Source: Trichoplax sp. H2
Lineage: Eukaryota
NCBI GenBank assembly: GCA_003344405.1
Contig: NOWV01000109.1
Coordinates: 186,001 to 250,000 of the forward strand
Length of the DNA: 64,000 nt
Direction: 5' to 3'
Shown here: piece by piece, positions 1-64,000 of the stretch
Layout: each line of letters opens with the position of its first letter
Position numbering within the stretch: position 1 is the first letter of the stretch
Made by a program: the position numbers and the translations under genes
Notes under the pieces: model-generated
Told to the model about the DNA's origin: nothing
Seen by the model: the letters and a program-made list of their open reading frames with translations, nothing else
Databases searched by the model: none

Positions 1-2179
1 TAATTAAGTAACGGCGCGCTAGTATTTTCTATCTCTAAAATCTAGGGTTAAGCAATCTTTGTAGGAGCAATAATATTTAGCAAAGTGTTGATCATTGCTA
101 TTTTAGCCATATCAGATAGTATTGGAGCAATTCTACTAGAAGAAAAGATGACGCAAACACTTTTATAAAATGAAATATTTGGTCAAATACACTCTAGTCA
201 GTATGTCATTAATTAGTCAATGATCAATCCATATCCGCAAGTACGCTTTCAACTAGGGTGATAAATTCTAAAAGTATGCCCGAACTTTTATCACAGTAGT
301 ATTTTTATGTTATAGAATATGTCGATATACACTAGCACTGTGCCCTCGTAATAAAATTATTTCCATTCCTCGACGAAGTTATTAAACTGCTACCGAAGCT
401 GCGGATTATTTTAAAGAAAAAGTATTTCTGTTATGAAACCGCTACCTAAGTTGAAGATGTATCGTTTATTGCTGTTATAGATTCATTAGTCTTATGATCA
501 TGAACAAGGTATCTCGCCAAGACAAGCTTTTAAAATTATTCTTTTTAATAATTTCTAGATTGCATCATTTTGACCTTAACACTAAGGTACCTAATAAGCA
601 ATTGATATTATCAATGAGATGATTCATGGCATCATAACCACTGCAATTAGTCATTTTCAAGTTATTATCATTTCCGTACAGAAATTGATGCCTATCCTAT
701 TAAAATCAATCTCGGAAGCTACGGTAATCTCATAAGTGTTCTCGTCGGTAATTCGTATATAGAAATGATAATTTAATGACTCATATATCCAGAAGCTCAT
801 GACTGTCACGATTGAATACGTAATCAAAGTTCTGAGTGATCGTTTAAACTTTAATCTCGTCATGACGACAAGCGGAAAAAGTACAGAAACTTTTATATAT
901 TGAACTTTAATATATGACGAGATAATAGCAGCACGTAGTAAGCTACCGTGGCTTGATGTTAGTTTATACTCTCGTATAATCTTAAGGAGAAAAGCTACCG
1001 CACTTGGCGAGAAAGACTACTTAACGACCTCTTTCAAATTCCAACACTCCCAGTTCAATTTAATTCTTACTTAGATTAATATAAGATTTGCAGTGTAAAC
1101 TAAAAGTATTCGATGAAATGTTTTACCTTGCAGCAAACATCCAAGACTATAAAGGGAAAATCATGGCTATAGCTATCTGTACTATATTTATTCGTTAAAT
1201 ACTATTCCTATACTGATCATCCTATCCTTTAACTACTTTTTATGATATTCCAGTACAATAGCAGTAACGCTATCACGGATGGATGCGGTAAACCATTAAT
1301 AAGATTCAATTGAATATTGAGACATTTGATGTTGTCCACTTGTTTCTACTATCATAATGTGGATCAACATGATGACGATGTGGCAATAGTAAGAATTCAA
1401 AACAACACCATTGCCATGTCTAATTTTCTCACAACAACATTTTATTATTGTTGTTGTAGACATAAATCACACGTCAATTTTGTTTTGCTGGATATGATTG
1501 ACGACATACGGTAAACGTCAAATTGTATTGATTCCAGCATGGAAAACAACAGTTATTTTGCCCTAGATTGTGGGTTTAAAATGCTTCGTTTACATCAAGC
1601 TGAACATTATATCATTATCGTTATCGATCATAGTAAAGCAATTGGGTTAAAATTTCTAGAAAAATTGAATAAAATCGATATTAAATAGATTACTTTAGGG
1701 GTCTTAGGCCGCGTAAACGATGACATAATCGTTTGGGAGCTAATTATATATTCTAGTCCTCACTTGTTTGTCAAACTAGCCAAAAAGAAACACTATTTTC
1801 TAGAAGCATCGGTGACTATGTCTCTCCAATGGTAGTATTCCTTTTAAGTCAAGAAGGATTTCTTCATGATATTGAAGTTCTGATAGCAAATATGATTCGA
1901 ATGATGGAGTGCAAGGGTTACAATCAGAAATTTTTACCGATATTGCTAGGAAAAAATAAACAATATCCCGTATGCTTGTAATGAACTTCAATATAATTTC
2001 TAGCTTTCTATCCTAACCGCCAGAAAGTACATTAAGCTTACAACGATCGTTCACAAATGAAAAAATCATCAAAGTCTTTGATGTGCTTATTATTTCGCAA
2101 ATGTAAAGCAATTTATTAGTAAAGAAGGAAAATTGAAGTTAGTGGAGTAATCACACAAGCAAGGCTATTCAACTTTTCG

Positions 2180-3250
2180 AATAGCTTTTAGGTTAAATGT
2201 TAAATCTAACCGCAAACTTCAACTTGGCACTTAAGAAACATAAAGTCTAATGTACAGCCCATTAGCTAGAATGTTTATGTATTAGGGGAAGGATATTTGT
2301 AATTAAAAGATTATTAACTAATAATTCGTGGCCAGTCTAGCTTACGTATATTACTGACAAAATAATACTACAATTTTATGAATACTTGCATGAAGAAAGG
2401 AAATTAAGGAAATTAAAATCCTTCACCAAGACGAGCCTTTAACCTGTACGTATAGCTATTAGGTTAGGCATGAAGTCTAACTGCAGACTTTAATCCAAGA
2501 TGGAAAAAACAAGTTCTGAATATAAATAAGGGGAAAGGTATTTGTAAAGGATTATTAACTAACGATTCGTAGCATATCCAGCTTGTCTATATCACTGAGA
2601 AAAATGATACACTATAATTTTGCTAATATCTGCTTAAAGAAAGTGAATTAAGGAAATTACGGTCCTTCACTAAAGGGGGAATTTAGTCTGTACTCTATAG
2701 CTATTAGATTGGACACAAAGTCTAACTACAGACTTTAACCCTACACAGAAGAAATAAATTCTGATAGTACAACGTGGACTAGTACGCATATAAACAAGGA
2801 GAAGGTTAAAGATTTATTTATTAACGAATTGAAGAATATCCAGTTTATATATAAACGTGAGAAAAAAATAGGTTATCAAAGCTTTAGGAGTATAATATTT
2901 CACAAATCTCAATGAATCTACTCTTGATAAAAACGAAACTAAAGAATGTTTTTTAGTAATTTACAGATGCAAAGGTTGAAACTATACCATGTACTGTAGT
3001 AATTAGGTTGAACATTGGATCTAACTGCAAACTATAAGCCAATAAAGAAAAAATAAACTCTGACCGTACTGTATTAACTAGCATGTTTAATAACATTATT
3101 AATACATAAGGAGAAGGGCAACTATAAAGAATGGTTGGTTGGCAACTGAAAGTATGCTCAGTTTATGCATATTACTGAGATAAAAATAGACCACCAAAGC
3201 TTTGCGAGTATATTATTTCACAAATCAAAACTAATTCATGAGTGAAAGAA
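2180..3250. repeat. Degenerate ~250-300 bp tandem repeat, about 4 copies; related copies near 8420 and 8860
   Basis: Recurrent 'tagctattaggtt....a.g.tctaactgca.actttaa ... aagg.gaagg ... ccagctt.....at..ctgagaaaaa' at ~2181, 2452, 2698 and 2997. Confidence 0.75.
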
Positions 3251-4833
3251 GGAAATTCTGTGATTCGTATCACATTCTACGAAGTTGAATTCGCCGCGCT
3301 TAAATTATCATAAACATCACCTCTATGATATACCTATTATCGTCAACAGTCCTACATTTGGCATTATTTTCAAGTGATGTTTAATTTACTTCTACATAAT
3401 ATATTATCTTTTATCTTCTGAATTCTTAATTAAAAAATCGGAATGCATCATATTGTATATGTTACTAGACTAGTTAATGGTAATAAACTGAAGAGTTATA
3501 TCACTTTAAAGTATTCCAAAGGAAACCAACAATTAACCTCATATGTTACGAAAGATTTTGCCTACGATTCTCTAATAGTACTAAGTCGAGAGTAAAACTA
3601 TAACTTACCTCGGATCTTAGCTCTATAGGAGTCTGTTTAAAATCTTTGACTAATGCATACAAAATATAGCAAAACTAAGATAGGTTATCATCTATCAATT
3701 AGAATCCAAATAAAATAATCCGATTCACATTATACTTTACCAATGGAACCCACCCATGTTGTATTTGATGTACTGCATGTCTTGTACTTTTTGCTTGACA
3801 TCAATAGACAAAATGGCATAACTTTTAGTTTGATTTAGCTGCAGTATTGACTATCATTACAAGCCATTTAGTATAAATTTTATCATCATGATAAAATAAC
3901 ACAACTCTTACCCTAATTTAGCCATAAAATTGGCTATCATTAAAGCTATTTGCTATAAATTTTATCGTGATTGAAAATACATTACATTAACCAAGTACGA
4001 GCATATAGTTTAAGATTGCACTATATAATGTATCGTACTTGGTAAAGTTGATGACTATTTAATGATAATAAATGATAATCTGAATAAAGTCGTCGGATTT
4101 ACTACGCACGAGTATTTATTTGCTAAATAAAATCGAATGCCATCATCAAACAAATTTAGCCACTGTTACAAACGTTTACTGGTACCCTAAAGTCTACAAC
4201 ATACATGGAGCTTTGATAAACCTTCCCACTACAGTACACTTATTCTAATTTTCTCCTTACTAAAATAGATGCTATATACAATCACTTTTACAGGATAAAA
4301 TTGTTGAAGCACATTTGTAAACATCAGTCTCTAATACATATCAATCGAAGTATTAATTTCTGCTATCAAAATCATCCAACAAAAAGCTCTGTAATAATAT
4401 ATTGATTTTCTACTAAAAATCTCAGCATTGTTAGCAAATTGGTACTGAAATCATCATCTCTGACTTTATTAATTCTTATTATTATATTCTAAATATAAGT
4501 CTTATGCAGAAAATGTTAGCTCAATCATTGGATTGAACAGCTTTTTTAAGTTATTTCTTTAAAAATCTTCGTAGTAAGATAATAGACTGAGCTCAAAAAC
4601 GGATGACTAGAGAGGAAAACTTTTATTACCACATTTGATTTTATTGGCTTGGTTAGAAGGCCTTTAATTAAGTTAGTAGCTGGAATGGGTTACTCTGTAG
4701 GGTAAAAAAGTTCAAAACTTGTCATACACCAAAAGATAGATATGAAAATTACTTGAGATTCAAAAAATGAAGTAAAATTAACTATGACCCATGAGTAGCA
4801 AACCTTAATCGAATCGAGACATGATTATCTTAT

Positions 4834-5991
4834 TCAATTACCATCCGTCGGCTGATACTTTTCTACTGACAGCCAATAGTCTTTCATGGCAGCTATACAT
4901 TCGTAAACATTTTTTTCTACTTCTATTGCTGGCATCGAATAGAATGAACCTTGATAACACTTTTGATATAACTTTCGAATTTGTTCTTTTAACTTTTCAT
5001 CATCATATCGATACTTTTTCAGCTGTTTCAACTGTTTTTTACACCAAATAGAGAGTATTGCAGAGCTATCAGCCCATATATCATTATTATATATAATATC
5101 TAATTTTCTTTCGGGAAATGGATCTGTTTTATTGAAACTTCTGTATTCTAACTGTATCAAATATGGATATAAACGATGAATACTCGACCTAAATTCAATA
5201 TTATGACCACTATCAATAAAATAATCTTTTAACAAATTACTTGTCACACTAAGATTTCCCATACAATAATGCGCTTGGCGTTCTATTTCTACTTGCATTG
5301 GAAGGACTAATTCATATTCTATTTTATCATTTTTGATCATGCCTTGGCAAAGTGCGGTACCATTTTTGTTGTGCCTTACATTATAGCATGGGTCGCCTTT
5401 GGAGTTTTTAATATGACTGCAATTATCTCGTAGATATTGCTTAGCGGAACGTGGATCAAGTGTACCCCTATAATAATTGGGGTTAGTAATGACATCAATA
5501 GTGATATCTTGCTCCTTAAAATTGGGGTTTTTCCTTTTGATTTCTTCTAGTCTATCGGCTATAAAACTTGAATGACTAAATAGATCTACATGTGCGAGTA
5601 ATAGGCTAACAACTGGATGTGATTGACCGTCTTTTCCAATAATTGTCTTTCTATAGCCAATAACTACTGCAGCACATCTTGTTATACCAGCAGTTGCTAC
5701 GCTAATTTGGTTTACATTATCCATATTGAAATGAATTATCCCTGTCTCATTCACGGTGACGAGAACCATCTTCTTAGTAAATCCTTGTGGAATATCATTA
5801 TGATTTAGATTGCTTATTCCTTGGCTTAAATTATCTTGCCATGATAAGTCTTGTGATTCTAATGTTTCTGATTCTCTCTCGTGGCTAATGATATCCTGAC
5901 CTCTTCTATTGATGGGAAATTTTACTTTTTCCTCCTCTCTCATAGGTAATTCTATTGAACTCGTACTTCCTTTTAGTTCACTTGCCATCAT
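4834..5991 (-). CDS. Single-coding-exon 385-aa protein, putative Cys-His deamidase/amidohydrolase of the CheD/NTAN1/CNF1-like fold (paralog A)
   Basis: Uninterrupted 385-aa ORF in an intron-dense genome. Motif MVLVTVNETGII...ISVATAGITRC(106)AAVVIG...SLLLAH(134)VD follows the V.Q.E...T.G...C.avv...lAHvD layout I recall for CheD/NTAN1-like enzymes. Full-length paralog at 10050-11192. Confidence 0.8.
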   Translation of the reverse strand: MMASELKGSTSSIELPMREEEKVKFPINRRGQDIISHERESETLESQDLSWQDNLSQGISNLNHNDIPQGFTKKMVLVTVNETGIIHFNMDNVNQISVATAGITRCAAVVIGYRKTIIGKDGQSHPVVSLLLAHVDLFSHSSFIADRLEEIKRKNPNFKEQDITIDVITNPNYYRGTLDPRSAKQYLRDNCSHIKNSKGDPCYNVRHNKNGTALCQGMIKNDKIEYELVLPMQVEIERQAHYCMGNLSVTSNLLKDYFIDSGHNIEFRSSIHRLYPYLIQLEYRSFNKTDPFPERKLDIIYNNDIWADSSAILSIWCKKQLKQLKKYRYDDEKLKEQIRKLYQKCYQGSFYSMPAIEVEKNVYECIAAMKDYWLSVEKYQPTDGN

Positions 5992-8900
5992 TAAAGATTG
6001 TGGTACTGCTTGATTTGTAGGTATTATTAATGCCTTCTTTTATAGCTCTTTAGGAATGCTGTGTACTATTGCTAAGCATACCATCAACAAAGATGTAATA
6101 GTAATCCAGTAGCGATGACATTTTTTTGTGATAGGAGAGTAGGATAAGAAAGCGACTAAACAAGAAAGGCAATAGTCAAATATTTTACATTGTACGTTTG
6201 CACTGCCGTAAACTGTTGGATTGGGAGCAAAATTATTATCTAACTAAATCAACAACTTTTTCTAAGGCTTTTCTAATATCGGTATCAGGTTAGAATAGAG
6301 CTGGAAGTAGTGTCTTGTATCAACATTGGATGCGATTTAATAAATATCTATTTTTTCAAAATTTGGATTGATATGATTACGACAGAATACAAACTCTGTA
6401 CGAATACAGTGAAAATAGAAGGATAGAAATATTGTAGTCAATAAATAAAAAGGAGTAAGTCAATAGCAATCTAGTCTAAGCTGCCTAATAACAACGTATG
6501 ATAATTGAGAGAGACAGAGGAAAAGAAAATATGTATCATTAAACAAGTTCATACTAACGTTATCCAATGACATAATGTGCTCTATATGAAGAAAAGCAAA
6601 ATAAAGCAGAAAATGCAAATACATCGTAGTTATAAGATCTGATACAAACCTTACTCATTCCTTGAATTTCGTTATTTATCCACTAGAGTATATAGACTAG
6701 GTAAAATGAATTAGTTATAAGCAAGACCAAGAATCATGTAAACTATGTTCGAAATCAATCACTGTAGTATAGAAATAGCAACTTACCTCGTACGAACAAA
6801 AGTTTGTGTACTTTCTAGCTGTAAGTTTTGAAATTGGTATGATTACAGGGTAAAAGAATATACGACAAGGTAGCCCATTGCGGAAAGTAAAAAGTGCGAA
6901 AATAAAAAAATATAAATGCATGGGTAATCTTAGCTTGTATTTATTAGTAGATTAGCTTTTGTATTTTCTTGCATATTTTATCATCCTATCCACATTATGC
7001 ATGTATTACCAACCAATATGATAGATGTATGTCTCTCTATAAAAAATTAATAATTGATTTAGTGATGGACAAAGTCATTATTAAAATATAAAGATAAACA
7101 AATATACAAATACATAATAAAATACGAAAACCTCCTCAAAGTAGATCCAGCATGATAACGATGATATTTCAAAGCTTCTATCTGCAAGTTATTTACTTAC
7201 CTGTAGTTTTAGGTTTTTTATAGCTCATTAAAAACTATAGTAAACGCTCGTCAATCAATTCGATAGGTATGCCTAAGAAGTTTTTAAATGTTATCAATCA
7301 ACAAGCTAACGATAGAAATAAGTGAAGAAGAAAAAGTTACCATTAGCTCTACTATTCTACGTTTGAACGTAGGGATAGGGAAGAATAACTCGAATGGCAT
7401 TATGCGTGGCATTGATAAAAGGTCTGCTTACATAGGGAGTTCTGCTCTAATTTATGTCAACATACTTTCAGTAAATATTAATTAGACGCTTTCAGATCAG
7501 TAATACAGAGTTTCTAGTTTTACTGTGAAAAAAGATACTGTAAGATGAATAAGATTAGGTTCTTCTCCTGTATTAAAATACGATTTAAACTCTAGAATGA
7601 TTGGCTAAAAAGTACTGCAATTTTGGTTGACTACTTTTATAAGTTAAACTACGACATAATTGCTTACGACCTAATTATAAATTGTAATTCTTATTTGTTG
7701 GTCAAACTGCCTGCAAATGAATCAGTACTTTCTAAAAGTATTGGTGTAAGATTTCCAAAATGATCATGATCTTTCCTATCAAGCCAAGTACAATTTTTCA
7801 TGATATTCACATTCTGATTGAAAGGCATTATTGAGAGCAATGGAACGAAAGGGCTACTGTCAGATAATTCCTCCGATATTGCTAACCAAAAAAAATTTGC
7901 ACACGTCTATCATGTCTGAACTAAGTTGCAGCAATTTCTAGCATTCTTACCATAGCCATCCGCCAGTATGGCATACTTTAAAGATATCAAGCTTAACTGT
8001 ACTATATTGCCCAGAAAAAAAAATTAATTACGATAGTTTAACCAGGACATTTTTATACCAATTCTACGTAAATTCATGGATGAAAAGTTACCATAATGAA
8101 TATTTGATTAATTCATACATGCAATGCTTTCAACTATAGCTATTAGAGTGTTTACTCAATACAATAGAAACAAGATGCTGATAATGTAGTAAATTAACTA
8201 ATATGTCTGCAAATTAGAGAAGGATAATTGTAAAAAATAATTAGTTGCCAATTCAAAGGGTGTCCAGCTTACATACCGGTACCGTTTATCATGCGATAGG
8301 ATAGATACCCATATTTTACAAGGATAAATGTGAATTTCACAGGTTGCAACTAATTAAGAATATTTATATCGATATTTGAGTAATTCATAAAAGTAAGGCT
8401 CCAAGTTCAGTGTAATATAGCTATTAGGTTTGGATAACACGTCATCTATAAACTTTACCTCGACAGTCAGCACTGAAAAACGAAAACGCTGTTAGGTATC
8501 GTCTATGAACCAACACGTATACAAGCGAGAAGGAGGATAATTATAAAGATATAATAGTTTCTCATTTAACGCATTGTCTAGCTTATATCCATGAGAAGAA
8601 ATAACAGATCCTACGACTTTACCACTGCATTAATTTATTCGACAAATCAACACATGATGAAGAATGATTCACAAGTGATTTAAAGCACGTCCAGCTTATA
8701 TATATATCGCTGAGAAAAATAGACCATCAAAGCTTTACGAGTATATTCATTATTTATTTTATAAATTTCCACAAATCCATCTTAATGATTGATATAAAAA
8801 GAAACTAAAGGATACTTAAGTAATCCATGTAGACTAAGATTAAAACTGCACGATTTAGTTGTAAGGTTAAACATTAGGCCTGACTGCAACTTATAACACG

Positions 8901-10049
8901 ATATAAAACACAAAATCTAATCGTAATGTATAATATTAACTACTCGTAACATGTTTAATCAACATTGCTCATAAATAAGGAGAAGAGTATTTATGAAGAA
9001 TGATTTGTTAGCCATTCAAAGTACATCTAGATAACGTATATTTCTGAGTAAAAAATAGCCCGCCAAAGCTTACGAGTATATCATTTCATCAAACAGAATT
9101 AATCCATGAGTGAAGGAAGGAAATTTTATGATTCGTATCGCATTTTAGCAAGCTAAAATCAATACGCTTACATTATCATAAGTGTTACTTATACTTAGCA
9201 AAATAATGACTCTTTAATAATGATAACCTAGATAAAGTCATCGAGTTTACTACATACGAAAGTTTACATGCTAAGTAAAATCGACGGTTATCATCAAGCA
9301 AGTTTAGTTACTGTTACAAACATTTATATCACTTAGCAAAAATGATAGTTATCTAATAATGATAAATTATAACCTGCATAGAGTCATCGGGTCTACTACA
9401 TATGATTTACTGAATAAAATCATTAAACAAGTTTAGTCACTGCTACATACGCGTACATTTACGCCATAACACACATGCTGCAATTTCTACATACTAACAT
9501 TTCTAAATCTACATGTAATCATTTTTACAGATAAAATTACTGAAGAATAGATAATTCTAAATATTATTCTCCAATGCATATCGATCGAAGTATTCATCAC
9601 TACTATCAAAATGATCCAACAAAAACGCTCTATACTAGTATACTGATATTCTGCTAGATATTCTAGGGATAGTCAAAATTTTGAACTAGCAGAATGCATC
9701 CGAACTAGCAAATTAGTTCAGAAATCATTATGTCAGACTTTATTACTTCTACCTATTATACTAAGTACAAGTCTCACCCAGAATATCATGGCTATGTGAT
9801 TAAATTAGACGACTTGTTAAGTCATTTGATAAGGTAGATCAATTATTATTACCACATTTAATTCTACTGGCTTGGTTAGAAAGGCGTTTCAGTTACCTAC
9901 TGGAGTAGTTACTCTGCAGGAAAATCAATAGTTCAAAAAAATTTTTTAATATATAGAAATGGAAAGAACTTGAGATTCAAAAATGAAGTAAAATTAATTA
10001 TGACATACAAGTAGCAAAATTAATCGTAATTAAGACTAGATTATCTTAT

Positions 10050-11192
10050 TCACTGACCATCCTGCGCCAGATATAATTCTAGTGACCGCCAATAACTCAT
10101 TATTGCATCTATACATTCGCGAACATTTTGTTCTTGTGCTATTGGCGGCATCAAATATAATGAACGGCGGTAACATTTTTGATGTAAGTTTCGAACCTTA
10201 TCTTTCAACGTTTTATCATCATGTTGGAATTTTTTCAGCTGTTTCAATTCTTTTTTACACCAACTAGATAGTTTTGCCGAGCTTTCAGCCCATGCATCAT
10301 TGCTATATATAATATCTAGTTTTCGTCCGGTGTATGGGTCTGTTTTATTCCAATTTCTGTACTCCAAATGTACTAAATAGGAATTGACCTGATGAATACT
10401 TTCTCTTAATTGAACCTTACGACCAGCCTCAATAAAATAATCTTTTAATAAATTACTAGCACTATTACAGTTTCCCGTACAATAATTCAGTTGATGCAAC
10501 ACCTCTTCTTCTTTTGGAGTCATTAACTTGTACACTATTTTATCATTTTGGATCATACCTTGACAAAGTACGGTGCCATTTTTGCTGTGTCTTATGTCAT
10601 AGCATGGTTTGCCTTTGGAATTTTGGATATGACTGCAATTATCTTGTAGATATTCTTCAATTGGAGGTGCAATATAAAAATTGGGATTATTAATGACATC
10701 AATAGTGATATCTTGCTCCTTAAAATGGGGATTTTCTCTTTTGATTTGTTCTAGTCTATCGGTGATAAAACTTAAATGACTATATGTATCAACATGTGCG
10801 AGCAATAGGCTACCGACGGGATGTGATTGGCCATCTTTTCCAATCTTTCTATTTTTATAGCCAATAACTACTGCAACACAAGTAACTATGCCACCAGTTG
10901 CTATGCTAATTTGGTGTATATTATCCGTATTGAAATTAATTATCCCAGCCTCATTTTGAACGATAACAACCATCTTCTTAGTGAATCCTTGTGGAATGTC
11001 ATCATGAGTTATATTGCTTATCCCTTGACACAAATTATCCTCCCATGATGAGTCCTGTGATTCTGATGTTTCTGATACTCTCTCATGTCTGATGATATTT
11101 TGATCTGTTCTCTCGATAGGCAATGTTACTTTTTGCTCCTCTTTTGTCGGTATTTCTGTTTGACTTGTACTTACATTTTGTTGACTTGCCAT
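10050..11192 (-). CDS. Single-coding-exon ~380-aa protein, putative Cys-His deamidase (paralog B)
   Basis: ORF track 10050..11282 starts at TTG; the first ATG (MASQQ, 11192) aligns with the start of paralog A. Motif VVIVQNEAGII...ISIATGGIVTCVAVVIG...SLLLAHVD. Colinear with paralog A, roughly 60% identity by eye, one short indel after NPNFY. Confidence 0.8.
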   Translation of the reverse strand: MASQQNVSTSQTEIPTKEEQKVTLPIERTDQNIIRHERVSETSESQDSSWEDNLCQGISNITHDDIPQGFTKKMVVIVQNEAGIINFNTDNIHQISIATGGIVTCVAVVIGYKNRKIGKDGQSHPVGSLLLAHVDTYSHLSFITDRLEQIKRENPHFKEQDITIDVINNPNFYIAPPIEEYLQDNCSHIQNSKGKPCYDIRHSKNGTVLCQGMIQNDKIVYKLMTPKEEEVLHQLNYCTGNCNSASNLLKDYFIEAGRKVQLRESIHQVNSYLVHLEYRNWNKTDPYTGRKLDIIYSNDAWAESSAKLSSWCKKELKQLKKFQHDDKTLKDKVRNLHQKCYRRSLYLMPPIAQEQNVRECIDAIMSYWRSLELYLAQDGQ

Positions 11193-11225
11193 CGTTAATG
11201 ACTGTTCCCCTTTTGATTTATAGAT

Positions 11226-11796
11226 ATTATTAACGCCTTCTTTTATAGCTCCTTGGCAATTCTGAGCACTATTGCTAAGCAATACAATGGATAAATATAT
11301 AATAGCAATTCAACGGCGATAAAATTTTGTGGGATAGGAGAGTAGGATAAGTATCTAATCAACAAACAATAACTACGACCCTTGACTGTACTGTAGTTCG
11401 ACCTGTTACTTTTATTCTTAATTCGCTGTACTCTACTTCGCTTCTACTTTTTCTGATCCGTAACTTACGAAACTTCTAGCACTGACCGACTGACTACTTA
11501 ACGGACTTCCGCTATTATTAACGCCTTCTTTTATAGGTCCTTGGCAATTTTGTGCTCTATTGCTAAGTAATACAATGGATAAATTATATAATAACAATTC
11601 AGCGGCGATAGAATTTGGGGGGATAGGAGAGTAGGATAAGTATCTAACCAAAAAAACAATAACTACGACCCTTGATTGTAGTTTGATCTGTTACTTTTAT
11701 TCTTAATTCATTGCACTCTACTTTACTTCTACTTTTACGGATCCGCACTTACGAAACTTCTAACTCTGACCGACTGACTACTTAACGGACTTCCGC
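11226..11796. repeat. ~285 bp direct tandem duplication covering the 5' leader of paralog B
   Basis: 11226-11512 and 11513-11796 are near-identical (attattaacgccttcttttatag...gaccgactgactacttaacggacttccgc). Confidence 0.9.
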
Positions 11797-12589
11797 ATAA
11801 TGCTAAATATACAGTTATATGTATCGCGTGATTCGCGTCCAGTAACGCATATGACTTATTCGATATCAGTTTCTTAACGGACTGAGTTGACAACATTCTA
11901 TCTTCAAATAGTATACTAACATATGCGAATATATATAGAATCACAACAAGCCGGTTAGAGTAGAGCTGTGAGAAGTTGTGTCTCTCTATATTAAGATTTT
12001 ACGTATATTTCATAAGTTGGATCTAAATTATTACAAGTTCAACCTCTGTACAAATAGAGTCAACATAGAATATTAAACTCTTCGACTGGACGTCTTTCAT
12101 TCTGAATAGGACTAAAGAGAATTAAAATGAGATTATGCGAAGCATTGATTAAGATTAGGAAAACTTCGGGGGTCTACTCTAATTTATGCCGATTTACTTC
12201 GGTGGATATTAATTAGATACTTTCACATCAATGCTACAGAGTTACTAGTTATGTTAAAAAAAGAGACACTGTAAGATGAGAAAATGAAGCTCTTTCCCCG
12301 TATTAAAATACGGTGTAAACTGAAGAAGGATAGACCAAAAATGACTGTACCTTTAATTGACTAGTTTTATAAGTGATCACGATAACAGAATTCCTCATAG
12401 CCTAATTATAAATTGCAGTTCTCATTTACTTGTCAAACCACCTTAAAGTGGATCAATGTATTTTTTAGGAGCATCAATGTAAGACTCCCAAATGATAATA
12501 TTCCTTCCTATCCAGTCCAACACGATTTCTTTGTAATATTTACTCTCTGATACAACAATATTATTGAAGCAGAGGAATCAAAGAATGAA

Positions 12590-13130
12590 TCAAGACACTA
12601 TTTATTTCCAGCTTGAATTGCACGAGAAATGAATCCTGTCAAATATTTTATTGATTTCATTTCCTTCGTGCAAGACACCATTTATTTTCGACGGAACTCC
12701 CTATTCTTCGGATGGTCAGATACAGTCCGAAGAGTAAGGGATTCCTTTTCAACTTGAAGAATTGCACAAGAAATGAATCCAGCTAACCGTTCTATTGATT
12801 TCATTTCCTTCCTAATACCTAATTTTAACTTGAAGAACTGCACAAGAAATGAATTCTGCCAATATCTTTATTCATTTCATTTCCATCATGCTCAAGATAC
12901 TATTTACTTTAACTTGAAAACTGCACAAGAAAGAATTCTGCCAATCATTTTAATCACTTCATTTCCATCATGCTTAAGACACTATTTATTGTAACCTGAA
13001 AATTGCATGTGAAATGAATTCTGCCAACAGTTGTTTTATTATTTCATTTCCATTATGCTTAAAATACTATTGCAACTTGAAAATGGCACAAGAAATGAAT
13101 CCTGCCAACCGTTTTATCAACTCCATTTCT
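12590..13130. repeat. Degenerate ~75-80 bp minisatellite, about 6 units
   Basis: Repeated 'aacttgaa.aa.tgcacaagaaatgaat.ctgccaa...ttcatttcc.tcatgct.aaga.actatt'. Confidence 0.85.
12693..12745. mobile_element. 53-bp hairpin (mini-MITE-like) insertion inside a minisatellite unit
   Basis: Arms ggaactccctattcttcgga and tccgaagagtaagggattcc (16/20 complementary) around a 13-nt loop. Flanked by ttttcgac (12685-12692) and ttttcaac (12746-12753); absent from sister repeat units. Confidence 0.5.
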
Positions 13131-13759
13131 ATCTAGTCAAAACTGACACCCGTGGCAAGTGGAAGAATTGAGCGTTAAATAATCTTCAGGATGAATTATT
13201 TCATATTTTCATTATTGTATTTAAATAAATATAATCACATTAGGTCATTTAGAATCAGAGCATCAATATTGAGCTATCTATACTTTACTAATTAAATATC
13301 CAACACACATACTGCATACTGTATATATAATCGACCAAGAGTATAGGATACTGGAGGAGAATGGATAGTCCTAGATTGATTTAACTACGGTATTGATCCG
13401 GCAACGAACTAATTTCTTGGTTCTGGACCACCGTATTAGCAATCAATCTACTAGTTACTCATGAGTTATCGATCTCGATAGACGAGTTAACGACATATGC
13501 AAAATATAAGTAATAAATGTACGATCATGACTATCTGGTTGATTTAAGGACATGTTGTAAGGCCTATTGAGTTGCATTCTGTCGACAGCCAAGTAGCCTC
13601 GAAAGGAAGAAAGGATAACATTTTCTATCGTCCACTGAACGTGGATTCCAAGGGGCTAAAATTAAAATAAAAAACTCCGTCAGTTCATAGCTGTAAGCCT
13701 TTGCTCTACGCCGCTGGCATAACTAGTTTTATGGAAGATAGAACATTGTTTCATCTTAC

Positions 13760-16700
13760 CTTGCAATCATGACTGATTTGACAGTAATATTCAGATGGCA
13801 AGTTATACATTAATTCTCGCCAGTTATTTCCAATTTCAGTGAAATTTTTATTGGATTCAATGGCATAGCTCATATTATCATGGGTTAGTTTTCGAATTTT
13901 TCCCAAGAATGATTGACATTCTCGTTGGTTTCCAAATTTTCCTTCAGCAATCAAGCATATCATCAGTCTTGTTGTACACCATTCTTGACTTATATTATGG
14001 CAAGATTCGGGCAAATTTGTCGTTCTTTCCAAAGAGATATTAACAGGTTTGATGGTGACAGTAAGTTGATTATTTGCCTGTATACAATAGAGTTCAAGAA
14101 TAATTTATCACTATACTCATTTTTAGTCGTAGGCTTAAGTAAAATTGCTATATTTTACACCATCTTCACTATTCAACTTGGATTAATTATGTCGACTTAC
14201 CAAGTCTATGTTATAAGAACGTTCCAGATTAAAAAAAATGAATCAAGATTTAGATTGTGTGTAAACTTGATCTATACTTTATTTAGAGAAATAGGAATAC
14301 AAATTCGTAACTACGCACCTATATTGCAATTTTGACCTCCCCATCCTTGTTTACATCTATCACAAAGCCATAAAATGCGATAGAGAAAATCAAATTAAAT
14401 AGGTAATGACATGGTAAGAGGAGAGCAATATTAATGGATTCCCTTCCACTTACAGGCATTCATTTGGCGTGTTGCAGTAGCCATGAGTGGCATGGCAACC
14501 TTTACGGCATACAGCTAAGAATCAACAGTATGCAATGACAATAAATAGCATGACTGGTAGAAGAATAAAATGGATTCACTATCGCTAAGAAATCAACAGT
14601 ATGCTATTACAATTAATAACATGACCGACAGAAGAATAAAATAAGCCTAACAGGGTTCTAGCTTCGAATAAAACTGAATGAAAGTTGGAAACATGGTGCT
14701 TATTTACCTTGATTACAGTAGGGCCCTGTCCAACCAAAATTGCATCTGAAATAGTATCGTTAGAACGGTTAACTAAATAGATGAAACTTCTATCTAATTT
14801 TCAAGATTATAGCAATTATTTTCTGCTACTGTATAAAGGATTTTCTGACTAAAGTATACAGCAGTATATGGCTAATCACTTCAGATATTTATTATATTGC
14901 AAGTACTGTCACAATTTTAATATTTGGACAATAATCAAGCATTTTCTGCTAAGCTACAGCTACATTTTTAACATAGCTTATGCTACGCTATAACAGAATA
15001 TGTGGACTATGCATACGTATGTTAAAGACATTATTTTACATTAATACGGAAAATTGAAAATGATTTACCTGCATTCAAAAGGTCTATGACAATAACCTTG
15101 GTAAGGACTACAGCCTCTGCGACAAATAGCTGATTAATATCGGATATAGTTTAATAAGTCAAGTTGTTGGCAATAATCTTACTCTTCTTATCTGCTTAAT
15201 TCTACTCCATGATGCAATGAAATTGGACGAGATGATTGAATTGTAGCCTAATATCTAATACTTACGGATAATACAATTTTTTCCAGACCAACCACGATGA
15301 CACCTGTAAACAGAACGATATTTTAAAATTTATTCTGCATTATAAACGATAAAAATATCATGACAAGAACAAATACTAAATCAAAACTAAAGTAATATGA
15401 TGAATAGCCATGAAAATAACGACCTGAAAATACATTGTATCCGCATTGATTTAAATTTCTCCTAGATTAGATGCCGGCTATGAATACTAACCTGCATTCG
15501 TTAGGTTGATTGCAATAACCATTTCGTGGATGGCAAGTTGGACTACAGATAGCTAAAATATAGTTTTTTGGGGATTAAAGTAAGTGATAATTACAACTTA
15601 CATTTACAAAACGAAATTAAACCTATTCATAACGATCATACGTATAGATGGAATGCAATGATATTTTATATATACTGTTTATCAAAGTTGTGAATCTGAT
15701 CCAATCTTAAATATTATTTTATATGGTATTTATATTAGATCAAGATAATTATGACTATGTTGGGTTTATTGTAAATTTAAGTAGAGTATAATCGCTTTTA
15801 ATCCTTTACTTATTACTCTAAATTCTTCGTCGTAACTGAATTTAAGAGAATACAATTTTGATATAAATTTGGATAATTTACTTTACTATTGAATAAAATT
15901 ACAAATTATCATATGGCATTTAAATATCACTGCTAAATGAATTCTTGATCAAAATTAAAGCAATTTTCTGTATAATTTCAATAATTTGCATATTATTCGA
16001 CTGAGATTGCCAATTTTTATATTGTGTTAAAATTTCGTTGCTAAATTAGTTCAAGAAACCGTATTGTCACGTAATTAAACAATAATTTACAAAGATTTTT
16101 AACCATACTAATTAATTTTCAATTGAATCATAAGGGAAACATAGGCCTATGTTTTATCAATTGATAAATAGGTATTTACCTTGATCACAAAGGTGTCCTT
16201 GCCAACCTAACTGACACCTATAAATAAATGAATACTAGCTATAATATCATTCCCAAGACAGTTAAACTAGGACTTTATATATCGCAAATGGACAGATATT
16301 AATATAACCTGGTTGTATATTTATTAGGAATTAAATGATAATTAAAATAATTGATGTTTATGTAATATAAACGAATCTAATTTAACTTACAAGCACTCAT
16401 TCGGCCCGTTGCAGTATCCATGCCTTAAGTTACATCCAGGTAAGCAAATTGCTAATATTAATAAAATCTCATTATTAGGATTGAGAAGATTCAGGATTAG
16501 GAGAAAAAATTTCCAATCTATACCAGGTAATTCGACTATAAATTATTTTATAGGACTAATTCTATTAAGCAAAACAAATTCAAGATATTCCTTTTAATTA
16601 ACTACAGCTGCCGTATTGCTAGCAGATAATAGCAGTTCACCTGCAATTGGAGAATTGCAATTCATTAATGTTAACAATATGAGTTACAATAATATTTACC

Positions 16701-19204
16701 TTGATTGCAATAAGGTCCACGCCAGCCATGACTACAAATTACATTAACATCATAAAAGAGTTTAGTATGACTTCCTTGTATATAGTGTGAACGGCGGCCA
16801 GGTTGCAATTGCGAAGAACCATACAGACGGTCAACATAATCATCCAGTGTAACGGCATCTTCATCAAACACGTTAACATACAGAAGTAATGGTTCCTTTG
16901 ATTGTAGAAGAAAATTTAAAGTTACTTCATCGCTAAAAGATTACCACAGCCTACTTATCCATACGAGCTTAAATATAATACAATAAACAACCTTCTAGTT
17001 CTAACATTCCATTAATTGTATTTATACATTGTTGGCCAATTATAACTCTAGAACAATTAAGTTCAAAGATTTAAATGCTACTGCAATCTTAATTAATCAG
17101 TACATGAAGGGTAGATTGACGTATTATCTTTCTTCTAAATTTGCTATCAAAATCTGATACTATAGATAGACTATGTCAACTATCCACCTAAATTTAATTT
17201 CATAATTAATATAATTAGCTCATTTAACCAAATATCTTATTTTGAAGCTAAAACTGGAAAGAATAGATCGTGTAATTAATATCACTATTGATATAGAATT
17301 GCAATTGAATCGCCATAACACATAGCAGATTCTGAATATATCTTGAGTCAACGAATGAATTATCTACTAACTCTATCTAACGTTAGACTTTAATAATGTG
17401 GAGAATAAACCTGATTTTAAAATAGCTGATGCGTTAACTATGTCATTCATTGCGTAATACGTTAATTAATAAACTGTATATATTTCGAATTCAAATTTTA
17501 CTACGTGCATTGGATAGTAATATAGCGTATCATACCGTTAGTTCTGTTAGAGTTAATTCAATCGATATCTTAGGATTGAAATAGAAGCTATCGGCGGCAT
17601 TCTTGTACTGGCCGTATGAGTGCTTGTAGTATCGGCAATTTAGATTTCTAGTTCCTAAGCAGAGGTTAAAACGATAATCGCACCCTCCACCAAACCAGCC
17701 ATCACAGTTTTTACGTTGAAAATTTTTACTACCAGGATTTTCATATCGTATTAATCGGACGATGACACGATGTCTTGGCATGACTGTAAAGGCATTATAC
17801 CCCTATAATAGAAACATCAAATGTAGCTCTTGAATATATTATATCTTAACGCGTAATGTGAAGCTCTATGATAATTATGATTGTCTTAATCGATGTGAGA
17901 AACGTTAAATTTATATTAGCGTATGTTGTTTCTTCTACATACGTATACTTCTGCAATAGTGACATCATTAAATGTCTTACCAGAATACAGATTACTAGCC
18001 ACTATTTTTATGGATATGATAAATATTGCACAAAAGATATAGGTGTGCACAGAAGTAGGATGAGAGGTTTAAATATCTTAAGCCATCGAATCCCATCCCC
18101 AAAGCGGATGCTATCGGAATTTTTAAAGATTTTATTAGAGGTATAAAGATCGAAATATCGGCATATAGACAGTATATAGGGGTATTCGACAATCTTTATG
18201 TTTTTAATCGGACTGTCAGACAGTAAAATCATTTACTTATATAATTCAGGATTCTTCTAGAATGAACAAGCATCGAGTCATTTTAAATTAGACATAAGAG
18301 CTACTGCGATTATGTCAAGATCATCACGATTCGATATTATTTATTAGTCGTGGTTTATAAAATACTACCTATAAGAATGATTATATCAATTTAATAAATA
18401 CTGTATATAATTCTAAACCTAAGATCAAAATAATGTATAATTTATGAGTATATTACGAAGGTATAAAGGGATAAATGCTGATTAATTCTAGATTTCATTG
18501 ACATAATTTTCGATATCAATAGTATTAAATTTACTCGTTTACTTAATAGCTATTAAGAAAGGTTACAGAAAGTCTAACTAATTTACTACTCACTCGCTCA
18601 CATTATTACATCATTGTAAGCGAGATATGACCAAACTTGACTTAATAAAATTACAAGATGCGTCAAAAGCATGACATAAAGTTTCGATATCAGTAGCGTT
18701 GGATTTACTCGTTTTACTTAATAGCTATAGAGGAGAGTTTCGAAATAGTCTACCTAATTAACTACTCATTCATTCACATTGTTACGTCGTTGTAAGCTAG
18801 ATACAACCAAGCTTGACTTCATAAAACTACAAAAGTGAGTTAATAGTATGCGATAAAGTTGTTAAAGTTTCCCTAACTTGAAGGCACTATTATTTAATAT
18901 TGGATGCTTTTTCAATTTGATTTCCTAATAAAAATATCAAGAACTTTTACAAGCCATGGAGGTGAAAAAATACCGTGACTTGCCCCGTTATTAAAAGTAG
19001 AAAATGACTGGTAGTCAGAGATAGAAATATCACAACGAAAATAATTGTAGTAATATTACTACTTCAAGTCAAACTTTGTACCAATGCAGTTAAGTCGAAC
19101 TAAAATCGGTTGAAAACTATGGAATTGCTTTAGAATCAGATTTTAATACTTACTTGACAAAATATAGCCATAAGCAATAAGATTATGTGAGTAGTTGATG
19201 CCAT
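13760..19204 (-). CDS. Delta/Notch-ligand-like protein: signal peptide, MNNL/C2 domain, truncated DSL, 4 EGF repeats; 3' end uncertain
   Basis: Exon 19154-19204 MASTTHIILLLMAIFCQ (signal peptide). Exon ~17536-17802 ...VRLIRYENPGSKNFQRKNCDGWFGGGCDYRFNLCL (MNNL-like). Exon ~16700-16897 ...FYDVNVICSHGWRGPYCNQ. Four EGF exon pairs: AICLPGCNLRHGYCNGPNEC/CQLGWQGHLCDQ, AICSPTCHPRNGYCNQPNEC/CHRGWSGKNC, AICRRGCSPYQGYCHRPFEC/CNFGWTGPYCNQ, AVCRKGCHATHGYCNTPNEC/CKQGWGGQNCNI. Splice phases are consistent down to 14319; the exons below that are tentative. Confidence 0.85.
18500..18832. repeat. ~160 bp direct repeat (2 copies) in intron 1 of the Delta-like gene
   Basis: 18500-18657 and 18672-18832 share 'tgacataa..ttcgatatca.tag...atttactcgttt..acttaatagctat...ttgtaagc.agata...ccaa.cttgactt.ataaaa.tacaa'. 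Confidence 0.85.
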
Positions 19205-22200
19205 TGCTATAATCTTGATGGTAGCTGCAACTGAGTATCTTTGTCGTTAGAGACTATTCAATATATAGCAGAGACTTTAAGAATAGACTCTAATAAACGA
19301 TGATGCGATTTCTATATACGAGTACATGTACGTATATACTTTATTTATTTATCATGGCCAAAGTAAATAAAAAATAAATGTATTTTAGTAAATTGCTAAT
19401 CAGTAACGTATGGATTCAATACAAGTAACCAATGATAGATTACATGATTATTTTATGAATTACGAATTAAGAAAATGATGCAGAATGATGATATGAGCCC
19501 TGTGGATGGAACCTGATTGCAAAGAATCATGTTTATATTATGTCAGTAGAATAATTTTTATATACAAATTACAGACATTATGTATAGTCAACAATCAAAA
19601 TTTATTATTTCTTTAATTACACCATTATAAAATCTTTGTCTTTATCAATTTACTCTAATATGCCATTATTAAGTTGAAATCATTATATACCGTACTTCTA
19701 ATCCTTGTATTATACACTCCGAAATAGAAAATGCCAATATTTTTCTTTGGGGCATTGTTCAGTCTTGTTTACTCCTATCGAAATTAAAATTGAATTATGA
19801 TTAATTAGTTAAAAGCACGCCGCATTTAATTACGATTTATTTTGCAAATTTGTTTTATTTTCTACTTCGAGATGATAATTTGCTGCGTTGGCATCTAAAA
19901 TTAGTTATTATAAATGACTCATCTTACCTAGATATATCTACACACTTATTATTATTGCGTTTGAATTTTAATTAAGCAAAAACACTTTATAATTGAAATG
20001 TTTAGTTTTCAAGCGCAATTGGCACTAAATTTATAATTTCAATTTAAATTAAGACAAATTATAAATTTTAACTATTTACATTCATAATCATACTAGTATG
20101 TTACACATTAATGATTTTCCAACTCTAATTCACGTGTTAATATGGTTTATGGCATACAGAAGATAGCACCATTTTGATTATCTTCTTACTATCATTGATT
20201 TCCGAAGGATTAGAGTAATTCCAAATTACGGTCATAGATTAACCACGGATATTTATATACATAGGCTGCCCACATTAATCTATTTTTTTGGACCATTAGA
20301 GATAGCAATTTCTATCTGGACTTGATAGATTCGAGTTATCATTATAGAATTTTATAGATACTACGACAAAAACTTATAAAACGATATTCATTAGCTTGTA
20401 ACCGTTATAAAATAAAAGATTCTGTCTATCGACCTACTATGATACTATAAACAACGAAAGTACTTTAATAACTATGCGGAATTGCAAATCACTTCCGGGC
20501 TAAAAAAATGGGTAGGCAATTGTAGCGTACATTAGATTTGTTATGAATACGATATCCAGAACCTACCTCAATTACTTATTTTCAGTTTTTATAAACCTTT
20601 TGGATTATGCTATAAATTCATCAAGGACATGATGTACTTCTGATCATTCTATAATTCACTTTTTTCAAATGTAAAATAATCTATCGGATGCAATAAAATT
20701 GATTCAAGATAACTGTAAGCTTACTATTAATACTATACAAATCCATATTATAGTTTGTCCTTAATAAAGTATAGTATTTCTGGCTTTATTAACTTAATCC
20801 ATGATGATTATATTTTACTACAGATATCATAAAATGCCACGAATTCGCATCAGCAATAATTATAATTATTCTTTGTATATTTTGAAATAATCTTGGCTAA
20901 CTAACTTAATTCTAGATATTAATAGATTTGCCCTGGATACCACAAACACAGGCAGCCCACGTCATTGGTATTTCTTTAGATATTGTAAATAATATTTTCT
21001 AGTTAAACTAAATACACTTGAGATTACACTTCTAGACTTGTCATAGGTACTGCAACCATTAACACTTCGCCTTGATTAAGTTTTCTGACCTTTTAAAATG
21101 ATATTCATACTGGTACTAATTAAATTGACTAGAGATTACAGCTATAAATTCGCCATGGAGACTATATATACTGGTAACTCCTATTAATAATACCTTATGT
21201 AAGAAATCATAAAATGTTCTATTTTCTATATTAGTAGAGTTTATTTCACACTATAACTACTGACATAATTTTATTGCCAAAGCCAAGGGTACCGAAAACT
21301 CGAATAGCATTCCTTCAGTACTCTAAAACGAATTATTCCTATTAAAGTATTCTAATTCGAGATTGTAGTTCTAGATTTGTAATAAATATTGTACATATTG
21401 AAAGCTCAGGCTAATTTCCTTTGTAAATGTTGCTATAAAAATAGTCTTTAGGGATTAAATTGATTTGAATTGTCAATATAAATTTATTATAAACTACAAT
21501 CGACAGCCCCAATCATTGATGTAAGTTCAGATATTTTAAATTGTCTTCATAAATAAACAGATTCGTCCAAGATTTCTAGCAGTTTACTTCCTATAAATAT
21601 CTTCTTCTTTATTGATAGAATATGCAAATGGGATTTTTGCCTATTAAACATTGCAGACAAAATCATGATAATTGATTGTGGTGATTGTCATTATATTAAT
21701 TTTGATTTTTATAATATATTTACTAGGTTTTAATCTAACTCAGACATCTTTATCTTGACTTTATTAATTAATTAAGTAATCAATCGATATTAATTCATTA
21801 AACAAATTTTTTACATAATTTTATTCGATGAGTCAAGGGTGAGCAATTTTAAATTCTAGATATAGCGGAAAGGACTAGCTTCGTATTTTCCTGTTAATAG
21901 TTTATAACAGGACCCACAGAGTAAGAAACCAGATAGTACTTCTTGCTGTTATTAAGAAACTAGACATAAACGAAAAATATTTTATAGGAATATTAATATA
22001 GCAATTGACCCTTGAGATAACTTTAAAATGATTTAGTCAACAGTCAATTCTAGTTATTATAGCAGCTATTCGATAGTTATGAATGATTTCCTTGGCTGTA
22101 ATGTCCATATTCAGAATCTAGAATTGGATAAGCTTTAAAAATTCCATTAGAAAGAGTTATGAGATGGTTTGAAGTGATTCATGCTTCACATCAAGTTATG

Positions 22201-23704
22201 TAAAACATCTTGCTACTGTTAAATTTAAATAATTAATGGAAGCGTATCCCAATATTAAATGAATAAAGAACTATGACATAATTTTATTTTGACAGTAGAA
22301 TTGGTAGCTAACTGTGTGGGTAACGATAGCTGTAGATTTTGATTTTATCTTTTATTTATTTAAGGCTGGAAAATCAAGTCTGGATTAATAAATACTACAC
22401 CTGTTGTCTAGTGAGAACGTTGAGTGATCATGAACAATGGCGATTGATTTCCTGGATAACGATCTTCAGGTTGATCCTATTGAAACGGAGTCCAAAGGTA
22501 GCAGCTGTTACTTGGCATACGTTGCAATTAAGAAAAGCTTTTGTAAGAAACATTGATAATAATGACGATAACTAGACTAGGAGAGTAATAACGAATCAAT
22601 AGTTTTACTTTATTCACTGCAGATACTCGGATATTTATATATCTGCCTTATAATCCACTATATGATTTTGCATCCAGTAGTAGTTTAGACTGATGTTAAT
22701 TATTGATTGCTTATTCGCTTTTCTATCATACAAATTACACTAGAATAGACTCGTGTCTGATTTTCAATTGAAATACATAATATGCATTACGTTTATAAAG
22801 ATTTTTCTCGTCGATACTGAACGCGATTAACTGCAATGCTAACGCAGTCGCATTTATCTTACTCATAATGTAATTGCTAAAGTGTGTAATTTTATAGTAT
22901 TATTCTTTTTCTATAATAAAAAACACTCAAATCAGATATCTAATTCTAAAATACGAGACTATATCGCCTGCTTTAATAAAATATACTTTCGATCTACTAA
23001 AAATATTTTTCCTGCTTCAATGATAATTATAGGTTATAAACGCTAGAATAAAGTTTACAGATATCTTTGATCCTAACATACAATACAATGTGCGCTTTTA
23101 GCCCTAGATGGTATCCGAGGAATAAAGCAACAGCGGTGCATATATGTTAGAGTGCAAGCCCTTAAAATAGGAAATATTGTCATGATCCTATTCTAGCACA
23201 TCGGTACCACTCTACGTCATTAGCAAACCTTTCATATTAGTGGTGGTAAAAGTTGTTAATCATGCAAAATATCGAGCACAGATGGAAGAAATACTTAGAG
23301 GACTGGCGCATGTTGCGCAATTGGAGCTAAAAGTATCTGTGAATATATTGGGCGGAAAATAGGTCATGCTATTCTTGCTATATTCCGATGCATTTAGCAC
23401 AGGTCCACGGTATTTGACAGATATGTGGATAAGCCCGTGAAAGTTGTTTGATATGTAAAGCGTTGATAACAGATCGGGAAAATTTCCAGGGCCATTGTAT
23501 GTTATCTATTTTCAGATTAATAATATCAGCGATTATATTCTAGTAGTGATAACCTTGCCTTGAGGGTAAATTGATGGCATTATGATGATTTTAACCTAAT
23601 TCATAGCGCCCCATCTCGACGGCATTAGTTTTTATTAGGAATATGCCTGTCAATAAACTCCTGTATCTACGCGTAGTTTTATCATATAATTTAATGTAAT
23701 TGAT

Positions 23705-24050
23705 CTAGGAAATTCTCATAGGCTGAGGTGTGTTGCACAGTTGGATTAAGACGATTCCGCTGTATTACAGACATTCTGTAAGAAAAATTACTTTATGAGC
23801 TTATTGATATGTTTAACAAATTGCTCATGCTGATCGAATTGGATGCCTGTAAATATACTTCTCCATATAGTTTGATCATGTCAATAATTCTTATAATAGA
23901 TGAAGGCAATTCTTATAGAGCTAAGGTATGTTGCACAGCTGGATTAAGAGAATTCCGCTCTATTACAACCATTCTATATGATTAACTCCTTTTATTACGA
24001 GCTTATTGATATATTTGGCAAATGCTAATGCCGATGGGATTGGATGGATT
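23705..24050. repeat. ~200 bp degenerate direct repeat, with related partial copies
   Basis: 'aattct.atag.gct.aggt.tgttgcacag.tggattaaga..attccgct.tattaca...gagcttattgatat' at ~23712 and ~23909. Partial copy at ~23300 and an inverted core (atccaactgtgcaacata) at ~24142. Confidence 0.75.
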
Positions 24051-24844
24051 AGAATAGGATTGAAACACCGTAATAGAACGCGTTTTCTTACCTATCATAA
24101 GGTCATGTACTACCAGGATAGATTCACAGATGTTTCTATAAATCCAACTGTGCAACATATGGCAATTGCTTAAAAGTTTGCCCCGATCTATTACTAATAA
24201 TTGATTGCTTAAGGAAGTTTTTATGGCTAAATAAAGAATTGAACGTGTCTGGCCATGTTGATTTCTTGAGTATACTATCTAGAACATGGTATTTTAGCTG
24301 TAGTAAGCTATAGATGACCTTGCTCACTTTGATGTTTGTATGCTACGATCTCTGTCTTCAGATAGTCTACTATGTATTGTATTGCTTGAGAGCATATCGA
24401 TAGGTACTGAAACACTCCAATCCCAATAGTCTACAGTATCAAACAATTGACCTATCGGTCATGCTCTTTCTTCTTTTCTTTTTCATATAAAGTGTTATAT
24501 TATTTGACCCATTTCAAGCAGTATCTTAAAATACTATAGCAAAAACCTAATGACCAGAAGGATCGAATAAGCCTTAATAAAGCTGCGAGCTCGTCGTTAA
24601 CGATCAATTTCAAATCCTTTCTCGCAAAATAAGGTAGAAACAAATCATCCATTGGATCTATCAAGAGTCCAATAACAGCTATTGGTCGTTGTTTATCAAC
24701 AAATTCAATGCTGTAGTGGTAAGTACAATCTAAATTAGAATGACCATTGAAACAAGGACGTTAAGATCATGTTTGCAATGGCTGGATTGCAGAGTATGCT
24801 GATGGCAAGTTGAGAGTTGCATAATTCCCTTGGTCTATCCTCGA

Positions 24845-25280
24845 AAGAGCTATTCAATAATTTATTAGGAGGAAGCTACAATCTCCTGTATCTCATCATC
24901 GACGTATTAGAGACCTTGATAACTTTCATTAATAGCCAAGACAGTATCTTAACAGGCAATTTGAGACCAATCCATCTCTATGTCTATTACCTTACAGTAT
25001 AGCGTAGGTGTTATCCTTGATTGTAGGATATTATGAAGAAGCCTTAACGAATTCGACGAGCTCTTAATTCTCCTGTTTCTCTGCATGACGTATTTAGGAC
25101 ATTGATGGCTTTTATTAATAGCCAAGACAGCATGATAACTGACAATTCTAGGTGAATTCATTTCTATATCTATTACCCTATAAGGCGTTATCCTTGATTG
25201 TAGACGATTTGTGAAGAAGCCTTCTCGAATAGGACGAGCTCTTGACACTCCTATATCTCATCATCGACGCATTCGAGACC
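24845..25280. repeat. ~180 bp degenerate tandem repeat (2-3 copies)
   Basis: 'ctcctgtatctcatcatcgacgtatt.gagaccttgat..ctttcattaa(tagccaagacag)' recurs at ~24883, ~25070 and ~25248; 'ttatccttgattgtag...gaagaagcctt' occurs twice. Confidence 0.8.
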
Positions 25281-25889
25281 TTGATCGCTTTCATTAAGAA
25301 TTGTAATCAATCATGATAGTCAAGGAGGAATCCATACGATAGTTGAGCTTACCAATAAGCAATAGACGATAGCGAGCTATTAACTTCATACAGTACTTAC
25401 ACAAGGTTTAGTTGCTATCTATAAAGAGACTGCAATTGATACTCGGAAGGAGATAGCAACTGTAAGTAGCGCGATTAAGTTACCCTAGTCAGTTGATCTC
25501 ATCGATTGCTTTCATCGCCTTAATTATGCTGGCTTTATTGACAAGTTTCCCGTTCCACGATTAGAGATTCGTAGCTATCTGTAAAGAAATTATAATTGAT
25601 GCTCGTAAGGGGATAGCAACTGATTATAATAGCTAATTACTGTGTAGTGAAACGTTATTAAGATCGCTAAAGTTAGTTTTACTAATAGACTGACACTGAC
25701 TAATAGAGTTCTCATCTTGACGGAATTGGCGATACTTTTAATGGTTTAGAATTCATTCACGACTTCAATTTCTTGCAGAAAGTAGATATGACATCTTTCT
25801 TACACGGTTTAATTTTGAAAATGACGTTTGATTTGTTAACATAAGGTATTACAATTGATAAGCCATTATTACGGATAACGAAATGAAAA

Positions 25890-28800
25890 ATGGCAGCAGA
25901 CAAAGCTCATACGAAGTATAAAAAATTGAAACAGTCTGATAGGTATTCAAGAAAAATTCATCAAGTAGCCAATGCTACAAAGGTGCCAAGTCAAAAGCCT
26001 ACTTATTCTTGGCTAATAGTCGGTGCTATTGGTAAGTTACAATAGACAGCGACTAGATGTGATTCTATCGAAAGTAGCTACAGTAAATCGATGATAAAAT
26101 GTAAACTAAAAATCGGCTAATCTTTGTAGTCATATTAACATTTTAATGTTATTTATGTGCGTTCATATATTATCATCCAATTGCTAACTATTCATCTATT
26201 CCTACAATAATTTTTGCCTTCTCTAAAAGCTATTTCAGTTGGATATGTGCATAGGTAAGTTGTTTATAACTTAGTGCGTAATGATATTGTTGTAATTAGC
26301 GATGTTGTTACTTTTAACTAAGCGTTCTGACTTTCAATTCGATTCGTACGGTGGTAAAAAGTGTAATGTTCTCTTAAATCACATTTCCTGTGTTAGATTC
26401 ATAAGCTAACTGTTTTTCATTTTCTAATTTGCAGCCTCCATGTTTCGTCCATGTTTGAAAATCACATCTTTTTCTCCCACTTATCCAATGTAGAAAGAGA
26501 ATTATCCTTCCGGACAGAGATGGTACATCTTGCAAATAGTTTTAGAAGTGATTAAGAATCATGGACAATTTAGCATTTTAACCGCACAATAGGATTTCTT
26601 AGTCTTGATACTATCAAGATATTTATAATACAACATATTGGAATTAGAATATATGTAACGTACGATTAACAATCTGCGTATTCATAGTTTGCATCTTCAC
26701 TTTGCTTCTTCTTGGAATAGGGACTTTATTACTCATATTATAAGAATCTTGTTGAAGCGGATACATGGGCTAACGGTATGACAGCTATGGTTCGAGATAG
26801 GGTAACGGAATTTCCTGAGGAAATAAACACCTTACAACGATTTAACCTATACCCAGAGGTAGAGAAATGTACTATATGTACTACTTCGCATAATCAAGTT
26901 GATTTAATTATGCTATTAAGATTGTGCCTTCATTCTATCGATAAACCAACGTAGCCATTTGTACATTTTAAAAACAATGACAATTATCCTTTACTCTTTC
27001 ATAAATGGCCTGTAATAATTATAATTAATGTATGAAGACCCATAGCACTTGTAACTATTACCTACTGCCATGTTTAATCTTGACAAAATAATACTGCACG
27101 ATATATACCGAATATTCTTAATGGTAGGTTATCGTTGGAAGCGCCTATCGTTATTTGCTATCGTTTGGAATATTTAAGCGCACATGCTATCAAATAAATA
27201 GAGGCTCCAATCTTCCGCCTGTTCAAAGTTGTGAAGGTAATACGCTTTCTACTTACATTTTGAGAATTGTTTTTATACAGTACTAATAATCGTTAAAATG
27301 TTATTGTAATGCCCAAACCTGCACTTTAATGTGCTTAATTATATATATTAATTCAATTATTGTATTTTGATTTCTTATAGGAATGGGGGAACCTATATAT
27401 TTTTATGTAAGTGCCATCTTTTTCCTGAGCGGAGTAATGATGGCAGCCTTCTTTCTGTTGTGCTATGAAGTTAGGTATACTACCATGATCATAAACCTGA
27501 CTCAGTTGCTTTTTAATCTGTAAATTTAATTCGTGTAATTGATATAAAGCATTTAGTTTATAACTGTTGTCTGTAATCATAGCGGTAACATACTTGGCGG
27601 CTTGGTTGGAGTTATCTGCTACTTTTATAACCATGGAGAAGTAAGTTAAAGAGTTTGTAAAATTGGCTACAAATGCAATGAATGGAAAAAATTTGAAGTA
27701 AACCGTGCCAGAAATAAATTGTAATTTTGCAAATTGCTATAGTGTACTAGGGTCCAATGGACTGCTCCTTTAAGAGAAAGTTTCTCTTATCCTTTCCTTA
27801 TTATTCAAATGTTGGTTATTACCAAAACTCTGAGGTAATATAATAGCTCTATATTTGCACTCGTGAATCTACTTAGTTAAACATTCCTTGAAAATGCATA
27901 TTTTTTTATATCGGCTTAACAATTTATAGAGTCTTCTATGTTGTTATATAGGCTACGTGTGATAAGTAATAGCAGGCCTTGGGCGATAGCAATTTGTACT
28001 TTGATGTTTATGCTTCCATGGCAGTTTGCTCAGTTTGCATTATTAACCCAGGTTCTTATATCCTAATAGTACTCAGTTTACTTGTATGAGCATGTATCTA
28101 AGAGACCTTAAAGATTGACCAATTTTTCTATTAGCTCCTTGCACTTTCTGGCTTACACATACTTCACTTTGTAACAGCGGAAAAGTTATCATGCATAGTT
28201 AAAGGGCTATTAGTAAGTTCAAATTTATGGTGTAATCATGCTGAAGTTGCATTAATAACGGCATGCTAAGATATTTAAAATCATTAATTCTTTGACTAAT
28301 TTATTCTAGATTGCTCTATTCGCTAATTTTATACTACAATTTGGTAACAGCATGTTACTGACGTAAGTCTATCGATTTTTTAATTGTTTATAAATAACAT
28401 TATAAAACATACATGGACTGGTGGCAGAGTTTGATATAATCAACTATAGGATTAGAAACTAGTAATTACCATAATGATATTCGTGTTTATCTATGTATAC
28501 GTATACAGACGTACACATTGATTATTAGAATTTCTAGTAATAGTATATCTAGTTGGATAGCATATGCAGTATTTACTTGCACTAATTACTTCATTATATT
28601 AAGATCATCCACTTTATATTACAATATAGATCATATTATACCTCTGGATTGATAACAGTCTCGGTACGATGAAAATTTCTGAACTGATTGCTATTTCTGC
28701 AATGGATTTTTATTATGTTTTCGCTACAATCCTATTAAAGTTCTTACTTGCCTTTTTCCATTTAGCTTATGTTATTAATAAGTAGGATTGTATCATTCAC

Positions 28801-31032
28801 TAGCTCCAAAGTCATAATTGTGGTAAAATTTAGCTTAATTTTAATCACTTTGGAACGTCAATAGAAAGTACATCGCTTGCACTCATTCGAATATTTCTGG
28901 TTTGATATATAAATAGGTTACTAAGATAGTTGCATTGCTTGGAGGGACAATTGGAATTAAGTTTATCTTAAATGTGATATTAGCCGTTAAAGATGATGTG
29001 AGTTAGATTAATATCGTTTAAGACTGTCAATTTCACATCATGTTAGCGAGAGCCTTATCTTAAGCTTTCAAAAATCTTACTGGCTATATGATTACATAAA
29101 AGCTATTTAGTAACGATAGTTTAACTTAATTCAGTATAAACTTACGAATTCTTTTGCTCTGCAATAATGGTTGATAGGCTCGTATAATTATTGATTCATG
29201 AGTATTTCGCTTCTTGCTTTAATTCTTAAATTTTTACTTTTTATAGGAACATATAGGTAATCTACTTCGCTCGAAGTTTTCAGATTATAAAAATTTTGAC
29301 ACGATGTTGTACACGTGTGCTGCAGAATTTGACTTCATGGCAATGGATGTAAGTTTTCGACGATTATAGACAACTATCAATTGAATACAATGTAACTATG
29401 TGTGTATGTACCACATTCGTTATAGATATACATAAAGCTGTCGAAGACTTTGGTTCTACCCTTGGCCTGTCTCTGTGTGATTATCATTACATTTCAGGTT
29501 TAATTCCTTTATCAACTACCTTTTTGAAAGCAGTAAAGGGGTCGGCTAATTTCACTTACCCGATTGCTAATAATTGGCTAGGTCATTATAAAACTCTATT
29601 ATTCAGTTTATAAGGAGAAGAGTAAAGATAGTAAACAAGATAGTAACGAAACTTTGGAAAGGTACAGGGCTGCAGTTAAGATGATCGTCGATATGCTTAC
29701 AATATGTATCGACTGTCTCATATGTTTAGATTCTACTTTACGCTTCTTGACATTACCCAACCTATCTAATGTTGAATGAATATTCATGTAACTCCATTTT
29801 TAGTAATTTCATGGAATCAGAGTCACATATTGTATACCATGTCGTCCAAGCAGCAGCTTTTTGCATCATGGCTACACTTATTATGCGATTGAAGCTCTTC
29901 TTTACTCCACAGCTTTGCTTACTGACTTCTTTAATAGCTTCAGAAAAGGTAAATTATTTCTAGCTATAATAGATTACTTTCTAAATTATATTGTGGTATG
30001 ATTCTATTCTGATTTTCTTTTTGGTGTGTCAGATTGGAAAAGTTCTTAAAGGCTATTCAAGAGTTAGCGCTGTTTTTGTCATTATTGGGCTCATGTCTAT
30101 TCAGGGTTATGCAAACCTTAAGGAGCAAATAGTATGTTCATAATCAGTTATTTAAGTGGTAAATCATCGCATATCTGAAATGACGTAATTTTAGGATCTT
30201 ACCTTTTCATCTTTCTTGAATGATAGAATACAAATGGTGAATACTCAAATGTACCAATGGAAGAACTTGTAGGTTGCTAATTGTAGCTATTCCTGATGAA
30301 CTATGATTGTAATGAAATTTAAGTGGACATGATGATCTTAATATTTCCTTTTGTAAACTAGATGGAGTGGATCCAGAGTAGGACACCACGTGGTAATTAT
30401 TCAAAACTATGGCTAGGCAAAATCTAGCTTTACTAGTGCAAATTACGTAGCGAAGAGCAATAGTGAATATTTATATGCCTTTATTTTAGATGCTGCCTTT
30501 GCAGGCACGATGGGAACTATGGCTACAGTCAAGTTATGTACCGGTCGGCCGATAGTTAATCATCCTCACTATGAACATGAAGGTCTAAGGTAGGCTATGT
30601 AGCAAGGCATAATTCATTAAATTATTTTAAGTAACGGTAAGAAACTTAACGTACTTATGCAACTTATTCCGCCAATTATTTGAACAATAGGAATCGTACC
30701 AAGCTTGTTTACGAAATATATAGCAGAAAGTCGCCAAAGGTCGTTTATAAAACTTTGAAGAAATTAAAAATAAACTACGTAATTATGGAACCAAGCCAGT
30801 GTCAACAACGCCCAAAGTAAGAATAATTAGCCTTCAATGCTCATGTTTCACTGTAAGTATAACGTTATATGATATGTCTTTATGAAGGGCTGGCTGTAGC
30901 ATACCTGAATTATACGATTTGCAAGATTTTCAAAATCGTGATAAATCTTCGACGTGCGATCAAATAATCAGAAATCCTAAACCTTTTACGCTGGTATTTA
31001 ATAACCATGGTTACTACGTTTACCAATTATGA
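25890..31032 (+). CDS. DPY19L: DPY19-like C-mannosyltransferase (multi-exon)
   Basis: Exons encode [97 protein letters not shown] and [12 protein letters not shown], all typical of DPY19. Start ATG 25890, stop TGA 31030-31032. Confidence 0.93.
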
Positions 31033-31784
31033 GATTATTTCACTCTTACTGATATTCATATTTTGATTTGGCATATTTTAAAGTATTGTATAAGTTATAG
31101 TAACATTTTATACTCGAAGAATTCCTCAATATTAAACTGCAAAGGATTCAAATAGATTTCTTAAATTGAAAATTTCTTCACTTGAAATTTTCGGACCAAA
31201 TCTGTTCATGATATTTCAGCTGCCACGTTCTGATCTATCGTATACTATTCTATTTCTATTAATGATTTCTTAACTAACAAATGGCAATCGCTTTATGTGG
31301 TCAATCTAATCTTAGTATAACAGTACGGTCTATAGAATATTATCGTGATGAGACTGAAAAATTTGAGATTCATTAAATTATGAAATAAAGCGATACTTTA
31401 TTTTTTATGTTATTTAATTAAAGTAGAATATTAGCATTAAGATATGATAGAAAGTAAAACATGAAGATGATTCTATAATCTAGTCATATTAGCTTAAGCT
31501 GCTAGCTAGCAATCTTTAATCAATAATTTTTTGTCAATGAAAGCCGAAAAGATAACATAGCAATACAATCTTGCAACATTGTAAATTTGGACTTTATTAA
31601 CGTTTAACCTACAAGTATAACCAATAATCTTTATGGATTAGAAAAATGCACCGACTCTACTTTACCAGTAGACTTGTAACTTGTTACATGCTTAGAAACT
31701 AAGACAGTATTTTTAATCATTTTTCGAAATTCAATCTAATAGAAGTTGGTGGAAATAGTGATTGTATTACGTATACAACTGTGC

Positions 31785-33804
31785 CTAGTAATAGGTACAG
31801 TTGTTAGAAGAATACTGAGTACAAATTGAGTTTGAAGTTGTTTCTTTGTACTCAGGAACCTTGTCCAGTCCAGAACCTATTTGTTTATAAGAAAAGTGGT
31901 TAATTCTCACACGTAAAATGAAGGACACCTACTATAGTAACAGGGAGAATCATAACGTTAGTTACGAAGGAGGCGGTCTAATATTTTTAAGAACGAGGTG
32001 CCTCTTTATTCATTAATTTTAATTGTTATTCGTCGAGAACTATGAATAAATGGCCTCAGTCCGCGATACCTGTAATTAAGTTGTGCATATTGCAATAGTT
32101 TGTTCCCTTGTCAAGGATAGCAAAGAAGATTGTAGATTTAGAATATCCCTAATATCGCGTATAAAAGAAAATTGATAACCTGATTAACAGTAACCGAAGA
32201 ATTTACAATCAGCTATACATTAAGAGATTGCTAATTATTAGTATCTTAAGTGAGCAGTAGGAAATAGTTAAAGGATCATTTAATCAACGTTACAGTACAG
32301 GTACGTATAGGCATGCTATTAAGTTACCTTTGACATGCAGGTTGAACTTGTTTTTGATGGAAAGAATAAGAAAGTTAAATCGTCGACATAACGGTGAACG
32401 GGTGTTGCATGAGAAGCTCTAATTTGCGTCGAACTAGCACTTAGCAACTGAAAGAGACAAAAAAATTAATGCATTATGCAATCAAGATGAATGCTGAAAC
32501 CAGTACAAGCTACTTTCTGCATCTTACTTTGTAATTACAGCTTTCCCTGGCACTTGGTGCACAACTGCTAGTACTCCATTTTCTGATTTGTTTGACAAGT
32601 TGAGAACTGACTTGAGAGCAAGGAATACCAAAGTTCCTATATTGATCATAGTATGATTGTACGATATATTGAAATGCATGGAGACAAGTGGAATTTTAAA
32701 TTGGAGAACAAATTGAGGTGTTTTGTTAAACAAAGATAATTTATTAATGTGTTGTAAGTATCATAGACTACTCAACACTAATAATTATAATCCTATTTTG
32801 GTAGTACGAGTCGATGTCTGTTATAGTATCATTTGATCACATTTGGGTAAGATGTCGTTGTTGATCAATTTAATAGCTTCTTTATCATCAGCATGAGCTG
32901 AGCAATCAAGTCTTCAATCATGTCAGTTAGGATCAGAGAAACTGAATATGATGAAATCATATAGCATTGATAGCAATTTTTAATCGATCTTGATCTTGAT
33001 TAAGTTTGTTTTAGTAGTATTTAATTTTATTTGTTCGTTGTAATTATTAGCACAAACTATCGAGCTATTCTTATCATTGATTCAATGTTGATACGATTTA
33101 GTTATTAATGTATTACTTCATCACCAGCTTTAGCTGAATCTACTTACTAGAGATCCTATAATCGAGTCACTGTATTAGTATGAGAAAGTTTTTATGATAG
33201 TGCAATCGTTTCGTGACGATATTGACCTATGTTTGAAAGTTGATGCAATTTAGACATTCATTTATCCCACACTCGTGTTAGCCTAGTCTACCTTCAGTCA
33301 AGTACTATATCATAGCGATATGGAGCTAATCCTATCTTTGATTTCAAAGTTGATTTCATTAGATATTACATTAATAACGACGCTGCAGTGAAGTATACTA
33401 CAGGAATTTGTTAATAACGGGAACGTTTCTATGATGGTCAAGTAGCTGTGCGTAGAATACATGTAATATCCAGGTACAGTAGAAAATGATGCCATGAAAC
33501 AGACTGATGATGATGTACTTGGCGATCTTCTAAATGCTCTAACAATCACCAATACAAGATGAAACTCAATCTGAGCTCATATCAAAAAAACATCAATAGC
33601 ACTAGCATAACAATATTGAAAACAGTTGTAAAAAATGGCAAAAATAGATGATCAAAATTGCAAATGGCCATTCTTGTCCGATTACGTTATCACACAAGCT
33701 TACCAGGTAATATGGCATGATGCATGAAATGGAAAACCTTGACTAGAGTCAAGAAGTATAACAGAAAATGCAGCAACAATAGCTAAGAAGCGGATTGATT
33801 TCAT
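31785..33804 (-). CDS. Small secreted Cys-containing uncharacterised protein (~170 aa, 5 exons)
   Basis: Phase-consistent exons: MKSIRFLAIVAAFSVILLDSSQGFPFHASCHITW (33704-33804) | NFGIPCSQVSSQLVKQIRKW...ESCNYK | LLSASSTQIRASHATPVHRYVDDLTFLFF...CMSK | GYSKSTIFFAILDKGTNYCNMHNLIT | GSGLDKVPEYKETTSNSICTQYSSNNCTYY*. Confidence 0.85.
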
Positions 33805-34755
33805 GATTGGATAGGATGAGCTAATGGTGATAGTCTCCAATACTGCCAAGAAGAATATCGCGAAATGTTGTTCTGGTCTGCTAAGATTGGATAGCGTTGC
33901 CGTGGAAAACTTAAACCAAGTTGCTATCGATGACCAGCTATAGAGTGCATCAAGACGGTATCCACAGCCATAGTAAGGATAACAAAAAGCAGCGATGCCA
34001 TGTTGCTCTTATCTAGTGGCGTTATCATCACTCGGTTATCACGTGAGCAAGTTCAACACTCTAGCCTAGTAGAGTGTATGAGATAACATTCATACCTTAC
34101 ATCGAGAGGCGTGGTTACCGTAACATCAAGCATGCGTCGATCCGATAGGTCTAGGAAATCCATACTGTACAGCAATCATCTTCCATTCAGTCATATAGAG
34201 TACAGCATTCAGTATCAGGGTTAGGGTGGAAAGAAGTGCAAGCAACTTGTGGAAAGCTTAACAAGAGATCATGCAAACATGAATAATTTTGTGGGTTATT
34301 CGTTATAATCTATACTAGTTGGAATACTTTTTCCTACAGTATTTGTAACAATCTGCAACTTACAAACTCATCCACTGTCCGTAGTTCCCCTTTTGCCCTC
34401 TTTTACTGTACTACAAGTCAGTAGAAGTAAGCAATCGCCAACGGCTATAGTGAGACCTAATAGTACTAGCACGGTTGCGCAGTTGGTGTTGGACGATCTT
34501 GCTGTCACCAATTGCAGAGAGTGCGCATGACAACAAATGTATGATAGGATTGTGCCTAGTTTACTACTGCAGACTTAATGATTTAGACTAGGAGTAGATG
34601 TCCTTCATTCAGTCAGTATGCTCGTACAACCCAAAGAGTTATTTGCATGCTAGGTTATTGGAGGCCATCTCTCGAAGATTATGATTCAAGACTGCATTAA
34701 TTTTATGGAATACGCCATGATCTAGCTCTAAGTGGAAGCAAAAGTGAGAGACAAC

Positions 34756-37387
34756 ATGCAAGCACATCATCAACAGGATAAATTTTGCTATGATAGGCCA
34801 GGTTATCGTCAATCTCGATGGGAGCGAGCAGTTAAAGTATGTAAATACGCCATCATAATCTCATACTCGTCATGTACGCTTATACCATATATTGGTATTT
34901 CGAGCTCCAATCTCATGGATAAGTTGATCATTATCACAAAAAATCCTCTAATTGAACGTGTAATTTCCATCAAACATCTGGTTATACCAATTAGCCTGCT
35001 TATTGCTGTACTAGAGTTTCCAGTGATGGTTGTCCTACCACAGACGTTTATGAAAAATCATAAATACGATGGTTGAGAACATATTACTCGAATCAGCAAG
35101 CCATTCAATGGCATCATGTTAGCTATGATAATAATCGAAACTCTTCTTATTTAACGTATTGCTTCCATCTAACGTTCTTTAAGAGTAATCAGTCTGCGAT
35201 AGGCTTGATGACTTTACTACTGGTTTTAGTTATCACCCCATGCTAGAAATTTGGGGATAAAAAAATCGTCAATGGTTACTGAAATCATGCTACTCAATCA
35301 TCAAAAGATAAACTACAAAAAATAAATAGAACATCATCGAATGTGTCTTACGCATATGTAGGTTCCTATGGCGGTAATAATACTTTATATATTGCAATCG
35401 TTTAGGAAGCACAGATGATTGCTGAAATCATGCCATCTAGAACATCATAGTAGTCGTAGCAATAGTCTAAAACGCTTCCAATTAAACATACAGTATTGCT
35501 TTCCACTTAAAGTTCAACAACTCGAATCAGTTCATAACCTGTCTTATTAGTGTACAATAACTTGAATTCCTCCTTAATTCATCCAATTATCTATCCATTA
35601 TGGGCTTATAACCATTTCATAAAACGGTTTGTTTCGTATTCTGCATCCATGTCTCTCACTTTATCAAGTTGAGGTTCTTGACTGAGATTATTTACCTTGA
35701 TCTGAAGCTATTCAACTCTTCATGCTATCAAATTAAAATAATGTTAACTCAATTTGGTATGTAATTATCGGCCATTTCTATCATGATAGGTATATACGGT
35801 AAATCAAGAATCCCAATACTTGCTCATACAAGGAGTGCCAGCTGTAGGAGCATGTCAAGAATTGATCGAGCTATTCGCTATCTACGGAGCAATTCAAGAG
35901 TACGTATGTTTACACTTTAATGCGTAGCATATGCATAGTATATACGCGCAAACAACTCGAACCAGTACATTACGAACAAATCGACACCAGATCAATAGTC
36001 AAAGTCTACTCCATCTGTCTATTGTAGAGTAGTCAATGTTTATTTCTCTCCTATACCTCTAATACAACTTGTAGATATCGTATATTGGATGAATACCCTA
36101 CAGAAGAATTTACGGAAGTCTACTGGATCAAATTTCAAAGAATTGATGCTGCAAGGTAAAATTTAAGCAATGTCTACCCATATACAATACCATTCCTGTT
36201 TTTACGTTATAATCAATCAATACTGAAGTTGCTCTCTTACTATACTAATTTTCATAATGTTACTACTTCTTGAGTTAGATATGCTAAGAAAAAACTTGAT
36301 AACAAATCATTTATGGGAGGCATCCTACATGTATGCTATGCACCTGAATATGAAAATCTTGCCGATACACGTCAGAAATTGTTACAAAGAAAAAGAATTA
36401 TTTCTAAGAAACTAAATACAAAGGGTTTGTTTCTGCAAAGCTATCACAGTAGTACAACTAATTTGAGTTATAATGTATGCTATATTGACTTTTCATTTTA
36501 TATAGTGTGCCTAAACTCGGTACAATATTGACTATCTGTCTTACATAATTTGTTACGTAATTTATCTCCTGTTATAGATCAGACCTTAATCGATGAAGAT
36601 AAATCGTCAAGACCTCCTACAACTGCGGCTAGTCATAATAATATGCAACCCAGATTGGGCAATATCCAGCCAGGAACCGATAGAATTGATAGGCGAAAAA
36701 GAAAATTGAACGAATCTCAACAATCATCTTCAAGCTCTTATCAAAGTTACCTAAAGCTTAATATTCCATTAAAATCGTCGCCAGATTTACCAATAGTGTA
36801 AGTAAGCTTTGATAGTCTGATTTTGTATTGTTGTTTCATTCAAATCTGTTGATATTATTTGTATTAATCTTCCATCAACGATAAAGCTATACGTTTGCTA
36901 CATAGGTTGTGTAGCCTTTCTACTAGTACAAAAATAAAATGATGATTGTTTTTTATTATTTTTCTAGGAGTGACATAATGAAAAATGCTACAATTATTAG
37001 TAATAGACCACTACAGGATGTGCCTAATGATCCAAAAATTAGAAATGTACGACTCATGAAAGCCTCGATACCCATTTTCGATTGTTATATTACATTTTAA
37101 AGTGATTCACTCATTATAGTCAATATAGTTGTTATCATGATGATCAAAATTAAAAGCTTTTCCGCATATTTATATGTAGCTGCCAGTAGGATCTTACGAA
37201 GCTACCATCCTTGACGTTAGAAGTAAAATAAAAAAGGTCATTTATATATTAAAATAATGCTGTAATTGTGAGTTTCTAATAGATACTTTGTGATATTAAT
37301 ATTTTAATATTACTATTGTAGGTAGTAGAAGAGCCACCTTCAGTTGCTAAAAAGTTGAAAAAATCGACGAAGAGATTCAGAATTTAG
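34756..37387 (+). CDS. RBM48: RNA-binding motif protein 48 (minor spliceosome RRM protein)
   Basis: HHQQDKFCYDRPGYRQSRWERAVK|VYTVNQESQYLLIQGVPAVG...LFAIYGAIQE|YRILDEYPTEEFTEVYWIKF...AR|YAKKKLDNKSFMGGILHVCYAPEYE is the RBM48 signature. The C-terminal exons are less certain; stop TAG at 37385-37387. Confidence 0.9.
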
Positions 37388-38395
37388 TTATTGTATATAT
37401 TTACTTTTTATCACGTAATCGTAATCACTTTGAATAAGATGTACAGGAAAAGACTATTTGAATATACGTGTAATTGTTATATGATTTTTATGCAAGATGT
37501 TGTGAGATCATTTACTTTTGTATGCACGGTAAGTTCCTATTTTAATTCTGATAGTAAAATCAATATTTTTTACGTTTCCAACCATGTATGATAAAGTTGA
37601 AAATTTCACCTCATGGAATATCGTGTACATTTTTTATTACTATTTAATTAGGTAATATTTGCTGTCTCTGATCATGGTGTTTATAATAAGCAATTACTTA
37701 AAGGAAAATTTCTCGTTTGTTACAATAGTTATCCATGATGTTATCAGTTTATTAATATACGAACTTGACTTCTAGTATACCATTTATTGGGTTATAACCA
37801 TGCTACAATTTAACTCAAAAGTTGATACTAACACATGATTACATGCTGTTATGATAATGAAAGCTTTATTAATAAACGCGTCAATTCTATAGGCTTTTTA
37901 CCACCATAATTTTCCTAATGAACTTATACATTTATATCTAAATTATGCTTTATTAAACTACTAAAAATCTTAACTTCTACAGTGTATGTATGTATCGTAT
38001 AAACGTAATATCGTAAAACCCTAGAAAAATATTCTTGCCTAGTGAACGTTGAAAGTTTAAAGATAGCATGGAAATTAATACTATCATTTAGTAAAATGTA
38101 GTGAAAAATCTATTGGCCTAGGTCCTACATTGTTTAAATCATGTTGGGTACTGAACAATATTTCCTTGCTTTATCGCATAATTTCAATATATATCGTATT
38201 GGTATTAAGAACTTAGAAAAACCAACTTGAATCAAGATACAAGTAGTTTGAGTCTGATGTGCAATAGTATGTTATTCGTACTAATACGGTGGAAAAAAAT
38301 TGAATTAAAGAATACATCATAGCAATTATCAATCTATTTTGGATATCTACCCATAATCAATCAAATACTAATTTCCAACTTTAACCAGATAATAA

Positions 38396-41300
38396 TTACT
38401 GCAAAACTAGTCCGATCTAGATAGAACAAAAAATATTACAATAGTCAGTTCAGAATAACAGTAACGCAATTAAACCAATCAACCCGAAACGTTGTAGTAA
38501 ATTTAATCGTGGATTATATCATACCTTTTCTGATTCCATAGCAGGACATCGATAATTATAGAAGTAATATTGTAAATTTCCATCTCCGATGCCAAATTTA
38601 AGATTTTCTAAGAATTGCTTATTTTCCATTAAATCCAATGCATTCATTACGTCAAAGTTTGCCTACCATATAAATATTACATTGATAAAAAGCAATTATA
38701 TTTTATACCTTTCGCTTTCAGAAATCTATCAATTACATGACTCTACGTTATCGTGCATCTTAGATTGTACATATAATACATTACATTTTTAGCAATAATT
38801 AGCGCGTCCTGTATTAAGTCCTGCAGAGGAGTCTTGGTGTGGAATGTGTAAAATAAATATGCCGCGGACAGCTGGTTATAAGTTGGGTTATTAATTATAC
38901 TTGATGGTAAAGAGTAATAACTAAACATATCGGTAATATCTCCTTCGCTATCCTAAGAAATTGATAATAAATTGTAAAAGTTATTTCAACGTACAAAAAT
39001 CGGTTATACCAGAATGCTTATACTAGTACAATTTGTCCACGCATCAAGTATATACCTCCACAACATAAGAAGTAACAACTCCTTCCACAGGTAAAAACCA
39101 ATGCTTAAATTCGTCCTAGTAAATTTTAACATAAATATTCATATTTACAGGCATTTCCTATGTAACTTAATTCCACTAAGAAATTAACATTTATCTAAGT
39201 TTTACCTCATTAAATACTGGAGCTAGTTGGAATCGAGAGAGATACTAGCAATAGAAATAACATTATAAATATTAAAAAATGTTTTTAATTAGTTGCTATA
39301 CTGAATGCCAAATATCCTATATGTACCTCATTTAACTTCTTACAAGCGACTGGGACATCCTTAGCTTGAATTAAACGTAACCCTGGAACTTTAGTCTCCT
39401 TTATAAACCCAATCAATAGATTCTTTTTAGAATTACATAAACAGACAATTGTTTTAGGCCAACGATAATATTCTCTAACCTGAGGTAGGCGATACAACTT
39501 AATTGTTCTCTGCATGGTCATATTGCGCCCCAATTGAGAGAACTTGATATCAATTAATTTCTTAGGATTTAAGGATCGATGCCAATACCTAACACATAGT
39601 AATAACAGGACAGGTTACCGTTTAAGCAGTACATTATCAAATATCTCCTTTTAACTTAAAATAACGAAAGAAAAAATCATAGATTATCGACCTGCACGTG
39701 GCGATAGGCTTTGGAATGACAATACCAGCAGTAAAAACTGCCTTGAAAATACCCTCTAAATGAACACGACGAGTAATTTCTTTTATAAGAACAGGAGCAA
39801 CACGCTTACTCCTCAGTTTCTTATGAACACATAAGAAATTAATTTCCACCAGTACTTCATTCCTACAGTAGACGCACAGTACATTAAATCTACGATACAT
39901 ATAGAATCCAAACGAAATCTGTCGAATGGACACTGCATATTGAATCATCTACGAGATTAATATTTAACATACAGATCATCATGAGCTCGCATATGAGCCG
40001 GAACACCGCTTATGAAAGAGACCAACTTGCGACTTGTTTCAACTCGGACACCACAGTGCCAATTTTTTTTATAGCCAGGTGGTTTCAAGGCCCTAGCGCA
40101 AACAAATGTTATTATTGTAAGTACGTATGCCATATTAAAGGATTCCGATTGCGAATATCCAAAAATTAATCAACACGTTCCTTATACACACATAATCATA
40201 AAGTATTAGTTATCTAATATTTAATATATCTATGATAATTACCATATCAGGAATTCAGGTGAGTAGTTAAATCTAAACATGTTGTCATCATCTTCAACAT
40301 AGTTACCAGATAACAATTCGTAGAGTTCCTTAAGCTAGTCGTGATAAAATAAACTTTTTAATACAATGACTGATGAAATGTACAGTATCATTCGATTGTT
40401 TAAAAAAATGTATGATTATAAATTCCTTCTTGATTTAGTTAAGCTATCAGCTTACTTGAGCGGCGTCTTCAAGGTCTAGAGTATCCCAAACAAATCCAGG
40501 GGGTAAGGAGTAAGAATTCTTGCGAACATCATCCTTATCTGCTTCAATTGCACCACATTGTGTTGGACTTTCATCTAGCAAATAGATAGTTACAGCAAGA
40601 AATAAATATCATCGATGCCAACAATTTGTAGGGAACTTGATAACAGATAAAAAAATTTTTTGATTCATTACTTTAAGAAAGTATTCTAATAAATGTCAAA
40701 TTTCAAATTTAAGTTTAACACAAGTTTTGCTAGTAAACGCCTGATGGTAACAGTAGCAGAAAAGGACAGCAGGATTGAATAATTACGTATTGCGCTACGT
40801 ATTGATAACTGATTCATTCATTAATATAGTGATACGATATGCGTGGATATACCTTTTTGAGGTAGTATAAGTAAAGACTAAAGTTTACTTGATAACAGTA
40901 AGTAGCAAAACTTGCAACTACGGATTGTTACGAAATGTCATCAAGACTGATCTTTATTATTTTCAATCTAAGGTAAATAAACTCAGTTAGATTGACTTAT
41001 GTTGAGTAGTAATCTAGTACATAACGTTTACCAATTAGGAATAGCTACTTCGTTTAAATACTATTCTATATACATAGTAAAGTAAACGATGATGATCAGC
41101 CATAGATAGTAAATTATTGATAAAGAAATGTATAGGTATGGTTAGAGTAATTTAACTGAATAGTAGTTCAGTGTATAGCTTTTACTTTTACTGTAGGTAT
41201 ACTGTTTTATCACTACTCATTTATAATGTAAAAGCTAGTAGTTCTAGTGCTTAATATGGTATTTAAGAGGGACTTTACTTTAGAGCATTTTACTAAGACG

Positions 41301-43108
41301 GCTGATAATTATCTAGCATCATCCTTAATTTAAAAAAAATCTTTTACACTATGGATTAGCATAAATACAGTGATTCAACTGAACAGCAATTCAATAAGAA
41401 ACACCAATCATTTTTATGAACAACCATAGGGTTTTAAATATCGTTTCTGTAAATCGCATTAAAATGGGCTAACGGCATGATATCACCTAACATCAATATT
41501 ACTTAAAGAATCATTATATACTAAGACATCAGCATAGCTAGAGTGACTGAATTGAATATCAGCATTTAATACCAATCTTTATGAATAAACTACGTATAAC
41601 GATGAAATACGGTGTTTGAGTATTTCGTACTAGAATAGCTAATGATTATAAGGCACCAACGGTAATTAAAAATATTTCGATCATGATGATTAGCGTGGCT
41701 TGAATGATTTAAGTGAAATACAGTTTAGTACATAACACTAATCTTTTGCAAATAGTTATAGCGTTTAAATACTGCTTTTGTATATTATACTAAAGTAGCG
41801 AACGATTCTCTGACGCCAACACAAATTATAAAATCATTTAAACTATGATAAATCATCATGGCTAGAGTGATTTAACTGAATAGCAATCTCGTATAGAACC
41901 CTATTACATTACTTATCTATAAACATCCAAAGTATAGTGATTCATCACTACTGTATTTCAGTATATCATACTAACATGGCTGATGATGATCAGACACTAA
42001 TATTATTTATTGACAATGAACTAAAAATCATTTTAAGAACATAATCCAATAGTTGGAGCAAGAAAGAACGTAATTTTGAAGCAATGTTGATCTTTAAGCA
42101 AGAGTTATTGTATTGTAGGGCATCATTAAGTTAAGTAGATTGCTTGAAACCTTCAATTTTAGCTATAGTCAAGAAAGCATTTTCTTTGATCTATTTTAAA
42201 CATGTCACGTTTGAATTATTGTATTTATGGTGATTTGTTTTATTTATTCTACTGCTTGCCAAGACTCCTTGTCCAGTACATTTACTATTTCTAGTATCGA
42301 GCATAACACACCGTCGTCCGTTTTTGATCCAATTCTACTTGCTATTCCAAGAAAAACTAAACTTACTTTACTTCCCTATCTACATCAATTCATTGATTGT
42401 TGTAATACAGTCTTGGGTTGCATTGCCAATTGAATCTTTGAACATCATGATGAATAACTACAATACATTTAAGACTTCCACTCGTGACCATTTAGCTGTT
42501 CGATACTTGTTTATTGTATCATGGATACTGTTCAATTCTACATTACTGTATAACATCCATGATGAGATCCAAAGCAAATTTGAAATGATGCCAATTTTAC
42601 TTAATATAGACAATCTCCTGTCAACATGACTACTGTCTATATATCGATGAATGTTGTAAATGTGGGATATTTGCTAATGAGATTGGTTACCCATTCGGCT
42701 AACTCATACATAAGATGTTGCATTATCCTATCAAAGACAGTCTCTACGCTGTAGTTACTCATTTGTCTATCAATAGATCCATTTACCTAACTTCGGTACA
42801 GGTTGGGTATCCCAAAACTTGAAAGTTTTGGATGCTGCTTCAGCAGTACTCTTGGCTGGTCGTTGATTTGCCGACATTAATTCCATTGCCTTTTGTAACG
42901 ATTTCAAATCAGCCATGGAAGGCGCTTTCTCTCCACTTGTTCCTTCATCGCTGGCTTTTCCTTTATCTTTCGACTTTTTGCTCTTCTTACCTATTGTAGA
43001 CTTTTTCTCATCCTCTGTTGTTGCTAATTTAGCATCAGAATCGGATGTTGTTGGCTGATCAGCGCCAGGATGATCGGCTATATCTTGCAAACCTTCGTTG
43101 GACGCCAT
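38396..43108 (-). CDS. NMT1: Glycylpeptide N-myristoyltransferase
   Basis: [104 protein letters not shown], ending IGLVLQ*. ~2.2 kb first intron. Confidence 0.97.
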
Positions 43109-44387
43109 GTTGCTGTCGATGGGATAATGCTGAGTAGCTCCTTGGTAACAATCAATTCACTGTAGACGAGTGAAAATTGGTACTGTAGCTAGAGTAGGGT
43201 ACATACTGTAGCCAATCCAATGAAATCCTCTTCAGTAAGGTATCATTCTATACACTACCCTATCTCCAGCGTCTTGTACTGTAGCCTGGCATTTACAGTG
43301 CACAGTACATTGTCGGGGTCAAAGTACTGTAGAAGATATTGTAGACATGCAGTCCACCACGATAGTGGTTTACTATGGCTGATGGATCGGCAAAAGGGAT
43401 TGGCGCAAGACGCTGATGGTCTCTTACCTCAGCAACAACAATTATGTATCCCTATGGAATACTAGAGAAACCTTTTCTTCACTGGTGAAACGAGAAAAAG
43501 CTTTCTCTTACCTCTACACTGTGCACACTAGCTTACAGATGTACGAGACGTAGACGATACGTATAGTATGTCTTAATAATGGAAATAGTACACATCAAGT
43601 ACAAATATTCCGTAGATGTATTGTATAAACGATCATGGCTACAGAATATATATATATACACTGTTAATGATAAATTACAACCAATCTAAGATTAAATGAA
43701 TTAATGGATTAGTGATTCATTAATGAGTAATAAATGAATATTTACTACACCCATTGCAGATAACTGCGGTGGAATATTACTTCAATGAACAGCCACTCTT
43801 TTGTGCTGAAATTGTTTTTTATGGCATAAATTGACTTTAAAAAGTGAATCAGCAAGATCTGTGCAAATGCTAATCTTATCTCAATGAAATAGTCATATTA
43901 ATTCATGTCAACACCAAATCTATCGAAAACAAATCCACATCAACAGGTAGATATGTGCAATATCAATTTTTCTCATTGATAATGATAACTGATTGCAAAT
44001 GGCGCTAATGTCAATAACGTGCGTCAGGTGAATAGATCCTAGTATTGGATCATAAAGATAAATTCGCGTTAAGAAATTATTTTACTAAATGTCCATTTTA
44101 AAAATAATTAATATTAAATTGAATCAACCATGAGGTCGATGTGAATGGATTATAATGAACACTCATCCAATTCGTTATAGTGCATCCTTGAAATTGAATG
44201 ATGCAAATAATATAATAATGTCGAGTGAATTCAGCATTAATAGCCTTTCCAAGATAACTTTACATAAATAATAAAAATATACTTGTGGCAGCCTGTCTGC
44301 GTGCAAATGCAAACTTACGTGTACATCTATAAGCATATACAGGCTGTAAACGTGACAAGAGCTGACTTAATATTTTATAAATAACAC

Positions 44388-47300
44388 CTAATCTACTTCA
44401 TATGCTAAGTATGGACTAAGCCATTTTTCAACGGTCTCTAACTCCATTTCTTTTCTATTGGCATAGTCTTCAACCTAAACATACAACACCGTCCATTCAA
44501 TGATTTCATCTTAAGCAATCTTACTAATGTGACTTGGAGTAAAATGCATCAAACTATATGCTTTACAAGTACAGTAACGTGTAATAGTAGATTACACTCA
44601 ATCATTTACCTGGTCTTTCGTGATTTTTCCAACAGCAAAATAAGCTGATACGGCATTGGCAAAATATAAACCGCAGACCGATGCGGCAGGATTCATAGCT
44701 AAAGATTCCGTCAATGTTATACCTAGTTCATCAGCACCTAATAATTTCCACATAGTAATTTTCTCTGTATGATCCGGCTGGCTGGGATAGCCCGGTGCAG
44801 GACGTATTCCCTGTCAAAATTTTAAACCAAAGAGATAGAATTAAATTTTTACCCATTTATAGTTACTTCCTAAGTCAAAAGTCAAATGTCATAGATCAGT
44901 ATTCGCAAAAATATAATAATCAAACTCCTTTTACCTCGTATTTAATGCTATGTAGATCATGTGCCGCTAATTCTTCGTTAGCGCTGTATCCCCAAAATTC
45001 CTTACGTGTACGTTCATGCATTAACTCCGCAAAAGCTTCCGCCAATCTATCGGCTAGAGCTTTGGCCATAATGATATTATAATCGTCATTATTTTCTGCA
45101 AATTCGCTACAAATGTCATCGATACCAAAGCCTGCTGAAAGCGCAAATAGCCCAATATAATCTTCGCAGGCACTCTTCTTTGGTGCAATAAAATCAGATA
45201 TACAATAGCACGGGCTTTGGCGACTAGAATCAAGATTAGCCTTGTAAAATGATAAACAGCAATTAAATTAAATCAGTACTTCAAAAGAAAAATGAAACTA
45301 CCAAAATCAAATAAAGCCTAATAATCTAAACCTGTTGGCGTAGCCCATGTAATACCGCAATGACTTCATTTCTGTTATCATCCAAAACTTCAATATCATC
45401 TCCATTGCTTCTAGCCGGATAATAGGCGACCACCCCACGTGCTACTAAACGTTTATTACGAATAATATTTTCTAGCATATTTTGCCCCTCATCAAATACT
45501 CTTTTAGCTTCCTTTCCTATATCAATTAATTTCAATCTTAGATCTACACATTCTAATACAATTACCAACTAGTGCAAATCGCTCATAAAATTTTTTTATT
45601 AACATGAAAATGTGATAGTTTTTTAGATTCTAGTAACGTTAAAGTTACTACAGTTTTAATTGAATATCTTATTACTGTAAAAGGCACTTATAAAACCAAC
45701 CTATGTTTTCATCTCGAAAGATTTTTGGGTAGCCTCTATTAGGGTACTTTCCTCGTAATTGCCAAACGTCAAAAAAAGGCTTCCAGTCAATATATGGCAC
45801 AATCTCTTCCAAGTTGTAATCATCGAACATCTTTCGTCCGAGAAAGGAAGGCCGAACTATTGTACGTAATAGTTAATGCACTTATTGATAATGTAATGAT
45901 GCCTGTATAAGAGGTAATTCAACGATTATTAATCTACCTGGCAACGTATTAGTCCAATCAATTGGTAGTTGTTTGCTACGAGCAACATCTAAAGAAAAGT
46001 ACTTTCGTTCCTAATTCGATTAAGCCATACAGAAATCTATTATCGTCATTTTCATGAAATCTTGACACCGTGTTAATAATTTTATCGAAATTTAAATTTT
46101 AATCTGGAGAACTCATAGGCGTATACCGGCTACCTTAAGTGATTCATAATAATCCTCTCTTATGTCACAATATTCTTCTTGAATCTCTTCCATAAAGTCA
46201 TCACGCGCGGAATCGTCTAATAAAGCTGCAACCTAAATTATGGAAGAACGATAGTGCGCTTTGAACTACAAATGCAGCGCATAAATTTACGTACAAATCA
46301 AATCGAGCTCAAAGTAGTATCGTTACTTACGACAACTACACTTTTCGAAGCGTCTTGTACATGTACAACAGGGCTGTTATAGCGTGGAGCAATTTTAACA
46401 GCCGTATGGGTTCTAATATTAAAAAATGAGAATACACATTTAACTAGTATAGATTTATTAGCAAATAAATAGTGAGATTATCTAACCTAGAGGTTGTAGC
46501 CCCACCAATCAGTAGTGGTAATTTACAATTTGTCCGCTTCATCTCAGAAGCAACGTGGATCATCTCTCCTAATGAAGGCGTTATAAGACCAGATACTCCG
46601 ATAATATCTGTTTCATATAGAAATATTCTTTCAATTCCAATTGCTATAAATAGACTGTCATCTATCCAATCTATATGCAGTCAAACAATAAAGTTGATAG
46701 TACGCTATACCAGCTTCATGATCGATTGCAGCTTTCAAAATTTTATCGCAAGAAACCATTACTCCTAAATCAATAATCCTTATAAAAATAAATACGAGAA
46801 AAGAAATTCGTTTAATACAATGTTAAATCGTTCAGTTTCATCGACTAGACTATGCTTACTTGTAGTTGTTGCACGCCAAAACGACACCAACAATATTTTT
46901 ACCGATATCATGTACATCGCCCTTTACAGTTGCCATGACAATTATTCCTTTATGGGACTCCTAGTTATTGTGATATTCATCGATGTATCATAGATAGTTT
47001 TATCTAATAAAAAGCGCATTTATAGATGTGTACGCACCTTATACTCACCACCACCTGCAAGTCGTATCTGCTCTTGCTTTTCTTTTTCCATAAAAGGGAT
47101 TAAATGGGCTACCGCCTTCTTCATAACTCTGGCCGACTTAATGACCTAAGTTGTTAATACAATATAATTTTATCAAGTTTATTTTTTGTAGATAACCGTC
47201 ATCAAAATTCTATCTACATAATCTACAAAATATGATAACACATACTTGAGGAAGGAACATCTTTCCAGAACCAAAGAGATCACCCACAACATTCATCCCC

Positions 47301-50300
47301 TATCATAAGGTGCATATACGCAACAGGATTAACCCTTAGTTCTAAGAATTGTGTCTGTAAATTTGCTGCGAGGTAGGGTATTACTGTACGTACCTTCATC
47401 AAAGGCCCTTCTATGACGTTTAATGGGCGAGGATATTTTTCAGTGCATTTACGAGCTTCTTCCGTGTCTTCCACAATATACTTATCAATGCCCTAAGAAG
47501 TTATTTGCGCTAAGTAATTTATTTATCATTATTCAAGAAGAATACTCAAAGTGCAATATAGCATTACTTTAATCAATGCGTATTCAATTCTGTTGTCAAT
47601 ACTCGTATGTCGCCAATCTTCATCAACTTCCGCACGTTTTGAGCCATCGGATTTTAATTTTTGTCCATATTCCAACATCTTTTCAGTCCCTAGCGGATCC
47701 CTATTCCATAGCAAATTTTCACAGAGTAATAGTAAATCTTTTGGTATATCGTCGTATACAGGTAAGCTTCCAGCATTAACAATACCCATATCCATCCCAG
47801 CCTAATGAGGACAAATAATAGGTTAAATGTCATTCTAATATTTAAACCTATTATGGAGTGGATAACCATACACTTACTGAAATAAAGGCTTATTTTCACA
47901 TCGTACCTTTATAGCATGATACAAAAACACGCTGTGCATAGCTTCTCTAATTGCATCAAGGCCCCGAAAAGAAAACGAAAAATTAGAAACACCACCACTG
48001 ACTCTGGCTCGAGGTAAAGTTGCCTAGGAGAATGTAATCATAAAATTTATCTTAGTTACTAATAAATGCTCGCAAATCTAGCTTTTGTAATAATTTGATG
48101 AAAGACAATTGATGAAAAAATTTGTCCTTAAATCAATATAGAATACCGAACACAATATTCAAATATTTACTTTAATCATTCTTATAGCTTCGATATAATC
48201 GATGCCATAGCGATTGTGTTCCTCAACACCAGTGGCGATGGTTAAAATGTTAGGATCAAAGATGATATCATTTGGGTTATAACCAACTTCGTTAACAAGC
48301 AGGTTATAAGATCGCGTGCAGATCTCAACTTTGCGTTTAAAGTCAGATGCCTATTTCGAATCATTAAATCGAATCAAACGAATAAACGGAGCATTAATAA
48401 CTGCGTCAGAACTCTATTTTAAGTTGCTTTAAAATTTGAGATGGTTTATTTAAAAAACATTACTTGTCCCTGTTCATCGAATGCCATAACAACAACAGCT
48501 GCTCCAAATTTTTGCAAAATCTTAGCCTTTTCAAAAAAACCGTCTTCTCCATCTTTCAAGCTTATGCTATTAACAATACACTTGCCTTGAGACGATTTTA
48601 ATCCAGCTAGAATAATATCAAAGTTTGACGAATCAATGCAGACTGGCACCTATAGGAGCAAATACACATAAGAGGATGTATTTTCAATTAAAATACTGAG
48701 AATAATCACTAGGATAAAGGATACACTAGCAGGAAGCATCGAAAGTGATTTGTTTGCCTACTTTAGCAATTTCCGGTTCTGAGCAAATAAGATTTAAAAA
48801 TCTTCTCATACAGTCTACTCCTTCCAAGAGACCATCGTCCATATTGATATCTAAAATTTGGGCGCCTAAATCAACCTGTGCTTTCGCAACAGATAATGCT
48901 TCCTAACGTAATAAAAAAAAATAGTTCATCCCTTTGTATAAATAACTATGAAATAGCTTAAGTCCATTGCCTTTATTGTATTATAATATATAAAAGTAGA
49001 TGTTCTATTTAGTAAATGTAATACAATATTACATCGAATTGTCCATTGGAGATTAATCTAGCAAAACGCTTTGATCCTGCAACGTTGCACCTCTCACCAA
49101 TATTTGCGAACAATGAATCAGGTCTGATATACATTGGTTCTAACCCTGTGAATACACGTTTTACTTTTTTAAATACAGGAGAATATTTCAATAATACTTG
49201 CATAAAATATGGCAACTCGTTTATGCTAAATTTACCAGATAAAGTAAGAACATCTCGAAATAGAGTCTTTGGTAATTTTCTTGGAGCAAACGATTGAACT
49301 GATTTCGATATCTCCCTAAAATAGTGATCATATTATTTAGTTACACATGTGATATTACCAAATAGGTTGCTCGCATGAGGATAAAAGTCATACCGAATGT
49401 GATCCGGCGTTGTACCACAGCAACCACCAACAATATTTACTAAACCATCTTTAGCAAATTCCTAATAAATTGATTGTGGGTTAGTTCGGTGTCCTTTGTC
49501 TTAAAAATGGGGAATACTCTGAATCACTATTTTAAGTTTATCTTACCGATAAATAACTTGCTGTAACTTCCGGCGTTTCGTCATAATTACCGAAAGCGTT
49601 TGGTAAGCCTTTATAAATGTATATACAATATGCTTCAAATCCAATATCAACCATTTAAACTTTGTTAATAAATGATATCAAAAGCATTAACTTTACCTGC
49701 GTTAGGATAACAGCTAACATAGGTAGGTGTGACCAATCCTAGAGCCTCAATAAAGAATCTTATCTCCTTGGCTCCAAGGGCACAATTTAAGCCAAGACTA
49801 CAAGTAAAATAATGAAACCGGAATAGTTTTACATATGCATATATACAAGTGATAAATGTCTGCTACACACTTATTTAATCATACCAAAATGGCTTTCTAT
49901 GACTGACTGAAATAACAAATGCCTCCGTCGTTTGACCACTTAATGTGCGACCACTTTTGTCAACAATCGTTCCAGATACCTACGTCATAATTATTAATGC
50001 ATATATTTGTCTATAATTATTGTGTAGCTTTCATATGAAGTTATTAACGTCTTAAATATAATTCATATCTGATAAAAATAGACATTATTCTATAGTGTAT
50101 TGGATTATAAAGTAAAAAACTGGAAAACAAAGTTGGCTATTATATAATTTTATAAGAATACTTACAAATACCGGAACACGTCGATACCCGTTTTCAAATG
50201 CAGTATCTATAGCGTATATTGCCGCCTATCAAATGAAGATTAATGGTTTACTACTATAGGGTCTTATCTGTAACCAATACGTAACGAAAACGGCCTATGT

Positions 50301-51634
50301 AACCTTTGCGTTAGCAGTGTCAAAGATAGTCTCAACCATTAAAATATCAGCACCTCCGTCCAAAAGTCCACGAATGGCTTCCATATATGAGTCAGCCATT
50401 TCATCAAAAGCTATAAAACAAACAGATTTGAACTATATTAGCTAATTATAATTAATTATTCAATCACAATAACTGTCTCGAATATCCTTTTAGGTCATTA
50501 GGAAAGAAAATTTAAAATTGCATATAATTTTTACTTGTTGCTCTATAATCAGGCCTTTCAACCGAAGGCGATATTGATAAAGTTTTGTTTGTAGGTCCAA
50601 GTGCACCAATAACAAAACGGGGTATACCTAAGGTAAGTGAATTATACATAGTGACGCGATGAATTATTCCAATATCATAATAAGGATATAAAGTTGAAAC
50701 AGAAGATAATCAACCTGTTTCATCTGAGACAATTTGTGTAGCCTTTTTGGCAATTTTAGCAGCAGCTAAATTAATATCATAAGTTAAATGTTGAGTCTTA
50801 TAGTCAGTTTGAGAAATAACAGTGCCATTGAAAGTATTGGTTTCTATAAAATCAGCTCCAGCATAGAGATAATCCTATAAAATAGAAAAAAAGGAATGGA
50901 ATTGAGCAATATGTTGTTATCACGATTGAAAGGGGCCTAAAATGGATAAAGTTACAACTTACTAACCAGATGGATGCCGTATATTATTTCTGGTTGGGTC
51001 AGACATAATATATCGTTATTGCCTTTCAAATCTTTACAGTGATCCTTCAATAAATCTCCTAAGAATATCAATGGTGTATCATCGTTATTCCATTCTTGTT
51101 GCTTGACATTGACGATGTTCAATAGCATACGTACTGTACTTGGCAACTTGATAATGCTATACACTGTATATGTCTCATTTTTAATGTTTGGATACAATCG
51201 TTGATGCATGCACAAAAGAATATTTCAAGGAGTTGAAAGATTTACAATAGTCTGTAAGCTATCAAACGTGCATATTGCACATTTTGTTCCATTTTGAAAC
51301 CTTAAAATTGAACTATTCTACGCATTACAGGCCGATTATGGCATGACATTACGATTAAACTTAGGATTGGCTAAGAAATAGACATTTTTTTCATGGTTGC
51401 ATAAATGTAATATTAATGAATTATTAATTGATCTCGTTCTGCATCACTTTTGTATTCTAATTTGGCGTAACCAGAAAAGCAATTGTTTTTAAGAAATTGA
51501 TGTCGTCATGAAAATGGTCTGCTTACCTCGGAATGTCTCTTCGTCCAGAAATTTTTCTTGAATCATGGTTCCCATGGCACCATCCATGATCATGATCCTC
51601 TGGTCGAGAATGTCAGTTAGCAGCTGTGTCAGCT
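44388..51634 (-). CDS. MTR: Cobalamin-dependent methionine synthase (about 30 exons; first exon not located)
   Basis: [88 protein letters not shown] (B12 motif), [17 protein letters not shown], ending [11 protein letters not shown]. Confidence 0.97.
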
Positions 51635-52678
51635 CTGTCCGAGTAGGACACGCGTAGAATAAAATGGATTGGATTGGAGTTGATTACAAGATAGAAGACT
51701 ATGTAAAGCTATGATCATTTGTATTGATACGATGAGTTTTTACAAATAATTACATGGCTATTTGGATTATGCTATGAATAAAGTATATTGCACTTGATAT
51801 CGATAGTAATGATAGTGATTGTTTTCAGCTGCATTGGTTGTCATTTACAGTTGTTACCGCCTTTGCATAAGCGTACGTCTGGATTGCCAGCGGATTTACT
51901 GTATAGCCTACCTTCATATGCATAAAACTTGATTTTCTCTGGCATTTTGGATTCGTATTGCGTCGAATTTGAACTTTAGGAAATTAGAATATGGTATAGA
52001 AATGTTAAAATGTCAGGCGAGCGAATGCATGGGCTTCCCTGTGTACAAAAGAAAAAGAAGAAACTACATGTTGAATGATGATGTCAATAACACTGCCCCA
52101 TTTAGTATCTATATCAGCAGATATTCCTCATTGAACGATGATCAAAGCTATCAAGTCCATCCTTCATTTTGACTTACTTTGAACTGCTGTAACCCATAAG
52201 TATGGCAATCTAGGTCGTCTAAATCAATCCATGCCACCAAGCTGAGCGTGGAAATTGTCTCAATTTCAATGGCGAGAGAGTGATCGGATCCGATCGTTGA
52301 AATGATGACAGTAGTGACGGATTGCGGTATAGTACCGTACCAGTGTTGTACACTGTACAGTACAGTATTAGATCAGACCTTTACATGGAACATTTTTCAC
52401 CTCCCCTTTCTCCTTTGAGTCCGGTACAGTATTTTGTACTGTAACTCAGTAACAACTACAGTACGTACTGTAGTGGACTGGACATTTTACAATGAACAGT
52501 ATGAGTAGCGTAATTCGATCAAGATGTACAGTATCAAAAGTGCACCTCGCTAGCTACTTATATTCCTCTAAAGTAGAGCAATTTTACGTTAATTTCAGTC
52601 CCCTTTTTTCCCTTTTTATGAGTCTGAAAAGAAAATAAAACACATCCTGTACAGCAGGGACCAACTGTGCTTATACCA

Positions 52679-52987
52679 TTTACTTTGCATTCATTAAAAC
52701 TAGTTATGACTGACTGGTTAGGATCTAAGCTACAGCTCAAACAAGTTCTGACTGGAAATAGTAAATAAATAATCGAATGCAACGTGGCACCGATCGAAAC
52801 GCTTCTTAACCGCCATAGTAAGAGTTTATCTTTGATTTACTTTGCATTCATCAAAGCTAGTTATGACTGACTGGTTAGGATCCAAGCTGCAGCTCAAACA
52901 AGTTCAGACTGGAAATAATAAATAAATAATCGAATGCAACGTGGCACCGATCGAAACGCTTCTTAACCGCCAGACTAAGAGTTTATC
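52679..52987. repeat. ~152 bp near-perfect direct tandem repeat (2 copies)
   Basis: 52679-52830 and 52836-52987: tttactttgcattcat..aa.ctagttatgactgactggttaggatc...cgtggcaccgatcgaaacgcttcttaaccgcca...taagagtttatc. Confidence 0.92.
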
Positions 52988-53139
52988 AACTGCCATGTCA
53001 GCAGTATTGTCGAGCATGCGTACGCTACAGATTGGCTAATGAATTCGCAAATTGATGGCACTTAAAATAGCATCGATAATAAACCTTCTCATTTTCCAAT
53101 GTCTCCAAAATGGTGGATAATCGTGTATCTCCATATTTC

Positions 53140-54130
53140 TACCAGCAATGAAATTAGACTGTTGTCAATCTCCTTAAAGGATGTGCAAAAAATAGCTCAT
53201 AGTGTGACAATACCGTCTGTATTGACATAATCGCCAATTCGTAATGAATGGATAAGCTTTTAAGTTTCAACCTCCAAGGTTCGCAATCCACGAACTCAAA
53301 AATTGAAGGAATCGTTCAAATTCAGCAAATCTCCAATGTGTCACATAATCCTGCAATGACTTCATTAATAAGCACCAACGACTATTCTACTTCACATGCT
53401 GATTGCTTTATATTACCATTCAATTTTTAAACACACCATTATTGCAATGAGCTAAAATCACAATATCTTTGCATTATATTGTAGGTGTACACTGTACAAA
53501 GAAATAGATCGTTGTAAACCTCAAAGAATGCTCAAAAATACTTCATACTCGTATAGGTCAAGAAATAATGCAATGCTGTCAATCTTCTCAAAGAAGATGC
53601 AAAAGAAAAAAACAGTTTATACTGTAGCCCTATATATCTACGTTATCATACTGCATGTGGAAAGAAATAACACAATGTTGTCCATCTTCCAAAAAGAATG
53701 TGCTAAAACAGTTATAGTAATGGTGTATATATGTATGTTACTAGTGTCAAGAAATAGTAAAATATTGTCAATCTCCTCAAGGAATGCGCAAAAATAGTAT
53801 ATAGTAACAAATATATATCTACATAATCATATGTACAAAGAAATGACAAAATATTATAAATCTTCTCAAAGGATGTGCAACATGGCTAATAGTCATATAC
53901 GACTATATCTATACGCGTACGCTACTATATACCAACAAAAAGCAAAATAGGGTAAACCTTCAGAGAACGTGTAAAAAATACGATGTTCAGGGTAATGCGT
54001 ATATCTCGGCATGACTATATATACGGTACTGAGAAATAGTAGAATAACGAAAATCTCCTCAAAGAATAAGTATAATATACTTCATGGAAATATATCCAGA
54101 TGCTGCTATGTGCAAAGGAATAGAAAAAGT
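53140..54130. repeat. Degenerate ~90-110 bp tandem repeat, about 6-8 units
   Basis: Recurring 'aagaaata....aat.ttgtcaatct.ctcaaag.a.tgtgc.aaaa' at ~53150, 53500, 53560, 53660, 53750, 53840 and 54030. Confidence 0.75.
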
Positions 54131-54923
54131 TACACCAGTAGTATCACCATGATGGCTAAGGTTATTCCATAATTTATGGGGAATATTTTAGTGTTATTTA
54201 CTATATTAACTACAAGTCAACGGGCGGCTTACTGTTAGTGAATGAAATATTAGCTGCAGTTATAAAACAACGTAGTTATTAGCCCTAGCCATCGATCATA
54301 ATAGCCAAGAAAACATAGGAGATTATACCGTGCTGTCGTAAGCTAGCCATAAAGCTAACAAGGCTAGAATATAACAGTTGTTTAGACATGAAAATTAGGC
54401 TGAATGACCTCCGAGATGAGGCTGCATTTATTTTTATTAAAGTACTAACGGTTAAGAAAAATCAATTGATTACCATGTGTATCGTACAGAAAACGAATCA
54501 CTTACGTGTGCATATGTTATATATATATATACAAAATTCAATTTTGCAGCGTTTTATCAGATATATCAGTTAGCTGAGAACAAATCGATCTTAACATTTG
54601 AAGCATTACTCAATATAATTCAGTTCTTACAAGATACACAGATGATATACTACTTGCGATCCAGAATTATCAAATGAGTGATGCTGTAATTTCTATGTAG
54701 ATAGGCTGAAGGATATATACCTTCATCCAATATTACTGGTATTGGTGATTACATTAAGGCACAAGTATCAAGAAGAACAAGAGTAATACACGCTAATTTA
54801 TAAAACTATTACCGATAATAATTTCTATTATTACAATGAATATTTTCATTTCATGTTTAAATAATTAAAATTATGGATAAAAATCTGTAGCATGTTTTAG
54901 TTAGTAAGAATAAGATTATAAAA

Positions 54924-57900
54924 TTACGAAGGCAATTCCGGTGGAAGATAAGTCGAAAAAAATTCTGAAGCAAAAGCACATGGATCGTCTGGCTTTTTTA
55001 ACAACAAGAATTGAAGAAAATCAGCAAGAATAGCCTTAATCTCAGGATGACGGCCCAAATACGTCATTCTTTGTGCTTCCAGTTCCTCCTAAATATCGAA
55101 GAAGAAAAAATTTACCACATGTAAGATCTTGTAATGCGTGTTCAATTTCAAGACAAAAATGAATTTTAGTGCTATAACTACTAGAATCAGAATTTTTAAA
55201 CATACCTTACGATCCAAATATTGAGAATAAAACTGCATATCATCTTGCCATTTATACTCCAGCAACTTGCGTTCCTTTGGAAGCAGTACTGGCGTTGGTT
55301 GTATGTTAACTTTGATAACGATTGTAGAACCTACTTGTTCTCTACTAAACATATGACTGTGATAAAATTACAATTAAAATAATTAGTACCTCATAAAATA
55401 AATCATTATAATGTTGTATTCAACACATTCAACTATTCTAAATTACCCATCTGGAAAGAAATAGACATTCCAAGATATTGGCCTTTCATTCTCAACAGTT
55501 AATGTCTTCGTAATGCCCTTTAGTTGTACGGTGTTTGAATTAATCGTATCTTCTTTCTCATGTAATTTCATCTAAGTTTGCAAATACAATTTTAAGTATT
55601 TATGCGATTCGAAATAGTCCATAAAGGTATCAAGAAATAATATCGTACGTAGGTTAAATGACACAGTCGACAATCGGCATTTAGGGTTATAAATTGCAGC
55701 CCGATAATATCCTCCAGTTCATCATTTTGAACAAATTGCCGTTGTATCAATATGCTAGCAGCTATTAATGGAATAAAAGCTTAAGATTAAAGACTTTTTT
55801 AATTAGATAAATACTCGTCGCACTATTAATTATATAATATCTACTCAATAAAATTTTAACAAAGCTGTTAAATCTCGATAATGTTATTATTTAGTAAGCT
55901 ATAATGTTTAAAGATAATTATTATCGCTCAATTTTTACCCTCTGAAATGAATCCCTTCATTAAATCGTGGGGAATAATATAAGTCTTCCTTTCAATAGCC
56001 TACGAAATTTTGAATTACATTCATGTAGAGTAAAATTATTACCAGTGATAAAATTTTTAACCAATAAATCCCATCTTCTGCTTACATCTCCTATTGCCAC
56101 AAATTTACGCAAAATATATTCATCGCCATGTAGGGTAAGAAATGCTCTCCTATCGATTGGCTTATTCGGTATCTAAATGCATAATTTATAAATTTTATTA
56201 TAGAACTTCATTAAGAACCTTGAAAAGATTATATAGATAAAATCATAATTTATTTTACCTTTATGTACTCTACTGTTTGCTGTTCCAAAGTTTCCATCGA
56301 TAGCGAAACGTATCCTGTTATCGTTGTTCCCATTTGAATGCCATCAACTGCACCTTTACTTGATACATGAACTAAATAGCATTCTTCGCCTCGGCGTGTA
56401 GTCAACTCCACTGATACATTACTTTCGCCCGAGTACTATTAGAAATATTTGTAACAGCGATTTAGCATTATTGCTTAATACAGTGGAGGTAACCAGTAGT
56501 ATTATCTATCATAAGCATAAATCATTGCCTTTAATATGCTCTAATTTACCTTTCCATTCGACAACATGACCATAGTATCCGAAAATAAAAAAGATTCTTC
56601 ATGATATCTGCTGACTAGATTGGCATTAAAATGACAATTAAAAATTTTCAGCTTTACAAGATAGCAAAAATGAAGGGAGTGAACGTTACTTACTTTTAGA
56701 TGCTAGGTATTTTAAGGCAGCACTATTGGCTTTTGGATAATCACCGCTAAATTAGCCAGAAAGATGATCAATGGTCATTTAATTAAAATAGACTAATAGC
56801 AGCAGATATATGATAATCATAAATCGTTGAATTTATACGCAAATATAATTACTAGTAATATATTTAGGTTTGGGAAATTGATCAATATGCATTCATTTGA
56901 TTCAGTTATGTTAAATTATTGCTTACTTATTCTATTGAAGATAAATGTACTGTATAAATTTCATGAAAATATATGAAACCGTGTACACTCCAAGGTGTTA
57001 AGATCGAAATTGCTAAAAATTGAATCTCCTATATGAATATGTATTTTCATAGGAGAAAGAATATACTGTAATCGCCTTTATAATTTCTATCAAATCTATA
57101 GAAGCCTAAAGTTTTTACTAGAAATACCATCAGGCTACTCATACATTCTAATACAATCGTTTCTAACTCATTTACTTAGCAACAAATGAGATTTTTAAAC
57201 GCTATTCATTTCTAAATGTTTAAAAGTGGATAATTGATCCGACGGCATTCGCAATCGAATCAGAATTGCGATATAACGTTATCGTATCATATTAGAAGCA
57301 GACAAAAATGAAAAGATTTTAGCATTGCGGAGCGGCTATATCACGTATCTGACCTGTCTGTTATCCTAATCCTGATTCTTTTCATGCTTACAGTTAATAA
57401 TAACAAATCTTTATTGCTATAAATACTGGAGTATAAACGACAACTACTGGAATTATTTCTTGGTGTTGCGTTGTAGACTTTACCAAGATGATTTTATCAT
57501 CACTACTTCACTTAACTGTTTCCGCGTCTTATATACTGCATCTTTTTTAAGTTGTGTACAGGTAAACAGAGGAATAGGAACCCCATACCGATAGGAAAAT
57601 TTGATCACAGCATGAGGCACCATTATTAGTCCGATCTTAATGTCGTATTATCGGTACTGACCGGTTTATTACTATCTACTCAGCTTATAAATATAAAGAT
57701 GTTGGCGTCGAAATGGGATTGCCGTCTAACATGACTGCTAGTATATTAAAGATGCAATCATTGTATCATTGCAGCATTTTATATCAACATGAATCGATAC
57801 GATCATGATTGACTACTACAGTACTATAGCACTAAAATAGCCCACGTCGATTTGGTAAATACTGTTGTACTGTACTAGTCTGGTGCAGAATGGATATACA

Positions 57901-58042
57901 ATTAACATGATGATCGATGAGATTATATCGTCAAACGTGATAGTCTGATCTTAAATTTTATGATTCAGCTTAAGAAATGGCGCAGTTATACACATTAAAT
58001 CAATCTTTCTAACCTTATTTCAATTCCAGTTGCGTCTTCCAT
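54924..58042 (-). CDS. CATIP: Ciliogenesis-associated TTC17-interacting protein (C2orf62-like)
   Basis: Exons: MEDATGIEI (58014-58042, tentative) | SGDYPKANSAALKYL | FLFSDTMVMLS | VHVSSKGAVDGIQMGTTITGYVSLSMETLEQQTVEYIK | GFISEG | WNVYFFPDG|HMFSREQVGS | WQDDMQFYSQYLDRK|EELEAQRMTYLGRHPEIKAILADFLQFLLLKKPDDPCAFASEFF (RIIa-like C-terminus). Confidence 0.85.
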
Positions 58043-58075
58043 TGCATTCGTTGCTGGATAATGACAGTTAATTAT

Positions 58076-58089
58076 GTTTCCAAGGTAAC
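58076..58089. promoter_or_regulatory. RFX X-box
   Basis: GTTTCCAAGGTAAC differs from GTTNCCATGGNAAC at one position. It lies ~35 bp upstream of the predicted ATG of a ciliary gene. Confidence 0.65.
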
Positions 58090-59060
58090 CACAGTAGGGC
58101 TCTGCGTCCGTCGTTCTGTCGATCCTAGTTAGCAGGGCTTGATTTCCTTCCGTTAGTAAAATTTCTTCTTCCATAGTCGGCATAGCTATACTACGCAATC
58201 ATCCAATAGGGCACACTATATTGACTGGCCATTTCCATGTAGGAATCTTGTCCATCTTCAGCCACGACTGTAGTGGTTCAATATGGTACTAAATCCATTC
58301 TAAGAGGCTCATACAAATTACTACAAGTATAACCAAGGACTTGCTAGTAAGAGATGCAGAGCCATTTTAACACATGGGTTTCTATACGGGTCTAGGACGT
58401 TGTTTACATTCAACGATTGATTTGCTGATCAAGGAGCTAGCAAAAGAAAATAATCTAAATATTACATCACTGGCGATTAAACTTGCTGTAGAAGACCCTA
58501 ATTAACACTTTTACTTACTCCAATTTCAATTGGGAGAACAAGAATCAATATCCGTCCTGTACTATATAGTTTATTTGTATATGGTGGTGCACTCACTACG
58601 CTGTATTAATTAATTAATAAAATCTCGACATTGGGTGGAACTGGTTGGTCAAGCCTTTCCAGAATAGTTACTACTCGAGTCAAGTTGCATTGAATATTAC
58701 TCATAGTTTTGTAGTAGAAGTATACGCGTAACATTTTGACATAGAATTTTCCCTTTCAAATCTTGTTCTTGGATTAATATGTAGCGATCGATTACTTTCG
58801 TAATTGCAGTGTACCCAATCACATAAATATTTCATGCTATGATGATTCACCTCGTTGGATTCTTGCTGCTCACGTCTCCATGATGCAAGCGTAATCCTTG
58901 ATATATGCTACAGTAGTTCTAAAAAGCAGATTGAAAAATTTAATTGGACCAACTTTACCATATATAGCAATCATATTACTTTGCAATTACAGGAGGTGGC
59001 ACTCTTATTGCGAGAGATACGTTGTACTATCTGAAACCTCAAATTACTAACTCAATCACC

Positions 59061-60356
59061 ATGGAATTTACCAATGTGGCTGCATCGGTTGTGTCGAATT
59101 GGCTTGACGAGTATGCAATCACCAAAAATGAAGGACCGGGTAGCAATAAAAAAGGGTCCAGCGACCAATATAGATTGGAAAACAGACCTTTTAGGTTAGC
59201 ATTAGGAATACTGCTTTCTTGACCACTTTGGTTAAGCTAAAACTGGTTTCTATAGGATTAAAGTACAATGGTATATTCTATACTTACCAGATATGCAATA
59301 ATTACTATATGTATCTTTATGATTAAACTACCTTATTTGCCCTTTATAGAAAAGTTGAACGTTTTTTTAGAGTCTCATATGCATAATTTTTGGATAGAAA
59401 TACTTTATACAGTCAAAATGATCTATTTATCGTTATAAATGGATCCAATTAGTATAGTGGTGTAGGTGAATGCTAAATTTAATGGCAATGTGGCCTTGTG
59501 AAAGTATATGTCTGCTCCAATAGCGAAATAGATCATAAGCTAAAATAAGAACCCTATGCCTTTTTATGCTTTATGTCGCCTATCGCAGATGCGGCATAGG
59601 AGCCGAACAATTGGCCAAAAATAAAGCAATAGAAGAAAATCATCGCATTGAACTTTCATTGCAAAAAAGCCTTAGGAAATCGAATAAATCGAACTATATG
59701 ATTAGTAAACCAAGCAAACCTGCAGAACGGCAATTACGTAAGTCTACATTCCTAATCGTAAACGGAATTGACTGAAATCAGATCTACTATAGATGTTTTA
59801 TAAATATTCATGATTTAAGAGCTTAATTATTCTAACATTAATAAAAGAGATGTCTTAAAACTTTGGTAATCTACAGAGTATAATCAATCATGATTTAAAA
59901 GAATCATTATTATAAGTAAGGCAGTTGAGATGGGTGCAATGTACCCTAGAAATACAATAGAGCGCTCTGTTATATAATTGGCAGATTGAATAATACAGAA
60001 ATGTACAGATCTAATGCAATCTGAAAGGATAGTACTATACTAAGCTCAAACTTTATAGTATATTTTTAATATGCAGCATGCATTGTTAGCAGTAGCATTT
60101 ACGTTATCCTATACTTTTTGTAACGTATAAACCAAAAATGCAGTCCAAAAATAATGATGTGCGTATACTTTCACTCTTTTACTACCCAGCTAAGGCGGAG
60201 GATAGTCAGTTTTCAGAAGATGACGAAGATAGTAAAGTGAAAGCTGTACAGATATCCAAAAAGGTTCACTCGCATACTCAAATACTCTTTGATATGCAAA
60301 AGAGGAAGAAAAGGAACAGAAAGAAAAAGAAACAAACTAAAGTGAATCGTTTATGA
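59061..60356 (+). CDS. Small basic, probably nuclear/nucleolar uncharacterised protein (3+ exons)
   Basis: MEFTNVAASVVSNWLDEY...ENRPF|RCGIGAEQLAK...ERQL|PKAEDSQFSEDDEDSKVKAV...KRKKRNRKKKK. Phases are compatible; RP.R.GIGA motif, acidic patch and Lys-rich tail. Confidence 0.7.
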
Positions 60357-61807
60357 TGCTGATTATGTTTGAGGAAGGGCATTTTATGATATCATTACAG
60401 TTACGTCATCCTCTTACTCTTGCAATTGTATATATATATATCTACTAGTATCTATCGAAGCAAGAGATGTTATAATTGAATACTCTAATTGCTCTGTACT
60501 GCATGAGAAATTAATGACAAAGTTGTGCGCTAATAAATGCGCGTTGTATGTTACAAGCAATAACGGAGCAAACTGTTTTTATTGCTAAACATGTTATGTA
60601 AGACGTAAGACCTTTTTACGTCACGATAATTTTAAATTAATTTTCAAAAATGCAAATACGCGTATTGCCTTATATCTTAATAGATTGCCTTGGATTAAGC
60701 CTAAATGTGGTGATATTGTATAGCAATTTTCCTTGTCATTGCCTGTAGTAAATTTTTATGATATTCATGAATTCGATATGGTTTATGGGTGGCACAAACC
60801 TAAAAATTCTTCATATGTACCGTTTTATACTTTAATTTTATTAGCAGACAGTGTGTTAATAACAACTTATTATTGACTCTAAATCTGATCTACGCGTCTA
60901 TTAACTGCATAGAAAATGTTCTGAATATGGTACAAATTGATACAATTTCCAAAATATTCGATTTAATTACTTTAATAGCAAATACCAGTTGTGAAATAAT
61001 ATATGCATTTATTTTTAAATTTTGGGCTTAGGTCCCTTTTATGTTATATTTGATCTAACATTATCCTGTGCAAAGATCCAGAATATTTATATGTTCGACT
61101 CGCAATTCAAAATTTGTATTGATGCTACGTATGATTGAATATAAGTACACTACAGTACGTTCAGGCATGCTAGGAAACAATTATTCGACTGAAAGCTATT
61201 CGAAATACTCTAAATTAAGATTTGAGTGCAGTAGTTGTACAACATGCAAGACATTTTATTGACTTTCATGTAAGTTAAACATGCGTTTATAAACGTAAAG
61301 CCCGTGACTGTACAAATATACATAGGTATGGCTAGGAATATTGAGTTATGCCTAATTAATTAGCAAGACAGAATAAGATATAACATAGTTTAGAGTAATA
61401 CGTTAGTAAACCTGTATTCCTAAAAGGTATAGCTAAACGAAGTACCTCTGTACAAACATACTTCAATGTGCACTAGTAATCGTTTTCAACATAAACTGCC
61501 GGGTCTGTACAATAAATAAAAAAGGCTCGAAAGCAGTTCTAAGAAATACGTGTAGATACTTATGCAGTACGACGAATTAAAACGTTACTCTGTTTCCTTT
61601 TTTATACCCAGCACACATTCTACATTGAGGTTATAGCCGTAATCGTTACACTAACAATGATGAAGAATTACGATTTCGACTTGTGAAGTACTGTATTAAT
61701 CAATTTCTACATTAGCATTTGGCAATTTTCCAAATATACAGCGTCCGTAAGAGAAGATATAAACATGAAATAAGTTACAGAGGGCTCAAATTCGTTACAT
61801 AAACTCG

Positions 61808-64000
61808 TTAACTACTACGAATTCCAAGCGCTGTCTCCAGTTCAACTCGGCGTTCTTGAACCTATTTAAAAATAGATATAAATTAGCAATAAATATTGAA
61901 CGGCAAGTGAAACCGTCAGTAAAGAGAGAGTATAGAGGGCGAAAACGCAACTTTTGAGCTACCTTAGAATAGAGATAGCGACAAACTGCTTCCTGAGCCC
62001 AAGGCTGATAGTAATATTTCGATTTACGTTCATCTTCGATATTACCAGCAATTCCTTCCATTATCTTAAGATCACGACACTGTGATAATAGCCATTCATG
62101 AATAAATGCCTGCGAATGAAGTAAGGCAATCAGATTTTGTCACAACGGCTTACAACTCCATTAAATAAAAGCTACCTGAGGATCGTTAGCAAAATTCACC
62201 ATAAATTCCCTTTTTACTTTAAGATCATTAATAGCCTGCACAATAGTGCCAATCTATAATAGATAGCGTATTTTTAGTAAAAGCTATATCAACGTCGAAA
62301 TGGTAATTTACAAAGCATCGCAAACCTTATCATCTAGTTGGGATATTTCTTGCTGACTTTGTGTAGAAAGCAAAAATGTTTGCATTTGCTCCCTTAAGGT
62401 ATCATCCTGTATTATCATCAAATATTGGGTACAAAATTTATTTCGCTTATACAGGCAAACAGTAACTTAACAATTAGTAATTATTCCATACTAAAATAGA
62501 AATTAATTTCTAATTCAAGTAAATTGTAGTTAATTAGTTACCACTTCAACTTCAACATCGCAACATGTTGTTCTTTTTTCATCAGGGGTATCAGGGCTAA
62601 ATAATGTACGCGCATAAAATGATAGATTTTAATTTTAAATAATCGAAAGTGTACCCTATTAATTGCCGAGTTCAATGTATTATTTTGACTACGATTGATG
62701 AAATACGAACAATTAAATTACCTGATACAGTACTTAATTACAACTGGATCTGGAGGGTGCAGTAGACCGTTTAACCGTTGAGGAATCTCATTAAACTTCA
62801 TCCGAGGAACTTCAAAGATCTACAACGATTTTATAAAAATCAATTAACAAAAATGTTTTAGGATTTCGGGCTAGAGACAATCATAGCCATTTCATTGTTC
62901 TATTCACGCAAAATTGAAAGATGGCTCTTACTTGGTGTAGATATTTGTCGTTGTTGATTATTTCACGCTCGTTTTGATCTTGTAATTTATGTACCTATTT
63001 ATTAATAATGAAAGAATCTATCAGAAATGTGTCTAAATCAAAATCGAATAAGATTCTGTAGCCACTTGCCCTAATATATTGCCATAGAGCATTCACGATT
63101 ACAGCTCTTGTTTGCGTATGAATACCGAGTAAACGGGATAATCTAGCATCTAGCTTGTACTGAGGTATCTAATGATATTATGGATAAATTTGGTTCAGTA
63201 GGGGCGCATAATAGTATTATTTATCAGCAGCTACTACCTGATTGTCCAAATTTAAAATTAAAGTACATTGAACAGCAGTATCGCCAGGTCGCTTAATCTA
63301 AATCAGTTACAAAATGAATAATAGTGCGTTAGCTGATCAAAATTAAAGTGTAGTACAGAATTTCACCATCAACATCAAGATAATATCACCTGGAAGCCAG
63401 CCGTATCAGTTGCTGTGGATGAACGGTGCCACTGATAAGAAAATCGATCATTAAAATCATTCCATCTAAGTCATTACAATATAAAAGTTAAAGCAGATGT
63501 GAAAAAAATCTTCTATACTAACTTCAATTATATGATTATCAGGGCCGTATAAGTCTTTGTCTAGTTCAATCAATAGACTTTTAAAAAAGGACGACAACTT
63601 TCTCTTGGTACTTTTACCTTGATTCTGGAAATTGCGAATAAAAAGGCAATTATAATATGAATGTTAGATATTAAATATTGACTCTACTATAGATTTTATA
63701 TAAATCATTATTCATATGATGCTGCATTTATACATCATCTAATATTTTTCCTTCAATTTTCATTTCCCAACTTGGCACAGTCGCCTATTACGAAAAACAT
63801 CAAGATGTTACTAATGCCACTAAGTATATAGTATTACCTAACAAATAGGGTATAAGAAAACGATATCTTACCTCATCGATGATAAAATCATGAGATATGA
63901 AAAGGCGAAGCGTTCTCTTCTCCTATAGATGGTCAAAAAAAATTGTTGCAATATTGATCTATGAATCACTCCAATAGTTAACAAAAACTTAGCATCGCTT
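61808..64000 (-). CDS. SMARCD1: SWI/SNF subunit SMARCD/BAF60 (SWIB domain); 5' part lies beyond the window
   Basis: [124 protein letters not shown]. Confidence 0.95.

Follow-up and report, generated by a model that had tools for sequence, protein, structure and literature searches.

Two long open reading frames lie in tandem on the minus strand of the window, as we call the whole 64,000-nucleotide stretch of DNA analysed here. The coding sequence of paralog A (4834..5991; 385 aa; TGA stop at 4834-4836) is held entirely within a single exon, and its start is assigned to the ATG because an in-frame TAA lies upstream in the same exon (6040-6042). Paralog B, read as an unspliced ORF (10050-11192; TGA at 10050-10052), encodes 380 aa counted from its ATG; aligned over 383 residues, the two proteins share 63% identity. 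These results confirm the two uninterrupted frames of ~380 aa described in the earlier note, as well as the motifs VxxxNExGII, TxGIxxCxAVVIG and LLAHVD and the Cys106/His134 pair of A, which corresponds to Cys105/His133 in B. Neither N-terminus contains a hydrophobic stretch (maximum 12-residue Kyte-Doolittle value in the first 50 aa: 0.12 in A, -0.35 in B), bearing out the reported absence of a signal peptide. No indels occurred within ORF A or ORF B in the four runs compared, and the paralog pair has a dN/dS of 0.45 at a dS of 0.47, indicating constraint that is moderate only.

The same genes had been described as intron-free, a claim contradicted by GT-AG introns in assembled contigs from two RNA-like runs of two studies, X16 and X19, whose RNA label is a guess and whose contigs show presence rather than expression level. 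Across the 11 kb compared, X16 covered 20 of 30 bins and X19 17 of 30, whereas the DNA-like run X3 covered all 30 evenly, with a depth of about 70-100 in most places, and showed no splice joints. In paralog A, joints at 6155/6650 and 4694/4804 in the RNA-like contigs bound a large exon (4804..6155, minus strand) in which the CDS is preceded by 164 nt of 5'UTR and followed by 30 nt of 3'UTR, with an acceptor (ttag/t) at 6156/6155 and a donor (aag/gtttgc) at 4804/4803. Downstream of the CDS, a 3'UTR intron of 109 nt (4695..4803, minus strand, GT..AG), whose joint is present in both X16 and X19, leads to a 3' exon of 3'UTR sequence (4098..4694, minus strand) whose lower end marks only the end of an X19 contig (record 7, joining 4098-4694 onto 4804-5278). 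This 3' stretch contains AATAAA motifs and is conserved relative to the region downstream of B. Upstream, a 5'UTR intron of 494 nt (6156..6649, minus strand, GT..AG; X16 only, with 47 letters on the shorter side of the joint) is followed by a small non-coding 5' exon of 47 nt between two X16 joints (6650..6696, minus strand) and a further 5'UTR intron of 90 nt (6697..6786, minus strand, donor gag/gtaagt), its joint again in X16 only. In paralog B, a 144-nt intron (9914..10057, minus strand; donor g/gtcagt, acceptor cag/a) was found in both X16 and X19. Its donor precedes the stop of the ORF, so splicing takes out the TGA along with the two codons before it, joining the coding part of the upstream exon (10058..11192, minus strand; 378 codons plus one base) to a final coding piece (9909..9913, minus strand) that holds the last two bases of the final Glu codon and a TAA, with 3'UTR beyond; the spliced product thus ends in ...LAQDE, not ...LAQDGQ. 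The intron positions show that the CDS is essentially one exon, yet the genes have at least four exons (A) and at least two (B).

Both genes sit within a tandem duplication of roughly 5 kb that includes their flanks, identified by blastn as unit 1 (gene A plus flanks, 2826..7851) and unit 2 (gene B plus flanks, 8677..12583). Blocks of unit 1 at 2826-3313, 4036-4178, 4250-6148 and 7393-7851 match blocks of unit 2 at 8677-9181, 9192-9326, 9484-11351 and 12126-12583, respectively, with identities of 71-75%. Nested inside unit 2 is a 288-bp tandem duplication (11225-11512 and 11513-11796) whose copies are 88.6% identical. By tblastn, these are the only two copies of A/B in the window. That other genes in the window are split into short exons held for neighbours with Pfam matches, among which were exons for NMT, NMT_C, Met_synt_B12, Pterin_bind, Dpy19 and SWIB fragments. 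An animal genome, as the earlier note had assumed, is made plausible by the Dpy19, NMT, SWIB and B12 methionine synthase exons, together with the presence of protein P0003 in EukProt.

Two readings would place the origin of the pair outside this genome. One holds that contaminating or mobile DNA of bacterial, viral or transposon-borne origin was mis-assembled into a host contig, for which the long ORFs, and nothing else, speak. Against it, overlapping contigs of the DNA-like run X3 extend at similar depth through the locus and the flanks on either side, across all 11 kb compared, 19 runs from seven studies each contain half or more of the words sampled from 4250-6150, the locus yields spliced transcripts, its composition is host-like, and viral contigs gave no match; contamination is therefore close to refuted and we give it almost no weight. 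The other, advanced in the earlier note, starts from a bacterial gene for a CheD-like or effector-like deamidase, which would have entered the genome by horizontal transfer, for instance from a symbiont, and duplicated afterwards. The single-exon CDS, set against finely split neighbouring genes, favours such a transfer, as does the bacterial or archaeal majority among the named neighbour clusters in the ESM Atlas searches described below. However, a HMMER search that exhaustively covered 1.84 billion representatives and our other database searches returned no prokaryotic, viral or metagenomic homologue, and pattern scans with tblastn checks confirmed none of 64 candidate stretches in GTDB genome contigs, none of 599 in JGI metagenome contigs and none of 452 in viral contigs. 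Moreover, GC agrees with that of host exons, as does GC3 (0.27-0.28 in A/B against 0.27-0.36 in five neighbouring exons), spliceosomal introns lie in the transcript UTRs, and the one Pfam signal belongs to NTAN1, treated as a eukaryotic enzyme in PMC7022378. We find no sign of a recent bacterial origin, and horizontal acquisition appears highly improbable. A and B are transcribed, spliced genes native to the host eukaryote; the ORFs, the duplication, the splicing and the presence in RNA-like contigs are all shown.

Apart from A's own record, the HMMER search returned a single protein, the 651-aa ENA protein P0004 (25-27% identity to A, E = 2.3e-13), whose single ORF spans two or more modules and has eukaryote-like low-complexity linkers. 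In the databases searched, the family (three members found: A, B and P0004) is almost an orphan, with a very narrow distribution. No variation occurs at Thr100, Gly102, Cys106, His134 or Asp136 across the three-sequence alignment, and P0004 retains the Thr-x5-Cys...His-x-Asp motif. Invariant columns delimit a putative active-site segment in A at 5590..5694 (minus strand; Thr100 at 5692-5694, Cys106 at 5674-5676, His134 at 5590-5592, with Asp136 at 5584-5586), which also holds Gly102 and a 12-residue hairpin insertion containing His125. The corresponding putative segment of B lies at 10794..10898 (minus strand) with Thr99, Cys105 (10878-10880) and His133 (10794-10796). A and P0004 are most alike at residues 99-111, where 8 of 13 positions are identical, compared with 25-27% for the two proteins as a whole. 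The spacing of six residues from Thr100 to Cys106 equals that of CheD (Thr21/Cys27/His44) and NTAN1 (Ser69/Cys75/His92), as given in the sections of PMC7022378 on these triads; our own alignment of 30 CheD sequences yielded the CheD spacing as well. The distance from cysteine to histidine, 16 residues in P0004, is near the 17 of both enzymes, but at 28 residues in A and B it counts against the likeness.

Evidence on the fold converges from several lines, none of which reaches a conventional threshold. A structure search of the ESM Atlas with the Atlas's own model of A (pTM 0.51) gave six rows, all below the tool's bar for naming a family: N_Asn_amidohyd (36% of members; TM by hit 0.54), two of CheD (0.60 and 0.50), two of Cu-oxidase_4/YfiH (100% and 25% of members; 0.47 and 0.40) and one unnamed (0.51), with TM normalised by query at 0.25-0.32. 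The Atlas feature search placed A and P0004 with an N_Asn_amidohyd cluster at lead-level scores of 0.79 and 0.77. Among 24,736 Pfam models, three overlapping fragments of the B domain matched PF14736, the NTAN1 family (E = 0.044, 0.022 and 0.011), reaching from position 9 to position 91 of a 270-position profile and sub-threshold at 13-15 bits against a 24-bit cut-off; the domains of A and P0004 showed no such match in the Pfam search. The matched stretch of B is 13 residues longer than its PF14736 counterpart, which fits the 12-residue insertion. Alignment of the family domain to CheD with hhalign (score 18.5-19.8, E = 0.044-0.062, about 133-137 columns) placed Cys106 on the catalytic cysteine of CheD with strands and helices in matching order, a score equalled by just 4 of 150 column shuffles, and set the CheD histidine on His125 of the insertion, not on His134. 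Under hhalign -glob, the CheD comparison did not stand out from shuffles, 116 of 150 of which reached the real score. A separate hhalign comparison with YfiH gave no signal: its score equalled the average for shuffles, and 34 of 60 reached it. Weak scores are to be expected for A/B, as the positive control of CheD against YfiH, both accepted members of the fold, scored only 14.7. Together, these lines weakly suggest that the N-terminal domain resembles the CNF1/YfiH-like Cys-His hydrolases CheD, NTAN1 and YfiH.

The pair could instead belong to a fast-evolving, lineage-restricted non-hydrolase with a structural or regulatory role, in which the Thr-x5-Cys...His motif and the fold signals are coincidental. 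The small known family, the sub-threshold level of every similarity measure and the dN/dS are as such a protein would have them; unrelated Pfam families matched at equal noise strength (SCP2_Rv3818, E = 0.027; L51_S25_CI-B8, 0.068-0.13; DUF4784_N, 0.087-0.21), and two AlphaFold2 models gave no confident fold, with mean pLDDT of 33.1 and 37.5, too low for use. Yet structure neighbours, language-model features and a Pfam HMM agree on a few families among all those in Pfam, the families returned by the searches are those predicted by motif spacing, and conservation between A and P0004 peaks at the motif segment, so that we regard a non-hydrolase as a tentative, less probable alternative.

Within the fold class, the earlier note placed A/B nearer bacterial CheD than NTAN1. 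Its deamidase-superfamily layout finds weak backing in the motif spacing, the P0004 motif and the Atlas rows; the preference for CheD is not supported, since the Pfam signal, sub-threshold and in B only, is to NTAN1. CheD (PF03975; T. maritima 2F9Z), a chemoreceptor glutamine deamidase, gave no Pfam match to A/B even at E <= 10, in a model that begins right after the catalytic histidine and is thus blind to the motif. A and B differ from it in lacking its signatures LGSC and GGMNH, in their eukaryotic locus without chemotaxis context and in their length, more than twice that of CheD. YfiH/PgeF (PF02578, Cu-oxidase_4), with zinc bound at the YfiH active site, and the toxin domains of CNF1 and BLF1, which deamidate glutamines of host proteins with a Cys-His pair, belong to the same fold class according to the pertinent passages of PMC7022378; A and B have no Pfam match to YfiH/PgeF, and differ from the toxins as host genes that bear no signal peptide and no hint of secretion or delivery. 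None of our results speaks for a toxin, effector or defence role of the pair.

NTAN1 (PF14736; human 6A0E) is a eukaryotic cytosolic enzyme of CNF1/YfiH-like fold, for which the earlier note quotes the motif GSDDATTC; the ATxGxxxC of A/B differs from it. If the host's own NTAN1 had been duplicated and the copy had diverged strongly while still feeding an N-degron pathway by amidohydrolase action on N-terminal Asn (or Gln), this would account for PF14736 matches over the profile part aligned with the Thr/Cys/His segment of B, for N_Asn_amidohyd as top Atlas structure row and in the feature rows, and for a sizeable C-terminal appendage beyond the core, as in NTAN1. However, the match stops short of the NTAN1 C-terminal region, which according to PMC7022378 confers N-terminal Asn specificity, it is confined to B, the hairpin insertion sets A and B apart, and P0004 has its multiple modules where NTAN1, in the same source, has a single domain. 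We consider such a duplicate doubtful.

The explanation that we favour, by a little over even chances, is a native spliced gene pair from an old tandem duplication, in a narrow family of which we infer a CheD/NTAN1-type amidase activity. Each protein would begin with ~65 hydrophilic residues that are probably disordered, continue with an alpha/beta domain (about residues 66-240) and end in a helical C-terminal domain (about residues 240-385). On the model of CheD and NTAN1, Cys106 would serve as nucleophile, activated by His134 from the adjacent strand of a beta-hairpin that the 12-residue insertion would lengthen in A and B, while Thr100 would orient His134. [quoted passage not shown]

The two long open reading frames that the earlier note had taken for a toxin-like deamidase pair were recovered on the minus strand at 4834-5991 (gene A, 385 aa) and 10050-11192 (gene B, 380 aa counted from its own ATG), and their proteins share 63% identity over 383 residues. 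The proposed catalytic motifs were present in both (Cys106 and His134 in A, Cys105 and His133 in B), and the predicted lack of a signal peptide agreed with the absence of a hydrophobic stretch from either N-terminus. No third copy of the gene was found by tblastn within the window. The pair sits within a ~5-kb tandem duplication that also takes in flanking sequence: blocks at 2826-3313, 4036-4178, 4250-6148 and 7393-7851 in the unit carrying A match blocks at 8677-9181, 9192-9326, 9484-11351 and 12126-12583 in the unit carrying B, at 71-75% identity. The surrounding genes are finely split, as had been claimed, and eukaryotic, with exon fragments recognised by Pfam for NMT (39637-39948), NMT_C (38746-38952), Met_synt_B12 (44920-45267), Pterin_bind (48449-48649), Dpy19 (30417-30590) and SWIB (62998-63168), which makes an animal host plausible.

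Sequence upstream of B contains further repeats. Immediately upstream of the gene, a stretch of 288 bp holding a TATAAAAG-like motif is repeated in tandem (11225-11512 and 11513-11796, 88.6% identical), and an unspliced contig of sequencing run X16 (10691-11482) crosses the first copy. Short direct repeats with units of ~75-150 bp (72-85% identical) are clustered at 12590-13133, between the upstream block of B and the next transcript. The highest-depth contigs of runs X16, X19 and X20 (58, 186 and 43, respectively) begin at 12939-13500, just upstream of B, and from there onward represent a separate transcript. No Pfam match was found for an ORF at 13754-14104. Minus-strand ORF pieces at 16674-17802 (containing NCDGWFGGGCDYRFNLCLG and FYDVNVICSHGWRGPYCNQ) bear some resemblance to the N-terminal and DSL regions of Notch ligands; Pfam lent this resemblance no support, with nothing at E <= 0.1 for the FYDVNVICSHGWRGPYCNQ piece and a chance-level match for the NCDGWFGGGCDYRFNLCLG piece.

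Sequence from 4250-6150 was present in 20 of the 24 runs listed (7 studies), and in 19 of these 20 no less than half of the words sampled from it were found. Four runs were aligned to 2500-13500 (11 kb, 30 bins). Run X3 was DNA-like: splice-like joints were absent, and 30/30 bins had depth, mostly ~70-100. Runs X16 and X19, from two studies other than that of X3, were RNA-like, with depth in 20/30 and 17/30 bins, respectively, centred on A and B, and with contig joints at which the skipped parts end in CT..AC on the plus strand, equivalent to GT..AG on the gene strand. The 'RNA?' label of these two runs is a guess, and their treatment as RNA rests on the spliced joints and patchy cover; contig presence in them carries no expression-level information. 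Run X20, labelled RNA, yielded only three small contigs, two of them in gene A, with depth in 3/30 bins, and was set aside as too sparse.

The description of the pair as intron-free did not survive these alignments, as transcripts of both genes in X16 and X19 contain GT-AG introns. Joints in both runs define minus-strand introns at the 3′ end of A (4695-4803) and in B (9914-10057), and joints in X16 only define two more on the 5′ side of A (6156-6649 and 6697-6786, minus strand); on reading the sequence, good splice sites were found at all joints. The 3′ intron of A begins 30 nt past the TGA stop, and an in-frame TAA at 6040-6042 separates the coding sequence from both 5′ introns upstream; the coding sequence of A is therefore contained whole within the exon 4804-6155. 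In B, the donor (g/gtcagt) falls inside the penultimate codon, and the spliced product therefore ends in ...LAQDE-TAA, not ...LAQDGQ-TGA. A is recorded in NCBI nr and EukProt; the exact ORF product of B is absent from the protein collection, which its altered spliced ending may explain. A possible donor homologous to that of B also occurs in A (g/gtaatt, inside the penultimate codon at 4840-4842), and joining it to the acceptor at 4695/4694 would yield ...D-E-stop, as in spliced B; in the contigs, however, the 3′ intron of A used no donor other than that at 4804/4803.

Conservation between the two units extends to GAGCTATAAAAGAAGGC, located ~55 nt upstream of both ATGs (window ~6031-6047 and the matching site before the ATG of B at 11192). 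Upstream of A, it lies within the exon entered by X16 transcripts at 6155. The element resembles a TATA box, yet X16 transcripts have their start beyond it on the 5′ side and splice into 6155; conserved UTR sequence or an alternative promoter inside the gene would each be a possible reading.

Relatives of the pair proved extremely scarce. Full-length A and B returned only noise from Pfam and NCBIfam, and when 1.84 billion cluster representatives were searched exhaustively by HMMER with a profile of A and B, two proteins reached E <= 0.001: the record of A itself and P0004, an ENA protein of 651 aa (E 2.3e-13). No further relatives were found in a 5.8-billion collection (word-seeded; 211-674, 200-674 and 103-357 aa), nor, by pattern scan and tblastn, among candidate stretches in JGI metagenome contigs (0/599), GTDB genome contigs (0/64) or viral contigs (0/452). 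Sequence searches of PDB with A, the domain of B and two profiles gave chance-level rows only (E 0.35-3). The bacterial origin proposed for the pair thus lacks prokaryotic, viral or JGI metagenome homologues, with P0004 as the sole relative. Neither foreign composition nor a missing host gene structure was apparent: A and B have a GC content of 0.34-0.35 and GC3 of 0.27-0.28, resembling the GC3 of five neighbouring exons (0.27-0.36), and their transcripts carry GT-AG introns. Recent horizontal transfer of a bacterial gene has the single-exon coding sequence as its sole positive point and is opposed by the lack of a bacterial homologue, the host-like GC3 and the introns; we consider it very unlikely. 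Because A and B carry UTR introns, a long single-exon ORF amid finely split genes is not in itself a sign of foreign origin. Contamination as the source of the locus is practically excluded.

No indels were found inside ORF A or B in the four runs aligned, and among the single-base differences listed, 11 fell within the ORFs (5 synonymous, 6 non-synonymous), with another 30 across the aligned 11 kb beyond those listed. Between the paralogs, dS was 0.47 and dN/dS 0.45, similar over the three protein parts, values that indicate an old duplication followed by purifying selection of moderate strength.

P0004 is a singleton from a 2108-nt ENA contig, with 25% identity to A over residues 3-278. Its linkers are low-complexity and rich in K and Q. 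Within residues ~520-651, a second linker resembles the first (score 67 on local alignment), and the last 37 residues, where the contig stops, start a second module that is closer to A and B (scores of 61 and 76) than the same segment of module 1 is (35); one reading frame therefore carries at least two modules.

On balance, we lean towards A and B being expressed genes native to the host, each encoding a diverged Cys-His-Thr amidohydrolase domain of CheD/NTAN1 type, with a disordered acidic N-terminus before it and a helical domain after it (helices predicted at ~233-377 in a low-confidence model). By analogy with the family, the Cys106 thiolate would attack the carboxamide of Gln or Asn, with His134 activating Cys106 and Thr100 orienting the catalytic His. 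Residues invariant in the alignment of A, B and P0004 include Ala99, Thr100, Gly102, Cys106, Ala108, Val109, Ile111, Leu132, His134 and Asp136 (numbering of A), and 8 of the 13 residues at 99-111 are identical between A and P0004 (25-27% overall). Passages of PMC7022378 place a hydroxyl residue 6 positions before the Cys in CheD (T21/C27) and NTAN1 (S69/C75), and the catalytic His 17 positions after it in both. All three proteins of the present family have a Thr 6 positions before the Cys, the spacing of CheD and NTAN1. The distance from Cys to His is 16 in P0004 and 28 in A and B, the latter because of a 12-residue insertion that includes His125 and is absent from P0004. The CheD and NTAN1 spacing, T-x5-C with C-x16-H, was confirmed in an alignment of 30 bacterial CheD sequences (matches in 69/151 genomes).

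In the comparison with CheD by Pfam, neither the full-length proteins nor the fragments matched PF03975, even with E <= 10 allowed. This silence is uninformative on the motif because the model (108 positions) starts right after the catalytic His, as seen in 30 bacterial CheD ORFs (loci L082-L111), and the position of the CheD Thr/Cys/His segment outside PF03975 matters whenever CheD-like active sites are hunted with that model. Alignment of the family domain to the CheD alignment with hhalign scored 18.5-19.8 (E 0.044-0.062, 133-137 columns), placing Cys106 on the CheD Cys and the subsequent helix-strand-helix-strand in equal order, but the CheD His on His125, not His134. In local mode, 4 of 150 column shuffles matched the real score, and -glob mode gave no signal. 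For YfiH, no Pfam match to PF02578 (YfiH/PgeF) was found for proteins or fragments of A, B and P0004, and hhalign against 79 enterobacterial YfiH sequences scored 12.3, a value reached by 34 of 60 shuffles; this test is low in power because its positive control, CheD against YfiH, scored only 14.7.

Three overlapping fragments of B matched PF14736 (N_Asn_amidohyd, the NTAN1 family) at E 0.044, 0.022 and 0.011 (13.4, 14.3 and 15.3 bits; Pfam gathering cut-off 24 bits), over profile positions 9-91 of 270, and the B stretch exceeds that of the profile by 13 residues, as the insertion would require. No match to PF14736 was found for full-length A, B or P0004, nor for the domains of A or P0004, and the unrelated SCP2_Rv3818, L51_S25_CI-B8 and DUF4784_N reach similar E-values. 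In absolute terms the signal in B is at noise level; it carries weight because the family was among the few predicted beforehand. Across 301 Pseudomonadota genomes, PF14736 exceeded its cut-off in none (0/301), with one fragment at 20.6 bits. A narrower version of the amidohydrolase reading would make the pair a diverged NTAN1 duplicate, still acting on N-terminal Asn. In human NTAN1, recognition of N-terminal Asn is assigned by passages of PMC7022378 to the C-terminal region (Thr255, Glu260 and others). We regard this narrower version as unlikely.

Structure prediction with AlphaFold2 gave a mean pLDDT of 33.1 for the full protein (2 sequences) and 37.5 for the domain (3 sequences); both models are of too low quality for use, and fold searches on the domain model are meaningless. 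For A, a separate model exists in the ESM Atlas (pTM 0.51), for which the structure rows comprise a cluster with N_Asn_amidohyd in 36% of members (TM by hit 0.54), two CheD clusters (0.60 and 0.50), two Cu-oxidase_4/YfiH clusters (0.47 and 0.40) and one unnamed cluster (0.51), all with a TM by query of 0.25-0.32 and all below the Atlas's own bar for naming a family. Feature searches of A and P0004 each list an N_Asn_amidohyd cluster (0.79 and 0.77, respectively), at lead level only. The main rival explanation, that chance accounts for the resemblance and the orphan protein is no enzyme, is one we doubt but take seriously. Of the earlier note's most striking claims, the intron-free one failed, bacterial origin gained no support, and no result spoke for a toxin-like role. 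What is left standing is a duplicated near-orphan gene that is expressed and has a probable catalytic triad.

If the fold assignment of the amidohydrolase reading holds, A and B add a further family to a superfamily already known; no paper on such a eukaryotic family was listed by full-text literature searches on CheD/NTAN1/CNF1/YfiH deamidases. The members of the fold class named in passages of PMC7022378 are, YfiH excepted, all described there as deamidases. A second eukaryotic family that is expressed and shares the Thr-Cys-His arrangement would bring a new candidate for writing deamidation marks on proteins and, with two paralogs and clear point mutants possible, would offer a tractable test case. 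A bolder and less likely reading is that A, B and the multi-module P0004 form a eukaryotic branch of the CheD/NTAN1 superfamily that has so far gone undescribed, with its own helical specificity domain, which may deamidate particular cellular or foreign proteins. Such a branch, if real, would act as a switch by protein deamidation, specific to the lineage, or as a defence enzyme, separate from chemotaxis and from the N-degron amidase.
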